Virus record (IMG/VR): IMGVR_UViG_3300048851_000137
Span: 1 to 51,124 of that record
Origin: a virus
Length of the DNA: 51,124 nt
Direction: 5' to 3' (one strand)
Below the pieces are notes generated by a model. It had not been told where the DNA came from. It saw only the letters and a list, made by a program, of their open reading frames with translations, and ran no database searches. Within the stretch, counting starts at the first letter, position 1, and every line of letters begins with the position of its first letter. Both the position numbers and the translations under genes were made by a program. Shown piece after piece: positions 1 to 51,124 of the stretch.

Positions 1-73
1 CGGCTGCCCGATAGACGGCTGCCAACTTTGAATAGGCCTCTCGGCATGCGATGGATGCCGGTACTCCAGCTTC
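1..73. repeat. Terminal overlap copy 1 (identical to 51052-51124), indicating circular closure
   Basis: cggctgcccgatagacggctgccaactttgaatagg...ggtactccagcttc is read at both window ends; 73/73 identical by direct comparison. Confidence 0.95.
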
Positions 74-196
74 AATCTCCATCGCGATCAGATCAGCCAG
101 TGTGGCCGTTTTGAGCATCGTGTCGGCGAGGATGTCGAGCAGCTTCTGACGCACTTTGCCTTCGGTTGTCGTCGGCTTGGCGGTGCTACTAGGCAT
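1..196 (-). CDS. Hypothetical protein, N-terminal part of a 91-aa ORF crossing the circular junction
   Basis: ATG at 196-194. Manual translation: MPSSTAKPTTTEGKVRQKLLDILADTMLKTATLADLIAMEIEAGVPASIACREAYSKLAAVYRAA..., continuing into the window end. Missing from the ORF track because the window edge splits it. Confidence 0.4.
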   Translation of the reverse strand, partial: MPSSTAKPTTTEGKVRQKLLDILADTMLKTATLADLIAMEIEAGVPASIACREAYSKLAAVYRAA

Positions 197-249
197 TGCG
201 ATAGCATCCTTTCCGGGTGTCTGCGTCTGTGCAACATCCTAACGAATTA

Positions 250-301
250 TGTGTCCTAGCATCACACAACCGGCGGTACACATAGAATTGCGCCGCAATT
301 C
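250..301. promoter_or_regulatory. Divergent-promoter region with a CRP-like inverted repeat (250-266) and a 17-bp palindrome (285-301)
   Basis: TGTGTcctagcaTCACA at 250-266. GAATTGCG-c-CGCAATTC at 285-301. Both lie between the minus-strand ATG at 196 and the plus-strand GTG at 483. Confidence 0.3.
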
Positions 302-482
302 GTGGCCTCGGGTTACGACCCCTTCTCCGTCATCGGTAACCATCCATTATCGGGCTAAGGCTTGGCTGGCCGGCCTGTCGCCATAATCAGGCCCCTGGTT
401 GAACCGGCTTCGCTCGGCCCGATATGGCTGGTGGCCAGGCTGCTTGAGCTTCACCATCTTTATACCATTCGGGAGACGAGCC

Positions 483-764
483 GTGCCGCAGTCGTCCGAT
501 GCCAATGCCACTGAGGTCCTGATTGAGGCCATCAATACAATCAGCGCCGCTGAGGCGCTGGTTGACCACATTGACGCCGTCCATGCCGTTGGGATGCTGG
601 TGGAGCTCCGGGAAACAATCAGCGCCACTCAGGCCTTGATCGAACTCACTGACCAGCTCGCAACGGAGCCTTTGCCCGGTACACCGGACTTGGCCGATCC
701 CCACCCTGCGCCGGATGCGTTGCCGCAGATCTCTCAGGAGCCATCAGCTTCGCGCAGGCGGTAG
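483..764 (+). CDS. Small hypothetical protein, paralogue of 3278-3466
   Basis: GTG start 7 nt after GGGAG. The N-terminus VPQSS..VLIEAINTIS is shared with the 3278 ORF, and the ~140-nt upstream leader is also conserved between the two loci. Antisense frames are open too, so coding status is uncertain. Confidence 0.35.
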   Translation: MPQSSDANATEVLIEAINTISAAEALVDHIDAVHAVGMLVELRETISATQALIELTDQLATEPLPGTPDLADPHPAPDALPQISQEPSASRRR

Positions 765-777
765 AGGCACTCCGCGC

Positions 778-1506
778 CTAACCCTGCCGGATGCCAAGCA
801 GCAGCTCAAACCGGCGCCGGGTCGCCGCGTAGCACTCGCAGGAAGCCTCTTCGAGGCCACGGCGATCCGTCACGGTAATGGTGCCCCGGCCGGAGCGGAT
901 GTAGCCCATAGCTTGGAGGTGCCCGACCGCAATGGAGACGCCGGAGCGCTGAACACAGAGCATTATCGCCAGGAAGTCCTGCGTCATCGGGATGTCTTCA
1001 CCCTCTGAGCGGTCATGCGCCATCAGCAGCCACCGTGCCAGGCGTTGCTCCAGCACATGCCGGCCGTTGCAGGCGGCGGTCTGTGCCACTTCCTCGTTGA
1101 AGGCCAGGGCGTAGCGCAGCAGCAGGGTGCGAAACGTCGGGCAGTGCTCCAGCGCTTCGCGGAAGGCTCCCGCGCTGAGGCGCAGCGCAGTGCCAGAAGC
1201 CTGCACGATACTCTCGGCGGCACTGGTATCGACCCCAAAGATCAGAGGCAGCCCGGCCATGCCCTCCTGGCCTGCATGTCCGACCTCGGCCGCGCCGCCG
1301 TCGGAAAGTAACTGGAGCGTTGAGATCCATCCCGTTTCGGGGAAGTAAACGGCGGTGATGGGCTGCTCCGGCCGGTGGAGGACCTGGCGAACGGTAAGCT
1401 CAACCCGATCCAGGCGCGGCAGCAGCCCGGCCAGTTCATCAGGCGGCAAGCCGGCCAGCAGGTGGTTGCGCGTCTGAGCGGGGTGCAGCCAATACAGGTT
1501 GGCCAT
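778..1506 (-). CDS. Crp/Fnr-family transcriptional regulator, paralogue 1 of 4
   Basis: 242 aa from ATG 1506 (internal to the 290-aa track ORF; length matches the paralogues). Effector-domain motif GHAGQEGMAGLPLIFG. C-terminal Crp-type HTH QDFLAIMLCVQRSGVSIAVGHLQAMGYIRSGRGTITVTDRRGLE. Confidence 0.8.
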   Translation of the reverse strand: MANLYWLHPAQTRNHLLAGLPPDELAGLLPRLDRVELTVRQVLHRPEQPITAVYFPETGWISTLQLLSDGGAAEVGHAGQEGMAGLPLIFGVDTSAAESIVQASGTALRLSAGAFREALEHCPTFRTLLLRYALAFNEEVAQTAACNGRHVLEQRLARWLLMAHDRSEGEDIPMTQDFLAIMLCVQRSGVSIAVGHLQAMGYIRSGRGTITVTDRRGLEEASCECYAATRRRFELLLGIRQG

Positions 1507-1856
1507 GGGGCCTCCGGTCGATGGTGTCTGCGGAGCACACTCAGCGACCCGGCGGAAGGTCGCTGCGGGCGATGACCCTATGTTAACACAGGCCCTTGCC
1601 TGCTGGCGCCGCGACCTGCAGTGAGCGGCCGCTTGCGTATGAAGAGGCAAGGCTTTCTCTTATCGGGCCTGAGTTGCTCCGGCTGCCACATTAGTCCTGG
1701 TCCGGAAAGATCAAGGCAACTCGTCCGGGAGCTGAAGTCACGACCGGCAACAGAAATAATGCCCTTGCAGGTGGAACCTCTCCACGAGCAAACGGTAGGA
1801 ACACAGCCGGTGCCTCTGATGCCCAAGCAAACTTTGGATAACGGAGAACCATAGCC

Positions 1857-2111
1857 ATGGGTTTCTACTTCTTCGATTTTAACGACGGCGATGATCAGTT
1901 CACGGACGAGGTGGGGCTTGAAGCCAGCAGCGGCGAGGAAGCCCTGCGCGAGGCGGTTGCCGCTCTCAGTCGCATGGCCGGCGACTGTCAAAGTCCCGTC
2001 AACGGGCAGGTCATGCGCATGACGATCAGAGATGATGCTGGTCATTCGCTGTATCAGGTCACGAACACGATGGCCTGGACGGCTTTATCCGAGGGAGGCC
2101 CTTCAGCCTAG
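1857..2111 (+). CDS. DUF6894-like small protein
   Basis: 84 aa with GGAG about 10 nt upstream. MGFYFFDFNDGDDQFTDEVGLE..EEALREAVAAL fits the pattern I recall for DUF6894 proteins of alphaproteobacteria. Confidence 0.6.
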   Translation: MGFYFFDFNDGDDQFTDEVGLEASSGEEALREAVAALSRMAGDCQSPVNGQVMRMTIRDDAGHSLYQVTNTMAWTALSEGGPSA

Positions 2112-2245
2112 GTTCCGCTAGCGCTTGATTCAGTCGCAAGATGCAGCCTACCAAAGCTGAGGAGATTGCCGCTGCCTGTTCAGAAGCAGTCCCGAACACG
2201 CCAAGATCAGGCCCAGTCGGACAAAGGCTGGCGTGCTATCGAGGC

Positions 2246-2974
2246 CTAGCCTATCGCAACACCGAGCAAGGCCTCAAAGCGGCGCCGGACCGCGCCATAA
2301 CACTCGCAGGCGGCCCCCTCGAGCCCCTGGCGATCGGTGATCGTGATGCTGCCTCGGCCTGTACGGATATAGCCGGCAGTTTGGAAACGACCGACCGCGA
2401 TGGTGAGGCCCGGGCGCTGCACACACAGCATCATCGCCAGGAAGTCCTGGGTCATCGGGACTTCGTCCCCATCCGAGCGGTCATGGGCCATCAGCAGCCA
2501 GCGCGCCAGCCGCTGCTGCAGCACATGCCGGCCATTGCAGGCGGCGGTCTGCGCCACCTCCTCATAGAAGGCCAGGGCATAGCGCAGCAGCAGCGCCCGA
2601 AAGGCGGGGCAGCGCTCCAGCCCGTCGCGGAAGGCCTCCGCGCTCATGCGCAGGGCGGTTCCGGGGGCCTGCACCATGCCCTCGGCGGCAGTGGTGTCGG
2701 CCCCGAAGAGCAAGGGTAGCCCGAGCATGCCTTCGCGTCCGGCATGCCCGACCTCGGCCGCACCACCATCGGAGAGCAGGTTGATGATCGAGACCCATCC
2801 CGCCTCAGGGAAATGGACGCCGGTGATCGGCTCCTCCGGGCGCTGGAGAACCTGGCGCAAGGTCAGTTCGACCCGCTCCATGCGCGGTAGCAGAATGGCC
2901 AGTTCATTGGATGGCACGGCAGCCAGCAGGTGGTTCCGCGGCTGCGCAGGGTGCAGGTCAAGGATATTGGACAT
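2246..2974 (-). CDS. Crp/Fnr-family transcriptional regulator, paralogue 2 of 4
   Basis: 242 aa, MSNILDLHPAQPRNHLL.... Same architecture as 778-1506. HTH is CVQRPGLTIAVGRFQTAGYIRTGRGSITITDRQGLE. Confidence 0.8.
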   Translation of the reverse strand: MSNILDLHPAQPRNHLLAAVPSNELAILLPRMERVELTLRQVLQRPEEPITGVHFPEAGWVSIINLLSDGGAAEVGHAGREGMLGLPLLFGADTTAAEGMVQAPGTALRMSAEAFRDGLERCPAFRALLLRYALAFYEEVAQTAACNGRHVLQQRLARWLLMAHDRSDGDEVPMTQDFLAMMLCVQRPGLTIAVGRFQTAGYIRTGRGSITITDRQGLEGAACECYGAVRRRFEALLGVAIG

Positions 2975-3277
2975 GGGGGCATTCCAGTCGACGCTGTCGG
3001 CGGGAGCGCTCCACTCTCAGTCGCCTACGCCGAAAGGTCGCTGCAGAACGATCCCGTATGATAACACAGGAACGCTGCCTGCTCGGTACGCTAACGCACA
3101 CCGGAGCCAATTCGGGTATGAACAGGCACGCAGGTCATCCGTAATCGTGCTGAGGCTTCGTTTAGTGGCAGTCGCCATGATTGGGCCCTGGTTGAAGCTT
3201 TTGCGTTCGGGCCGATATGGCTGGCGGCTAGCCTGGCCATCGCAGTAGCATCTTCATCGCTCATTGGGAGGCATGCC

Positions 3278-3466
3278 GTGCCGCAGTCGTCCCACCCCAG
3301 CCCAACCCGGGTGCTGGTTGATCTCATCGACACGATCAGCACCACACCTGCACCGCGCCTTGAAGGTGTGCCGGATCCACTGGTGCTTCCTGTCCCGCCG
3401 ATTCTGACGGAGGCCGTCGATGGTCACCGGGGTTCTCTCGAAGAGCCTGAGACCCCGCCCTCATAG
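3278..3466 (+). CDS. Small hypothetical protein, paralogue of 483-764
   Basis: GTG start after GGGAGG. N-terminus VPQSSHPSPTRVLVDLIDTIS. Conserved leader shared with the 483 locus. Confidence 0.35.
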   Translation: MPQSSHPSPTRVLVDLIDTISTTPAPRLEGVPDPLVLPVPPILTEAVDGHRGSLEEPETPPS

Positions 3467-3745
3467 ATAGTAAGCCGCCATTATCGGGCCCGGCTTACCA
3501 TCTCAGCCACCTTGCCCGATTTCCCGCCGAGCGGCGCGCCTTGTCCCAGCGCCGTCGTTTGCGAGCCGCAGCCATTGCAGGCCGCAACCAACATTGCAGC
3601 TGCGCATTTTCCGGCGGGTCTTCGCCGCAGGTGAGCGTGGGGCCGGTATGTGGAAGTACGGATCTCACAGCGGACTTTGCATCGGAATGGCTGCAGGGGG
3701 CGCAGTTCGTCGGCGGCGAAGACCTTTTTGTAAGGGTTCTGCCCT

Positions 3746-4339
3746 CTAGCCCAGCAGGTGCCCTCCCCTGCCCTTCCACGCGGCCTCCAGCGCTGCCCAG
3801 GACTGGTTGCCCAGCGCCTCGAGCTTCTGCCGCACCGCCGCCGGCACCCAGCGGCCGCGCCAGTCCCGCGCTGAAGCACGCTCTTGATATTCTGAGGGTT
3901 TAGCTACCGAGTCAGTTTGGCCCTGCCTGAAATCCGGCAGGCCTGGCGGGAACGAATAGGCGTTGCTGGTGCGCATGGCCTTCCGGAGCACGTGCAGTCT
4001 GCCAGCCACCTGCACCGGCCAGCCAACGACCCGCAGGCGGGCCTGCACCTGCAACAGTCCCCAGGCTTGCAGGGTTCGCACCGCCCGCTTGACGCTGCGC
4101 AGGCTGACCGCCGCCTCACGGGCGATGAAGGCCATGCTGGGGATCAGCACCCCGGCGCCGCGCGGCGCCTTCCAGAGCAGCCAGTCGAAGACCAGGCGCG
4201 TGGTGCCGGTGAACGGCCCCTGGCTGCCCTTGCGACGGTGGGCGCGATTGATGGTGAGCATGCGACGCCAAAGGCCGCCCCGGTGCTCAGCCGAGGCCGT
4301 GCAGGATGGCGCACTTAGCGCGAAGGCATTGCGGTCCAT
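3746..4339 (-). CDS. Winged-helix/HTH DNA-binding protein, candidate plasmid-type replication initiator
   Basis: 197 aa. HTH-like segment MAFIAREAAVSLRSVKRAVRTLQAWGLLQV. Divergent from and adjacent to the parA locus. The Rep role rests on position only. Confidence 0.45.
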   Translation of the reverse strand: MDRNAFALSAPSCTASAEHRGGLWRRMLTINRAHRRKGSQGPFTGTTRLVFDWLLWKAPRGAGVLIPSMAFIAREAAVSLRSVKRAVRTLQAWGLLQVQARLRVVGWPVQVAGRLHVLRKAMRTSNAYSFPPGLPDFRQGQTDSVAKPSEYQERASARDWRGRWVPAAVRQKLEALGNQSWAALEAAWKGRGGHLLG

Positions 4340-4600
4340 ATCGGTCCCGCCCGGACGCAGTTCTCCCGCCGCAGAAAGCCTTGCGGTTTTTCAGCCCGAG
4401 CACTAAATTCGAGAGGTCATTGTTTCTCTCGGCCTGACGGGCGCCAACCCGCTAGTGCTCGCGATGTAAGGGTCGTTCCTGAGAGGGGGCGGCCTTTCTT
4501 CGTTTCTGGCCGCCGGATTGCGGGCCGGCAGTATGATGCCTGCACTGCCGCGCCTCCGCAACTAAACCATTGAAGACGCTATAAATACCTCTTCCGGCAC

Positions 4601-4660
4601 CCCGGAGTTCCGGTTATCCGACATATCGGTTGACCGGAGTACCGGAAGCTCGGATAGTCG
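4601..4660. promoter_or_regulatory. parA upstream repeat cluster with inverted centromere-like core
   Basis: CCGGAGTTCCGG, TTATCCGACATATCGG (4614-4629, reverse complement of CCGATATGTCGGATAA), CCGGAGTACCGG and CGGATAGTCGG lie directly before the parA ATG at 4665. Confidence 0.6.
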
Positions 4661-4664
4661 GCGC

Positions 4665-5363
4665 ATGGCACCTCCAATCCTCGTATTGGCCAGCACAAAG
4701 GGCGGCGTTGGCAAGACAACGCTGGCTTTCTGCCTGGCCACAGAACTCGCGCGCCGACTATCCGAAAGTCCGGATAACCGGGACTCCGATATGTCGGATA
4801 ATCGGGGTGTCGAATGCATAGACGCTGACCCGAATCAGACGCTCTATCAGGCCGTCCGCCGCGGTAAGCCGCCCGGGGTGCGTGCGGAGGTCGCCAACGG
4901 CGAAAACCTCCTGGCCGCAGTGGGAGAGGCGAGCCGACGGGCCGCTCTGGTGGTCATCGATCTGGAGGGCTCGGCCAACCAAGCCATGCTCTATGCCTGC
5001 GGCAAAGCCAGTCTGGTGCTGATCCCCGCCCAGCCGTCGCTATTCGATGTGGTCGAGGCCATGAAAACGCACGCCGTCGTGGAGCAGGCGGCGGATCTGA
5101 CCCGGCGCGAAATTGCTGCCCGCGTGGTTCTGTCGCGTACACCGGTCCTGCGGCAGCGAGTGGTCGAACATAGCCGGAAGCAGTTCGCCGAACGCGGGCT
5201 GCCCATGCTCTCGGCCGAGCTGATGGAACGAACTGCCTTCCGCCTGATGACCTATACCGGCACCCCGCCATGGGAGGATGACCCTGAGGGCGGCGCCGCG
5301 GGCAATGTCACCGCTCTCGGTGATGAGGTCGCCGGCCTGCTGGGGCTCTCGACCAATGGGTAA
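4665..5363 (+). CDS. parA: ParA/Soj-family partition ATPase (small, type Ib-like)
   Basis: Deviant Walker A LASTKGGVGKTTLAF; IDADPNQT; 232 aa. Contains an unusual insert LSESPDNRDSDMSDNRG encoded by the centromere-like repeat. Confidence 0.9.
   Translation: MAPPILVLASTKGGVGKTTLAFCLATELARRLSESPDNRDSDMSDNRGVECIDADPNQTLYQAVRRGKPPGVRAEVANGENLLAAVGEASRRAALVVIDLEGSANQAMLYACGKASLVLIPAQPSLFDVVEAMKTHAVVEQAADLTRREIAARVVLSRTPVLRQRVVEHSRKQFAERGLPMLSAELMERTAFRLMTYTGTPPWEDDPEGGAAGNVTALGDEVAGLLGLSTNG
4786..4801 (+). repeat. Centromere-like core CCGATATGTCGGATAA inside the parA coding sequence
   Basis: Same 15-16-nt core as at 5665-5679, 5811-5825 and (inverted) 4614-4629. Flanked by TATCCGA and TCCGGATAA submotifs. 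Confidence 0.7.
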
Positions 5364-5664
5364 GCGCCCGATGCCGGCCATCCCGGATATTGGAGATGAT
5401 GAGCTTCGCCAGCGGCTACAGCCCTTGGCCGACCGCGTCCTGCCTCGCCAGTCGGCGCCCGCCCAGGCTCAGCCGAGCAAGCCTCGCCGCCAAGGGATGG
5501 AGTTCATGCTGCCCGAGCCGGTCGCGCTGGAGATCAAGACCAGGGCAGCACGGCGGCAGATATCAGCCACAACGCTGATGTTGGAGGTGCTGCGCGACGC
5601 AGGCTTCCCCGTGGTGCCTGCTGATTTCGTTGACCTTCGGAAGCTGCCCCGGAAGTCCGGATAG
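5356..5664 (+). CDS. Ribbon-helix-helix-type centromere-binding protein (ParG/ParB-like partner of type Ib ParA)
   Basis: ATG 5356 overlaps the parA 3' end by 8 nt. 102 aa: a disordered basic N-terminus, then MEFMLPEPVALEIKTRAARRQISATTLMLEVLRDAGF, a beta-alpha-alpha pattern. Confidence 0.6.
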   Translation: MGKRPMPAIPDIGDDELRQRLQPLADRVLPRQSAPAQAQPSKPRRQGMEFMLPEPVALEIKTRAARRQISATTLMLEVLRDAGFPVVPADFVDLRKLPRKSG

Positions 5665-5854
5665 CCGATATGTCGGATATTCGGTTATCCGAAATTCCGA
5701 CTATCCGAGTATCCGAGTATCGCGATACTGGAGGTGCTGCGCGACGCAGGCATCGCCGTTGTGCCTGCTGATTCATTGACCTTCGAAAGCTATCCCGGAA
5801 GTCCGGATAGCCGATATGTCGGATATTAGGTTATCCGAAATTCCGACTGTCCGG
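5582..5854 (+). repeat. Two ~125-bp direct repeats (5582-5707 and 5729-5853, period 146-147 bp), each carrying the centromere-like core
   Basis: Hand alignment gives about 90% identity with one 1-nt indel. Copy 1 includes the last ~27 codons of the RHH gene. Cores CCGATATGTCGGATA at 5665-5679 and 5811-5825. Extra TATCCGAG repeats at 5701-5720. Confidence 0.85.
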
Positions 5855-5928
5855 ATATAGCCTCGCCCCCTCGTTTGATCGGCCGCCCAAGCCTGGATAG
5901 GGAACGCGAGCCCAGCTAGATTAGAAGG

Positions 5929-6645
5929 ATGAAGAACGCGAGTGAGATCGCCTATTGCATCGCATCAATGGAGAACGACTTCGATTTATTCGAAGGAATC
6001 GTTCGGAGTTGGCTTACTGCAGATCTTCCTCCTCCCGGGAAAGCGTCAAGGGATCAGACCTTTGGGTCCTTCTCGCGAGTACTAGATAGCCTTGAACGGA
6101 GAGTGGGGATCAAGCTTAAGCACCGGGACGAATTCGAGGAGTATCTCAAAAGCGACAAACAGGAGGATTGGCAGCGGATATTCACTGCAGCTCTGCCGGG
6201 GATACGTAAAGAGGTCCTTGATGTTGTCACCGCTGCACTTCTGGCGCTACCCGAGCCGTCGTGGCTCAATCTTTTACCGCCGCCCTTCACAGCGCAGGTT
6301 CAGTCACTATTACGCTCGGGCCATTATCTAAGCGCAGTCCGGCAAGGTTGTGACGCGGTTCGAGCGTTGATGCGTGAAAAGACAGGATTCCACGACCTGG
6401 ATGCAACTGAGCTGGTAAACAAAGCCTACGGCAAAGATGGTCAGTTCAAGCTCGCCGCTTGGGAGGGTCATTCGCTGGACAGTGTCTGGCGCGGGTACGC
6501 CGATATGCTGCGCGGAGCTATGACAGGCATCCGCAATGCCCACTACCACGGTACAGACGAGATTGATGAGGCTGAGGCGTCACGCCTTTTGGTGATCTTG
6601 GGAACTCTTTGGTTGCGCGTAGAGGGCACTACGAAGGTCGGGTAG
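5929..6645 (+). CDS. Protein with C-terminal TIGR02391/Hypoth_Ymh-like domain and an unrecognised N-terminal half
   Basis: 238 aa in an AT-richer island. The C-terminal region FTAQVQSLLRSGHYLSAVRQGCDAVRALMREKTG...LRGAMTGIRNAHYHG..EAEASRLLVILGTLWLRV fits the Ymh pattern (GHY..AV, G.RN..aH, eA...L) as I remember it. Confidence 0.6.
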   Translation: MKNASEIAYCIASMENDFDLFEGIVRSWLTADLPPPGKASRDQTFGSFSRVLDSLERRVGIKLKHRDEFEEYLKSDKQEDWQRIFTAALPGIRKEVLDVVTAALLALPEPSWLNLLPPPFTAQVQSLLRSGHYLSAVRQGCDAVRALMREKTGFHDLDATELVNKAYGKDGQFKLAAWEGHSLDSVWRGYADMLRGAMTGIRNAHYHGTDEIDEAEASRLLVILGTLWLRVEGTTKVG

Positions 6646-6773
6646 GCATTCCAGGCGCTGGTTCCGTCGGTGCCGGCACCGCGACGTTCGTTTGATCGTC
6701 AGCCATTGGTCGCCTCTAGCCCCTCCCATGTTTTACGGGTGATCACAAAAGGAGCGCGGTCAGGCAGTTGCCA

Positions 6774-7631
6774 CTACGCACCAAAAATAGCTTCGCTAAT
6801 TCGGGAGATTTCCCGCGCCTTCACAACGTAAGCAAGATTCATCCGGACATCTGTGGCAACCTTAATGCCAGCATCCTGCGGAATGTTTGTGGGGATAGGC
6901 ACGATTGTTACTATTCCATTTTCGGAAATCCGAGGCCCGCCCCAAACTATTCCAAGCAAGCAGGCGCGTTCACCGACGGTGATGGTCCCATTTGACTTAT
7001 TGGATAAATACGGCCCTCTTCCCAAGAAAAATACTGGAGAGCCTGAAGATCCTGAGAACAGGGCGGCATCCACCACGAACTCTGGCTTTCCGTTGTAGTC
7101 GATAGCTAGATGAGATGCGGTGACGCCTGCGCGGAAAAGCGGAAACCCGTGCTTCTGATCCCACTGCCCATTCGGACAGCCCACCATAACGACTTGTTCA
7201 AGAATATCACTGTTATGTATTTGCTCTTGAGTAGCAAAAACCGATTCATCCAACCAAACAACGTAAATTTTCTTGCCGGCGTTTGCCTTCTCCCAATCTA
7301 TAATAGCTTTATCAAGTGAGATTGCCGCTAAATCAACTTCTGGGTCAGGATGATAAGCGATCCCGCAGTTAATATTAACCATCAAATTGATGACCACCGG
7401 CGTTTCGGCGATAAGATCGTTTTCAATGATATGAAATGCTATGCGGAAATATGTAGCGTTAGCCACAACATGTCTATTCGTCACTAAGACCGGCAGTTTG
7501 AATTCTTTACTTTTTGACTCCAGTATAAAGCTGGAGCCAGTTCCTATCCAAGCCCTCTCACTGTTGCCGCCTTCGACTCGTTTCACAGCATACATAAGCT
7601 GTTCCGCGGTGGTTTGAGGCTTGAAAGGCAT
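6774..7631 (-). CDS. Trypsin-like (chymotrypsin-fold) serine peptidase, predicted cytoplasmic
   Basis: ATG 7631 with GGAG 9 nt upstream (the track ORF extends to GTG 7676). Catalytic motifs VLVTNRHVV (His), EVDLAAISL (Asp) and SGSSGSPVFF (Ser). No signal peptide or TM segment is visible. Confidence 0.8.
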   Translation of the reverse strand: MPFKPQTTAEQLMYAVKRVEGGNSERAWIGTGSSFILESKSKEFKLPVLVTNRHVVANATYFRIAFHIIENDLIAETPVVINLMVNINCGIAYHPDPEVDLAAISLDKAIIDWEKANAGKKIYVVWLDESVFATQEQIHNSDILEQVVMVGCPNGQWDQKHGFPLFRAGVTASHLAIDYNGKPEFVVDAALFSGSSGSPVFFLGRGPYLSNKSNGTITVGERACLLGIVWGGPRISENGIVTIVPIPTNIPQDAGIKVATDVRMNLAYVVKAREISRISEAIFGA

Positions 7632-7738
7632 GCTGCAGCTCCAGCGTTGAAGATGCAAAGTATCCCGCGCCGACACGTGCTGCGCCAGCCTTGGCCAAAA
7701 TCAACCCTCACGCCGCTGCCCGCTTGTTAGGCCATCCG

Positions 7739-8011
7739 TCACGCGCCTTCTTCTGGGAACATCGGCAACTGCCCCGCAACTTTGCAGCACGCGTTCCAGA
7801 AACGCTTCGCTGCAGTATCTTGGGAAAGCCCTGGCGCTACCCTAAGGAATGGCTCTTCACCCAATCCTATCTCAAGCCAGACCTTGCCCTCTGGGTCGCT
7901 GAAATTCAGACGCGGAGGTTTGGCTCGCGTTACCTCAAGAATGGTCCGCATCCACGGCCTGGTCTGAATCGAACGCTCGGAACTTTCTTGGTTCGTTTGA
8001 TCGTCAGGCAT
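7739..8011 (-). CDS. Hypothetical 90-aa protein between the recombinase-like gene and the protease
   Basis: ATG 8011 overlaps the upstream gene end by 8 nt. MPDDQTNQESSERSIQTRPWMRTILEV.... No recognisable motif. Confidence 0.3.
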   Translation of the reverse strand: MPDDQTNQESSERSIQTRPWMRTILEVTRAKPPRLNFSDPEGKVWLEIGLGEEPFLRVAPGLSQDTAAKRFWNACCKVAGQLPMFPEEGA

Positions 8012-8612
8012 TGCGGCCTCCAAATCGCGGGGTGCCTCGGGCGCCGAAGCTGCGGTAGAGCGTGCGGACCGCCACATTGAGTTGCGATGCGATCGCCGCG
8101 GCGGAGAGGTCGGGATTGGCCCAGGCGGCCCGCGCTTCCTGCAGCGCCTTGCCGGCCAGGGCAGGCCGCGGCCCGGCCGTGATGCCCAGCTCTGCGCGCC
8201 GGCCCCGGGCCTTGGCGGCTCTCTCCCGCTGCCCCTGGCTCTCTGCCCGTTCGGCCAGTGCGATGGCGCGCAGGGCGTCCGGATGCCAGCGCACCAGGTC
8301 GCCAGTCGCGGCGTCGCGCACCGATGCCCCGGCCGCCGTCACCTCGGTTAGGGCGCGCAGCACATCCGCCCGGGTGGCGCCCAGCCGCGCCGCGCTCTCT
8401 ACCACCAGCTCGTCACCCTCGCGCAGGGCCTTGATGGCAGCGGAGCGCGCAGGGGAGGGGTCGGCGCCGGCCTTCGGGCGCTTCGGCTGCCGGTCGATAT
8501 AGAGGGAGCCGGCGGTCAGGCTGGGCTCGGCAAGGCCGGCTGCTACCAGCGCGGCGTGCTGCTCATCCTCGCTCGCGCCGGCCTTGGTGATGCGGATGTA
8601 TCCGATCTGCAC
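8004..8612 (-). CDS. Serine recombinase (resolvase/invertase) homologue with degenerate active site
   Basis: MQIGYIRITK vs the family GYxRVSTxxQ (Thr at the nucleophile position). GDELVVESAARLGAT vs GDxLVVxxLDRLGR. C-terminal HTH AAIASQLNVAVRTLYRSF. Confidence 0.75.
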   Translation of the reverse strand: MQIGYIRITKAGASEDEQHAALVAAGLAEPSLTAGSLYIDRQPKRPKAGADPSPARSAAIKALREGDELVVESAARLGATRADVLRALTEVTAAGASVRDAATGDLVRWHPDALRAIALAERAESQGQRERAAKARGRRAELGITAGPRPALAGKALQEARAAWANPDLSAAAIASQLNVAVRTLYRSFGARGTPRFGGRNA

Positions 8613-8683
8613 GGTGTCACTCTCTAACTGGGTGGCAGATGACGGCGCTGGTGGCTCAGAGACTGGCAGTAGTCAGTGGACGC

Positions 8684-8881
8684 TTATGGTGTGGGTAGGG
8701 CGAGCAAAGCGCCGCAGAAAAGCGCCGCACGCCACAGCACAATCCACAGTACCGCGCCGATGCCGACACCGATCAGGATGCCACGCATGGGGATGTAAGG
8801 ATCGCCCAGGTGCTCTGGCACGGGCTCGCTCACGCGGCGGTAGGTGGCTCGGGCGGAGGCGAACGAAACAACGTTGGTCAT
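8684..8881 (-). CDS. Small membrane protein (65 aa)
   Basis: ATG 8881 with AGGAG 7 nt upstream. One hydrophobic span GILIGVGIGAVLWIVLWRAALFCGALLAL. Confidence 0.45.
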   Translation of the reverse strand: MTNVVSFASARATYRRVSEPVPEHLGDPYIPMRGILIGVGIGAVLWIVLWRAALFCGALLALPTP

Positions 8882-8981
8882 GACGGTCTCCTGAATGAGG
8901 TAAGAAATCGTGACTGAACTTCGGCTACTCACAACTGCTCAACTCGGCGAGATTGGACTTGGCGGGCGGAGAGTTAAAACG

Positions 8982-9362
8982 ATGGAGAAACGACCGGCCC
9001 GCATCCTTTATGTTGAGGATGAGGACTTGCTTCATTTCCTGATTATCGAAGAACTTGCAGACCAAGGCTTTCAGGTTCTGTCTGCCTGGAACGGAGACGA
9101 AGCAATCGGTATTATCAACAACGGTGTACCGTTTGATGTTTTGGTAACCGACGTTCGAATGCCGGGGTCTGCCAACGGTATCGATGTCGCAAAATACGTT
9201 CGAACTCACCATCCGGAATGCCCGATTATCATCGTGTCGGGCTACTTTGGTGATACAGGCGAGGATGTTCGGAACCTGATGCCGCCAGTGGTATTCCAAC
9301 CCAAGCCCTATCGCTTGACCGAGTTGGTCGACTGCATTCGTCAGATGACGACTACGCGCTAA
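8982..9362 (+). CDS. Stand-alone response-regulator receiver (CheY-like) domain protein
   Basis: MEKRPARILYVEDEDLL (acidic pocket), DVLVTDVRMPG (phospho-acceptor Asp), IIIVSGY, QPKPY (Lys). 126 aa, no output domain. Confidence 0.85.
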   Translation: MEKRPARILYVEDEDLLHFLIIEELADQGFQVLSAWNGDEAIGIINNGVPFDVLVTDVRMPGSANGIDVAKYVRTHHPECPIIIVSGYFGDTGEDVRNLMPPVVFQPKPYRLTELVDCIRQMTTTR

Positions 9363-9407
9363 GAGAGAGCGAGCAATCACTTGGCTTAGCTTTCTTGCAA
9401 ACGGGGG

Positions 9408-10334
9408 TTAGTGGTGGTGCGCCCGGGAAGCGTTCCACGCCTTCCACAGGTCTTCGATCAGCGCCTTCGACATGACGCGTCGGGCATCGTTATGCCGGTG
9501 TCCGAGGGTCCACTCGCGGGTCTCGGTGTGCGCCTTCCGCCGGGCGTAGATCTCGCCATAGGGGCCAGATGGCCCTGCGGGTTGATCTTCCTTCTCGGCA
9601 CGCCATTGATGGCGGAACATGCTGTCGGACAGCAGCGTCCAGACCTCGGCGCGGCGATGCGGGCTGTACCCGTGAGCTGCTGCGGCCTCGGCGCCTGCCT
9701 TGCGCTGCTGCCGCTCACCCTCGATCACGGCCAAGCCTAAGCGCTTCCACAGGCGTTCCTTCGTAGCGTAGTTGGAAAGGTCGCCAGACTCGCCAACGAT
9801 GATAGCTAAACCGAGATCGCCAAGTCCTTTGATCTGCGCAACCCAAGTCCACACGGGAAGGCTGCGGGCAATCTGGCGCATCTTCTTCTCGACCTGAGCC
9901 CGGTGCTTGTCCCATGCATCACGGGATTGGGCAGATAGGAGGATGATTGGGGTGAGGGAGGCGAGGGCACCGCCAGCAGGGTTCCCAACCATCAATTGGC
10001 CCTCGCCTCCCTTTTCCACCGCCTTTCGGGCCATGGAAGCTTTCTTGAACAACGCGACGCGTTGCTTCGCATCAAGGCTATTCGAGTATCCTAGATAGCG
10101 CGCGATCAGCGCCTCGGTAGAGCGGTCGCAACGGCTTTGCGATTTGATGCAGAACGTCCGCTGCGACTGAAGCTCCGCCAAGGCGCTGACCACCGGAGAC
10201 AGGTGCATGGTGGAGTTGGCTTGCGCACTTTCGGTGGCCTCTGTCTCGTTTAGTGCGGCGGGAGGGGGTGCCTCCGCGCCGCCGGGGGGCACGTCATCGG
10301 TGGTTGTCACGGATTCACTGGCCCCCCAACTCAT
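9408..10334 (-). CDS. IS110-family transposase C-terminal (Transposase_20-like) domain protein lacking the N-terminal DEDD/RuvC-like domain
   Basis: WVAQIKGLGDLGLAIIVGESGDLSNYATKERLWKRLGLAV...HGYSPHRRAEVW...ARRVMSKALIEDLWKAW resembles the HhH/Tnp domain of IS110 transposases. No GIDvsK-type N-terminus. ATGA overlap with the upstream gene. Confidence 0.55.
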   Translation of the reverse strand: MSWGASESVTTTDDVPPGGAEAPPPAALNETEATESAQANSTMHLSPVVSALAELQSQRTFCIKSQSRCDRSTEALIARYLGYSNSLDAKQRVALFKKASMARKAVEKGGEGQLMVGNPAGGALASLTPIILLSAQSRDAWDKHRAQVEKKMRQIARSLPVWTWVAQIKGLGDLGLAIIVGESGDLSNYATKERLWKRLGLAVIEGERQQRKAGAEAAAAHGYSPHRRAEVWTLLSDSMFRHQWRAEKEDQPAGPSGPYGEIYARRKAHTETREWTLGHRHNDARRVMSKALIEDLWKAWNASRAHHH

Positions 10335-11014
10335 TCATGGCCCGCACCTTGGGCCATGGCGTAAAGTGCCGCCGCATCGTCGGCTGTCCGGAACTTCCGG
10401 ATAGGCAGGCCGGGTGGCAGGTTTTGCGTCAGAAGCCGAATGAAGCGGGCATCGCGCTCACGGCTTGCGGCCCACTTCTCTGCTTCCTCCGAGGTCAGGT
10501 CGCCAATTGGGCGCCCATTGACTTGGAAGGTGTCAAGCAATGACGCCTGCGCCACGACGGCGATGGCCTCGATGCTAATGCTGGATTTGCGCGTGGGGCG
10601 GGCACCACGGTTCTGGCTGACATGACCTACTCGGCCCGCGCCCACGGCATTTCCGCTGTGCCACCTCCGCATCTCCGCCGCCAGCTCTTCCTGTCGATAA
10701 GCCTGCGCTGCCTCTGTCAAAAGGCGTTGAGCGGCCTGTGCCCTATAGGGCTGGAACATTTCCCAGAGCAGGTCAGCGTCGTTCTTTACCAGTCGGTAAA
10801 GCGCGTCTTTAGCCCCATCCCAGTTGCGAGGGGACTGCTTGATTGCTGCCATGGAAACCTCCTGCAGGCACTTGGCCTGGCGTTCGTCGGATCGCTCAAG
10901 TTCGGGCTGCGCGATTCCCTGCGGGTTGTCGAAAGCCGAGAGCAATACTGTCAGCAGACGATCCGCGACTGGTACATATCCGGCTGCAACCATTGCCTCA
11001 GCCATGACGGTCAT
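10331..11014 (-). CDS. Hypothetical early-left operon protein (227 aa)
   Basis: ATG 11014 with AGGAG 7 nt upstream. Stop overlaps the next start (ATGA at 10331-10334). Confidence 0.6.
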   Translation of the reverse strand: MTVMAEAMVAAGYVPVADRLLTVLLSAFDNPQGIAQPELERSDERQAKCLQEVSMAAIKQSPRNWDGAKDALYRLVKNDADLLWEMFQPYRAQAAQRLLTEAAQAYRQEELAAEMRRWHSGNAVGAGRVGHVSQNRGARPTRKSSISIEAIAVVAQASLLDTFQVNGRPIGDLTSEEAEKWAASRERDARFIRLLTQNLPPGLPIRKFRTADDAAALYAMAQGAGHE

Positions 11015-11034
11015 GGTCGTCTCCTGAATGGGCG

Positions 11035-11220
11035 TTAGCGCTGCGCGTTGCCGCTGATCAGCTGGGCATGTTTGCGGAGATCTTCCGCGATCTCGGCTCC
11101 TGTCGCCTGTGGCCGCTCTCTGGCCATCTTCTCGGCGGTAAGCAGCCCCTCAAGGTATGACCGCAGCGGCGGAGGGTCGCGATGCGGGCCGCCCGACGCA
11201 TCAGGGTGGGTGCTGTTCAT
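11035..11220 (-). CDS. Hypothetical early-left operon protein (61 aa)
   Basis: ATGA overlap with the upstream gene at 11217-11220. Confidence 0.5.
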   Translation of the reverse strand: MNSTHPDASGGPHRDPPPLRSYLEGLLTAEKMARERPQATGAEIAEDLRKHAQLISGNAQR

Positions 11221-11429
11221 TGGCCGGGCCTCCGAGGTGGGGTTTCATCGCCTAGGATTGCCGCGGCAATGGCCATGCGGTCCCAGGGGTTCATGGCGCG
11301 CATCGCAAGGAATGCTTGATCAAGCACCCCGCGGTAGACGGGAGCGGCACGTGCGGGCTCGTTGACCTGCCTGCACATCTGCTTCGCAAGCCGTGCTTTC
11401 ACATCGTCGGCTAAGGCCATCTTGGGCAT
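11217..11429 (-). CDS. Hypothetical early-left operon protein (70 aa)
   Basis: ATG 11429 overlaps the upstream stop (TGATG). MPKMALADDVKARLAKQMCRQV.... Confidence 0.5.
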   Translation of the reverse strand: MPKMALADDVKARLAKQMCRQVNEPARAAPVYRGVLDQAFLAMRAMNPWDRMAIAAAILGDETPPRRPGQ

Positions 11430-11938
11430 CAGCGCGCAGCCTGATGCGAGATCGTTGCCTCGGCATTGGGCCTGCGTAGCGACGCGTTGCGGCGTACACG
11501 CCGATAGCTGACGTGTGGCTCCAGCCGAAGCGATTGGGCCACGGCGGGCGTCATGCCCTTGTGGCCGCATGTGACGTCGCTGACCTGGCTTCGGCTGAGG
11601 CCATGCGCTCGCGCATACGCGGCCGGTCCTCCGGCGTCCCGCACGGCCTGATTCAGCATCACCATCGCTTCGCTGGCCGGTACCAGGGGGTCGAGACGTG
11701 CCGTCTGCGATAGTGATGGTTCGAAGCCCGGCAGCGCATCTCCGCCCAGCACCAGGCGGAAGCCGGCGGTCAAGGCTTTCACTATGGCGTTCGGTACTGG
11801 CCTAGCACTGTCGCCGACGCACCACCCCTGGCCATGACAGCGATGTAGCGTCTGTCCGGAGAGCAGGAGCAGCGCCAGCTCGGCGACCGTGGCAATCTGA
11901 GCCTGCCCGCTATCCTGGGTCATGCTGATCGTCGTCAT
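11429..11938 (-). CDS. Hypothetical protein with C-terminal HTH-like segment
   Basis: 169 aa. ATGA overlap at 11935-11938. AAYARAHGLSRSQVSDVTCGHKGMTPAVAQSL resembles phage HTH regulators. Confidence 0.55.
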   Translation of the reverse strand: MTTISMTQDSGQAQIATVAELALLLLSGQTLHRCHGQGWCVGDSARPVPNAIVKALTAGFRLVLGGDALPGFEPSLSQTARLDPLVPASEAMVMLNQAVRDAGGPAAYARAHGLSRSQVSDVTCGHKGMTPAVAQSLRLEPHVSYRRVRRNASLRRPNAEATISHQAAR

Positions 11939-12276
11939 GGGCCGGCCCTCCGGCTGCCGGAGGGCTGTCGGCGCAGCTGAGCGTGCAGGGCACGCGCGTC
12001 GGCTTCCGGCATCGCACAGCAGCGTGCGACCTCCTGGGGCGACAGGCCGGCGCGCAGCAGATCCTCGGCGTCAGTCCGCAGGCTGCGCGTGCGGCGCTGT
12101 GCGAGGCGTGCGGGCTCCAGCATGCCGGCCACATTCGGGGGAGGGGGCACGCCAGCAGCCAGGGCGTTGCGGATCACCGCAATGGCCGTTTGATACGCCG
12201 GCTGCCAATTCAGGAAGGCGCCGTCCTCACCGGCAAGGCGAACGCCCTGCGCAACCGACCAAAGGACGGCCATCAT
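11935..12276 (-). CDS. Hypothetical early-left operon protein (113 aa)
   Basis: Start moved to ATG 12276 (MMAVLWSVAQG...) because the upstream part of the 192-aa track ORF is Arg/Ala/Gly junk. Confidence 0.45.
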   Translation of the reverse strand: MMAVLWSVAQGVRLAGEDGAFLNWQPAYQTAIAVIRNALAAGVPPPPNVAGMLEPARLAQRRTRSLRTDAEDLLRAGLSPQEVARCCAMPEADARALHAQLRRQPSGSRRAGP

Positions 12277-12317
12277 GTCGGTCGCGGCGCGGCCGATCCC
12301 GTCGTGCGAGCCCGCCT

Positions 12318-12494
12318 TCACGGGGCAAACCCCATGATGGCCACGACCGCTCCTACAAAACACAGGAGGGCCAGCGCGCCCAGCACGCAGATACCGGCCA
12401 GAAGCCTGGCCGAAGGGACGCCGGGCGCCGGCGGCGCCGACGGTTCCCGCACCTTGTGCGGGTTGTCGTTCACGGCGGGCGGCAGCGGGCTCAT
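12318..12494 (-). CDS. Small membrane protein (58 aa)
   Basis: ATG 12494 in an ATGA overlap with the upstream stop. TM span LLAGICVLGALALLCFVGAVVAIMGF. Confidence 0.5.
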   Translation of the reverse strand: MSPLPPAVNDNPHKVREPSAPPAPGVPSARLLAGICVLGALALLCFVGAVVAIMGFAP

Positions 12495-12895
12495 CGCGCC
12501 GCCTCCACGCCACGGCGCGCCGTGCCGCGCTTGAAGTCGGGGAAGGCGACGTTCCCCCATCCGCCCGGCGGCTGCGGCATGACCGTGTCCATCGCCTCCT
12601 CCGCAGCCCGGGCGGACAGGGCCTGCTTGTGCAGGGTGTCCAGCCGGTCCAACAGCCAGCCGTCGGCGCCGGTCAGACCTGCCGACTTGACGGAGAGCAA
12701 CGTGGCGCTGAGGCGGGAGCCGGCCACGCGCAGCGGGGCGTACTCGGCGCCGTGCTGGGCGATCATGCGGCGTACGGTGCGGGCGATCTCATCGAGAATG
12801 ACCGCTAGGTCGTCGCAAGGGCGCGAGGGATCGCTTTCCTCAAGCGCGCATTCCAGGGCAGCGCGGGTGCGCAGCAGCAGTTCTGTGGTGATCAT
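12491..12895 (-). CDS. Hypothetical early-left operon protein (134 aa)
   Basis: ATGA overlaps at both ends (12892-12895 and 12491-12494). Confidence 0.6.
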   Translation of the reverse strand: MITTELLLRTRAALECALEESDPSRPCDDLAVILDEIARTVRRMIAQHGAEYAPLRVAGSRLSATLLSVKSAGLTGADGWLLDRLDTLHKQALSARAAEEAMDTVMPQPPGGWGNVAFPDFKRGTARRGVEAAR

Positions 12896-13095
12896 AGGAG
12901 CATCCCCCGGATCTCGGCGCGGAGGCGGTTGGCGGCATCCAGGGCGCGCTGCTGGCCATAGCCCTGCGGGACTGCCATCTGCGCCATGTCGTCCAGCGCC
13001 TCCAGGCTGCGGAGAAGGATGGTCGAGGGCTCACGCCGCAGCCGGACGCTGCGCTCCGCCTCCAGCGGGCCGGGAAGTTCGGACCGGTCCATCAC
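12892..13095 (-). CDS. Hypothetical early-left operon protein (67 aa)
   Basis: GTG/ATG start overlapping the upstream stop (GTGATGG at 13089-13095). Confidence 0.5.
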   Translation of the reverse strand: MMDRSELPGPLEAERSVRLRREPSTILLRSLEALDDMAQMAVPQGYGQQRALDAANRLRAEIRGMLL

Positions 13096-13358
13096 GCGGC
13101 CACCTGCGTGCGGGCCAGCAGCGTGTACCGGCGGCCGTTCTCCACGATGATGGCCTGGCTGCTATCCGCGAAGCAGACGACCTGTGCGCCGGACGGGAAG
13201 AACGGGGCAAAGTCCCCCGTATAGGGGGCGATGGTGGTGATCGTATCTATGCCCCAGTGGGTCTCGATGACGTCTCCGACCTGCAACTGGGAGCCGGGGC
13301 AGGTTAGGGCCGGCGCGGGTACCGCGCCCAGCAATGCCTGGGCAATTGTGCTCTGCAC
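13092..13358 (-). CDS. First gene of the early-left operon, hypothetical (88 aa)
   Basis: GTG 13358 with GGAGGA 6 nt upstream. Lies directly downstream of the operator cluster 13390-13442. Confidence 0.6.
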   Translation of the reverse strand: MQSTIAQALLGAVPAPALTCPGSQLQVGDVIETHWGIDTITTIAPYTGDFAPFFPSGAQVVCFADSSQAIIVENGRRYTLLARTQVAA

Positions 13359-13389
13359 GACTTCCTCCGCACGATGGGTGCGAAAGAAA

Positions 13390-13442
13390 GGTACCCTGAA
13401 GGTACATTAGCCTGCAAGGTATTTCGGTACCTCCTGGGTACC
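13390..13442. promoter_or_regulatory. Operator cluster O-left: GGTACCCTGAAGGTACA (13390-13406) and GGTACCTCCTGGGTACC (13426-13442)
   Basis: Pairs of GTAC cores spaced 11 bp apart. The first site is a near-exact inverted copy of 13872-13888. Located between the repressor gene 3' end and the early-left operon start. Confidence 0.65.
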
Positions 13443-13450
13443 TGGAAAGT

Positions 13451-13804
13451 TTATTTTTGTGGCGCCACTTTGTCGGGGCGGGTGCTTACCGCGATCGACG
13501 AGCCCAGGAGCGTCAAGACAGCCTCCCGTACATGCTGAGGGGCCTGTCTTAAGAGAAGGATGGCTTGGGCCTCCTCAGCCGATTCGGCGACTATCCGGCC
13601 ATCGTTGGACGGAGCACCAAGAAGCTCGTCCAGGCTCAGTCTATAGAACACCGCTAGCGCCTCCAGGTTATCCCGCCCCGGCTTCTTGGTGCCCTTCTCC
13701 CACTGGCTGACAGTAGGGCGCGAAACACCGATAGCAGCCGCAACCTCGTGTTGACCTAATTTGCGGTGTTCTCTTTCTGTTCGCAAGCGTTGTGCAATGC
13801 TCAT
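13451..13804 (-). CDS. CI-like XRE-family repressor without a peptidase (S24) domain
   Basis: 117 aa from ATG 13804. MSIAQRLRTEREHRKLGQHEVAAAIGVSRPTVSQWEKGTKKPGRDNLEALAVFYRLSLDELLG is a classic HTH_3. Divergent from the Cro-like gene. No SD upstream. Confidence 0.8.
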   Translation of the reverse strand: MSIAQRLRTEREHRKLGQHEVAAAIGVSRPTVSQWEKGTKKPGRDNLEALAVFYRLSLDELLGAPSNDGRIVAESAEEAQAILLLRQAPQHVREAVLTLLGSSIAVSTRPDKVAPQK

Positions 13805-13847
13805 CCGGCGATTGTGCGCGAAACCGATTTCTGATGGGTGCCTATAG

Positions 13848-13888
13848 GGTACCTTTCCGCTTGCGCTCTTCTGTACCCTCAGGGTACC
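13848..13888. promoter_or_regulatory. Operator cluster O-right in the cI/cro intergenic region: GGTACC (13848-13853) and TGTACCCTCAGGGTACC (13872-13888)
   Basis: The reverse complement of 13872-13888 is GGTACCCTGAGGGTACA, one mismatch from 13390-13406. Confidence 0.65.
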
Positions 13889-13897
13889 TTCGCTCCC

Positions 13898-14125
13898 ATG
13901 AGCGCCATCCAAGATGCAATTACGGTAGCCGGGGGTATGAGGCCGCTCGCCAAGCGGTTGGGCGTTAGTCATCAGACGGTGCTTAAGTGGAAGAAGCGCG
14001 TTCTCCGCATCACTGCGGAGCGCGCCATTGCTCTTGAAGGCGAGGTGGGGATCTTCCGGGGGCGTTTTCGCCCGGATCTTTGGCCGACCGAGGAAGGGCA
14101 GCCGCACTCGGAACGTGCCGCATGA
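13898..14125 (+). CDS. Cro/YdaS-like DNA-binding protein
   Basis: 75 aa from ATG 13898. AIQDAITVAGGMRPLAKRLGVSHQTVLKWKKR...ERAIALE fits YdaS/Cro-type HTH proteins. Confidence 0.7.
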   Translation: MSAIQDAITVAGGMRPLAKRLGVSHQTVLKWKKRVLRITAERAIALEGEVGIFRGRFRPDLWPTEEGQPHSERAA

Positions 14126-14334
14126 TTCGGCGGCGGTTCCTCTTCATCGTGGCGCTGGGACTGATGGGGACGATCTGCCCCAAACCCAGGGCGAGTGTCG
14201 CCAGGACGCGGATCGTGCCAGGTACTTTGGCCGTGCGTGACTTCGATGCGTTCGAAGATTCGTGCCTCGAAGGTTGGATGATTACGAAGGCTTTTGCACA
14301 CTTCGTGCTGCCTCGCGAACGATCTTCGCCATGA
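14122..14334 (+). CDS. Possible small secreted/lipoprotein-like protein (70 aa)
   Basis: ATGA overlap with the cro-like stop. MIRRRFLFIVALGLMGTIC is signal-peptide-like. Overlaps the 3' end of the convergent ORF 14282-14647, so one of the two may be spurious. Confidence 0.3.
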   Translation: MIRRRFLFIVALGLMGTICPKPRASVARTRIVPGTLAVRDFDAFEDSCLEGWMITKAFAHFVLPRERSSP

Positions 14335-14647
14335 GTTCGACCTGCCGTTCAAAGCCCCGAGCCCGTTCTGGCTGGCCCGATTGTTCGAGCGTGCCCAACA
14401 GGCCAGGGAGGTGCTGCTCGATCTTGCGCAGCATGTCATCCCGTCCCTGTAGAGCTGGAGTTCCCATCGCGAAGCCGCGCAGCGAACCGACTTCAACGAG
14501 GATCACGGCGATGGCCAGAGCGAGCGCATCGCAGCGGCCCGCCAAATCGGCGTTGGTGTCATTGGGCATCGAATCCACCATCGATTGTGTTGCAACTCCG
14601 ATGTTGGATGGCGCCAGCCATTCCGGCAACGGTCTGGCTGGCGCCAA
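14282..14647 (-). CDS. Hypothetical protein on the opposite strand between cro and the replication genes
   Basis: The 121-aa translation looks protein-like (ALALAIAVILVEVGSLRGF...MLRKIEQHLPGLLGTLEQ), whereas the overlapping plus-strand ORF is Ser/Arg/Cys-rich junk. Start uncertain. Confidence 0.4.
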   Translation of the reverse strand: MAPARPLPEWLAPSNIGVATQSMVDSMPNDTNADLAGRCDALALAIAVILVEVGSLRGFAMGTPALQGRDDMLRKIEQHLPGLLGTLEQSGQPERARGFERQVELMAKIVREAARSVQKPS

Positions 14648-14919
14648 TGTCTTTTCCGAGCAGGGCGGCTGAGCGATGTCCGCCGCCGAAACCCGTCGGC
14701 CGGATCGCTGGCCCGATGCCTGCCCGACCCTTCATCGCCCGGCGCCGATGGGCTGCCATGGCGTTACCGGCTGTCTGCTGGCAAGCGCCGCACGACAGGC
14801 CCCTGAAAACGACGACAGCCGGGCGTTGGCGCGCCCGGCCATCAGTGCCGTCCAGTTCCGTTCCGAAGTTCACTCGCTCTCTCTCCATGGATCGAACCCT
14901 ATCCATGGAGGCTTGCGAG

Positions 14920-15300
14920 ATGTCGCAGATGTCCAACACGAACGCGCAAAAAGGTTGCGAGGCTAAGATGAGCGGCAACGTCGAGAGCATGCGATGCGTC
15001 CTGCGCGAGATCGCCGAGGGTCAGCAGGCCCCCACGACGCAGCGCGCTATCGAGATGGTCGCCCGCCTCATCGGCTTCACCTACCGCCGCACCTACGGCC
15101 TGTATTACGGCACGGCTCGCTCCGTCAGTGCCGAGGAATGGATCGCTGCCCAGAACGCGCGAATGAAGCAGCGTCGCGCACGCCGCGATCGTCTCCGCGC
15201 CGAGCTGGCAGCTCTCGAAATGTCCTTGGGAGACCAGGATGCGACACATCTGGAAATGGGGCGCGGAGCTTTTTGGGTTGATCGGCGATCGAGCCCATGA
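14920..15300 (+). CDS. Hypothetical early-right protein (126 aa)
   Basis: ATG 14920 is 8 nt after GGAGG. The C-terminal basic coiled-coil-like segment is AAQNARMKQRRARRDRLRAELAALE. Confidence 0.5.
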   Translation: MSQMSNTNAQKGCEAKMSGNVESMRCVLREIAEGQQAPTTQRAIEMVARLIGFTYRRTYGLYYGTARSVSAEEWIAAQNARMKQRRARRDRLRAELAALEMSLGDQDATHLEMGRGAFWVDRRSSP

Positions 15301-15354
15301 CGCAGCCCAGTACTGCAGCGACAGGTTCGAGCGACTGGTAGGGAAGGGAAAACA

Positions 15355-15936
15355 GTGATGCGGGCCGAGGCTCAGGCGCTCCTTGCAAGTCCGGTCCGCC
15401 CCATCGATCTGGCGGAGCTTGTGGCGGACCTGAGTCCGCTGTCTAGACGGCGGATGCAGGCGCTCACCGCTTGGTTGTGGGACGAATTTGGCACACGCGA
15501 GGCGGAGTGCCCGAGCAACGCTGCAATCGCGGAGCGCCTCGATATCGCTGTGGTCAGCACTGCAGCCATCCTGATTGCCAGGGGCGAAAGGATGGGGCTC
15601 TTGCGGCTCGTTCCCCGGGTCGGCGCCGAGCGCCGGAAGGTGCAGTTGCTTCCGAACGGGATCAGGCTAGCGCAGGCGCCGCAACAGAAGCCAATCGAGC
15701 CCTTCGCCGCTTGGCTCGTGGCTGCATCCCCGCGCGATCGCACCGTCTATTTCCGCGGGCACCTGGCTGAGGCCCGGTCGCGTTCACCGCAGAGCCAGCA
15801 GCACGCGATGGAGCTGAACAACGCCGTGGAGGCAGCGAGGGCGGAGGGAGAGGGCCTCGTCATCCTGGCAATCCAGCGCAGTGGCGGGGTTTGCGAGTAC
15901 ATCGCGATCCGCACCTCCCGGAAGGCGGCTCGGTGA
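15355..15936 (+). CDS. Hypothetical replication-module protein with winged-helix-like segment
   Basis: GTG/ATG at 15355/15358 after GGGAAGGGA. NAAIAERLDIAVVSTAAILIARGERMGLLRLV. Upstream of dnaB in the same operon. Confidence 0.55.
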   Translation: MMRAEAQALLASPVRPIDLAELVADLSPLSRRRMQALTAWLWDEFGTREAECPSNAAIAERLDIAVVSTAAILIARGERMGLLRLVPRVGAERRKVQLLPNGIRLAQAPQQKPIEPFAAWLVAASPRDRTVYFRGHLAEARSRSPQSQQHAMELNNAVEAARAEGEGLVILAIQRSGGVCEYIAIRTSRKAAR

Positions 15937-16184
15937 TGCAGGGGCCCGGGAAGCTCCCGGAGTCCAGTGTACGCTTGCTCGCGTCGCTCCGCGGCTTCAT
16001 CGGAGACGCCTATTCCGGCGTGGTCCTGGCCACGCTCGCGCGGCTCTCTGCTCAGATCATCATTTGCCACCTGCCGCCTAGCGAGGTTGAGGGGGTCGTG
16101 AAGGCGTTTCACCTGCGCGTTGACGCCGAGTGCGAGGCGCAGCGCGCCTCCTCGGCAGCGCGCCGCTCCATGGAGACCGCATGA
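15936..16184 (+). CDS. Hypothetical protein (82 aa)
   Basis: TGATG overlap at 15934-15938 and ATGA overlap with dnaB at 16181-16184. Confidence 0.5.
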   Translation: MQGPGKLPESSVRLLASLRGFIGDAYSGVVLATLARLSAQIIICHLPPSEVEGVVKAFHLRVDAECEAQRASSAARRSMETA

Positions 16185-17689
16185 ACGAATATAGGGACCA
16201 AGGCGCTCCGCCCTCGGGTCCGAGGCAGGTCAGCGATGGCCTCCTCCCGCTGCGACTTCCGCCGGTTAACATCCAGGCCGAGCAAGCGCTCCTCGGCGCC
16301 TTGCTGGCCAATAACCGCGTCTACGAACGTGTCAGCGACATCGTGCGGGAGGATCACTTCGCCCATGCGGCGCATGCCGCGGTCTTCGCGGCGATTCAAC
16401 GGCGCATCGATGCCGGGCAGGTGGCTGACGCCATTACGCTGCGCAGCGATTTCGAGGGCAGCGCTGCTCTGGATGCGGTTGGCGGGGTGTCCTACCTGGT
16501 GCAGCTGCTGACCGCCATGGTCGGCACAATCAATGCGGTCGAGTATGCCCGCACCATCGCGGACTGCTGGCTGCGCCGCGAGCTAATCGATCTCGGGGAG
16601 GGCATGGTCAATAAGGCCTTCGCCTCGGACGCTGAGGCCGGCCCCGAGACGCAGATCGAAGAAGCAGAGGCGGTGCTAACGGCGCTTGCTGAGGGCGGCG
16701 CCCTGGCTGCACCACTGATCCAGGCTGGTGCGGCGGGCCAGAAGGCCCTGGAAGCCATGCAGGCTGGCATGCTCTCCAACGGCGGGATGATCGGGGTGGA
16801 AACTGGCTTGGCCGGTGTCAACAGGATGACCAAAGGCTTCCGGGCCAGTCAGCTGATCATCATCGGTGCCCGCCCCAGCATGGGGAAGACGGCCCTGGCC
16901 GGAACCATCGCCTGTAATGCGGCCAAGGCCGGTAAGCGGGTGCTGTTCGTCACAGCCGAGATGGAGGCCGCCGATGTCATGGCTCGGATGCTGGCTGCGG
17001 AATCAGGCGTCCCTCTTGAGGTAGTGCTCTCCGGCTACAGCACCAACTCGGCTGGCATCTATGGGCCGGCGCCGCAGGCCGTCTTCGACCGGGTCTTCGC
17101 CGCTGACCAGGCGCTGAAGGCACTGCCAATCGAATTCGAGGAGCGCAGCGCCCCGACCGTCCCGTTCCTGTTGGGCCGTGCGCGCCGCATGATGCGGCAG
17201 CGCGGCCTGGACCTCATCGTGATCGACTATCTGGGTCTCCTTCGTGCCAGCGACATGGCGGCGCGGCAGAACCGCAATGAGGCGGTTAGCGAGATCACCC
17301 GTGGTCTCAAGGCTATGGCGAAAGAGCTGCGCGTTCCGGTGTTGGCGCTGTCGCAGCTCTCCCGGGATAACGAGAAGCGGGAGGGCAAGCGGCCCCAGCT
17401 GTCCGATCTTCGCGATTCCGGTTCGATAGAGCAGGACGCCGACGTGGTCGGTTTCCTCTACCGCGAGCATTACTACCTTTCGAAGAATCCCCCTTCGAAG
17501 AAGGATAACGAATCCTCCGAGCAGTTCCAGATGCGCGAAGAGGAATGGGGCGACGCGGTGGAACGCTCGGTCGGCAAGGCCGAGCTGATCCTCTCGAAGC
17601 AGCGGCAGGGTCCGACCGGGATCATCCGCCTGCGCTGGAACGGGGAACTGACCTGGTTCTTCGACGACGCTGAACATCCTGCAGAGTGA
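16181..17689 (+). CDS. dnaB: Replicative DNA helicase DnaB
   Basis: PPVNIQAEQALLGALLANN N-terminal domain. Walker A GARPSMGKTALA. LSQLSRDNEKREGKRPQLSDLRDSGSIEQDADVV. ATG 16181 after GGAG. Confidence 0.93.
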   Translation: MNEYRDQGAPPSGPRQVSDGLLPLRLPPVNIQAEQALLGALLANNRVYERVSDIVREDHFAHAAHAAVFAAIQRRIDAGQVADAITLRSDFEGSAALDAVGGVSYLVQLLTAMVGTINAVEYARTIADCWLRRELIDLGEGMVNKAFASDAEAGPETQIEEAEAVLTALAEGGALAAPLIQAGAAGQKALEAMQAGMLSNGGMIGVETGLAGVNRMTKGFRASQLIIIGARPSMGKTALAGTIACNAAKAGKRVLFVTAEMEAADVMARMLAAESGVPLEVVLSGYSTNSAGIYGPAPQAVFDRVFAADQALKALPIEFEERSAPTVPFLLGRARRMMRQRGLDLIVIDYLGLLRASDMAARQNRNEAVSEITRGLKAMAKELRVPVLALSQLSRDNEKREGKRPQLSDLRDSGSIEQDADVVGFLYREHYYLSKNPPSKKDNESSEQFQMREEEWGDAVERSVGKAELILSKQRQGPTGIIRLRWNGELTWFFDDAEHPAE

Positions 17690-17697
17690 GAACACCG

Positions 17698-18570
17698 ATG
17701 GCCCGCAACTCCCTCTGTGAGCGCGCGATGATGCGCTCGGTTTCCGATGCGGCGTTCCGCATCCTGCCCCCGCTTGTCCGGTTGCTCTTCCATGAGCTGA
17801 ATGCCTATGGGGCTGCTGCCGCAGAGCGGGGGCGCATTAGGTTTCTCGGTTCGGTTATCAAGTCGGTTTCCACACTGCTTTCCCTTTCGGAAACCGACGT
17901 GGAAACCGGACTGGAAACTCTGGCATCGCTGGAAATGCTGGAGGTCGATACCGAGACCAACAGCATCTGGATGGTCGGGGCGCGGGCCAATAGCGCAAAG
18001 GCAGAAGCCGCTAGAATCAATGGGAAGCGAGGCGGACGCCCTCCCAAAAACCGGCCTGTGGATGCTGCGCAGCGGAGCATGCTGCTGCCGGTGCCGGGCG
18101 GCTTGGCCGAAACCCAGGAAACCCAAACGGAACCCAACGCGGAAAGCTCGCGCGCGGTAGTAACTACTACCTCTTTTAAAGAGGGTAGTAGTACCGCGCG
18201 TGAGGAACCGGCTTGGTTCCTACTGGGCCGGGAGGTCTGCCAAGCCGCGGGGTTAGATGCGGATGAGGGCGGTCTGGATTGCGAGCCGGTGCGGGGCTGG
18301 CTGGCGGCAGGCAGGACACGGCAAGGCATTCTCTCCGCGGTGCGCGCTGCCGCCAGTCGCCCGACCTATGCCGCGCATCGGGTTAAAAGCCTGAACTTCT
18401 TCACGTCGATCGTCGAAGAGCAGGCGCATGCCGGGCAGGTCGCCTCGGGTGAGTCGGTGCACGAACGCCTTGCGGCTGATGCCTACAGCCAAGCGATGCG
18501 GGTCTGGGCCGCTAACCCGACTGGCATGCGACCAAAGCGCGAAGACTTCGCGCGCAGCAACGCCGCCTGA
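17698..18570 (+). CDS. Hypothetical replication-associated protein (290 aa)
   Basis: Follows dnaB. N-terminal wHTH-like region and a basic NGKRGGRPPKN motif. Confidence 0.5.
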   Translation: MARNSLCERAMMRSVSDAAFRILPPLVRLLFHELNAYGAAAAERGRIRFLGSVIKSVSTLLSLSETDVETGLETLASLEMLEVDTETNSIWMVGARANSAKAEAARINGKRGGRPPKNRPVDAAQRSMLLPVPGGLAETQETQTEPNAESSRAVVTTTSFKEGSSTAREEPAWFLLGREVCQAAGLDADEGGLDCEPVRGWLAAGRTRQGILSAVRAAASRPTYAAHRVKSLNFFTSIVEEQAHAGQVASGESVHERLAADAYSQAMRVWAANPTGMRPKREDFARSNAA

Positions 18571-18595
18571 TCCACCTGTACTGGAGGGCTGACAC

Positions 18596-19258
18596 ATGAC
18601 GCTGAAGCTTCTCGTTCAAGGCCGTCAGGTTCCGCAGTATGGCCACGGCGGGCTGACCAGATACGCGGGCACGGTGCGACCGGAGGAGTGCACCGCCTAC
18701 ACCATGGACGATGCCGAGCGGGATGCCGTTCTGGAAGGCGCCGAGCTGTTGCCCGGTATCACCAGGCCGAGTGGCTTGTTCGTGCCTCGGCCGAAATCGC
18801 AGAGGCTGGTGATCTATCGGGACACGTTGCAGTCGCTGGTAAACAAGGGCGAGATCGGCAAGCTGCAGGAAGATGCCGGATGCGAGATCCGCGATGTCTA
18901 CCAGCTTCTGATGGGTGGCAGCAGCCATGGCGTCGGCAGCTACACTGAGGAGGTGGCGCTGCCGAATGGCGAGATGGTCCCGGCCCGCTATGGTGCCGCG
19001 GTGACTAGGCGCTTCCTGCCATGGCAAGCCTGGGCTCGCCGCACTCCGATCAACCGGGCGAAGACCAAGACGGCCTATGATGTGGCCATCCTGATCTGCG
19101 GCTGGGGTCTAGGAAAGCGGCAGGCAGCGAATGCGCTCAGCATGGACCAGGATGACGTGCTGAAGCGGCTGCAGCTTTCGCTCTGGCGCTACGCCGAGAT
19201 GGCGGGGTGGGTGGAGGTAGGTGAGGGGCTCGCCTCTCAGCCTACAGAAGCCGCTTGA
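18596..19258 (+). CDS. Hypothetical protein preceding the packaging genes (possible late regulator)
   Basis: ATG 18596 after GGAGGG. 220 aa. The regulator role is a guess from position only. Confidence 0.5.
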   Translation: MTLKLLVQGRQVPQYGHGGLTRYAGTVRPEECTAYTMDDAERDAVLEGAELLPGITRPSGLFVPRPKSQRLVIYRDTLQSLVNKGEIGKLQEDAGCEIRDVYQLLMGGSSHGVGSYTEEVALPNGEMVPARYGAAVTRRFLPWQAWARRTPINRAKTKTAYDVAILICGWGLGKRQAANALSMDQDDVLKRLQLSLWRYAEMAGWVEVGEGLASQPTEAA

Positions 19259-19385
19259 CCGCTTGCCACGTTTCGACCTATCAGAACACTAGAGTTGATA
19301 ACTGCGCCCGGACGGCACCCGCCGCCCGGGCGTCGTCGTCTCTGGCCCCCTCGGGTACGCGGCAGCCCACCCCACCTCCTCCCGA

Positions 19386-19470
19386 CCGCGCAACAATGTT
19401 GCGCGGGTCCTCCCCCGGGGGGTACCCCCGTCAGGGGTAATTCGAACCCCGGGACAAACCCGAATTCTAT
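19386..19470. other. Candidate cos region: cluster of GC-rich palindromes upstream of the Nu1-like gene
   Basis: CCGCGCAACA-a-TGTTGCGCGG (19386-19406), CCCCCGGGGG/GGGGGTACCCCC (about 19412-19429) and AATTCG...CGAATT arms (about 19438-19467). By analogy with lambda, cos is expected immediately upstream of a Nu1/gpA-type terminase. Confidence 0.35.
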
Positions 19471-19528
19471 AGAGAAAACAGCGCCTTCTGTTTCTCTCCC
19501 TGTTTTCATCCGGCGCTTGGAGGTTGGC

Positions 19529-20176
19529 ATGGAGGATGCTGCATCCGACCCGCCGGCTGGCCCGACCCTGGTCAACCTGGGCGAGATGGCCCGGCTGCTG
19601 CAGCGGAGCCTGCCGACTATGCGGGAGCTGCCGATCCGCTATCCCGATATGCCGGTGGTGCAGCGGGGCGGCGCGGGGACGCAGTGGCAGTTCGATCCGG
19701 CCGCCGTGCTCGCTTTCATGGCGGCGCAGACCGAACGTGAAGAGGCGGAGGAGCGGGCCCGTGCAGAGCGGCTGGCAGCGCTGGCCCAGCCGACCCTGCT
19801 GGACGGCGATATCCGGGGGCAGAGCGAGTTGGGCCTCTCCTCCAAGGACTACGGGCAGGAGATCCGCAACGCCCGCGAGCTGGACAAGCTGAGGACCGAG
19901 CGCGGCTTTCTGATCGACAAGTCGCAGATGCGTTTCCTGCTGGAGAACAGCTGGCGGGTGTTGGCCAACAGCCTCAGCGCTCTGCCGGCCCAGATGGGCC
20001 GCAAGCACAACCTGCCGGAAGCGGTGGTGCGGGATATGCGCAAGTACCTGCAGGAGCAGCAGGTCGCGATTCACGGCAGGCTGTCGGAGTTCCTGGCGCC
20101 TGATGTCCGGGCGGATGAGGGCGAGGATGAAAGCGCGGTTGAACCGTTTGAGGGCGAGCGAAGTCCAGTTTGCTGA
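19529..20176 (+). CDS. Terminase small subunit, lambda Nu1-like
   Basis: ATG 19529 after GGAGG. VNLGEMARLLQRSLPTMRELPIRYPDMPVVQRGGAGTQWQFDPAAVLAFM parallels the Nu1 wHTH (..MPVLRGGGKGNEVLYDSAAVIKWY). EIRNARELDKLR parallels ELKNARDS. Confidence 0.8.
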   Translation: MEDAASDPPAGPTLVNLGEMARLLQRSLPTMRELPIRYPDMPVVQRGGAGTQWQFDPAAVLAFMAAQTEREEAEERARAERLAALAQPTLLDGDIRGQSELGLSSKDYGQEIRNARELDKLRTERGFLIDKSQMRFLLENSWRVLANSLSALPAQMGRKHNLPEAVVRDMRKYLQEQQVAIHGRLSEFLAPDVRADEGEDESAVEPFEGERSPVC

Positions 20177-22274
20177 TCCGGCAAAGCTGCTTCTGGAAAC
20201 CTTCGACACCCTGCTGCCGCCGCGCCGCATCACCGTCGCCGAGCATGCCGAGGCGCACCGTTGGGTCCAGTCGCCGGTGGGCTCGCACCTGGTGCGCTGG
20301 GACCATTCGACCGCATCCTATCTGACCGAGATCATGGACGCCTGCAGCTCCGGCGAGCACGATACCGTGGCGGTGGTCGGGCCTGGCGCCTGCGGCAAGA
20401 CCATGGTGGCCGAGAACTGGCTGCTGCACAGCATCGAGGCCGACCCGGCCAACCTGCTCTGGTACATGCAGACCGACCCGGCGAAGGATGCCTACGTCAA
20501 GGGCCGCATCGAGCCGATGCTGGAGGCGCATGAGAAGCTGATCGGCTCGCTCCGGCACGGGCGCGACAGCGTCGAATTCAAGCGCTTTCGCTCGATGCGC
20601 GCGGAGTTCCTGTCGTTTTCGCAGAACAATCTGGTCAACAAGCACGTCGCCCGCATCGTCGCGGATGAGGTGGATGCCTATGACCAGAGCCTGGGCGACT
20701 TCAAGGCTCTGCTGGACCCTCGGCGCCAGGCGGCCGGATCCGATTCAATGCTGCTCGCCATCTCGCATCCGGATCTCGGCTTGCCGATCCAGGCACCGCG
20801 CGAAAAACAGCGCGGGATCATGGCGGCCTACGTCGACAGCGACCGCCGCACGTACTGGTGGCCGTGCCCGGGCTGCGGGGGCTTCAGCAGCCCCAACCCG
20901 GGCAGCGGCCGGCGGATGATCATCGACTATCCGGAGCACGCCCCCTTGGACGTGATCCAGCAAGAGGCGCGGCTGATCTGCCCGCATTGTCAGAACTCGA
21001 TCGAAGACCACGAACGCGGCGCCATGCGCGGTGCGGCGAAGTGGGTGGGCCTCGGCGAGGAAATCGACGACGACGGGCGGATCACCGGCAGCCGCCGGCG
21101 GATGAACACTGCGGGCTTCTGGATCGTGGGGGCGATGAGCCCCTTCGTGAAGGACGGCATTGGCGGCCTGGCACGCGCCAAGGCCGCAGCCGAGCGCGCC
21201 GTGGCCGCCGGCGGCGACGACCGGGGCCTGCGCAGTGTGATGGTCAAAGCCTGGGGCGAGCCCTACCAGCCGCCGAAGTCCATGGGGACGGTGGATGCGC
21301 AGGCGCTGGCGGACCGCGCCGAGCCCGTGAATATCTGCCCGAGGGGCTATGTGCCGGACGGTGTCCGCGCCATCACCCTGGCGGCCGATGCGCAGGGCAA
21401 CCGCTTCGAGCTGATCGCCCGCGGCTGGGGCCAGGGCATGGAATCCTGGATCATCGATCACCGCGTGATCCCGGCAAGCCCGGGCACCAGCGCGGCGGAC
21501 TGGGATGATCTGCTGCAGCTGATGGCCACCCAGGTCTTCCCGCTGGCGGATGGGTCTGGCCGGGCCATGCGGGCGCGGGCGGCCACCTTCGACAGCTACG
21601 GCCAGGCGGGTGTCACCGAGCAGGCCTATGCGGCATGGCTGCGCGCCAAGCGGACCAAGCTCGCGCGGCTGGCCGGCCGCATTCGCGGGCGTGATGGCTG
21701 GATGCTGGTGCCGGCAAAAGGCGCATCGGGGCGCAATGCGCCTCGCATCACCCTGGCCTATCCGGACACGCAGCGGAAGGATCGCAAGGCGGCGGCGCGC
21801 GGCGAGGTGCCGGTGCTGTTCTTCAACCCCAACCAGGCCAAGGACAGTCTCTCGGCGCAGTTGCAGCGGGATGCGGTGGGCCCCGGCCACATCCACATCC
21901 CGGCCTGGATCTGCGAAGAGCAACCGCCGCACACCTGGCTGGAGCAGTTGGCGTCGGAGACGCGCGATGTGCGCGGCTTCTGGTCGAAGATCGTCGACAG
22001 CGCCCGCAACGAGGCTGTCGATCTGATGTGCATGTCCGAGGCTGCGGCACGGCTGCATGGCATGCATCGGATCGACTGGGGCAATCCGCCGGCCTGGGCG
22101 CAGGAGTGGCAGCGCAACTCGATGATCGTGCCGTGGGAGGCGCAGCAGGCGCTGCCGCGTGCTGAGGATGACGATCGGCCGGAGCCTGCTCTGGCGCCGG
22201 TTGCCATGGTCGCTGCGGTCCGCCGCCGGCCGCCGCCTCCCCGCCGGTTGGGCCGGTCATCGCTGATGGGGTAG
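20103..22274 (+). CDS. Terminase large subunit, lambda gpA family
   Basis: Walker A VVGPGACGKT. Zinc-ribbon-like WWPCPGCGG...ICPHCQNSI. ITLAADAQGNRFELIARGWGQGMESWIIDHRVI parallels the lambda LTAGIDSQLDRYEMRVWGWG segment. RNEAVDLMCM. Start (20103/20115/20127) uncertain. Confidence 0.93.
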   Translation: MSGRMRARMKARLNRLRASEVQFADPAKLLLETFDTLLPPRRITVAEHAEAHRWVQSPVGSHLVRWDHSTASYLTEIMDACSSGEHDTVAVVGPGACGKTMVAENWLLHSIEADPANLLWYMQTDPAKDAYVKGRIEPMLEAHEKLIGSLRHGRDSVEFKRFRSMRAEFLSFSQNNLVNKHVARIVADEVDAYDQSLGDFKALLDPRRQAAGSDSMLLAISHPDLGLPIQAPREKQRGIMAAYVDSDRRTYWWPCPGCGGFSSPNPGSGRRMIIDYPEHAPLDVIQQEARLICPHCQNSIEDHERGAMRGAAKWVGLGEEIDDDGRITGSRRRMNTAGFWIVGAMSPFVKDGIGGLARAKAAAERAVAAGGDDRGLRSVMVKAWGEPYQPPKSMGTVDAQALADRAEPVNICPRGYVPDGVRAITLAADAQGNRFELIARGWGQGMESWIIDHRVIPASPGTSAADWDDLLQLMATQVFPLADGSGRAMRARAATFDSYGQAGVTEQAYAAWLRAKRTKLARLAGRIRGRDGWMLVPAKGASGRNAPRITLAYPDTQRKDRKAAARGEVPVLFFNPNQAKDSLSAQLQRDAVGPGHIHIPAWICEEQPPHTWLEQLASETRDVRGFWSKIVDSARNEAVDLMCMSEAAARLHGMHRIDWGNPPAWAQEWQRNSMIVPWEAQQALPRAEDDDRPEPALAPVAMVAAVRRRPPPPRRLGRSSLMG

Positions 22275-22286
22275 GGGAGTAGCAGC

Positions 22287-23009
22287 ATGGGCTTGGTCGA
22301 TATCAAGCTGAACATCGACCCGGTCGCCGGGCTGATCGATCGGCATGCCAGGCGCATGCGCTACGTCACCTACACCACCCTCAACCGCGCCGCCGCGCTG
22401 GTGCGGGAGGATGAGGTGAAGGAGATGAGGGCGGTGCTGGACCGCCCGACCCCCTACACGCTGAACTCCATCAGCATTGATTACGCGAACCGCGACCGGC
22501 TCAAGGCCACGGTCGATTTCAAGGCGGGGATCGGGAACAAGACCCGGTCTGCGGAGCGGTGGATCGGGGTGCAGGCGCGTGGCGGCCCCCGGCGTATGAA
22601 GGCCGCAGAGGGCCAGCTGAGCCGCAACGTGCTGGGCGGCCGGCCGGTCTTCCTGGTGCCGGCCAAAGACGCGCCCTTGGACGCCTATGGCAACGTCAGC
22701 CGGGGCGCGATGGTCAAGATCTTGTCGTCGCTCCGCGCTCTCGGGGAGAACTCCAAGAGCAAGACCCGGAAAAGCCGGGGGAAGCGGCGCCAGGAAGAGT
22801 ATTTCGCCATCTATAACCTGCGGCCAGGCCTGAAGCCGGGCATCTACCGCCGCATCAAGACGGGCTTCGGCAACGCCGTGGTGCCGATCTTCTTCTTCGC
22901 CCGCAAGCCGCCGACCTACTCGGTGCGCTTCGACTTTGACGGCGTGGCGCGGCGCTCCGTTGACCAGAACCTGCAGAGGATCTGGCGCGAGGTGCTGGCC
23001 GCTCCCTGA
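22287..23009 (+). CDS. Hypothetical protein inserted between terminase and gpW-like gene
   Basis: 240 aa. Basic patch KSKTRKSRGKRRQEEY. No motif recognised. Confidence 0.55.
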   Translation: MGLVDIKLNIDPVAGLIDRHARRMRYVTYTTLNRAAALVREDEVKEMRAVLDRPTPYTLNSISIDYANRDRLKATVDFKAGIGNKTRSAERWIGVQARGGPRRMKAAEGQLSRNVLGGRPVFLVPAKDAPLDAYGNVSRGAMVKILSSLRALGENSKSKTRKSRGKRRQEEYFAIYNLRPGLKPGIYRRIKTGFGNAVVPIFFFARKPPTYSVRFDFDGVARRSVDQNLQRIWREVLAAP

Positions 23010-23035
23010 ACCCAGCGATCATCCAGGAGGCCGGC

Positions 23036-23296
23036 ATGCCCGAATTGACCCCGGAGCAGGCCCAGGCCGCGCTGGCGGATGCCTATGCGCGCCGGCGGCG
23101 GCTGCGCGAGCGGATGCAGAACGGCATCGCCCAGGTGACCAACTCGGATGGCAGCGGGGTCCGCTACGAGAGCACGACGGAGCGGGCGAAGGCCTTGGCG
23201 ATTGCCGATGCGGACATTGTCCGGCTGGAGCGCCTCGCCGGGTCCAGGCGGCGGCGTATCCGCACGGTTTATTGCGGCGGCGGCAAGGGGCTCTGA
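23036..23296 (+). CDS. Head-to-tail joining protein, lambda gpW-like
   Basis: 86 aa, immediately before the portal gene. LTPEQAQAALADAYARRRRL...VRYESTTERAKALAIADADIVRLE fits the gpW family pattern. Confidence 0.7.
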   Translation: MPELTPEQAQAALADAYARRRRLRERMQNGIAQVTNSDGSGVRYESTTERAKALAIADADIVRLERLAGSRRRRIRTVYCGGGKGL

Positions 23297-23297
23297 C

Positions 23298-24878
23298 ATG
23301 GGATGGTGGCCATTCGGCGGCGGCACACCCGCCGCAGCGCCTTCCATTGGTGCGGAAACCCCAGGCTTCGCTCCGGTGAACGAAGGGCAGGGGGCTGGTC
23401 TGGAGGCTGGCGCCGCGAGCCGGCGCCTGAGCCGGTTCCGCCCGGCGGCCGAGCACATCAACTCGCTGATCGCCTCCGCCGGCGGGACGGTCCTGCAGCG
23501 GGCGCGCTGGCTGGCGCGCAACAATGCCTATGCCATCAACGCGGCGGACTGGTGGGCCAATCGGCTGATCGGCTCCTCAGGCATCTCGCCGAGTTTTACC
23601 GGGGTCACGCCGCGCCAGAAACGCGCGCTGCGCCAAGTCTGGGACGACTGGACAGATGAAGCCGACGCGGAGGGCCTGACCGACCTGTACGGCCTGCAGC
23701 GGCGGGCTGCGCGGGAGCTGTTCATTGCGGGAGAGGTCTTCTTCCGGCTGCGGTACCGGCGGCCGGAAGACGGCCTGATCGTGCCGTTCCAGCTGCAGAT
23801 GCTGGCCTCGGAAATGCTGGACGCCAATGACAACCGGCGCCTGGCCAGTGGCAATGTCGTGCGGCAGGGCATCGAGTTCGATGCCATCGGCCGCCGGATT
23901 GCCTACCACTTCTACCGCCAGCACCCCGCCGACAGCACCGATCAGGGCGCCGGCGCCAGTCAGAAGACCCGGGTTCCGGCGGCAGAGGTGCTGCACCTGA
24001 TGGACCCGGCGGAGGCCGGCCAGCTGCGCGGGCTGACCCGCTTCGCCAATGTCATCGTCAAGCTCTTCGTCCTGGATCAGTACGATGACGCAGAGTTGGA
24101 GCGGAAGAAGACCGCCGCCCTCAACACCGGCTTCATCAGCCCAGGCGATGAGGAGGAGGATGAGGGCGGATACGAGGCACCCGACGCCGCCGCCGGCAGC
24201 CTCGCCACGATGCCGGATGATTACTCTGCGGAGGTCACGCTGGAGCCCGGCGCAATGCGGCAGTTGCGCCGGGGCGAGAAGGTCACCTTCAACGCCCCGG
24301 CCGATGTCGGCGGCAACTACGAGGCCTTCCAGTATCGTAACCTGCTGGCCGCTGCGGCTGGGCTGGGGGTGCCCTACTTCGCGCTGACCGGCGACACGGC
24401 ACGCGGCAACTGGTCCAGCCAGCGCACAGCCCTGGTCGATGCCAAGGCCCGCGTCGAGGCCTACCAGTGGTCGGTGCTGGTCTTCGGCTTCTGCCGGCCC
24501 GTGCTGCAGGCTTGGATGCAGCAGGTCATGCTGTCCGGCGCGGTAAAGGGGATCAGCCTGACTTCCTACCTGGCTGATCGGGCCAAGTTCCACCGCGTGC
24601 GCTGGATGACGCCGCCCTGGCAGTGGGTCGATCCGCTGAAGGAGATCCAGGCTGCCGTGCTGGAGGTCCAGAACCTGTTCAAGTCGCCATCCGACGTGAT
24701 GGAGGCGAGCGGGTACGATGCGGAGGAAACCGACCGGCGCACCGCAGCCGACCAGAAGCGCCGCCGCGAGTTGGGCATCTCGCCCATCGGCCACAACGGT
24801 GGGCCGCCGCTGCCGGCCGAAGAAGAGCCCGAGCCGCCGCCCGACGACGGGCAGAAGCCGAAACCGAACGAGGAATAA
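23298..24878 (+). CDS. Portal protein, lambda gpB family
   Basis: ATG 23298, 1 nt after the gpW-like stop. RARWLARNNAYAINAADWWANRLIGSGISP-type segment. 526 aa. Position between W and the S49 protease. Confidence 0.88.
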   Translation: MGWWPFGGGTPAAAPSIGAETPGFAPVNEGQGAGLEAGAASRRLSRFRPAAEHINSLIASAGGTVLQRARWLARNNAYAINAADWWANRLIGSSGISPSFTGVTPRQKRALRQVWDDWTDEADAEGLTDLYGLQRRAARELFIAGEVFFRLRYRRPEDGLIVPFQLQMLASEMLDANDNRRLASGNVVRQGIEFDAIGRRIAYHFYRQHPADSTDQGAGASQKTRVPAAEVLHLMDPAEAGQLRGLTRFANVIVKLFVLDQYDDAELERKKTAALNTGFISPGDEEEDEGGYEAPDAAAGSLATMPDDYSAEVTLEPGAMRQLRRGEKVTFNAPADVGGNYEAFQYRNLLAAAAGLGVPYFALTGDTARGNWSSQRTALVDAKARVEAYQWSVLVFGFCRPVLQAWMQQVMLSGAVKGISLTSYLADRAKFHRVRWMTPPWQWVDPLKEIQAAVLEVQNLFKSPSDVMEASGYDAEETDRRTAADQKRRRELGISPIGHNGGPPLPAEEEPEPPPDDGQKPKPNEE

Positions 24879-24881
24879 GCC

Positions 24882-26183
24882 ATGCCCAACCTGGCGCATG
24901 TGGCGGCGCGCATCTTCGGCACGCCGCTGCTGATGCATGAGGCGAAGCTGCACGCCATCCTGGGTGGCCTCGGCCCCCGGCTCGGTCTGCAGCCGCAGGC
25001 CTTCGACGACGACGAAGGGGGCAGGGGCTCCCGCCCCCCTCAGCGCCCCTATCTGGTGACCGGCAGCGGGGTGGCCATCATCCCGGTGGTCGGCATCCTG
25101 GTGAACCGGGCTGGGCAGATCACCCCGGACAGCCAGGAGCTGCGGTCCTACAGCACCATCCTCCGCGACATGGCCATGGCCGATGCCGATCCGGCGGTGC
25201 GCGGCATGGTTTTCGATGTCGATAGCCCCGGCGGTGAATGCGCCAACGCCTTCGAGCTGTCGGCGAAGATCCGCAGCATGCGCGGCCGCAAGCCCATGAT
25301 CGCCGTCGCCAATGGCTACGCCTATTCGGCGGCCTATGCCGTGGCCTCGGCGGCGGATCAGATTTGGCTGCCGGAATCCGGCGGCGTCGGGTCGATCGGC
25401 ATCGTCGCGGTGCATGTCGACCAGTCGAAGCGCGACGCCCAGCAGGGCCTGGCCTTCGACTACATCTTCGCCGGCAGCAAGAAGGTCGACGGGCACAGCC
25501 ACGCCCCGCTCAGTGAAGGCGCTCGCGCCGACCTGCTGGGCGAGGTGCAGCGCCTCTACGGCATGTTCACCAGCCTCGTGGCCGCAAATCGCGGCATCAG
25601 CGAGGCCGAAGCTCGGGCGACAGAGGCCGGCTGCTTCTACGGCAGCAAGGCTATTTCCGCCCGCCTTGCCGATCGCATCGGCACCCTTTCCGAAGCCGTG
25701 ACCGAAGTCGCCCGGCTTGCGGATGCAGCGGCCACCAGCGCGCCAGGCGGCTTGTCGCCGCGCGACAACACCAGCTTGGGAAACAACATGACCCAGTCCA
25801 ATTCCACCGCCCCCGACGCCGCCGAGGGCGCGCCCGTGATCGCCGCCGGCACCACGACCCAGCCGCCGGCCGGTGCCCCGCAGGGGGCCGCCCAGCCCGG
25901 TACCGCGGCGCCGGGCCTGACCGCCGAGGATTGCGCCGCCATCGCCGAGATCTGTGCCCTGGCCGGCCGGGCGGGGGAAGCGCCGGGCTTCATCCGTGCC
26001 GGCAAGACCCGCGGCGAGGTGTCCGAGGCGCTGCTGCGCGCCCGGGCCACGACCCAGGAGCAGACGCCCATCAGCGGGGCGCACGGCATCGCCGAAGCGA
26101 CCGGCACCCGCAGCGCCGATCCCGCCGATCCACACGGCTGGAATGCCTCCACCGACCGCGTTTGCGGCAAGCAGGGGATCTGA
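24882..26183 (+). CDS. S49-family (ClpP-fold) prohead protease/scaffold, lambda gpC-like
   Basis: VRGMVFDVDSPGGECANAFELSAKI...IAVANGYAYSAAYAVASAADQIWLPESGGVGSIGIV. Ala/Pro-rich C-terminal extension. Confidence 0.88.
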   Translation: MPNLAHVAARIFGTPLLMHEAKLHAILGGLGPRLGLQPQAFDDDEGGRGSRPPQRPYLVTGSGVAIIPVVGILVNRAGQITPDSQELRSYSTILRDMAMADADPAVRGMVFDVDSPGGECANAFELSAKIRSMRGRKPMIAVANGYAYSAAYAVASAADQIWLPESGGVGSIGIVAVHVDQSKRDAQQGLAFDYIFAGSKKVDGHSHAPLSEGARADLLGEVQRLYGMFTSLVAANRGISEAEARATEAGCFYGSKAISARLADRIGTLSEAVTEVARLADAAATSAPGGLSPRDNTSLGNNMTQSNSTAPDAAEGAPVIAAGTTTQPPAGAPQGAAQPGTAAPGLTAEDCAAIAEICALAGRAGEAPGFIRAGKTRGEVSEALLRARATTQEQTPISGAHGIAEATGTRSADPADPHGWNASTDRVCGKQGI

Positions 26184-26186
26184 TCC

Positions 26187-26552
26187 ATGGCTACCGTTCC
26201 GTACGGCCGGGGTGCCGGCCACTTCATCGCTGGCGAATCCAACTTCTGGCGCTCGCGCCAGCATGAGGTGCTGATCACCGGTCAGAACCTCGTCGCCGGC
26301 ACCGTGCTGGGTCGCATCACCGCGAGCGGCAAGCTGACCATCCTGGCTCCGGGGGCTTCGGATGGCAGCCAGAACGCTGTCGGCGTGCTCTTCGACGACA
26401 CCGATGCCACGGCCGAAGACAAGCGCGTCGTGCTGCTGGCCCGGGACTTCGAGGCCGATGGCGCGGTGCTCACCTGGCCCGCCGGCATCACCTCCCCCCA
26501 GAAAGTCACCGCGACCGCCGCCATGCTGGCGCTCGGCATCGTGATCCGCTGA
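26187..26552 (+). CDS. Head decoration protein, lambda gpD-like
   Basis: 121 aa between the protease and the capsid gene. VAGTVLGRITASGKLTILAPGASDGSQNAVGVLFDDTDATAEDKRV pattern. Confidence 0.8.
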   Translation: MATVPYGRGAGHFIAGESNFWRSRQHEVLITGQNLVAGTVLGRITASGKLTILAPGASDGSQNAVGVLFDDTDATAEDKRVVLLARDFEADGAVLTWPAGITSPQKVTATAAMLALGIVIR

Positions 26553-26565
26553 AGGACAACGCCCC

Positions 26566-27579
26566 ATGGCCGCCCTCGATATCCTGAGCAACCCCGCCTT
26601 CGCGCCGATCCCGCTGACGCGCGCGGCCCGCCGGCTGCCCTACGTGCCGCAGTTTCTCGGCTCGCTGAATCTCTTCGACGTGGACCGTATTCGCACCAGC
26701 ATGGTCGCGATCCGCTCCATGGACGGCAAGCTGGCGCTGATCCCGACCACCGAACGGGGCGGCGATCCGGTGCTCGGCCAGAGCGATGCGGGCGAGGAGG
26801 TCTACTTCAAGACGCCGCGGCTCGCGAAGCGCCAGCGCAAGCAGGCGCACGAACTGCAGAACCTGCGGGACTTCGAGAACCCGGATCAGTTCGTGGCGGT
26901 GCAGGACTATATCACCCGCATCCAGGCGTCGCAGCGCCGCGACATGGAGCTGACGCACGAATTCCACCGCCTGGGTGCCATCCAGGGCAAGCTGCTGGAT
27001 GCCAATGGCACCACGGTGCTGGCGAACTTCTTCACCCGGTTCAACATCGCCGAGCCGGCGCTGCTGGACTTCGAGCTGGATGACCCGGCGACCGATGTCC
27101 GGGCAAAGTGCACGGCGGTGAAGCGCGCCATGACCCTGGCCGGCAAGGGCGTGATTCTGCCCACCACCCGCATCTACGCGCTGGCCGGCGACAACTTCTT
27201 CGACCTGCTGGTGGGGCATGCCAAGGTGGTCGATACCTTCCGCTACCAGGAAGGCCAGCGCCTGCGCGACAACATGGCCTACACCAGCTTCGACTTCGGC
27301 GGCATCACCTGGGTGAACTACCGCGGCACCGATACTGCCAGCCCGGTGGCCATCCCCACGGATGAGGCGCGGTTCTTCCCGGTGGGTGCGCCAGGCGTCT
27401 TTGGCGTCTCGTTCTCCCCCTTCGAAGGGCAGGACTTCGTCAACACGCCCGGCGAGGATGTCTATTCCATTGTCGTGCGCGACATGGAGCGTGGATTCTG
27501 GTTCCAGCCGGAGATCTACAGCTATCCGTTCCACTACTGCGCCCTGCCGGCGGTCCTGCAGCGCGCGAAGAAGTTCTGA
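26566..27579 (+). CDS. Major capsid protein, lambda gpE family
   Basis: 337 aa. MAALDILSNPAFAPIPLTRAARRLPYVPQFLGSLNLFD... is a typical Phage_cap_E N-terminus. Gene order D-E. Confidence 0.88.
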   Translation: MAALDILSNPAFAPIPLTRAARRLPYVPQFLGSLNLFDVDRIRTSMVAIRSMDGKLALIPTTERGGDPVLGQSDAGEEVYFKTPRLAKRQRKQAHELQNLRDFENPDQFVAVQDYITRIQASQRRDMELTHEFHRLGAIQGKLLDANGTTVLANFFTRFNIAEPALLDFELDDPATDVRAKCTAVKRAMTLAGKGVILPTTRIYALAGDNFFDLLVGHAKVVDTFRYQEGQRLRDNMAYTSFDFGGITWVNYRGTDTASPVAIPTDEARFFPVGAPGVFGVSFSPFEGQDFVNTPGEDVYSIVVRDMERGFWFQPEIYSYPFHYCALPAVLQRAKKF

Positions 27580-27589
27580 GCGCGTCGCC

Positions 27590-27916
27590 ATGGACGATCC
27601 ATTCGCCATGGCGGCAGAGGATCTGGCGCAATCGGACCTGGCCACGAAGGTCTCCTACCAGTTCGCCGGCGGCGGCCCATCCTTACCCGACGTGCCGCTG
27701 ATCTTCACGGAAGTGGAGGAGGAGGCCGAAGGCCCGGGGGGCGGCAGGATCATGGCAATCCGCACGGAAGCCATTGTGACCGCCGCTGTCCTTGCCCCTG
27801 GCCGCCCCCAGAAGGGCGACCTGATTGGGTTGGGAGCCACGGGTGGCTGGCGGGTCGCGTCAGTGCGGCAGGACGCCAGGGGCGTTCGCTTCATCCTCGG
27901 CCTCGGCCGCCAGTAG
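27590..27916 (+). CDS. Putative head-tail connector/completion protein (108 aa)
   Basis: Position directly after the capsid gene. ATG 27590 (internal to the track ORF). Confidence 0.5.
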   Translation: MDDPFAMAAEDLAQSDLATKVSYQFAGGGPSLPDVPLIFTEVEEEAEGPGGGRIMAIRTEAIVTAAVLAPGRPQKGDLIGLGATGGWRVASVRQDARGVRFILGLGRQ

Positions 27917-27928
27917 CAGGAGCCAGAC

Positions 27929-28414
27929 ATGCCCAGAGTTGCCCTCCGCGAGGCTGTCTTTGAGGCGCTGAAGAATGCCGTGGCGTCGGCGTTGCCGGAT
28001 GCTGAGGTTACCCGCAACGACCCGGACCCGGCCTCTTCCGAGGCGGTGTTCCCGCGAATCAACACCCTGGATGGCCGCCATACCACTTCGGAGACGGAGA
28101 CGGCCGGCGAGGTCTTCTACAGCTTCGAATGGATGGTCGAAGGCTGGGTGAAGATCCAGACCGACGATCTGCGGCTGTCACTGGCCTCGGACCTGAATGC
28201 GCTGCAGGCAGCGGTAATCGAGGCTATGGTGCTGGAGGGCGCACTGGAGCTGCCGTTCCAGGAAGGGACGCTGGAGATCTGGGTGGAAGAGCCCGACTTC
28301 GACCTGGCCATTCAGGGTGTCACGACCAACCAGACCCCGACTGCCAGCTTTCTGCAGTCCTACGAGGTGACGCTGCGCTGGCCGCGCGGGCGGCCCTTCA
28401 TCGATCTGCTGTAA
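27929..28414 (+). CDS. Putative tail completion/terminator protein (161 aa)
   Basis: Position in the head-tail joining block. No motif recognised. Confidence 0.5.
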   Translation: MPRVALREAVFEALKNAVASALPDAEVTRNDPDPASSEAVFPRINTLDGRHTTSETETAGEVFYSFEWMVEGWVKIQTDDLRLSLASDLNALQAAVIEAMVLEGALELPFQEGTLEIWVEEPDFDLAIQGVTTNQTPTASFLQSYEVTLRWPRGRPFIDLL

Positions 28415-28431
28415 CCGCTCTGGAGATCTCC

Positions 28432-28686
28432 ATGACCGAAGTGACCCCCGCTGCGGCCTTGCCCGCGGCGATCGACACCGTGCCAGTAACGCCAGCCGAA
28501 ACCGTGTTGCCGCCGCTGCGGCGGGTGCTGGCCATCAAGCCCATCGCGCGTGAACTGGGCGTCGAGATCGCGCCCGGCCAGATCGCCTGGCTGCCGGCAC
28601 TGGTCGCCGAGGCCGAGATTGATGCGGGCAATGCCAGCGACCCGGATGCGAAAGAGCCTCCGGCGAAGACCAAGCCCAAGACCTGA
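28432..28686 (+). CDS. Hypothetical structural-module protein (84 aa)
   Basis: ATG 28432, 6 nt after GGAG. Confidence 0.5.
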   Translation: MTEVTPAAALPAAIDTVPVTPAETVLPPLRRVLAIKPIARELGVEIAPGQIAWLPALVAEAEIDAGNASDPDAKEPPAKTKPKT

Positions 28687-28739
28687 GCCTCGCCACAACC
28701 CGGCGAGACCACTGACCTTACCACCAGGAGGCACGGCTT

Positions 28740-29915
28740 ATGGCCGAAACCATTCGCATCCGGCTGTCGGCCGTGGCCGTCAAGACCGAGACGACGGCCG
28801 GGCAGGACGCATTCGGCGGCTCAGCCCCCGCTGCGTCGGACTGTATCGGCGCGGAGATGAGCTTCACGCTGCCGCAGCAGTCGGTGGCCGATCCCAGCGC
28901 CACGGGCTCCTTCGACACGCTACCGCCGATCCCGACCGGCATTCGGCCGCAGATTACCCTGCGAGTGCCGCTGCGCGGCAGCGGCCTGGCTGCCGTGGCG
29001 CCGGAGTGGGGCAAGCTCATGATGGCCTGCCGCTTCGAGGAGGTGCAGCAGGCAGCACCCGTTGGCGCACCCACCGCGGCCACAGCTGGCAGCGCCACCT
29101 CGGCCACCTTGGGCACGCCGTTCGCGGCGAACGCGCAGGCCTATCGCGGCATGCCGGTCCAGCTCAGCGGTAACCCGGCCGTGGTCAAGAATTCGGTCAT
29201 CATGGACTACTCGGCCGGCAAGGTCGCGGTGCTGCCCGAAACCTTCAACCCGATCCTCAGCACTGCCACGCTGGCCCTGATCCCGATCAACTTCCTCTAC
29301 CGCCTCACCGACGATGAGACCCTGTTCCGGCCGGTGACGATCTACGGCTATCGCGGCGGAATGCGCTGGCGCTTCGTGGGCTGCAAGGGGAACGTAGCGC
29401 TGGAAATGGCGGCGGGGCAGCCAGCCTTCCTGACCTTCACCATGCGCGGCCAGTTGCTCGGCGCCTACGAAGCCGCCGCGCTGCCGCTCGGCTGGAACAG
29501 CGCCATCCGGCCGCAGGTGCCGATCTGGGCCAATGGCCTGTCGCGGCTGGACCGGGCCCTCGCCCGCTGCGCCCGCTACACCTGGAACGCCAACGTCACG
29601 ATGTACGATCCGGAAAATCCGGAGGCGCCGCAGGGATACGACAGCCCCGAGATCACCGGGGCCTCTGGCAGCGTGACCATCGATCCCTTCACCACCACCA
29701 CGAACAGCCCGGGGCGTTTCGGCAAGTTCCAGGTGGGCAACTCTCTGCCCTTCGCCGGCATGCTCGGCTCAGCCGTCGGCAACCGCATCGCGGTGACCAA
29801 TCCCTCGCTGCGGATCACCGCCTATGAGGATGGCAACCGTGGCGACATGGGCGTCGACAACCTGACGCTGATGCCGGATGTCCCCGGCGCCGGCATGTTC
29901 ATCTCCGTCTACTGA
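28740..29915 (+). CDS. Putative major tail tube protein
   Basis: 391 aa. AGGAGG upstream. Immediately precedes the chaperone pair and tape measure. Confidence 0.6.
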   Translation: MAETIRIRLSAVAVKTETTAGQDAFGGSAPAASDCIGAEMSFTLPQQSVADPSATGSFDTLPPIPTGIRPQITLRVPLRGSGLAAVAPEWGKLMMACRFEEVQQAAPVGAPTAATAGSATSATLGTPFAANAQAYRGMPVQLSGNPAVVKNSVIMDYSAGKVAVLPETFNPILSTATLALIPINFLYRLTDDETLFRPVTIYGYRGGMRWRFVGCKGNVALEMAAGQPAFLTFTMRGQLLGAYEAAALPLGWNSAIRPQVPIWANGLSRLDRALARCARYTWNANVTMYDPENPEAPQGYDSPEITGASGSVTIDPFTTTTNSPGRFGKFQVGNSLPFAGMLGSAVGNRIAVTNPSLRITAYEDGNRGDMGVDNLTLMPDVPGAGMFISVY

Positions 29916-29923
29916 GGGCACCC

Positions 29924-30517
29924 ATGGACATCGTCACCGGCGCGGACTTCCGCGTCATCGTCAGGCTGGAGGGCGGGCGCAACTATACGCTCGCCGCTCC
30001 CTCCTTCGGCCAGGTCGGGCGCTTTGTGGAAGCCTCGGCATCCAAGATGCGCCCCCGTCCCGCGGTTATCATGGAGGAGGTGCGCGAGGCCCTCCGCCGC
30101 CTTGGCCGGGACGATCAGATCAGCGTGGTCGATGAGTATGAAGAGGCCGATGGCCACTTCCATGCTCTGCTGGTGTCCTTCAGCGGCGACGTGCCGGAAG
30201 CGCGGGAGCAGATCGCGCAGGCGCGGGAGCGCAAGATGCGCGCCGAGCGTGCCCAGGCCCGTGTCGAATGGCTGGTCCGCGAGGATGCCGATCTGCTGGC
30301 CATGCGGGCAGCGGAAGGGCGGCTCGGCCGCGAGGAACACCTTTCCCTGCTGGAGGTCTGCCTGAAGACCTGGGAAGGCGAGGGGCTGCCGCTGCCGCCC
30401 GAGGGGGATCTGACTGCCGCCTTCATCGCCGAGAAGTTCCCCGCCGGTGATGTCGCCGTGCTGGGCGCGCGGGCCATGGGCCTGATGCAGCCCACGAAGG
30501 AAGCGGCGGGAAACTGA
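29924..30517 (+). CDS. Tail assembly chaperone (lambda gpG analogue)
   Basis: 197 aa, acidic, directly upstream of the tape measure. Ends 1 codon after a GGGAAAC slippery heptamer. Confidence 0.75.
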   Translation: MDIVTGADFRVIVRLEGGRNYTLAAPSFGQVGRFVEASASKMRPRPAVIMEEVREALRRLGRDDQISVVDEYEEADGHFHALLVSFSGDVPEAREQIAQARERKMRAERAQARVEWLVREDADLLAMRAAEGRLGREEHLSLLEVCLKTWEGEGLPLPPEGDLTAAFIAEKFPAGDVAVLGARAMGLMQPTKEAAGN

Positions 30518-30807
30518 AGGCGGCCCTGGCGGTCATGCGGGCGAAGCCAGGGGCGTATCCGCAGACAGCTCGCCCGCCGGAGGGCGGCAACTGGCAGGCC
30601 GGCGGGCGGGAGTGGCGGATCAATCCCCGCTACGCGCTGCCGGAAGCCTATTTCCATGTGGTCGGGCTCTGGAACCGCTGTCAGGGCGGCATGGGCGGTT
30701 ATGCCCAGCTGCCGGAGCCCGGCGGGATGAACGCCCAGCCGGCCTGGCTGATCAATGCCTTCGGCGTGCTCAGCGCAGCCGAAGCAGAGGCTCGCCCCGA
30801 CCCCTAG
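29924..30807 (+). CDS. Frameshifted tail assembly chaperone fusion (gpG-T analogue); join 29924..30514, 30514..30807
   Basis: After a -1 slip at 30508-30514 the reading is GGG AAA CTG AAG GCG..., which runs into the frame of track ORF 30535-30807 and ends 66 nt before the tape measure start. Confidence 0.7.
30508..30514 (+). other. Programmed -1 ribosomal frameshift slippery site G_GGA_AAC
   Basis: The heptamer is in X_XXY_YYZ phase with the 29924 frame (codons GGA 30509-30511, AAC 30512-30514, TGA 30515-30517). The -1 frame is open from 30451 to 30807. Confidence 0.8.
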
Positions 30808-30873
30808 CCCCGCTGCCAATCATCTTCCACCAGGCGCCCTTCGTGGCGCCTTTCTGCGTTCCGAGGGGGCACC

Positions 30874-33800
30874 ATGTCGGGCACCAGCAACCGGCTGAAC
30901 GTCGAGCTGACCGCTTCCGGGGCCGCCGCCGTCGAGGCGGAATTTGGCCGTTTGGAGGCAAAGCTCGGCACCCTCGGGGGCGCGCAGCGCAAGTATGAGC
31001 AGGATGTGGCGCTGGTCCAGCGCACGATGGAGCGGAACCCCGCCCTGATTGGGCGCGGGAATCAGGCTCTGGAAGCGCTCCACGCCAATTTTCAGAAGGG
31101 CAGCACCTCTGCCGGCGGATTCGCCTCCGCGCTGGATGGGATGCAGGGCGGCCTGGCCACCGTCGCGGGTCGTCTCGGCCCCGCCGGCGCCGCACTGACG
31201 GCCCTTGGCCCTGGCGGACTCGCGGCAGCGGCTGGCGTGGCGGCGCTGGGCGCGGCCCTGGTGCCGATCGCCCGGGCTGGCGACGACATGGTCGCTTCCC
31301 TGGGTCGTATTCGGGCGGCAACAGGCAGCATTGAATCCGCCGCCGCCGTTTATGACCAGCTCTACCGGATCAGCGTGCAGACGGGACAGAGCGTCTCCGA
31401 CAGTGCCTCGCAGTTCCAACGTTTCTCCATCGCGACCAAGGAAGTTGGGGCCACGAACGCCCAGGCGGTCAAGCTGGTGGAGACGCTGCAGAAGGCGGCG
31501 ATAGTCGGCGGCGCCTCGTCGCAGGAAGCATCCTCGGCCGCCCTGCAGCTTGGCCAGGCGCTGGCCTCCGGCGTGCTGCAGGGCGAGGAGCTGCGTTCGC
31601 TGCTGGAGAACATGCCAAACCTGGCGGTTGCTCTGGCCCAGCAGCTCGGTGTCGGCGTCGGCGAGCTGCGCAAGATGGGCTCGGAAGGCAAGCTGACGGC
31701 CGAGACGATCCTGCCGGCGCTGCTGCGCGCTGGCGAGGCCATCAACGGCGAATATGAGAAGATGCCGACGACGATGTCGCGGGCCTTCGATCAGCTCAAC
31801 ATCTCCAGCAGCAACTTTCTGGCGCGGATGGATCAGGCGCTTGGTCTCTCGCAGCGTATCGCCGCCCAGCTCGGGGCCGCAGCAAAGGCGCTGGACGGTC
31901 TCACCTCCAGGTCCTTCGCCTCTCCCGCGCAGGCGGAGCAGAACCGCTACTCGGATCTGTCTTCACGGGCTGAAGATCTGAGGGGGCGGATTCGAGCTTC
32001 GGAAGCAGAGGGACCTTCACTCACCGCTCGCACAGGTGGCTATCAGCGCCGCGCCCAGATCGTCGGCAACATGAATGCGGGCGGTGATCTTGTTGCCGAC
32101 ATGCGGGATGAGCTTGCCGCCATCGAGAAGGATATGGCGGCTTCCCAGGCGAATCGTCTGGCAATCCTGCGCGACGGTCGTGAGGACCAGGCGGCGGAGG
32201 AAGCTGACGCTGCCAACCGCCGGTTAGAGAATCAGCGCGCCGCGAATACCAAAGCGGTGGAGACGCTGCGGACCGGGCTCGACAAGGATCTGGCGACGCG
32301 CCAGGCCTGGCAGAAGAAGGTCGATGAGATCAATGGTCTCGTCGGCAAGCCCGGCGGTATCAGCGCGGCCGAAGGCGAGCGCCTGATCGCACTGGCTACC
32401 AAGGACCGCGATGAGGCCCTGAAGAAGCTGCAGGGGACGCAGAAGAAGGTTCGCGATGAGGATGCGGAGGAGATCTCCGCCATCATCCGTGAGCAGGGCA
32501 AGGCGCTGGAGCAGTACGAGGATCAGCAGAACCGGATCTTCGACAACGCCCAGAAGACCATCGAGGGCAATGAGGAGCAGATCCGGCTTCTGCAGACCGA
32601 AGCCGGGCTGCTAGGCGGCAATGCCGACGTGCGCGAGCGCGAGCTGGCGATCATGCGTGAGCGCAAGCGCATCACAGGCGAGCAGATCAAGGATGAGCAG
32701 CAGATCGCCACGCTGCTGGAGCAGGCGGGCAGGCTGTGGGATCAGAACCACGCGCTGGAGCAGCAGCGTAACAGCTTCACCGAGCTGGAGCGCCTCGGCA
32801 CGCAAGCTTTCGACCGCATCGGGTCTGCCATCACGCAGGCCTTCGCGAACGGCAGCCTGAAGGCGGTCGACTTCGGGAACATCGCGAAGGCCATCTTCTC
32901 GGAGGTGATCCAGTCCGCCGCGCGGATGGCGATCATCAACCCCATCCTGAACTCGGCCTTCGGCGGCACCCGCGGCACCTTCAGCGGGCTTGGCGGCGGG
33001 AACGGTCAGGTCATCGCCGGAGGCGCTGGCCAGCCCTCGCTCATGGACATCGGCGGCGGCCTCTACAAGCTGACGGGGTCAAGCGGAACCGGCGGCAGCT
33101 TGATGAGCAGCGCGGGGACCTGGGTCAACGACACTGCCGCGAGCTGGGCACCTAGCCTCTTCTCCGGAAGCAGCCAGGCCACCACCACGGCGCTGGGGAA
33201 CATGGGCGCGGCAACCTACGGGCCCGCCACGCCTGCGGCGGTCCAGGCGGCCTCCACCGGGACCTTCACGCAATATGCCGGCGGCGCCCTCGGCTTGGCT
33301 GGCGGCGCGTATGGCCTTTACTCGGCGGCCCAGACCGGCGGCGCCAAGGGATGGGCGCAGGGCATTGGCGGTGCGGCCAGCATTGCTGGTGGTGCGGCCA
33401 CCTTGGCGGGTGCTGCTGGGATTGGTGGCGCGGCCCTGACCAGCGGTGCCGCCGTGGCGGCGACCACCACGGCGGCCAGCGTGGCGGGCCTGGGCGGCGC
33501 TGCGGCCGGGACCGGGGCGGCGGCAGCGGGGCTGGGTGCGGCAGGCGGCGCCATTGCGGCGATCGGCGCCGTCGCCCCGTACATCGCGGTTGCGGCCTTG
33601 ATCGCCAGCTACTTCCTGACCGGTCAGAAGCCCAGCGATAGGACCGGCACGGCGCTGTTCAATCTGGATAGCGGCGAGGTCCGGGAAGGCGGTCTCGAAG
33701 GGGTTCGGCGGTCCGATGAGAACCGCCAGGCTGCTATGGATATGGGGCGCAGCCTGTCCGATGTGGCCGGCACCTTGCGCGCTGCCATGGGCGTGGATCG

Positions 33801-35235
33801 CACCCCCGTCGCCTATGAAATCGCCTATGGCAATAGGGACGGTATTCACGCGACTTTTCTTGACCAGTCCCGCACCTACGACCGGAGCGAGGAAGGCGCG
33901 CAGCAGCTCACCAAGGACATCACCCAGGCGTTCGTGCAGAGCATGCGGTCGATGGCCTCGGGCGAGGTACAGGCTGTGGTGGATCACTCTGGCGGCGACA
34001 CGGCGAAGCTGCTGGAGAATCTGGACTGGTACCGCTCCGTCTATGAGCCGCTGAAATCCGCCATGGATGCCGGCGCGACCGCGACCAATGCCTTCGCGGC
34101 GCAGCAGGAGGAGCTGCGCAAGGGCTACGATGAGATGACCACCAAGGCCCGGGATCTTGGCCTGGCTACCAGCGTGGTCACGGCCGAATACGAGCGGCAA
34201 AGGAACGCCGCACTCGATGCCCGCAATGAGCAGGTTCTGACCATCGAGCAAACGCTGCGCGAGCGTACCCGGACCGCGACGGGCCTGCCGGGCTCGGTCA
34301 GCGTTGTGATGCAGGAATTCGAGGCGGCAGCGGACAGCCAGCGCAAAGCCCTCAAGGCGCAGCTGGAGACGCTGGGCACCCCGGTGGAATGGATCAACAA
34401 CGTCCTGGCCCTCTTCGGCACCACGATCGATGCCGAGCGTGAAGCCAATCTGAAGGCAGCCACGGCCAACGATATCATCGCAAGCCGGGCTGGGCAGAAC
34501 CAGGTGGTCGGAAACTGGCAGCGCCTGACCGGGCTCGCCTCTCGCTACGAGGCGGCCACGTCCAGCGATGGCCGGGCTTCGCTAGAAGCCACGACCGCCG
34601 CTTTCGACGCTGCGGCAGCGCGGGAGCGGAGCGAGACCTTTGAGGCCCTGGTGCAGCAGGGCCTGAATGGTACCGAACTCATGTTCCGGACCATGGCCGA
34701 TCTGGAGCGGGCTTCCGCGGCGGAGCGCATCAAGCTGATCCAGGACTACTCGGCTCAGGCCAGGGCGGCGGAGGAGCAGGCCCAGGCCAGCAGCTTGCAG
34801 GCGCAGCTCAGCGCCCTGCAGGAGCTTCAGTCTCAGGCCGGCGTGCTGTCGAGCTTCCTGGATCAGCAGGCTGTGAGTGGCGTTGGGGTGTCGCCGCAGA
34901 ACAGCTTCCTGGCCGCGCAGCAGCAGTATGCGCAGGCGCTGGAAGAGGCTCGGAATGGCGGCGATCTGTCGGCTTATACCGGCGCGGCCAATACGCTGCT
35001 CAGTGCGAGCAACGCCTATCTGGGCACGGGTGCAGAAGCAGCAAACATCCGCCAGCAGGTTCTGAGCGCAACCAGTAGCCTGGGCGCATCTCTCAACCTG
35101 CCTGGCTTCTCTGCAAATCTGGAGGCCGGCATGACGCGCGTGGTTGATCGGCTTGGCGAGAAGGTCTTGCCTTTGGGGGAGCAGGTCTCCCGACTGGCGG
35201 ATGAGCTGCGGGCGCAGCGGCTCAGGGCGGCATGA
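30874..35235 (+). CDS. Tail tape measure protein
   Basis: 1453 aa. Helical Ala/Gln/Glu-rich sequence with a Gly/Ala-rich hydrophobic block. Canonical position after the G/G-T pair. Confidence 0.92.
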   Translation: MSGTSNRLNVELTASGAAAVEAEFGRLEAKLGTLGGAQRKYEQDVALVQRTMERNPALIGRGNQALEALHANFQKGSTSAGGFASALDGMQGGLATVAGRLGPAGAALTALGPGGLAAAAGVAALGAALVPIARAGDDMVASLGRIRAATGSIESAAAVYDQLYRISVQTGQSVSDSASQFQRFSIATKEVGATNAQAVKLVETLQKAAIVGGASSQEASSAALQLGQALASGVLQGEELRSLLENMPNLAVALAQQLGVGVGELRKMGSEGKLTAETILPALLRAGEAINGEYEKMPTTMSRAFDQLNISSSNFLARMDQALGLSQRIAAQLGAAAKALDGLTSRSFASPAQAEQNRYSDLSSRAEDLRGRIRASEAEGPSLTARTGGYQRRAQIVGNMNAGGDLVADMRDELAAIEKDMAASQANRLAILRDGREDQAAEEADAANRRLENQRAANTKAVETLRTGLDKDLATRQAWQKKVDEINGLVGKPGGISAAEGERLIALATKDRDEALKKLQGTQKKVRDEDAEEISAIIREQGKALEQYEDQQNRIFDNAQKTIEGNEEQIRLLQTEAGLLGGNADVRERELAIMRERKRITGEQIKDEQQIATLLEQAGRLWDQNHALEQQRNSFTELERLGTQAFDRIGSAITQAFANGSLKAVDFGNIAKAIFSEVIQSAARMAIINPILNSAFGGTRGTFSGLGGGNGQVIAGGAGQPSLMDIGGGLYKLTGSSGTGGSLMSSAGTWVNDTAASWAPSLFSGSSQATTTALGNMGAATYGPATPAAVQAASTGTFTQYAGGALGLAGGAYGLYSAAQTGGAKGWAQGIGGAASIAGGAATLAGAAGIGGAALTSGAAVAATTTAASVAGLGGAAAGTGAAAAGLGAAGGAIAAIGAVAPYIAVAALIASYFLTGQKPSDRTGTALFNLDSGEVREGGLEGVRRSDENRQAAMDMGRSLSDVAGTLRAAMGVDRTPVAYEIAYGNRDGIHATFLDQSRTYDRSEEGAQQLTKDITQAFVQSMRSMASGEVQAVVDHSGGDTAKLLENLDWYRSVYEPLKSAMDAGATATNAFAAQQEELRKGYDEMTTKARDLGLATSVVTAEYERQRNAALDARNEQVLTIEQTLRERTRTATGLPGSVSVVMQEFEAAADSQRKALKAQLETLGTPVEWINNVLALFGTTIDAEREANLKAATANDIIASRAGQNQVVGNWQRLTGLASRYEAATSSDGRASLEATTAAFDAAAARERSETFEALVQQGLNGTELMFRTMADLERASAAERIKLIQDYSAQARAAEEQAQASSLQAQLSALQELQSQAGVLSSFLDQQAVSGVGVSPQNSFLAAQQQYAQALEEARNGGDLSAYTGAANTLLSASNAYLGTGAEAANIRQQVLSATSSLGASLNLPGFSANLEAGMTRVVDRLGEKVLPLGEQVSRLADELRAQRLRAA

Positions 35236-36950
35236 GCGGTTCCGGGCCGCAAGCCTCAGCACCCCTGGCCTCGCTCTGGCCGGCCACTACGGCCGTGGCG
35301 GCGCCAGGTGCTGCATCCGGCCGCGATCTGGTGGAGTCCTTCTGGGCTCTGGAGATCAGCGGCGGCGTCAGTGACAGGTCCGGCGCGCCGGCACCTGCTG
35401 GCATTGCTGGCGGCGCTCCATCCGCCAGCCTGCTGCTGCCGCCGGGCCCGCAACGGGCCGCGCCTGTTCTGCGCGTCTCGGACCGGGGCTGGATCACAGA
35501 ACCGGACGATCCGGACGGCCCGAACATCACTTGGCCCGCCCGGCTCCTGTCTCCGCCGGTCCTGGCGCTCTCCACGCCCATCTACCCGGATGAGCAGCGC
35601 CGGGCCGATACCACGGCAGGCGAGGTCACGCTGGCCAATGGTGACGGGGCGCTGGATGCGCTAGCCCCTGGCTGGTCGCTGGTGGGGCAGAGAGTGATCC
35701 TGCGTCGTGGCCCGGTAAGGCGGCCGTACCATGCGCGGGCGGCTGAGGTGGGGCGGGTCGCAGAATTCCGCGTCGCGCCGTCGCCTCTGGTGGGGACCGG
35801 GCGCCTCCGACTCACCCTCCGGTCAGCTGCCGCCGATCTGGATGTGCCGGTTTGCCGTACCTACGACGGCACGGGAGACGCCGAGGGGCCGGCGTCCCTC
35901 ACCGGGCAGAACAAGCCACGCCTCTACGGCATTCGCCGCAGCATCGAGCCGGTGCAGGTCGACCCTGGGCGCCTGATCTACCAGATTCATGATGGCAGGA
36001 TGCATTCGGTGCTGGCCGTCAGGGATCGCGGCGGGCCGCTGGACTATGCCGGCGACGTCGGCAGCTATGATCTGTTGCGCGGCCTATCCGTGGATGATGC
36101 GACCTACTGGACCTGCTTGGCGACCGGTCATATCCGCCTCGGGTCGTCGCCCTCTCTGGTGACTGTGGCTGCCCGCGGGGATGCTGAGGCTGCCACCTAT
36201 GGCTATTCCGCCCGGCCGGATCGCCTGGCTATCAAGCTCCTCCGTGGGCCCGGCGGATTGGATGAGGATCGCGCGCCGCTGGAGGCTTTCGCCTCCTGGC
36301 CGGTGGGCGACGCCGGCCTGTGGGTGACCGGCGGGACGGTCGGTGCGGCGGTTGAGCGCCTGGCGGCAGGCATCGGCGCGGTCTGGGGTACCGACGCCTT
36401 CGGGCGCATGTATGGCCGGTATCTCGACACCCCGGAGGCACAGGGAGCGTCTGTCTTGATCGAGCCCTGGATGCACCAGGTGCCGCCGCAGGAAGACACT
36501 GGCGCCCGGGCACCGTGGTGGCGCGCCAGGGTGGCCTGGCAGGTGCTGGACAGGGTGCTGGCCGGGCAGGATCTGCTGGGCAGCCTGCCGGAGGCTGACA
36601 AGGCTTATCTGGGTCAGGCTCAACGGATCGCGCCTCCGTCCATCGATCTCGGGCTCTACGGGGCCTTTCCGGGCGCGGAAGACGCGGCGGTGCTGGAGAG
36701 CCTTTTCGATGCCGAGGCCGATGCCAAGGCGCTGTCGGATCGCCTGTTGTCGCTGTTCGGCCGCTCCCGCCGACACTGGCGGGTCAAGCTCCGGGCGGGA
36801 ACCCGGGGAATCACGCCGGAGATGGTGCTGCCCGGCACCGTTCTGTCGGTGACCTGGCCGGGCCTTTCCGCACTGGCGGCCGGCGCGCAGCTGATGGTCC
36901 GCAGCCTGGACGCCACAGGCGACAACCTCGATCTGGTCTGCTGGGGGTAA
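35232..36950 (+). CDS. Tail tip/distal tail protein (572 aa)
   Basis: ATGA overlap with the tape measure stop. Call is by position. Confidence 0.6.
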   Translation: MSGSGPQASAPLASLWPATTAVAAPGAASGRDLVESFWALEISGGVSDRSGAPAPAGIAGGAPSASLLLPPGPQRAAPVLRVSDRGWITEPDDPDGPNITWPARLLSPPVLALSTPIYPDEQRRADTTAGEVTLANGDGALDALAPGWSLVGQRVILRRGPVRRPYHARAAEVGRVAEFRVAPSPLVGTGRLRLTLRSAAADLDVPVCRTYDGTGDAEGPASLTGQNKPRLYGIRRSIEPVQVDPGRLIYQIHDGRMHSVLAVRDRGGPLDYAGDVGSYDLLRGLSVDDATYWTCLATGHIRLGSSPSLVTVAARGDAEAATYGYSARPDRLAIKLLRGPGGLDEDRAPLEAFASWPVGDAGLWVTGGTVGAAVERLAAGIGAVWGTDAFGRMYGRYLDTPEAQGASVLIEPWMHQVPPQEDTGARAPWWRARVAWQVLDRVLAGQDLLGSLPEADKAYLGQAQRIAPPSIDLGLYGAFPGAEDAAVLESLFDAEADAKALSDRLLSLFGRSRRHWRVKLRAGTRGITPEMVLPGTVLSVTWPGLSALAAGAQLMVRSLDATGDNLDLVCWG

Positions 36951-36953
36951 CAA

Positions 36954-37736
36954 ATGCCGGCGATTATCAGCTGGGTGAACGCTGCGGACGATCCGCTGGC
37001 GGAAATTGACGCGTCCAGTGAGGTCAGCGGGCTGGGTGCCCGATCGCTGCTGACGCCGCAAATCAGTGACGTCTTCCGGACCGGGGTCTGGTCGAACGGC
37101 TCAATATTCTACCTGACCATCGATCTCGGGCGGGTGCGGGATCTGCGGCTCTTTGCGTTGGCTGCACCTCGGGACGGGCACCTGCCCGATGCGGATGCCA
37201 AGGTCCGGGTCGTGGCCAGCGTGAACTCGCCGGGAGATGCTGATGCCATGAACAGCGGTCTGCTGCCGCTGGATCTGACCTCGGGCGTTTGGGCCTACCT
37301 GCCGCAGGCGGCAGTCATGGCGCGCTATGTGCAGTTTCGGTGCGTGGCCGGGGCGGCCGACACCTATCTGCAGCTGGGTCGGCTCTGGCTCGGGCCGGCA
37401 CTCGTTACCGCCAGCAGCTCCAACTACGGGCAGCAGCGCGGTTACGCCGATGCAGGCAGCAACGACCGGAGCGGTGTTTCGGGGGTGCGTTTTGCGACCC
37501 CGGGCGCTGTGCGGCGGCAGCCGCAGTGGAGCCTGCCCAGCATGCCCGAGGCGGACAAGAACGGGGTTGAGGCTGCCGCCCTGGCAGCCGGCACGACGCG
37601 CCAGATCTTCGCCTCGCCCTTTGCCGGCGCGCCGTCGCGGGATGGCGTCTTCGGGCACTTCACCGCGCCGCCCGCCGCACGCCTGACGGCGCACCGCCGC
37701 TGGTCGGCCGATATCTCTCTGGATGAGGATCTGTAA
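36954..37736 (+). CDS. Tail tip/baseplate-like protein (260 aa)
   Basis: Contiguous with the tail genes. No motif recognised. Confidence 0.55.
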   Translation: MPAIISWVNAADDPLAEIDASSEVSGLGARSLLTPQISDVFRTGVWSNGSIFYLTIDLGRVRDLRLFALAAPRDGHLPDADAKVRVVASVNSPGDADAMNSGLLPLDLTSGVWAYLPQAAVMARYVQFRCVAGAADTYLQLGRLWLGPALVTASSSNYGQQRGYADAGSNDRSGVSGVRFATPGAVRRQPQWSLPSMPEADKNGVEAAALAAGTTRQIFASPFAGAPSRDGVFGHFTAPPAARLTAHRRWSADISLDEDL

Positions 37737-38518
37737 TGGGCACCCCCGTCAAAGTTTATGACTGCGTGCTCGGGCTGACGACCACCCCCGGCACTGGTAC
37801 CTACCAGCTCGGGGCCGCGCTGCCGGGATGGCTGACGCCCGGCCAGGCCGGCGCGGTGAGCGGCGAGCGCTTGAGCTACAAGGTGCAGGATGATCTCCAG
37901 AACCCGACGATGTGGGAGATCGGCGAGGGTATCTACACGGCGGGCTCGCCGAACACCCTGGCTCGGACATCTGTCGCGCTGAACCACAACGGCAACCAGG
38001 CCGCGGTGAACTGGCCAGCCGGCACGCGCTACCTGTTTCTAACTGCATCGGCCAGGCGACTGGCGCTGCTGGATACAGACGGGCTGCTGCCGCGGGCGTT
38101 CCTGCCACAGCCCCTGGTCAGTCAGCTGTTCCGCACCGCCCCGCAGATCGTGCCGAACATCACGGCAGCGACCATCGTCTGGGACACGTTCGGCACCAAT
38201 ACGCTAGGCGCCGCCTCAGCCACGCCGGTCAACCAGCTGGTGGTCCCGGCAAGTGGGCTATACCACGCCATCTTTAATGCCTACTGGGCGGCCGGCTCGG
38301 GCGGCGCGGTGCGCGCGATGCTGCTGGCGGTGTCCGATACCGTCCGGGCGCGCAGCAGCTCGCCTCCACTGGCGACGCCCGGCGGCAGTTCCTGCAGCTA
38401 CATCGGCCCAATGGTGGCTGGCGATACCGTCAAGGGCAACGTGTTCCAGGACTCTGGCGCAAACCTGAACTACGGCCAGGACGGCGCCATGAACCTGACG
38501 CTGGCCCGCATCGGCTGA
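37736..38518 (+). CDS. Tail fibre-like protein (260 aa)
   Basis: TAATG overlap with the upstream gene. Gly/Ala/Thr-rich beta-like sequence. Confidence 0.55.
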   Translation: MGTPVKVYDCVLGLTTTPGTGTYQLGAALPGWLTPGQAGAVSGERLSYKVQDDLQNPTMWEIGEGIYTAGSPNTLARTSVALNHNGNQAAVNWPAGTRYLFLTASARRLALLDTDGLLPRAFLPQPLVSQLFRTAPQIVPNITAATIVWDTFGTNTLGAASATPVNQLVVPASGLYHAIFNAYWAAGSGGAVRAMLLAVSDTVRARSSSPPLATPGGSSCSYIGPMVAGDTVKGNVFQDSGANLNYGQDGAMNLTLARIG

Positions 38519-38563
38519 CCACCGGGGCTCAGCCCCATCCCCTACAATTTGGAGGTTTACCGC

Positions 38564-41182
38564 ATGTCGGGGAGCATTCTTCCGGCGGATGTGACGTTGC
38601 ATGTCCGCACTGGGCAGCGGAGGTCACTGAAGCGGGCTCGCAGCTTCATCGGCTCGGCCACCCGCTTCTGGATCGACGTGATCGACACATTGACCGGAAA
38701 TCCGGTTCCCGGCGCAACGGGCGCAGCTGGGTTGTACTGGCTGCCGGAAATCGAGGGTCAGGAGAGCCCTGCGCAGCCGCTGGAGCCGAACGAGGTCAAG
38801 CCTGGCACCTGGGCGATGGATGTCCCGGGTGATTACCCCGGCACGGCGCGTGGCCGATTTCAAATCGAAGGGCCTGTGTCTAAGGCGGTCGAGTTCTTTC
38901 TGGACGTCACCACGGAAGGGCGGCTCGTCCTGTCCGGTGTTCGGGTTGCCGAGTACTCTGACGTGCTGGCGATGGCGGCGGCGGCTGGCGACAGCGCCGC
39001 GCGGGCGGCGGCCAGAAGTCTGGTGCCTGGCTTGGCCGGTCCTGCTGCAATCGCTGCAATCCAGCCTTTTGTGGACGGCGTCTTCGCGAGCGAAGAAATC
39101 GCTCTCGGCGCGGCGGACATTGCCGTCGAGAAGGCAGGGCAGACCACCGCTGACCGGGCCGCGACTGGGCGAAGCGCGGCGGATGCGGAGGCTGCGCGGG
39201 TGGCCGCGGCGCAGCGGTCTGCGGATGCGGCGCTGAGTGCGGCGGGCGCTTTCGCGGATGCCGTCAAGGCGTCCCTTTCTGCTGCGCAGGCTGCGGCGGC
39301 ATCGGGTGGTGGCCCATATGACACCGTCGCTGCGGGGCTTGCCGCTGTAGCCGAGAGTGCGAGTTTTAACGTGGTGGGCAGTGGCGACATCGCGCTGATC
39401 ACCTACCGCAAGACGGGCGGCAATGCTGTCTACCTGACCCAAGTCGCCGCGCCTTCCGCTTTCGCTGCGATCCCCGGTCGTCTCGGCGCAGCAATCGGTG
39501 ACTATGTGCTGTCCTGGGAAGCACTCGGCAACCTGTTCGGCGGCATCCGCGACCAAGGGCGCCGGCTGGAGGCGGCGGGGCAGTTCCTGGCTCTTCTCAC
39601 CGATGGCCGCGCACGCTGGGGTCGGACATCCGGTGGCCTCGGCCTGACGTTGGCCGATGATGCTCTGGAGGTGGATGGCACCCGCATTCGCTTCCGAGGG
39701 GCGCAGGAAGACGGCCTGCTCTGGAGCATGGAAGCTGACCGGCAGGCGTTTGTCGGCGTGAAAGACGCTGGCCGCGAGTTCTTCGTGGCCGGACAGCGGT
39801 TCGTTTTGCAGTCCGACGGCGCCCTGCGTTGGACAGCGTTGGCGGGCGGGGCTTACCTCGATCTGACGCCATCCGGGATTGTGACCTCAGGGAACAGTCT
39901 GCAACTCTCCGGGCTGCGGATGACGGCGGGTTCTGTGGTTGGCGCATTCATGGAGGCGCACTACCCGGGCGGCGGCTTCTCGGCGTTCGGGATCGACCCG
40001 GTGACGGGTGTGCCGCAGCTGCTCGGCCGCACGCCTCTTTCTGAGATGATCGGGGAGGCGCCAGCCCCCGACGAAATCCACGACATCAACCCACTATTCG
40101 CTGGCAACCTCTATCTGCTGCCTGGGAAGCCGCTCCCGTTGTACCCGTCAATGCTTTTTGCGCGCCGCGCAGATAGCAAGAAGGCGCGCGTGTCGATCAG
40201 CAGCGGCTCCTACTCCGTCTCCGGTAGTGAGCAAATTCTAATTGACCCCGCGCGGATGGAAGCGACGGGGGTGCTGGATATCGTGCGGAAAGATATCGCA
40301 ACTGAAAGCCGCACAAGGATCGGCTTGACTGTGAAGGTGGCTGCCTTGGCCGCCCAGGCGCCGCGCATCCTGATGATCGGTGACAGCATTGCCAACCGAA
40401 GCCTCGGATCGCTCATCAACACCCGCCTGACCGGGCTGGGCCTTTTCCCCACTTGGATTGGATCAATTAATACCACTGGCTTAGACGCGTCTGTATCGAA
40501 CACCAGTGGTCCGCGCGGTGAGGCCAGAGAAGGTCGCGCCTTTGCTGATCTGGTCTACTCGGTGCTTGATGGCGAGGCCGCGCCCATCGTGCCAGGTCAG
40601 GAAGCGGCTTATCTTGCCCTGGCTAAAACAAATCGCCTCGCGTTCAACCCGTTCTTGCGCCAAGCGACGGGTGCCGACCCCGCCGGCCTGATCCGCAACG
40701 GCTATGTGTTTGACATGGCGTTTTATCTGGCGCGCTTCGGCTATGAGACGCCGGATATCGTGCTTTGTGGCCTGGGAGAAAACGACGCATCCGAGCAAGT
40801 CTCGCCGGCAGTGGAAGCGACTGTGGCCGATGCTGTCGATATACTCATGGCGCAAACAAGAGCCGCTTTGCCATCGGCGCGCATCGGGTTCTTTCTTTCG
40901 GGACAAGCCTCTAGCACGTCAGGCGATGCGCGCTGGACAGAGCGCAAGGTGCCAGTTCTGCGCACGATCATGCAGACGGTGCGGGTCAAGGCCGATCCCC
41001 TTGCGGGCGTGATTAGCGCCTGGGCGCACCAGACCCCCGACGCCGGCTGGCCCGCATACGACACCGCAGACCCCGTCACAGGAATATTGACCTCCGATAT
41101 TGCGGATGCGGTCCACCCATCCGGAGTAGCCCGCGCGCAGCTTGCCGACGCAGTGGCCGCTTTCATCGCCTGTAATTCGTAA
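38564..41182 (+). CDS. Tail fibre/spike protein with C-terminal SGNH (GDSL) hydrolase domain
   Basis: ATG 38564, 8 nt after GGAGG. SGNH blocks ILMIGDSIANRS (I), CGLGENDA (III) and ADAVHPS (V) in the last ~280 aa. Confidence 0.75.
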   Translation: MSGSILPADVTLHVRTGQRRSLKRARSFIGSATRFWIDVIDTLTGNPVPGATGAAGLYWLPEIEGQESPAQPLEPNEVKPGTWAMDVPGDYPGTARGRFQIEGPVSKAVEFFLDVTTEGRLVLSGVRVAEYSDVLAMAAAAGDSAARAAARSLVPGLAGPAAIAAIQPFVDGVFASEEIALGAADIAVEKAGQTTADRAATGRSAADAEAARVAAAQRSADAALSAAGAFADAVKASLSAAQAAAASGGGPYDTVAAGLAAVAESASFNVVGSGDIALITYRKTGGNAVYLTQVAAPSAFAAIPGRLGAAIGDYVLSWEALGNLFGGIRDQGRRLEAAGQFLALLTDGRARWGRTSGGLGLTLADDALEVDGTRIRFRGAQEDGLLWSMEADRQAFVGVKDAGREFFVAGQRFVLQSDGALRWTALAGGAYLDLTPSGIVTSGNSLQLSGLRMTAGSVVGAFMEAHYPGGGFSAFGIDPVTGVPQLLGRTPLSEMIGEAPAPDEIHDINPLFAGNLYLLPGKPLPLYPSMLFARRADSKKARVSISSGSYSVSGSEQILIDPARMEATGVLDIVRKDIATESRTRIGLTVKVAALAAQAPRILMIGDSIANRSLGSLINTRLTGLGLFPTWIGSINTTGLDASVSNTSGPRGEAREGRAFADLVYSVLDGEAAPIVPGQEAAYLALAKTNRLAFNPFLRQATGADPAGLIRNGYVFDMAFYLARFGYETPDIVLCGLGENDASEQVSPAVEATVADAVDILMAQTRAALPSARIGFFLSGQASSTSGDARWTERKVPVLRTIMQTVRVKADPLAGVISAWAHQTPDAGWPAYDTADPVTGILTSDIADAVHPSGVARAQLADAVAAFIACNS

Positions 41183-41193
41183 GGACATAGCAC

Positions 41194-42021
41194 ATGGCCA
41201 CCGCCCGTTTTGATGTTGGAGCCGCCCCGCTGGACCCTCGCGTGATCAACGGTTTCTATCCGCCGGTGGTCCGTGGTCTGGAGGGCTATTACAAGCTGGA
41301 GCCGTCCGCACTGCAGGTGGTCAGTGGCGTGTCGCAGCTGATCAACCTCGCCAACCCTTTGCTGCCTGCGCTCGTGACCGGGACGCCCGGGCAAGAAGCG
41401 GACGGGTTGACCCTGACGCCCCGCGCCAACTTTTTGAGCACGCAAATCTTGCCGACCGCATCGCAGACTTACATGTTTGTGGGCAAGGCCATGACGACCG
41501 GTTCGGCCGTTGCCGACAAAGCCTTCATGATGGGCAACTTCTCCCGCGCTCCCTCACCGAACAGGGGCGACAGCCTTTGCTTCAACGGCCTTCCTTCAGG
41601 GCAGGTCAGTCCGCAGGGTATCCTACAAGCGCCCGCGTCTACATCGGTTGACGGTGGAGCAACGGTTGGGATCGCGAGCAGTTCTCTGAACGTCTTGGAT
41701 GTTCTGGCTTGGCATTGTTACGCAGCGGTTGTCACTGCCCCTATGGTGGTCAACGGTGTTGTTACCGTCCCGGCGACTGTGCAGGTATTTGACCTGACGA
41801 CCGGACAGGCTGGTCCGCTGGTAAACCTTCTTGCAACGGGGCAGCGCGTTATCGGCCAACCCATCCTAATAGGCTCGGCCTATGCGAATGACTTTCTAGG
41901 CGCTTGCCGGGGCCGCAGAGCGCTGAAGGCAGCGGTGGCTTGGACACTGACCGAGTTGAACACAATGTATGCCTTCTGGAAGGCCGAGCTGGCTGCCGCC
42001 GCTAACCCGGTCACGATCTGA
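41194..42021 (+). CDS. Hypothetical tail-associated protein (275 aa)
   Basis: AAGGA upstream. Last gene of the tail block. A possible lectin/jelly-roll fold is a guess only. Confidence 0.5.
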   Translation: MATARFDVGAAPLDPRVINGFYPPVVRGLEGYYKLEPSALQVVSGVSQLINLANPLLPALVTGTPGQEADGLTLTPRANFLSTQILPTASQTYMFVGKAMTTGSAVADKAFMMGNFSRAPSPNRGDSLCFNGLPSGQVSPQGILQAPASTSVDGGATVGIASSSLNVLDVLAWHCYAAVVTAPMVVNGVVTVPATVQVFDLTTGQAGPLVNLLATGQRVIGQPILIGSAYANDFLGACRGRRALKAAVAWTLTELNTMYAFWKAELAAAANPVTI

Positions 42022-42071
42022 CATGACCCCGCCCCGCGTCGTCCGGAGCATCGGTTAGGAGGTCTGATGCC

Positions 42072-42491
42072 ATGCCTACTCGCACGATCAACCTCCTGCT
42101 GCACCCATTGCGCTTCCCCCACTGGGGCGAGCTGCTGTGCGCTGGGCTCGGCGGGCTTCAGTTCCTGTTTGCGCTAAGCATATACGGGAATTGGGAAGAG
42201 CGGCCGGCCTTCGCGTTGGCGGTGTACCTCTCCCCCGAAACTTGGACGGCAGCAGGGCTCATTCTGGCGGCGGCTCATATAGGTGCCCTACGATTCGGCG
42301 CTTCGGCTTGGGGATACTCCGCAAGGTTAGCAGCCTCATCTATGAGCCTGTGCTTCTGGTGCCATTTCATCCTGTCGATCTTCGTCAACGCCCTGATGAC
42401 GGATGCCAATATTCCCGGGACACTCGTGCCGGCGCTGGCCGCGCCGCTGCTTGCAGGTGCTGTTCTCTACCGTTTGTGGAGGCACTATTGA
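42072..42491 (+). CDS. Membrane protein with about 4 TM segments (holin-like or superinfection-exclusion candidate)
   Basis: AGGAGG upstream. Hydrophobic spans LLCAGLGGLQFLFALSIY, AFALAVYL..AAGLILAAAHIGAL, SMSLCFWCHFILSIFVNAL and LVPALAAPLLAGAVLY. Confidence 0.55.
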   Translation: MPTRTINLLLHPLRFPHWGELLCAGLGGLQFLFALSIYGNWEERPAFALAVYLSPETWTAAGLILAAAHIGALRFGASAWGYSARLAASSMSLCFWCHFILSIFVNALMTDANIPGTLVPALAAPLLAGAVLYRLWRHY

Positions 42492-42494
42492 GCC

Positions 42495-42926
42495 ATGGTC
42501 CTGGATGGCGCTGAGAAGCTGGTTGCGGCCGTGGGAACCGCAATTGCCGGCGTGCTTGCTCCCATCGGTGTCATCTATGCCGCGAGCATCAATCGCAGCA
42601 ACAAGGTTGCGGAAGCGTCGGTGGCCAGCCTGACTATCGAACTGGACCGGGTAAGGGACCAGGTTGCTGACCTGGAAGCGGATCTCGCAAAGGCCGAAGC
42701 GGCCGTCATCGCAGAGCGAGCCTCCGGCCTTCGCTGGTACCAACTCGCGATCTGGTGGTTCAATATGGCTCAGGAAATGCGACGGATGGTGCTGGACCTA
42801 CGGCAGATCATTCGGTCGCAGGCTCGGCTGCACGGTACTGAGCAGCCGAAGTGGGAAGCGGACGTGCTCCTGCCCGCTCTCGAAGATCCGATGCCTGCGC
42901 CGAAGATGGGGCAAAAGTCCGACTGA
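42495..42926 (+). CDS. N-terminally anchored coiled-coil protein (143 aa)
   Basis: TM LVAAVGTAIAGVLAPIGVIYAA, then LDRVRDQVADLEADLAKAEAAVIAE. Confidence 0.5.
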   Translation: MVLDGAEKLVAAVGTAIAGVLAPIGVIYAASINRSNKVAEASVASLTIELDRVRDQVADLEADLAKAEAAVIAERASGLRWYQLAIWWFNMAQEMRRMVLDLRQIIRSQARLHGTEQPKWEADVLLPALEDPMPAPKMGQKSD

Positions 42927-43274
42927 CCGTGCGCGGCCGGTAGCCGCGCAAACCCAGGTGATACGGACCGGCGGTCACCCAGGAGGGTGCTGGCGATCCG
43001 TGGCCCTGACGGGCTGGCGCTTTCTTCTGGCTTCACGGGTAGCAGCCACCACCGCCCGGATGAGGGTCGCCTTCCAGGTACGTAAGCCTGGTGATGCAAG
43101 GCTGGCGGCTTTCCCTCGCTTGAAGGTCCCATAGACCAAGGTGCGTGCCGCGCGACTCAGTGGCATCCGGTGTGTCCTTTTTGCGCTCCACAGTAATTGT
43201 GCAGTGCAAAAGAAAATGCACGGCATTTTTTGCAACCGGTCGGTAACCGGCAAACCCACATTTTGGAGACTACC

Positions 43275-43736
43275 ATGGACACGTTCGACCGTTGGGTCGC
43301 GACGGCTATCAACGCGTGGCCGCTGATCCTGCTGCTGGCGGGCATCATCTATCCGCTGCTGCCGGGCCCCGTGCGGGCTTGGATCCTGGCGGCGCGCACG
43401 AAGGCGGTCAGTGATACGCACGTCAATGACACGGCGCTGCTGCTGGGGACGCTCTGGCGTGGCTACCAGGCAGCCCGTCTGACCGGTGCAAGCACCCAGG
43501 CCGCGGTGTCTGCGGCGCTGGTCTATGTCACGGCGAATCGCCCCGACCTGGTCGCGAAACTCAGCGCCAGTCCGGAGGTGATGGTGCAGATGCTCCGTGC
43601 GGCTGTGCAGGATCATGACGATGCGCGGGCGGCAGGCGCCGCGGTGATGATGGAGGCCAAGGGCGCCCTCGGCAATGCGGCGCAGCTCCTGCAGAGCGCG
43701 CGTGATGTCGGCAAGCTGGCGGTGGTGAAGTCATGA
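43275..43736 (+). CDS. Putative holin/lysis membrane protein (153 aa)
   Basis: ATG 43275 after GGAG. TM AINAWPLILLLAGIIYPLLPG. ATGA overlap with the endolysin gene. Confidence 0.5.
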   Translation: MDTFDRWVATAINAWPLILLLAGIIYPLLPGPVRAWILAARTKAVSDTHVNDTALLLGTLWRGYQAARLTGASTQAAVSAALVYVTANRPDLVAKLSASPEVMVQMLRAAVQDHDDARAAGAAVMMEAKGALGNAAQLLQSARDVGKLAVVKS

Positions 43737-44278
43737 GCGCCGTCTTCGAAGCCACCATGGCCAAGACAGCGGCGGCCGAGGGCGGCTACGTGAATGATTT
43801 GGCCGATAGTGGAGGTGAGACCAATTACGGCATCACCCTGGCCGTGGCCCGTGCGTTCGGCTACCGCGGCGAAATGCGCGACCTGACGGCTGCCCAAGCC
43901 CGCCAGATTTTCGAGCAGCGCTACTTTATCCAGCCGGGCTTCGCGCTAATCGAACCGGTGTCGGCAGAGGTGGCGAGCTGGCTACTGGATACCGGCATCA
44001 ACATGGGCCCCGCCACGGCCGCCAAAATGTTGCAGCGGGCGCTGAATGTGCTGAACGACGGGGCAACGATCTACCCTGACCTGGCGGCGGACGGCCAGGC
44101 TGGCGCCATGACGCGGGAAGCACTTCGGAGGTTCATGGGCAGGCGGGGCGTCATGGGCGGCGTTATCCTGTGCCGCCTGCTCTCAGCGCTGCAGGCGACC
44201 CGATACGTTGAGATCGCAGAGGCGACCCCTAGCCAGGAGCGATTCGCGTATGGGTGGGTGACGCGCGCTTTGGGCTAA
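43733..44278 (+). CDS. Endolysin: GH108 muramidase with PG_binding_3-like C-terminus
   Basis: TAAAEGGYVNDLADSGGETNYGITLAVAR is the GH108 signature (EGGY.nd..D.GG.T..GIT). 181 aa. Confidence 0.85.
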   Translation: MSAVFEATMAKTAAAEGGYVNDLADSGGETNYGITLAVARAFGYRGEMRDLTAAQARQIFEQRYFIQPGFALIEPVSAEVASWLLDTGINMGPATAAKMLQRALNVLNDGATIYPDLAADGQAGAMTREALRRFMGRRGVMGGVILCRLLSALQATRYVEIAEATPSQERFAYGWVTRALG

Positions 44279-44306
44279 GTCTGAGCGAAGTTTGACGTTA
44301 TCCTAC

Positions 44307-44346
44307 AGCCCGCCCAGTCCCTCACGGGGCTGGGCGGGCTTTTTGC
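44307..44346 (+). terminator. Rho-independent terminator after the late operon
   Basis: AGCCCGCCCAG (44307-44317) pairs with CTGGGCGGGCT (44330-44340). Followed by TTTTGCGTTTT. Confidence 0.8.
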
Positions 44347-44363
44347 GTTTTGGCGCTGGGCGT

Positions 44364-44711
44364 TCATGGAGCGGAGTCAACTGCCTTGCGGGCGGGGCCG
44401 CCTGCGGGGGCGTCAGCCTGCATTTTCACGGCAAAAGCAGCATACGCCGCGTCGTCTTCCGCCCATGCCAGTATGTTGCTTGCCCCGTCCGAGATGGACA
44501 GAAGGTAGCCTGTGCCAGGCGGTCGGGTCCTCCAGGCGAAGACAGACCTCTCACCTCGGGCGAAGAATGTGTCAGAGGGCAGTGGACTGTCGCCGTCCTC
44601 TGGGAAGATCCGCTCCATCTCCGCGTCCCACCAGTCCGGTTGCTCGATCTCGCCGGCGTCGCCGGAGGCGGTCAGCCTGGTGACGGGCTGCAGGGGGTGT
44701 TCATCGGGCAT
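44364..44711 (-). CDS. Hypothetical protein (115 aa), third gene of the SOS-box-proximal leftward unit
   Basis: ATG 44711 with GAGG upstream. Acidic protein. Confidence 0.5.
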   Translation of the reverse strand: MPDEHPLQPVTRLTASGDAGEIEQPDWWDAEMERIFPEDGDSPLPSDTFFARGERSVFAWRTRPPGTGYLLSISDGASNILAWAEDDAAYAAFAVKMQADAPAGGPARKAVDSAP

Positions 44712-44770
44712 TGGGATTTTACCTCGGCGGGACTGCCGAAAATAAAGCCCCTAAAGCCCGGCAGTTCCAT

Positions 44771-45010
44771 CTAGCGCCGGTCCTTTGCCACGTCGCAGTG
44801 GATCGGCTTGGCACCACACAGACGGCAGCGCAGTCTGCTCAGCACCACCTGGCACTGCAGACGATCGTCCAGGCCTTGCCGCCGAGCAAAGACACCTACC
44901 GGCTCGCATAGGCTGTTGCCGCAGGCGCAGCGCGCCCGGATGTAAGCGCCCCAAACCCAGTGCAGCGGATCGACTGGCTTGGGGCGGCCGTAGTTCGCTG
45001 CGGCGGCCAT
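44771..45010 (-). CDS. Cys-rich small protein (79 aa), possible zinc-binding
   Basis: CACGNSLC...CQ...CRLCG...HC. Starts 9 nt after the upstream stop. Confidence 0.5.
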   Translation of the reverse strand: MAAAANYGRPKPVDPLHWVWGAYIRARCACGNSLCEPVGVFARRQGLDDRLQCQVVLSRLRCRLCGAKPIHCDVAKDRR

Positions 45011-45019
45011 GGCCTAGGC

Positions 45020-45367
45020 TCAGAAGGTGCCTTGGGCCCGTGCCATGGCGTCGCGCGCAGCGGCCAGGGCGGCAAGCGACTGGTGGCCTTGGCGGAGGGA
45101 AGCCCCGTCACTGGTGTCCATGCCGTCCATCTGCTCCTGGGCCGCCTCAACGCCGGCGCCAAGCTGATCGCAGCACTCCGCCAGGTACTCACGGTACACC
45201 TCTGGGTCCAACACGGCCTCGTTGACCCATTGAGCAATAATGGCCTCTGCCTCACGGGCGACGCGGGCGGGTGATCCGCCCTTAGCCACCAAATCGGCGA
45301 TGCGTGTCAGGGCCGCGACGTGCGCGGCAGGCGGAGATGCGGGACGGGCGGAAGACTTTTTGGCCAT
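45020..45367 (-). CDS. Hypothetical protein (115 aa), first gene downstream of the SOS box on the minus strand
   Basis: ATG 45367 with GAGG 7 nt upstream. The SOS-box-like site lies 37 nt upstream. Confidence 0.55.
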   Translation of the reverse strand: MAKKSSARPASPPAAHVAALTRIADLVAKGGSPARVAREAEAIIAQWVNEAVLDPEVYREYLAECCDQLGAGVEAAQEQMDGMDTSDGASLRQGHQSLAALAAARDAMARAQGTF

Positions 45368-45403
45368 CTGGACCTCGGCAGGACTTCCAACACGCTAAGG
45401 CGT

Positions 45404-45418
45404 GAACGTAAAGAGAAC
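45404..45418. promoter_or_regulatory. Alphaproteobacterial-type LexA (SOS) box GAAC-N7-GAAC
   Basis: GAACGTAAAGAGAAC is read directly. It lies in the 94-nt divergent intergenic region between 45367 (minus) and 45462 (plus). Confidence 0.6.
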
Positions 45419-45461
45419 AAGACTGATTTAACGTCCGGCCGAGACCTGATAGCCAAGTTTC

Positions 45462-46127
45462 ATGCGGGCCTCCTCCTCCGACGCTATGACCCGTCTGCGC
45501 GACCAGATCGCGCGGATTGAACGTAACTGGGTCGACGCCGCAGTGCCGGTCCTGCCGATCGCGCCGTCGATCGACAGCACCTTGCCTGCCGGCGGCCTGG
45601 TGCTCGGCGCCCTGCACGACATCATGGCGCCCTCCGAAGCGGCCATGACCTCGGCCCTAGGCTTCTGCGCCGTGCTGCTGGCGCGCAGCACCGGCGCCGT
45701 CATCTGGATCGAGGCGGCGCCCCACGCCTATGCGCCGGGGCTTCGGCGCTTTGGTCTGGAACCGGACAGACTGATCTTCGCGCCCGCCCCTGCCCTGCCC
45801 GATGCGCTTTGGGCCATGGAGGAGAGCTTGCGCTGTGGTGCGGTCGGCGGCGCATTCCTCTTGCTCGGCAAGCGCCCCCTGGATCTGACCGCAGCGCGCC
45901 GCCTGCAGCTGGCTGCCGAGGCCGGCGGCACCATCGGGCTGATCCTGCGGTTTACCGAACCTGGGCGCAGCGTGGCGCAGACGCGATGGCGCATCAGCCC
46001 CCTGCCCTCCCCGGGCGGCGAGGCCTGCTGGCAGATCGATCTGGAGCACAGCCGGCACGGGCGACCGCAGAGCTGGCGGATGCAGTGGGATCGGGAGGCG
46101 CGGCAGCTGCTGGAGCAGGCAGATTGA
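45462..46127 (+). CDS. imuA: ImuA-like (SulA/RecA-fold, SOS mutagenesis cassette) protein, orphan
   Basis: LRDQIARIE...LPIAPSIDSTLPAGGLVLGALHDI...VIWIEAAPHAYAPGLRRFGLEPDRLIFA...AMEESLRCGAVGGAFLLL...LTAARRLQLAAEAGGTIGLILR...TRWRISPLPS matches the ImuA pattern of alphaproteobacteria as I recall it. The alternative start is ATG 45486. Confidence 0.7.
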   Translation: MRASSSDAMTRLRDQIARIERNWVDAAVPVLPIAPSIDSTLPAGGLVLGALHDIMAPSEAAMTSALGFCAVLLARSTGAVIWIEAAPHAYAPGLRRFGLEPDRLIFAPAPALPDALWAMEESLRCGAVGGAFLLLGKRPLDLTAARRLQLAAEAGGTIGLILRFTEPGRSVAQTRWRISPLPSPGGEACWQIDLEHSRHGRPQSWRMQWDREARQLLEQAD

Positions 46128-46223
46128 CCGGCTGCCACGCCCGATAACTCCTCAACAGGGTGCCTGGCTGATAGTAGCTGCTTTCCGCCTGTTCATTTTT
46201 GAAGTCTCGGCCACGGCCTCCGC

Positions 46224-48644
46224 TCAAGGTGCGTGTTCCCGCGTCCGGACTTCCGACTGTAAAGAGGCTGGTTGCGGACGGCCGAAAAGGTAGCCCTGAG
46301 CCTCATTGCAGCCAACTGCCGCCAGAATCTGGCACTGCTCCTCCGTCTCCACCCCTTCTGCCGTTGTTTCCATATCCAGCGCTCTACAAAGAGCAATTAC
46401 GGATCGAACAATCGCGTCGCTTTCCTTACGCTTTCCCAAGCTCTGGACGAAGCTCTTGTCGATTTTGACCCGGTCGAATGGAAAACGCTGAAGATAACTT
46501 AGTGACGAATATCCCGTACCGAAATCGTCCAGTGCAATGCTAATGCCTAAAGTCCGGAGACGGTGCAGCATCGTAAGCGTAGCCTCGGTATCCCTGAGCA
46601 GGGCGGTCTCAGTGATTTCGAGCTCCAGTCGGCTGACGTCCAGACCCGACGCTTGAAGCGCCGATACGACGACCGCAACTAGCCCACTGCTGGTAAACTG
46701 CACCGGAGAAAGATTGACAGCGATTTTCGTGTGTCCAGGCCAAAGTGCCGCATCGACGCAGGCACGATTAAGGACCCATTCACCGAGGGGCACGATCAGG
46801 CCAGTCTCTTCTGCCAATGCGATAAAGCGATCAGGCATGATCAGGCCCTGATCAGGGTGGCGCCAGCGCAGCAGCGCTTCGTAACCTGTAATGACGTGCG
46901 TTTCGATATCGACCTTCGGCTGGTAGAAGAGCTCAAACTCGTCGGCGTCGATCGCGCGACGGAGGTCACTCAGCAGAGTGCGCCGCATCTGTGCGTGAGC
47001 ATTCATCTCGGGTTCGAAGAACCTGAAGCAGCCGCGCCCGTCTGACTTCGCGCGATATAATGCCAGATCAGCGTTCTTCAGTAATTCGCTGGTGTCGCAT
47101 CCGTCGCCCGGCGCGACGGCAATACCGATGCTGGTGCCTATGATCATGTGATGCCCCTCTATGTTGAAGGGTGCCGCGAGTGCTTCCACAAGGCGCTGGG
47201 CAAACCTTGCCGTATCGCCCGGCTGTTGGCCTAAGCCCTCCTGGAGGATGGCAAACTCATCACCGCCAAGCCTTGCGATCGTGTCCCCTGTGCGTGTTTG
47301 TGCTTGCAACCGCTCAGTAACGGCCTGCAATAGCGCATCGCCAGTTGCGTGCCCCAAGGTGTCGTTTACGTCCTTGAAGTGATCGAGGTCGAGACATAGC
47401 ACCGCGTAGGCATCGTCATTCTTTGTCCGGGTGATAGCCTGGTTGAGCCTTTTTTGGAGCAGCGTGCGGTTGGCCAGTCCGGTTAAAGCGTCATGATGGG
47501 CTAGATGCGAGATCGTCGCCTCACTACGCCGTTGCTCCTCCAGGACATTCACTGCGAGACGCGCCTTCTCCAACAAGTCGCGGTTGGCTAGATGCCGTAT
47601 ACCCAACACGACAAAGCTGATCAGAGATCCCGCAATCAGCAACAGCGCACATGCAGTAAAAACCGCCTGCCGTCGCCACAAGGCGAGTACATCGGCCTTG
47701 GTGCGGGAGACCGTCGCCGCGACGGGATAGTTTACCAGAGCCTGCGCTGCAATGATGCGGGTGTAGCCGTCGACGGCGCTGATGCCCTCTGCTGTACCGC
47801 TATCCGAGTTCGCCAATACGTCCTGGAAGATCAAACTGCCGGATGCAGCCTGTCGGCCGATTGTGGCAGCAGCCTCGGGATACCGAGCTAGCAGAACACC
47901 GTCCCGCCGCCATATGGCGATGGCACTGGCTGGAGCCAGCGCAAGGCGCGCGAGAAAAGCTTCCATATGGGCAAGGCCGATCCCTGCCCCTACGATTCCG
48001 AGGAAGCGACCGTCTGCGGCGGTGACGCGTCGCGTCAGATAGAAGTTCCAGGTGCCGGTCTGGAAATTACGTGCCGGCGGCGCGAGGTAGCTCGTTAGCT
48101 TGGGATTGTCGCGGATGGCAGCAAAATGGGGCCGGTCTGCAATTGAAAATATCGCCTGTGGCCATGCCCGCGTTGAGGCGATGGTCTGGCCGACTGCGTT
48201 GGTAAGAAACAGCGCCTCGACATCTGGTAGCGCCGCGACGCGTGCTTGAAGATCCCGATGAGTGGCGTGATCGGTTAAGCGTTCGTTGAACTGCTCCGTG
48301 CTGGCAATCCCCAGGAAGTTCACCTGATCGACCACCCCGTCTTCGAGTAGTTCGATGGATTGCAGGCTATTCTCGGTATAGCGTGCCAAGACCAAGGCCA
48401 GATTCTTGAGTTCCAGCTTGGTGTCGCCGATTGCGCGTTCGTGGAGATGCGCCAGCAAAAGGCTCGCCGCCAAGCAAGACACAGTAAGAGCGAGAGCACC
48501 CGAAAATATCAGCCGCCTGGAGCCACCAGGAAGGGTTCTTGTCCTCCTACCCTTTCGCTCGAGCTTCGCGGCTTTGAAAAGCAACCGTTTTGTTGCAGCA
48601 AGTGCCAGAGATCTAATTGCAGACGTCCGCACTTGGACCCCCAA
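46224..48644 (-). CDS. Membrane sensor diguanylate cyclase/phosphodiesterase (periplasmic Cache-like domain, GGDEF, EAL)
   Basis: Two TM segments flank a ~260-aa loop. RLGGDEFAIL (GGDEF). YEALLRW, DDFGTGYSSL and KIDKSFV (EAL). Lower GC than the phage core. Start uncertain (TTG 48644 or GTG 48632). Confidence 0.88.
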   Translation of the reverse strand: MGVQVRTSAIRSLALAATKRLLFKAAKLERKGRRTRTLPGGSRRLIFSGALALTVSCLAASLLLAHLHERAIGDTKLELKNLALVLARYTENSLQSIELLEDGVVDQVNFLGIASTEQFNERLTDHATHRDLQARVAALPDVEALFLTNAVGQTIASTRAWPQAIFSIADRPHFAAIRDNPKLTSYLAPPARNFQTGTWNFYLTRRVTAADGRFLGIVGAGIGLAHMEAFLARLALAPASAIAIWRRDGVLLARYPEAAATIGRQAASGSLIFQDVLANSDSGTAEGISAVDGYTRIIAAQALVNYPVAATVSRTKADVLALWRRQAVFTACALLLIAGSLISFVVLGIRHLANRDLLEKARLAVNVLEEQRRSEATISHLAHHDALTGLANRTLLQKRLNQAITRTKNDDAYAVLCLDLDHFKDVNDTLGHATGDALLQAVTERLQAQTRTGDTIARLGGDEFAILQEGLGQQPGDTARFAQRLVEALAAPFNIEGHHMIIGTSIGIAVAPGDGCDTSELLKNADLALYRAKSDGRGCFRFFEPEMNAHAQMRRTLLSDLRRAIDADEFELFYQPKVDIETHVITGYEALLRWRHPDQGLIMPDRFIALAEETGLIVPLGEWVLNRACVDAALWPGHTKIAVNLSPVQFTSSGLVAVVVSALQASGLDVSRLELEITETALLRDTEATLTMLHRLRTLGISIALDDFGTGYSSLSYLQRFPFDRVKIDKSFVQSLGKRKESDAIVRSVIALCRALDMETTAEGVETEEQCQILAAVGCNEAQGYLFGRPQPASLQSEVRTREHAP

Positions 48645-49040
48645 AAACTCAACTATTCCGCATGATAGTTTAGTAACGCGTAAAATTCCACTTACAAGTT
48701 TTCAGCGTGGGGTTTCGGTTTGTAATTGCTAGATACTTAGCCACTCCGCACCACTGATACTCGGCTTGAAGTGCGCCGAGGTGAGGTGCTTTTGTGCTAC
48801 AAACTGCTCGCCAAGGGGCATTGAAGCTCCCACCGAGGCCCGATAATCCCCTCTTATCGTGCTCAAGATCCTCGTGTCGCCTAATCACCACAAGTGACTG
48901 CAGCTGTCAGCTATCGCTGTATCGCCATAATGCGGGCGCCGATGCGGCTTTTGTGGCTGAGCGGCCAGCTGGAATGGCAGGATGTGCCCGAGAGAAGCTG
49001 AGACAGTCCGCGCAACATCAGCGCTTCCTGCACCGGCTTT

Positions 49041-49775
49041 TCAAGGCGGGGATAATCCCTCGCCCGTCGCAATACCCAGCGGCACCTCAAAGCGGCGGCG
49101 GGCCAGCGCGTAGCATTCGCAGGCGGCGTTCTCGAGCCCCTGGCGGTCCGTGATGGTGATGGTGCCCCGTCCAGTGCGGATATGGCCACCCTGCTGCAGC
49201 CGGCCCAAGGCGATGCTGGCGCCAGGACGGTGGACGCAAAGCATCATAGCCAGGATGTCATGGGTTATCGGCACATCATCGCTCTCCGCGCGATCATGTG
49301 CCATCAGGAGCCAGCGGGCCAGGCGCCGTTCCAGCACATGCCGGCCATTGCAGACGGCGGTCTGCGCGACCTCCTCGTTGACGGCCAGGGCATAGCGTAG
49401 CAGCAGGGCACGAAGGCTGGGACAGCGCTCCAGCGCATTGCGGAACGCCTCCGCGTTCATCCGCAGCGCGGTGCCCGGACCCTGCACGAGGCCCTCGGTC
49501 GAGCTGATATCCCCACCAAAGAGCAGGGGCAGGCCGATCATGCCCTCCTGACCGGCATGCCCGACCTCGGCCGTGCCACCATCCGCGAGCAGGTGGATCA
49601 GCGAGACCCACCCACTCTCGGGGAAATACACGGCGGTGATCGGCTGCTCTGCTGGTTGGAGAACCTGGCGAAAAGTAAGCTCAACCCGCTCCATCTGCGG
49701 CAGCAGCATGCTCAGCTCAGCAGGCGGCAAACTGGCCAGCAGGTGACTATGGTGCAGGACTTGCAGGTTGGCCAT
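49041..49775 (-). CDS. Crp/Fnr-family transcriptional regulator, paralogue 3 of 4
   Basis: 244 aa from ATG 49775 (MANLQVLHH...). HTH is CVHRPGASIALGRLQQGGHIRTGRGTITITDRQGLE. Confidence 0.8.
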   Translation of the reverse strand: MANLQVLHHSHLLASLPPAELSMLLPQMERVELTFRQVLQPAEQPITAVYFPESGWVSLIHLLADGGTAEVGHAGQEGMIGLPLLFGGDISSTEGLVQGPGTALRMNAEAFRNALERCPSLRALLLRYALAVNEEVAQTAVCNGRHVLERRLARWLLMAHDRAESDDVPITHDILAMMLCVHRPGASIALGRLQQGGHIRTGRGTITITDRQGLENAACECYALARRRFEVPLGIATGEGLSPP

Positions 49776-50004
49776 GGGGCCTCCCGGTCGACGGTGTCGG
49801 CGGGAGTACCCCACTCTCTGTCGCCTGCGCCGGAAGGTCGCTGCAGGCGATCCTGCCTGTTAACAGAGGGCCAATGCCTGCTCGGTACGTTATCGTACGC
49901 CGGAGGCGGTTCGGGTATGAATAGGCACGTAGGTCCACGAATTATCGGCCCGTCCCCCACAGGTCGGCCTTTGCCTTACGCGTTTCCGAATTGCGGCTTA
50001 TCGC

Positions 50005-50733
50005 TTAGCCCTTCGCAATACCGAGCAGGGTCTCAAAGCGGCGCCGGACCGTGCCGTAGCACTCGCAGGTGGCCTCCTCGAGCCCCTGGCGATCGGTGAT
50101 CGTGATGCTGCCTCGGTTCGCGCGGATATGACCCGCCTTCTGGAAATGCCCGACGGCGATGGTGACGCCGGAGCGCTGGACACACAGCATCATCGCCAGG
50201 AATTCCTGGGTCATCGGGACTTCGTCCCCATCCGCGCGGTCATGCGCCATCAGCAGCCAGCGCGCCAGCCGCTGCTGCAGCACATGCCGGCCGTTGCAGG
50301 CGGCGGTCTGCGCCACCTCCTCATTGAAGGCCAGGGCATAGCGCAGCAGCAGTGCCTGGAAATCCGGGCAGCGCTCCAGCCCATAACGGAAAGCCTCCGC
50401 GCTCATGCGCAGGGCGGTTCCCGGGGCCTGCACCAAGCCTTCGGACGTTGCCGTATCCACCCCAAAGAGCAAGGGGAGCCCCAGCATACCCTCTCTGCCG
50501 GCATGCCCAACCTCGGCCGCGCCACCATCGGCGAGCAGGTTGATGATCGAGACCCATCCCGCCTCCGGGAAATGGACGCTGGTGATCGGCTGTTCCGGGC
50601 GCTGAAGAACCTGCCGCAAGGTCAGTTCGACCCGCTCCATGCGCGGTAGCAGAATGGCCAGTTCACGGGATGGCAAGGCAGCCAGCAGGAGGTTGCTCGG
50701 CTGTGCAGGGTGCAGATCAAGGACATTGGACAT
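50005..50733 (-). CDS. Crp/Fnr-family transcriptional regulator, paralogue 4 of 4
   Basis: 242 aa from ATG 50733 (MSNVLDLHPAQ..., same N-terminus as paralogue 2). HTH is CVQRSGVTIAVGHFQKAGHIRANRGSITITDRQGLE. Confidence 0.8.
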   Translation of the reverse strand: MSNVLDLHPAQPSNLLLAALPSRELAILLPRMERVELTLRQVLQRPEQPITSVHFPEAGWVSIINLLADGGAAEVGHAGREGMLGLPLLFGVDTATSEGLVQAPGTALRMSAEAFRYGLERCPDFQALLLRYALAFNEEVAQTAACNGRHVLQQRLARWLLMAHDRADGDEVPMTQEFLAMMLCVQRSGVTIAVGHFQKAGHIRANRGSITITDRQGLEEATCECYGTVRRRFETLLGIAKG

Positions 50734-50971
50734 GGGGAGCATTCCAGTCGACGGTGTCGGCGGGAGCGCTCTACTCTCAGTCGCCTGCGCCGGATTGGTC
50801 GCTGCAAGCGATCCTGCCTGTTAACACAGGGCCAATGCCTGCTCGGTACGTTACCGTACGCCCGAGGCAGTTCGGGTATGAACAGGCACGCAGGCGCCCC
50901 CTTATCGGGCCCAGTATAGCTTTGTGGGTGCATGCCTGATTTGGCTTCTGCCTCAGGCACACAGCGAGCTG

Positions 50972-51124
50972 TCAGTGATGCGTCCGAGAATAGGTGGAGG
51001 GACGCCCTACCTTTGCGGCTGAATGCAATTCCGCTTCTTCAAAACGGATGGCGGCTGCCCGATAGACGGCTGCCAACTTTGAATAGGCCTCTCGGCATGC
51101 GATGGATGCCGGTACTCCAGCTTC
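50972..51124 (-). CDS. C-terminal part of the junction-spanning 91-aa hypothetical ORF (51052-51124 duplicates 1-73)
   Basis: Manual translation continues ...AAIRFEEAELHSAAKVGRPSTYSRTHH, with TGA stop at 50974-50972. Confidence 0.4.
   Translation of the reverse strand, partial: EAGVPASIACREAYSKLAAVYRAAAIRFEEAELHSAAKVGRPSTYSRTHH
51052..51124. repeat. Terminal overlap copy 2 (identical to 1-73)
   Basis: Same 73-nt string as positions 1-73. Confidence 0.95.

Follow-up and report, generated by a model that had tools for sequence, protein, structure and literature searches.

The 51,124-nucleotide stretch of DNA analysed here (the window) represents a tailed phage-plasmid of ~51 kb, complete and circular. 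Its variable cargo site, flanked by the par centromere on one side and a backbone gene on the other, probably holds two independent, separately acquired single-gene candidates for abortive infection (Abi) or exclusion, and no multi-gene module. A terminal overlap of 74 nt indicates a circular assembly, and the window encodes a DnaB helicase, a small terminase and a tape measure protein alongside ParA. The two candidates are a 238-aa HEPN protein of the Ymh/TIGR02391 family (positions 5929–6645, plus strand) and a stand-alone PA-clan (trypsin-fold) serine protease of 285 aa (6774–7631, minus strand). Together they provide a clean example of a phage-plasmid in which a defined variable site carries two candidate exclusion genes, each solitary, and a caution that adjacency alone does not make a ‘system’, timely now that protease–nuclease pairs are a current topic.

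The site is conspicuous in its base composition. The phage-plasmid has a GC content of 64.7%, and the minimum for the whole contig, 0.52 against a mean of 0.649 (sd 0.036), falls in the 2-kb interval starting at 5601. The hand counts given in an earlier note on this DNA (26/60 G+C at 7321–7380, 52/60 at 25861–25920) were exact on recounting, and the low-GC island that it described is real, the stretch of lowest GC lying at 5.6–8.0 kb and the low-GC block covering about 5.7–7.99 kb; the extension of that island to 8612, however, was wrong, as the resolvase-like gene found there has a GC of 0.741 and a GC3 of 0.84, the highest in the neighbourhood. The two main genes of the island are also unlike each other (GC 0.545, GC3 0.59 for the Ymh gene; GC 0.472, GC3 0.479 for the protease gene). 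Island DNA searched against phages gave no match.

To the left, the site is bounded by a centromere-like par array of CCGGATA/TCGGATA repeats with an 8-nt period (5649–5860), in which there is a tandem duplication of 147 bp (5569–5712 and 5716–5858, ~90% identical). Repeats of this type recur at 4590–4810, around the start of parA, and positions 5500–5683 share 74–76% identity with Roseomonas plasmids, beside their ParA. A different, shorter repeat brackets the Ymh gene and the segment containing the protease gene separately. All three of its copies are on the plus strand: copy a, an 11-nt core with degenerate flanks (TCGTTTGATCG, 5871–5881), lies 48 nt upstream of the Ymh start; copy b (TTCGTTTGATCGTCAGCCATTG, 6687–6708) lies within the 128-nt spacer between the Ymh and protease genes; and copy c (TTCGTTTGATCGTCAGGCATTG, 7992–8013) overlaps both the stop codon of the resolvase-like gene (8006–8004) and the ATG of a 90-aa ORF (8011–8009) that shares the protease segment. 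The 11-nt core common to all three has three exact copies in 51 kb, against 0.01 expected, while the repeat extends to 22 nt in copies b and c, which are identical at 21/22 positions (one variable position, C/G; 0 expected by chance). Read on the minus strand, copy b gives ATG GCT GAC GAT CAA ACG AAC, although this opens merely a 25-codon ORF.

The content of the site differs in a related replicon, L174. Homology between the two (82% over 7991–8503) stops exactly at copy c, and in L174 the same backbone gene is separated from parA by ~9 kb of unrelated cargo, from which the Ymh and protease genes are absent and around which there are four copies of the repeat, all in the same orientation. Given this difference in content, the cargo position that had been proposed for the island is genuine. 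The 22-mer found no match in viral contigs.

The backbone gene at the right-hand edge (8004–8612, minus strand) encodes a serine-recombinase derivative that has retained its C-terminal HTH. It had been described as degenerate, and is: the Resolvase model scores 33.5 bits, compared with 116–127 for genuine neighbours, the catalytic Ser is replaced by Thr and DRLGR by ARLGA, so that neither the catalytic Ser nor the DRLxR arginines of small serine recombinases are in place. Across its clade, the nucleophile position reads T/T/D/S/T/S (T in the window) and DRLGR has been lost. It had also been counted as part of the island, a placement that must be given up, since a gene of 74% GC that is conserved in related replicons (75–92% identity) belongs to the backbone. 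Homologues of the protein were found at 92%, 75%, 57%, 48% and 47% identity, none of them in viral contigs. Across this gene from the island is a separate item of low-GC cargo (8982–9362, plus strand; GC 0.509), which encodes a single-domain response-regulator receiver resembling CpdR and the CckA receiver (PF00072, E 1.2e-14; NCBIfam CpdR 53.9 bits, cut-off 180); on this side, homology with L174 ends at 8897.

It is conceivable, if rather doubtful, that the boundary repeat marks a previously undescribed cassette-exchange site of phage-plasmids, with the dead recombinase perhaps acting as a site-binding factor. The repeat unit would then comprise the stop/start junction plus the codons M-x-D-D-Q-T-N, starting inside the last codons of the dead resolvase-derived gene, and this unit would be the point at which new single-gene cargo, here the two defence candidates, is brought in or exchanged. 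Were such an arrangement at a dead-recombinase gene general, it would show how cargo sites get reloaded.

The Ymh assignment made earlier for the C-terminal region of the 238-aa protein is borne out by PF09509 (Hypoth_Ymh), which matches residues 122–226 (E 5.6e-14; 52.5 bits, curated cut-off 25); TIGR02391 matches marginally, at 39.7 bits barely over its cut-off of 39.45. The HEPN domain occupies about residues 118–232 and contains the Rx4H motif R202-N203-A-H-Y-H207; an alignment of 99 Ymh family members shows no variation at R202 or H207 and at least 90% conservation of N203. Ymh is a recognised HEPN family with a conserved Rx4-6H motif, and its members occur solo, fused to variable N-terminal domains, and in restriction-modification (R-M) operons (PMC3710099). 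The window protein has the same C-terminal Rx4H as this family (Anantharaman et al. 2013), which includes subunit B of PD-lambda-3 and the Argonaute-associated HEPN, and shares its architecture of a variable N-terminal region followed by HEPN and its solitary occurrence in mobile contexts. Close homologues are likewise solitary, lying beside an ISL3 transposase, near a ParE toxin gene, or amid housekeeping genes. A literature search for ‘TIGR02391’ returned no match.

What distinguishes the protein is its N-terminal half of ~120 aa, rightly called unrecognisable: no family matches residues 1–120, whether among the partner domains described for Ymh proteins (pMORC, AbiJ-NTD1, AbiTii) or in Pfam. 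Residues 1–106 form a four-helix domain that is a near-orphan, the only full-length homologue of the protein among 1.84 billion representatives being P0123 (48%), and this almost unique domain might define a new trigger specificity. The AF2 model is all-helical (pLDDT 91.7), and among HEPN structures Foldseek aligned it with Csm6 (4rgp), AF_0298 (2hsb), AbiV (9bj7) and a HEPN toxin (7ae8), weakly and in every case with E > 0.3; searches with the fold in the PDB and BFVD gave nothing at E ≤ 0.001, and the Ymh profile had no match among PDB sequences. The PADLOC profiles Aga_HEPN and PD-Lambda-3_B match 97/99 Ymh family members and match the window’s protein weakly (E 1e-4 and 9e-4). PD-lambda-3 is a validated Abi system (PMC13190303). 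Neither its A subunit nor an Argonaute gene was present among the ORFs of the island and flanks (3–12 kb), and of five proteins scanned against PADLOC none matched PD-Lambda-3_A and the B-like C-terminal match was weak (E 1.1e-4), so the two subunits of that system do not occur together in this set. The weakness of the PADLOC HEPN matches and the narrow TIGR02391 score count against reading the two genes as defence candidates.

The protease (285 aa counted from the Met common to all homologues; the full ORF has 300) is a full-length match to the PADLOC profile PDC-S45 (E 1.2e-76, 255.5 bits; ORF residues 19–297, profile positions 12–283 of 293), and is also matched by phrog_7688 (E 3.7e-46) and Trypsin_2 (E 1e-8). 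PDC-S45, equivalent to PHROG 7688, is a single-gene ‘phage defence candidate’ consisting of a bare trypsin-fold domain of ~285 aa, from which the window copy has no structural difference; what sets this copy apart is that it is carried by a phage-plasmid whose host is Acetobacteraceae-like. The motifs TNRHV, DLAAISL and GSSGSPVF noticed earlier were confirmed, and none of the corresponding residues (H54, D100, S198) varies among 117 homologues. The triad falls in the order His-Asp-Ser on a predicted double beta-barrel (AF2, pLDDT 92.8), as in the PA clan, and Foldseek retrieved DegS/DegQ, V8 and TEV proteases (TM 0.45–0.53, E 5e-7 to 1e-5), with weak profile matches among PDB sequences. The closest solved folds, HtrA/DegS/DegQ and the V8/Esp glutamyl endopeptidases, share the chymotrypsin fold and identical triad order, but the window’s protease has no signal peptide, PDZ domain or propeptide and is only 13–19% identical to them. 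It is not of the HtrA/DegP housekeeping type, having no hydrophobic N-terminus, no PDZ match and a TIGR02037 score of 13 bits against a cut-off of 416. The lack of an export signal reported earlier was upheld, with neither signal peptide nor TM segment found and a peak 19-residue Kyte-Doolittle mean of 1.46, and the protein is predicted to be cytoplasmic.

Homologues of the protease are widespread (>300 in bacteria and archaea, ~280 aa each), although in a collection of 5.8 billion proteins no other sequence exceeds 42% identity to it. PDC-S45 proteins stand alone among variable neighbours, often in prophages, on plasmids or inside R-M loci, and the window copy does the same. All-against-all clustering of up to three ORFs per side in 80 genome loci revealed no conserved partner, the most frequent neighbour family being present in 4/80, and the neighbours of the closest homologues all differ; with no obligatory partner, the gene behaves as the single-gene candidate that PADLOC lists. 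The surroundings are mobile or defence-like in character: in several loci the protease adjoins genes for the specificity and restriction subunits of Type I systems, integrases and HipA are also present, other homologues adjoin a cI/Cro switch or capsid/AlpA genes, and in a Bacillus phage-plasmid the homologue is solitary, between tail genes and integrase/lysis genes. In the window and in two other loci (L081 and L082), the protease does have a stand-alone receiver gene less than 1.5 kb away, but the receivers are 28–29% identical, one is in a chromosomal housekeeping context and the wider family shows no association. A link with resolvases was likewise rejected: those adjoining the protease in L081 and L171 are genuine and only ~27% identical to the window’s gene, which is itself backbone. 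Genes of unknown type beside the protease in L082, L169, L171 and L173 show no relationship either with the Ymh protein or with each other. In the literature, PDC-S45 was found once, as an annotation by PADLOC in prophages of S. meliloti (PMC12429752), a search for an experimental report having found none; for a family that is so widespread yet still a candidate, the window’s simple 285-aa copy is a convenient test case.

The Ymh and protease genes had been joined in the earlier note as a single, undescribed sensor/effector module. The link to defence stands at the level of the families, both being tied to phage defence and the protease being a full-length PDC-S45, whereas ‘undescribed’ is overstated, because each gene family is already in catalogues, and the single module fails on an outcome named beforehand as refuting it: homologues of the two never co-localise. 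An HMM of the Ymh C-terminal region (153 sequences; positive control E 4.9e-44) was run against six-frame ORFs from 165 protease loci (80 genome, 82 metagenome and 3 further), and none contained a Ymh ORF (no match at E ≤ 1 in 162, none at E ≤ 0.01 in the last three); conversely, the protease was absent from 5/5 distinct Ymh-relative loci. This argues against a functional pair, in which the protease would cleave the Ymh protein, for example by removing the four-helix domain, and so activate a latent HEPN RNase. Such a pair would bring a new effector class to the protease-activated logic of trypsin-MBL, Pepco and EACC1 modules, and a precedent exists in nucleases made as proenzymes that a trypsin-like protease partner switches on (PMC12799240; PMC12642450). 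The two genes are neighbours separated by 128 nt, each of foreign composition; the Ymh protein has an additional N-terminal domain; and the recently described trypsin-MBL (Hachiman/AVAST/Lamassu), Pepco, EACC1 and alpha/beta-hydrolase modules likewise place a protease beside a nuclease-type protein within a defence-type context. In those modules, however, a sensor-fused protease has its effector gene immediately adjacent, and in trypsin-MBL pairs the effector is upstream on the same strand and co-evolves with the protease (PMC12799240; PMC12642450). Here the protease is a bare domain with no conserved, co-evolving partner, the genes are convergent and share no operon, they differ in GC and have the boundary repeat between them, and the neighbour is a HEPN protein, not MBL, Pepco or EACC1. 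The effector partners so far reported do not include HEPN, a term that appears 0 times in either PMC12799240 or PMC12642450. Activation of this kind is thus very unlikely. A two-gene unit of Pepco-like type, with the 90-aa ORF (7739–8011, minus strand; 112 aa from the ATG at 8077) as a cleaved latent effector or regulator, would be a highly improbable arrangement. An effector of the Pepco type is small, and its gene directly precedes that of its protease (PMC12642450); this ORF, between the resolvase-like gene and the protease, is on the protease strand 107 nt upstream, in the same repeat-bounded segment and of similar foreign GC (0.557). Its status as a gene is nevertheless uncertain. It overlaps the resolvase-like ORF by 8 nt, as had been noted, and its start codon is supplied by repeat copy c, so it may be a junction by-product; it has no match in Pfam (E ≤ 0.1), NCBIfam, PADLOC or PHROGs, none in plasmids (tblastn), no homologue near the protease in 162 loci and no hydrophobic segment (KD19 maximum 0.65), and at the closest protease loci upstream genes are unrelated or absent. 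When the 162 loci were queried by phmmer with three proteins (the 112-aa form of the ORF, the resolvase-like protein and the response regulator), only sporadic response regulators were recovered.

The cargo might instead serve the replicon’s own biology, the HEPN protein as a toxin for post-segregational killing near par and the protease in regulation or processing, for example of a repressor. Both genes are directly beside the partition locus, HEPN domains are frequent as toxins of toxin–antitoxin systems (PMC3710099), and the ParE neighbour of one close Ymh homologue and the cI/Cro-type switches beside some protease homologues point the same way. Nevertheless, no antitoxin candidate (MNT or another small ORF) lies next to the Ymh gene, both genes are missing from the related L174, and the protease family is found in all phyla and in archaea in unrelated contexts, even within Type I R-M operons, a scatter that fits poorly with a replicon-specific housekeeping role. 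We consider this explanation unlikely.

If the two genes are instead independent exclusion candidates, as we favour, the Ymh protein would act as a latent RNase that needs no metal, its Rx4H active site being formed by dimerisation of the HEPN domain. Until a cue arrived, whether from a phage or from stress, the N-terminal four-helix domain would keep the enzyme inactive; thereafter it would cleave RNA and so arrest the infected cell, as proposed by analogy with other HEPN Abi proteins and PD-lambda-3. The PDC-S45 protease, with neither fused sensor nor dedicated partner, may on superinfection cleave a host or incoming-phage protein. From either gene the resident phage-plasmid would gain by excluding competing phages. 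A bare protease domain with no sensor does leave specificity and control unexplained, which counts against the two-candidate reading. A single-gene abortive infection acting by proteolysis is known in Lit, a zinc metalloprotease of the e14 prophage that is triggered by the Gol peptide and has EF-Tu as its target. The likeness of the window’s protease to Lit is one of concept only, both being prophage-borne, cytoplasmic single-gene proteases with unrelated folds.

The pairing of a Ymh-domain gene (5929-6645, + strand, 238 aa) with a convergent trypsin-like protease gene (6774-7631, − strand, 285 aa) did not recur in other genomes. The earlier note had proposed that these genes, with a 90-aa ORF and a resolvase-like gene reaching 8612, form one undescribed defence module, and its decisive test, co-localisation of homologues, failed from both the protease side and the Ymh side. 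A Ymh-domain HMM, which recovered the window ORF at 4.9e-44 as a positive control, detected no Ymh domain at E ≤ 1 in 80 genome loci of the protease (8-kb flanks), none at E ≤ 1 in 82 metagenome protease loci, and none at E ≤ 0.01 in 3 further protease loci. Reciprocally, no PDC-S45-type protease was found at five distinct loci of Ymh relatives; the loci of these relatives included one near a ParE toxin gene (L083), one beside an ISL3 transposase (L084), others among housekeeping genes (L085-87), and two viral contigs. The combination is a one-off juxtaposition of two gene families that are both already catalogued; ‘undescribed’ is therefore too strong a word.

The replicon is a tailed phage-plasmid, as follows from its circular assembly, its phage-type genes (DnaB-type helicase, small terminase and tape-measure protein) and a ParA ATPase gene (4665-5363) accompanied by repeat arrays. 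Recurrence of nt 1-74 at 51051-51124, a terminal overlap of 74 nt, indicates a complete circle of approximately 51,050 bp. parA and a 128-aa ORF in the ParB position (5278-5664), an ORF with no family match, are flanked on either side by centromere-like arrays of 8-nt-period CCGGATA/TCGGATA repeats (4590-4810 and 5649-5860); a 147-bp tandem duplication (~90% identical) within 5569-5858 is a copy of the 3′ end of this ORF. The only DNA-level relatives in annotated collections were two Roseomonas plasmids, which matched 5500-5683 at 74-76% identity and in both of which the matching stretch adjoins the plasmid's own ParA, suggesting a host of Acetobacteraceae type.

All ORFs described in the earlier note are present with their reported features, and both of its hand counts of a sharp composition drop were exact. 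Of all 2-kb windows, the one that begins at 5601 has the lowest GC (0.52; window mean 0.649, sd 0.036; entire replicon 0.647). The protease gene is the poorest in GC (0.472; GC3 0.479), followed by the Ymh gene (0.545; GC3 0.59) and the 90-aa ORF (7739-8011, − strand; 0.557; GC3 0.58). The resolvase-like gene (8004-8612, − strand), in contrast to these low-GC neighbours, has GC 0.741 and GC3 0.84, so the island ends near 7990 rather than at 8612, although the 8-nt overlap of this gene with the 90-aa ORF had been described correctly. It is a backbone gene, with relatives at 92, 75, 57, 48 and 47% identity, and its clade (proteins P0273-P0279) is present in phage and phage-plasmid backbones. Its description as a degenerate recombinase holds, its placement among the island's cargo does not: across the clade the nucleophile position reads T/T/D/S/T/S, so that the catalytic Ser is lost along with the DRLGR motif, while the C-terminal HTH is kept. 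The protein is very probably not an active recombinase, and is probably capable of DNA binding only.

The cargo segments share a boundary sequence. Positions 6687-6708 and 7992-8013 carry a 22-nt sequence that differs between them at one C/G position (zero expected), and its 11-nt core is present at 5871-5881 too, three copies in all where 0.01 would be expected. Downstream of the resolvase-like gene, both here and in a related replicon (L174), the core (CGATCAAACGA, minus-strand reading) recurs at boundaries of cargo segments and keeps the same orientation throughout; its copies here enclose the Ymh gene and the segment of protease plus 90-aa ORF separately. The repeat begins within the last codons of the resolvase-like gene: the copy at 7992-8013 takes in both that gene's stop codon and the ATG with which the 90-aa ORF begins; the copy at 6687-6708 reproduces the same stop/start junction yet opens just a 25-codon ORF. 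In six of seven copies an in-frame ATG is followed by codons for D-Q-T-N/R. L174, in which the resolvase-like fragment is 92% identical and parA is convergent to it, carries the core four times in the same orientation (7696-7706, 8451-8461, 8901-8911 and 9197-9207 of L174; 0.3 expected). By blastn it matches the window at 82% identity across 7991-8503, homology stopping exactly at the copy at 7992-8013, and it holds ~9 kb of different cargo between the resolvase-like gene and its parA. L176 is a more distant relative; there, the three genes that follow the resolvase-like gene begin VADDTKT, MADDRHQT and MADRTT, each overlapping the gene before it by 8-11 nt. The Ymh gene and the protease gene each have a bounded segment of their own, the two segments differ in composition, and the content of the site varies between relatives. 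The repeat can be read as a reused stop/start junction, and cargo may be exchanged at it through short homology or in an att-like manner; it may be a junction for swapping cassettes or a scar of att-like type. Such a repeat at a dead-recombinase gene is one of two mildly novel points of this locus.

The identification of the convergent gene as a trypsin-fold protease was borne out by a Trypsin_2 match and by His54, Asp100 and Ser198, invariant in 117 sequences; its start is the Met giving 285 aa, used by all homologues. As reported, it has no export signal, both a signal peptide and a hydrophobic segment being absent, and it is predicted to be cytoplasmic. It covers essentially the entire PDC-S45 profile of PADLOC (E 1.2e-76), where the family is listed as a ‘phage defence candidate’ of one gene, and also matches phrog_7688 (function unknown; 3.7e-46). 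A confident AlphaFold2 model (pLDDT 92.8) is a single chymotrypsin-fold domain with DegS/DegQ protease domains, V8/Esp glutamyl endopeptidases and TEV/3C proteases as top structural neighbours (TM 0.45-0.53, identity 9-19%); HtrA enzymes, however, carry an export signal and a PDZ domain, and the window protease has neither. A word-indexed search gave 307 relatives, nearly all of 270-320 aa, a few with a C-terminal SEC-C motif and the nearest just 42% identical. Confirmed relatives in the genome scan came from hundreds of species, among Bacteroidota, Bacillota, Pseudomonadota, Planctomycetota, candidate phyla and archaea. The literature yielded no experimental test of PDC-S45, the sole mention found being a PADLOC annotation in Sinorhizobium prophages (PMC12429752).

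When up to three neighbours per side of the protease were clustered, no family occurred in more than 4 of 80 loci. Recurrent neighbours were Type I R-M specificity and restriction subunits adjoining the protease gene: shared neighbour genes adjoin PDC-S45 homologues in five loci (L003, L006, L027, L032 and L074), and in a pooled neighbour scan these families matched Type I specificity-/restriction-subunit profiles. A site beside Type I R-M subunits is a classic position for solitary Abi-type genes. The closest relatives adjoin a cI/Cro-type switch (L173), capsid, AlpA and AAA_25 genes (L169) or genuine resolvases (L081 and L171), and a 55.5-kb phage-plasmid of Bacillus paranthracis has the gene with tail genes to one side and integrase/lysis genes to the other. 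With no common neighbour and such varied mobile and defence-like contexts, the protease is, on gene-neighbourhood grounds, a promiscuous stand-alone cargo gene.

The Ymh assignment of the 238-aa protein was upheld (PF09509 Hypoth_Ymh, residues 122-226, E 5.6e-14), TIGR02391 being barely passed (39.7 bits, cut-off 39.45). Anantharaman et al. (PMC3710099) place Ymh among the HEPN families, Rx4-6H being its conserved motif; the domain occurs solo or joined to pMORC, AbiJ-NTD1 or AbiTii, and also in R-M operons. The motif here is R202-N-A-H-Y-H207, and R202 and H207 are invariant across 99 family members. PADLOC profiles for Argonaute-associated HEPN and PD-lambda-3 subunit B were matched by 97/99 members, and weakly by the window protein; PD-lambda-3 acts experimentally as an abortive-infection system (PMC13190303). 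Among 1.84 billion representatives, an exhaustive HMMER search recovered 214 relatives; similarity extends over the N-terminal half in just one of them (P0123, 252 aa, 48% identity) and is confined to the HEPN domain in all others. This near-orphan N-terminal domain, a four-helix unit (residues 4-106) in an all-helical AlphaFold2 model (pLDDT 91.7), is the other mildly novel point. Fold searches returned only non-significant HEPN matches (Csm6, AF_0298, AbiV and a HEPN toxin) and nothing significant among viral models.

We favour, with moderate confidence, two independent single-gene cargo determinants. The Ymh protein would be a latent HEPN RNase restrained by its unusual N-terminal domain and freed by an infection cue, the protease would work alone on a host or phage protein, and both would benefit the resident phage-plasmid by shutting out superinfecting phages. 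A non-defence role, for example plasmid addiction or regulatory proteolysis, seems unlikely. A protease-activated HEPN, with the two proteins as a functional pair, is conceivable because partner trypsin-like proteases activate nuclease proenzymes in recent work (PMC12799240, PMC12642450). In those modules, however, the protease is fused to a sensor and the effector gene is immediately adjacent, and in the best-studied trypsin-MBL pairs the two genes moreover share an orientation and co-evolve (PMC12799240, PMC12642450), whereas none of this holds for the window genes, and by this comparison such a pair would be very improbable. Least probable of all is a two-gene unit of the protease and the 90-aa ORF: the two share a repeat-bounded segment, but the ORF had no family match and no homologue in any search (profiles, PHROGs, plasmids), and the claim that it is a module component fell, as no counterpart lies beside any other protease.

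A single-domain response-regulator receiver gene (8982-9362, + strand, GC 0.509) beyond the resolvase-like gene is a third gene of foreign composition, on the other side of that backbone gene; it is CpdR- and CckA-receiver-like, with scores far under cut-offs. Unrelated stand-alone receivers lie ≤1.5 kb from the two closest long-contig protease homologues (L081 and L082), a weak association. Beside the receiver gene, a 308-aa ORF (9408-10334, − strand) weakly matches transposases of the IS110/IS116 family (E 0.014 in Pfam; 1.1e-12 for phrog_4285). Four paralogous genes, all on the − strand, lie across the circular junction (778-1650, 2246-2974, 49041-49814 and 50005-50742), and every one of them is 76-78% identical in DNA sequence to the same single gene of L174, which encodes a cNMP-binding/Crp-type regulator. 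So many Crp-like regulators are unusual in a phage-plasmid.

Follow-up and report, generated by a model that had tools for sequence, protein, structure and literature searches.

The window analyzed here, the whole 51,124-nucleotide virus record IMGVR_UViG_3300048851_000137 of IMG/VR, encodes four related Crp/Fnr-type regulators, which raises the question of what a phage might gain from a family of such proteins. Temperate phages carry cargo that alters host behavior. To our knowledge, such cargo hardly ever includes families of global regulators like Crp/Fnr. A preliminary description of the window correctly recognized the four diverged copies as Crp/Fnr-type regulators, each behind a conserved leader, and supposed that they might sense host or defense signals on behalf of the phage. 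The proteins, their divergence and genomic origin, and their leaders are considered in turn below.

The phage and its four regulators

Nucleotides 1-73 of the window are repeated exactly at 51052-51124 (no strand). This assembly overlap of a circular molecule implies a 51,051-bp circle and bears out the circular junction claimed earlier. The backbone genes include those for a large terminase, portal, protease, major head protein and tape measure protein, and the phage also encodes a GH108 endolysin, a CI-like repressor (13451-14107), ParA, a DnaB helicase and a small serine recombinase, or resolvase (8004-8612). The virus is a circular temperate siphovirus-like phage, and its structural and lysis modules, ParA, resolvase and circular overlap suggest that it is probably a phage-plasmid. 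A gene beside ParA gives a weak match to a GntR-type HTH domain, below the Pfam cut-off, so its "rep-like" name rests on position. No tyrosine integrase was found among the part of the phage's ORFs that was scanned. The host is likely to be a Roseomonas-type bacterium, because the closest large terminases belong to prophages of Roseomonas and Neoroseomonas. Roseomonas-like bacteria form a group with opportunistic pathogens and skin commensals.

The four ORFs are all present on the minus strand where they had been described. Paralogues A (778-1506), B (2246-2974) and D (50005-50733) have 242 amino acids, and paralogue C (49041-49775) has 244. By tblastn, the window contains exactly four copies and no fragments. 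Protein identity ranges from 71% to 87%, with most pairs at 71-74% and B and D at 86.8%, close to the 85% or so estimated by eye. Paralogue C is the furthest of the four from the family consensus. Paralogue A is 89% identical to a protein (P0010) encoded on an 11-kb JGI contig (11,044 bp) that also encodes the homologue P0001. Paralogue D and the first Crp gene of another contig, L109, share 91.6% of their DNA and 93% of their protein sequence.

All four proteins match the Pfam family HTH_Crp_2 (PF13545) at 51-58 bits (E 1e-13 to 1e-15; cut-off 27). The family cNMP_binding (PF00027) is matched at 31-36 bits by A, B and C, and at 26.6 bits, just under the cut-off of 27.5, by D. An N-terminal beta-barrel is visible in the AF2 model (pLDDT 92, pTM 0.87), and Foldseek aligns the model with M. 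tuberculosis CRP and GlxR (TM-score 0.74-0.80, E 5e-14), so the structural comparison recovers the expected Crp/Fnr fold. Identity to any solved structure is about 20% at most, and the best HMM E-value is 4e-8. By HTH, barrel and fold, the four proteins are members of the Crp/Fnr superfamily. They score 21-27 bits against the FtrB equivalog (NCBIfam NF006901), the cut-off of which is 211.

The cNMP phosphate-binding cassette includes a Glu and an Arg, which are E72 and R82 in E. coli CRP. Residues were mapped by HMM alignment to the cAMP-binding protein GlxR; hhalign to E. coli CRP covered the C-terminal half only. The phosphate-binding Arg is replaced by S, T, S and A at position 95 of the four copies, and the Glu by Leu86, with Leu in 95% of the family. 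Because both residues are replaced, the ligand is unlikely to be cAMP, as had been suspected. No copy has a Cys before residue 122, and hence none has the N-terminal cysteine cluster that holds the [4Fe-4S] center of FNR. The recognition helix reads R-[SP]-G-[VLA]-[ST]-I-A in place of the E--SR motif of FNR and FixK.

Other residues are constant. R187, the equivalent of CRP R180, is invariant, and the family-invariant C146, H150, C223 and C225 are all present, the last two as a CxC motif on an extra C-terminal helix. Perhaps these Cys3His residues form a metal or redox site for sensing, but this is a guess. More than 6,600 of 8,000 candidates scored match the clade with the invariant Cys3His residues, which appears to be very large and uncharacterized. 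The core of the dimer helix (residues 128-150) has two variable positions across A-D and a chromosomal homologue, P0013, and because it is nearly identical in all five proteins, mixed dimers are plausible.

Divergence and origin of the copies

Synonymous divergence between the copies is 0.29-0.76, dN/dS is 0.22-0.27 in all pairs, every ORF is intact and all family-invariant residues are kept. The ratio near 0.25, the intact ORFs and the kept residues indicate that the four copies are under purifying selection. The preliminary description held that differences are concentrated in a putative ligand-pocket stretch and in the recognition helix. Both are local maxima, with 7 of 10 and 8 of 13 positions variable, but permutation tests are not significant (p 0.59 and 0.20), and clustered variation was rejected. 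Variation is fairly even, and together with the uniform dN/dS this largely overturns the claim. Sites that vary among the copies coincide with columns that vary across the family (Mann-Whitney p 2e-12). The single sharp local difference is in codons 82-102 of D, where synonymous divergence from the orthologue is also raised (pS 0.65 versus 0.15), which identifies this stretch as a gene-conversion tract and not the product of selection on point mutations. Divergence among the copies is partly mosaic through gene conversion, and the pattern indicates that the paralogues evolve through exchange of patches and domains, not through point mutation.

L109 is a 44.7-kb contig from JGI sample 3300048856, which also gave a related phage contig. 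Two stretches of the window, 792-2099 and 2243-3493, are collinear with it at 87.3% and 90.6% DNA identity. The shared block comprises B, A and, between them, a gene on the plus strand for a small DUF6894 protein (1857-2111). It extends to a minus-strand segment upstream of the B leader (3183-3493), part of which is repeated at 341-548 on the same strand, about 500 nucleotides upstream of the D leader across the junction. This second copy is probably a remnant of a duplicated unit. The A-like copy in L109 is frameshifted. No phage genes occur in the 19.6 kb of L109 that were read, which encode transporters, a tannase and a type III PKS; because the rest of the 44.7 kb lies beyond this part, L109 itself could be a mobile element.

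Chromosomal relatives also exist. The sample that gave L109 also contains a 536-kb chromosomal contig with a single copy at 74% identity, a Roseomonas MAG has three tandem copies beside rpoD, and tandem pairs occur in 9 of 81 metagenome loci. Together with the L109 block, these examples largely contradict the idea that such an array is peculiar to phages. Relatives with 78-90% identity lie on contigs of 11, 43, 50, 73 and 90 kb. The capture of a bacterial Crp-DUF6894-Crp segment by the phage is well supported by these sequence comparisons, from which we infer the direction of transfer.

The family is nonetheless as unusual on phages as had been proposed. There are no tblastn matches among 50,697 reference phage records, and IMG/VR has 19 loci in 2.9 million contigs, single copies save for one pair, a count that comes from a broad family alignment (scans with narrow patterns gave zero). 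A scan of genome contigs with narrow patterns gave one locus. The phage relatives that were reached by way of ParA (87%) or of the endolysin are devoid of Crp genes, and a search with a 221-aa protein (45462-46127) and the endolysin likewise gave no relatives that carry them. One of these relatives, L083, has a PAS-kinase in the slot between the lysis and rep/par genes, resembling the gene beside the Crp pair of L109, and the viral contig L097 has one homologue in the same kind of slot. Literature searches, in which "Crp/Fnr" is unusable as a term, brought up neither phage-borne Crp/Fnr arrays nor DUF6894.

These data bear on the proposal that the phage evolved the regulators as diversified sensors of host or defense signals, either to steer the choice between lysis and lysogeny or to serve as immunity or decoy factors, as might happen if mixed dimers poison host homologues. 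Four diverged copies on a temperate phage, the rarity of the family in phages and a dimer helix compatible with such mixed dimers are what this proposal would predict. It is nevertheless improbable. A contig that is phage-free in the part read carries the block at 87-91% DNA identity, arrays exist on chromosomes, the unclustered variation under purifying selection tracks sites that vary family-wide, and the "pocket" difference of D is the conversion tract. Each copy also appears to bring the promoter and folded RNA leader of the host gene, and the array is best seen as rare phage cargo, not as a sensor system invented by the phage. No feature ties the copies to the phage's switch, and roles in steering lysogeny or as decoys find no support: the leader motifs do not occur near the CI-like switch or anywhere in the phage beyond the Crp leaders, and PADLOC gives no match for A, D, the DUF6894 protein or a neighboring GGDEF-EAL protein. 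Phage relatives also lack the regulator genes.

That neighbor is a dCache-GGDEF-EAL membrane protein encoded directly downstream of C (46224-48644), within the same minus-strand cargo block and with its catalytic motifs intact. Its position suggests a c-di-GMP circuit, in which the paralogues would respond to c-di-GMP as Clp or Bcam1349 do and, together with the enzyme, would decide whether the lysogen is motile or forms a biofilm. A distant homologue at locus L037 also has an EAL gene nearby, as well as the candidate box described below, and Xanthomonas Clp is among the structural neighbors (TM-score 0.64-0.73). However, the fold search places many other Crp proteins ahead of Clp, a GGDEF/EAL neighbor occurs in only 1 of 81 metagenome loci, and L109, L089, L084 and L087 have no such gene beside the homologue. 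A circuit of this kind is therefore unlikely.

It is also quite unlikely that the genes are passive passengers, meaning a recently captured host fragment that has no function for the phage and is too young to have decayed. High DNA identity to L109, the frameshifted copy there and the success of phage relatives without these genes are in keeping with a passenger. By contrast, a functionless fragment would not be expected to keep four intact copies at dS 0.29-0.76, with dN/dS near 0.25 even in the B-D pair, nor to retain all family-invariant residues and the promoter and 5' UTR of every copy, and expansion to four copies costs about 4 kb in a capsid-limited genome.

Leaders, candidate promoters and the 5' UTR element

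A leader of about 180 nucleotides precedes each gene, in agreement with the 170-200 nucleotides described, and is 62-83% conserved between pairs; further upstream the figure is 13-35%. The 8-nucleotide motif that had been attributed to each leader is indeed present. The sequence TGTTAACA occurs three times in the window (0.07 expected), solely in the leaders of A (1581-1588), C (49858-49865) and D (50819-50826), and B has TGATAACA when read on the plus strand (3059-3066). On the gene strand, which is the minus strand in all four cases, the sequence is TG-T-TAACAT in A, TG-T-TATCAT in B and TG-T-TAACAG in C, where it forms a candidate extended -10 element 6 nucleotides before a hairpin arm. TA-rich hexamers, such as TAACAT, TATCAT, TAACAG, TAACCT, TATAGT, TATGCT and TATGAT, lie 6-7 nucleotides before this arm in almost every one of the 17 homologous leaders compared. 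TGTTAACA thus appears to occupy the position expected for the -10 element of a sigma-70-type promoter (TGnTAACAT-like). The -10 and -41.5 positions are predictions from spacing and conservation.

A scan for consensus sigma-70 promoters called none in any leader; the scan needs a -35 match, and the -35 region of the leaders is poor. Two other readings of this region were considered. TGTTAACA as a Crp-type operator was rejected as the main reading because chromosomal homologues have the non-palindromic hexamers TATAGT, TATGCT and TATGAT there, at a fixed 6-7 nucleotides from the UTR hairpin. An EcfG-type promoter (GGAAC-N16-17-CGTT) was prompted by the ECF sigma gene that adjoins the L084 homologue, and was dropped because the spacing of GAAC and CGT is 19-21 nucleotides and is not conserved.

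Upstream of the predicted -10 hexamer is the box GTACG-N4-CGTAC, located on the minus strand in C (49885-49898) and D (50846-50859). The preliminary description reported the box in these two leaders, which is confirmed, but overlooked a copy with one mismatch in B (GTGCG-TTAG-CGTAC; minus strand, 3086-3099). In all three leaders the box is 22 nucleotides before the hexamer, which places its center at about -41.5, and it occurs nowhere else in the window (0.46 expected). The half-sites of the B box are the same as in L109, L089 and L090, although the 4-nucleotide spacer differs. In L089, L084 and L090 the box is kept 21-24 nucleotides upstream of the hexamer despite diverged flanks. It is absent from A and from several chromosomal homologues (R. 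mucosa, L002 and L015). The TTGAT-N4-ATCAA box is not found, and no palindrome other than GT(A/G)CG-N4-CGTAC stands at the class II position. Its predicted position makes it a candidate class II site for a Crp/Fnr activator, although the protein that binds it could be a different regulator.

The last 82 or so nucleotides of the leader are predicted by RNAalifold to form an 8-bp hairpin followed by a helix in which CUCCCG pairs with the Shine-Dalgarno sequence CGGGAG. A covariance model matches this element on the minus strand in A (1503-1576; 60.8 bits), B (2973-3055; 83.3 bits), C (49773-49854; 96.6 bits) and D (50733-50815; 88.7 bits). In A the register of hairpin 1 is shifted (CAGCGACC/GGUCGCUG), and the element of C, with hairpin 1 and the helix that sequesters the ribosome binding site, has a fold z-score of -4.4. 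The model places the element directly upstream of homologues with as little as 35% protein identity, including those in Roseomonas (R. mucosa among them), Azospirillum (A. brasilense) and Skermanella (S. rosea). The R. mucosa homologue is near position 770,260 of CP034924, and that of A. brasilense is on p1 of strain MTCC4039. An alignment fitted to the model, which favors the structure, shows pairing in 87.9% of cells and compensatory changes in 13 of 18 pairs. Its covariation score is 0.398, compared with 0.231 in shuffles (none of 500 reach it) and at most 0.127 in slid controls. Single-sequence folds of B and of the L109a homologue favor other pairings. G-U pairs are frequent, as would suit an RNA read from the gene strand. 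The element therefore qualifies as a putative structured cis-regulatory RNA with a covariation-supported hairpin. Rfam has no match at the gathering score in the whole window, and chance-level matches only at E<=1. From conservation and position, the leader as a whole is best regarded as the native control region of the family.

It is highly improbable that the leader repeats are instead DNA-level sites, such as recombination or cassette ends or the operators of an unrelated repressor: the leader is rich in inverted repeats, the phage encodes the serine recombinase, and the units have been duplicated and exchanged, but the conserved stretch spans exactly the promoter to the start codon, is common to single-copy chromosomal genes at 35-74% protein identity, has stems that change with pairing kept (often as G-U, which is a C-A mismatch on the other strand), and has no transposase or integron integrase nearby.

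Probable role and comparison with known systems

We think it reasonably probable that this phage-plasmid-like temperate phage carries the four genes, self-contained and probably auto-activated, as accessory ("moron") cargo of host origin that serves lysogenic conversion. An origin by capture and duplication is well supported, in which the bacterial Crp-DUF6894-Crp segment entered a variable slot with the lysis module on one side and the rep/par module on the other, whole transcription units were then duplicated to give four copies, and the paralogues later underwent gene conversion. In a lysogen, the genes would be transcribed from their own promoters, opposite to the direction of the phage late genes. 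The proteins would dimerize, plausibly also as mixed dimers among the copies, and the dimers may act as class II activators at the -41.5 box, in which case B, C and D would be switched on by their own products and by those of the other copies. Paralogue A, the promoter of which has no box, would be controlled separately. The regulators might also act on host promoters normally served by chromosomal homologues, and alter host physiology jointly with the adjacent c-di-GMP enzyme. The 5' UTR could add post-transcriptional control, with its 5'-terminal hairpin stabilizing the mRNA, or by gating the ribosome binding site, or both.

A more elaborate version of this self-activating module is conceivable but doubtful. 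In it, the clade senses through a metal or redox site made by Cys3His at the hinge, not through the barrel pocket; GT(A/G)CG-N4-CGTAC is a new box; the 5' UTR is an undescribed riboregulator widespread in Alphaproteobacteria; and homodimers and heterodimers, including those with host copies, take over the host regulon during lysogeny.

With its four Crp/Fnr copies and a c-di-GMP enzyme, this phage is clearly a candidate for lysogenic conversion of Roseomonas-like bacteria at the level of regulation. Several family features appear to be undescribed, namely the Cys3His clade, the candidate class II box and the 5' UTR element that is absent from Rfam. Because the 5' UTR is also found in the cultivable species Azospirillum brasilense and Roseomonas mucosa, it is testable there.

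The proteins share the beta-barrel sensor, long dimer helix and C-terminal winged HTH of the Crp/Fnr superfamily, as represented by CRP, GlxR/Mtb-CRP, FNR, FixK and Dnr. They differ in the replaced cNMP residues, the missing N-terminal cysteines, the recognition helix (compared with RE--GR or E--SR) and the extra C-terminal helix with its invariant CxC, to which C146 and H150 are added. The candidate site is laid out like FNR and FixK boxes, with a 5-N4-5 geometry, but its sequence differs from the known TTGAT-N4-ATCAA and TGTGA-N6-TCACA. In the Anr-dnr cascade of Pseudomonas and the FixK2-fixK1/nnrR cascade of Bradyrhizobium, a family box at about -41.5 likewise precedes a gene of the Crp/Fnr family. 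The palindromes described here have the same class II position by prediction, and the paralogues could cross-regulate, but the candidate box is found in three of four copies, all of them phage-borne.

The 5' UTR resembles ROSE and fourU RNA thermometers and riboswitch platforms in its length of about 80 nucleotides, its helix of anti-Shine-Dalgarno and Shine-Dalgarno sequences and its compensatory changes. It matches no Rfam family, however, and accompanies a single regulator clade instead of heat-shock genes. The closest parallel among phage cargo is given by morons and by the PerC-like Pch regulators of EHEC, which are multi-copy and prophage-borne. As in those systems, more than one paralogue of a putative host-acting transcription factor travels as self-transcribed cargo, close to where the late region ends. 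Pch genes, however, occur once per prophage, whereas this single genome has four copies, and these four belong to a chromosomal Crp/Fnr clade that brings its native promoter and UTR.

The four regulator genes and their divergence

The ORF listing and tblastn place exactly four Crp/Fnr paralogues in the window, all on the minus strand and all matching Pfam HTH_Crp_2 and cNMP_binding: A (778-1506), B (2246-2974), C (49041-49775) and D (50005-50733). Because the first 73 nt of the window recur exactly at its end, the DNA corresponds to a 51,051-bp circle in which the four genes lie next to one another around the junction. The B and D proteins are 86.8% identical, and most other pairs 71-74%. Each gene has a conserved leader of about 180 nt before its start codon; the leaders align at 62-83% identity, and similarity collapses further upstream. 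Gene positions, leaders and clustering around the junction all agree with the preliminary description. The evidence supports reading the four genes as self-contained transcription units that stem from a clade of bacterial regulators, have been duplicated and conserved, and sit in a phage cargo slot; capture is the most likely origin.

An AF2 model of the protein is confident (pLDDT 92) and superposes on M. tuberculosis CRP and GlxR with TM-scores of 0.74-0.80 at about 20% identity. No solved structure is close by sequence (best HMM E-value 4e-8). Both the Glu and the Arg of the cNMP cassette are replaced, which bears out the earlier remark that the phosphate-binding Arg is not conserved and the ligand is probably not cAMP. 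N-terminal cysteines are absent. Residues invariant across homologues of 34-90% identity include C146, N147, H150, R158, W159, R187, C223, E224 and C225. C146 and H150 lie at the hinge following the dimer helix, and C223 and C225 at the opening of an extra C-terminal helix after the wing (residues 224-237, D numbering). A putative Cys3His metal or redox site formed by C146, H150, C223 and C225 at the hinge of the model is an attractive guess.

Among A-D, 93 of 238 ungapped aligned columns vary. The differences had been said to concentrate in a ligand-pocket stretch and the recognition helix. These are local maxima (7/10 and 8/13 variable), as are the N-terminus and residues 165-175, yet permutation tests find no significant clustering in either (p 0.59 and 0.20), so the claim is not confirmed. 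The columns that vary among the paralogues are those that vary family-wide (p 2e-12). Residues 92-97 are hypervariable throughout the family, flanked by invariant G91/D93 and E98, and the recognition helix is nearly invariant (R187, G189, V190, T191, A193, Q198), with only conservative departures in the phage copies, at positions 190, 191, 194 and 200. C deviates more than any other copy. The preliminary description proposed that the set could be diversified phage sensors that steer lysogeny, or immunity or decoy factors. The Crp/Fnr array is real; its most likely origin, as host cargo, is more ordinary than that of phage-evolved sensors, and a role as lysogeny sensors or decoys is unlikely.

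A c-di-GMP circuit is likewise improbable. The cargo block does include a dCache-GGDEF-EAL membrane protein of 806 aa (46224-48644, minus strand) with intact GGDEF, EAL and DDFGTG motifs. This protein has tblastn matches in 173 'phage' records, many of which are bacterial contigs under a wrong label or fragments that lack annotation. That the array is inert passenger DNA seems a little less likely still; dN/dS is 0.22-0.27 for all pairs of A-D.

Diversity in the family is shuffled among paralogues, as three observations indicate. DNA of D is 93-100% identical to its orthologue on the metagenome contig L109 outside codons 82-102, where synonymous divergence rises from 0.15 to 0.65; this patch is protein-identical to the homologue P0123, though P0123 is 80% identical to D overall, and it reads as a conversion tract. 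In another homologue, P0003, the sensor half is D-like and the DNA-binding half C-like. Finally, the D promoter resembles that of C (93%), and the D UTR and coding region resemble those of B.

Candidate promoter box and 5' UTR element

Alignment with chromosomal homologues divides the leader into a box, a -10 element and a 5' UTR. The leader motif noted earlier, TGTTAACA, occurs three times in 51 kb (0.07 expected), always in a leader, and the B leader has a one-base variant. In nearly every homologue leader, a TA-rich hexamer lies 6-7 nt before a hairpin arm: TAACAT in A, TATCAT in B, TAACAG in C and D, and TAACCT, TATAGT, TATGCT, TATGAT and others elsewhere. Because of this fixed placement, and because TG-n precedes the hexamer in the phage copies, TGTTAACA is best read as a putative extended -10 element; transcription would then begin at the hairpin.

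The inverted repeat GTACG-N4-CGTAC described for the C and D leaders is present in both, with a one-mismatch version in the B leader, and is absent elsewhere in the window. The box, GT(A/G)CG-N4-CGTAC, lies 22 nt upstream of the hexamer in B, C and D, and 21-24 nt upstream in L109 and three other homologous loci (L089, L084 and L090) despite diverged flanks; the box is missing from the leaders of A and of its L109 counterpart. At class II promoters, Crp/Fnr proteins activate from about -41.5, and the centre of the candidate box would fall near this position. Across all loci, roughly 8 boxes are observed and 2.5 expected, about threefold by a rough chance estimate. The distant homologue at L037 (37% identity) carries GTACG-GTAT-CGTAC 65 nt upstream of the start codon; boxes occur there at 3285-3298 and, downstream, at 4435-4448, and an EAL-domain gene lies at the contig end.

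The last ~82 nt of the leader are conserved before homologues in R. mucosa, Roseomonas MAGs and L089. RNAalifold folds the 5' end into an 8-bp hairpin, and also predicts a helix that pairs CUCCCG with the Shine-Dalgarno CGGGAG and encloses a small CGAC/GUCG hairpin. A covariance model built from eight sequences finds further copies, always directly before a homologue's start codon, among them those in L109 (both genes), L089, L090, L030, L098, L095, L091, L100, Azospirillum brasilense p1 and Skermanella rosea pSR-2, and the element reaches genes down to 35% protein identity. In an alignment of 19 sequences, pairing holds in 87.9% of cells and compensatory changes occur in 13 of 18 pairs; covariation scores 0.398, compared with 0.231 for shuffles (0/500 reach 0.398) and at most 0.127 for slid controls; these pairing and covariation figures are somewhat inflated, as the alignment was fitted to the covariance model. 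The element matches no Rfam family. Frequent G-U pairs point to an RNA on the gene strand, and it is very improbable that the leader repeats are DNA-level sites. Two weak model matches, L030 2480-2538 (minus strand, 28 bits) and L108 15386-15469 (plus strand, 32 bits), are not upstream of the Crp homologues used for fetching these loci, and could precede other genes or be due to chance.

The phage and its cargo

The window encodes a lambda GpA-type large terminase, portal, head protease, major head protein, tape measure, GH108 endolysin, CI-like HTH repressor and DnaB helicase, as well as ParA and a small serine recombinase. The gene beside parA, with a weak GntR-type HTH match below the Pfam cut-off, is called rep-like by position. 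No tyrosine integrase was found among the ORFs scanned. This combination marks a temperate tailed phage, which probably persists as a plasmid. The nearest large terminases (72-74% identical) are on metagenome contigs, others at about 60% are in Roseomonas and Neoroseomonas prophages, and at the DNA level parA matches a Roseomonas marmotae plasmid with 75% identity. A Roseomonas-group member of the Acetobacteraceae is the most likely host.

The ~7.5-kb minus-strand block that holds the Crp genes is flanked by the lysis module and the rep/par module; its order is dCache-GGDEF-EAL, C, D, junction, A, DUF6894 (opposite strand) and B. The small DUF6894 protein (1857-2111, plus strand) is syntenic with one between the two Crp genes of L109; the literature searched makes no mention of this domain. 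A ~160-nt repeat (341-548 and 3183-3343, 72-79% identity) corresponds to sequence preceding a leader in L109 (8527-8734); some 500 nt, junction included, separate the 341-548 copy from the D leader. Elsewhere, a low-GC island (5929-7676, GC 0.53 versus ~0.65) holds two genes that probably form a phage-borne defence pair, encoding a trypsin-like protein of 300 aa (6774-7676, minus strand; PADLOC candidate defence PDC-S45, E 1e-76) and an adjoining Hypoth_Ymh/HEPN-like protein (5929-6645).

Origin and rarity of the array

The family is very large (>6,600 matches among 8,000 candidates scored). Members at 60-65% identity are on Roseomonas, Belnapia and Rubritepida chromosomes, and 351 plasmid or chromid records, mostly Rhizobium, Sinorhizobium, Agrobacterium and Burkholderia, hold it in 584 places. 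In R. mucosa (L087 6605-8720), a homologue adjoins a divergent PAS-HWE histidine kinase, and in a Roseomonas MAG (L084 9033-12864), one adjoins an EcfG/PhyR-type ECF sigma gene, with two further Crp-like genes after it; these are weak hints of a tie to the general stress response of Alphaproteobacteria.

The decisive locus for origin is L109, a 44.7-kb contig from JGI sample 3300048856. It carries, in this order, a Crp gene (93% identity to D), DUF6894, another Crp gene and a PAS-kinase-receiver gene, near transporters, tannase and a type III PKS, and the 19.6 kb read contains no phage genes. Window segments 2243-3493 and 792-2099 are collinear with L109 at 90.6% and 87.3% DNA identity, and D is 91.6% identical in DNA to the same L109 gene that is the counterpart of B. 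The A-like copy (L109 10712-11435) has a frameshift near codon 115 and a C-terminal half that is not A-like; this mosaic copy represents a pseudogene or else results from misassembly. Sample 3300048856 also gave a 536-kb chromosomal contig bearing one homologue (74%), and a phage contig in IMG/VR with a ParA that shares 87% identity with that of the window.

No Crp gene was found in the fetched stretches of two ParA relatives, or in relatives found through the endolysin. In the related phage L083 (ParA 87%), the equivalent slot holds a 910-aa PAS-kinase-receiver gene (1222-3954), so the slot is variable cargo. This kinase gene is 66-69% identical in DNA to that after the L109 Crp pair (11975-14557), which suggests that different phages captured or retained different parts of one bacterial island. 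Collinearity with L109, together with the Crp-less phage relatives, makes capture of the B-DUF6894-A block from a bacterial genome most likely. B and D appear to be two descendants of one captured gene (dS 0.29), and C is probably older or from elsewhere (best outside match 79% identical). An 11-kb contig holds D-like (90%) and A-like (89%) copies together, so at least that pair is common to other elements or genomes.

The array had been called unusual for a phage, and carriage is indeed rare. No Crp homologue was detected by tblastn at E<=1e-3 among 50,697 phage records. A broad-profile scan of 2.9 million IMG/VR contigs gave 19 loci (31-61% identity), single copies save one pair and several at contig ends, and in neither collection were four copies seen on one phage beyond the window. 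In one internal case, L097, the single copy follows tail genes and a GH108 endolysin and precedes integrases, a slot of the same type as in the window. Tandem arrays, however, are not phage-specific: a Roseomonas MAG has three tandem copies beside an ECF sigma gene, near rpoD, and 9/81 metagenome loci have pairs.

The genes would be expressed in the lysogen from their own predicted promoters, and B, C and D might be auto- or cross-activated through the candidate -41.5 box. The 5' UTR may stabilise the mRNA, gate translation, or both. Alongside the c-di-GMP enzyme, the proteins, by themselves or in mixed dimers, might target host promoters that chromosomal homologues normally serve. The Crp/Fnr array is most likely host-derived yet a rare kind of phage cargo, and it brings to light a candidate promoter box and a 5' UTR RNA element, both apparently undescribed, that extend across the bacterial family.
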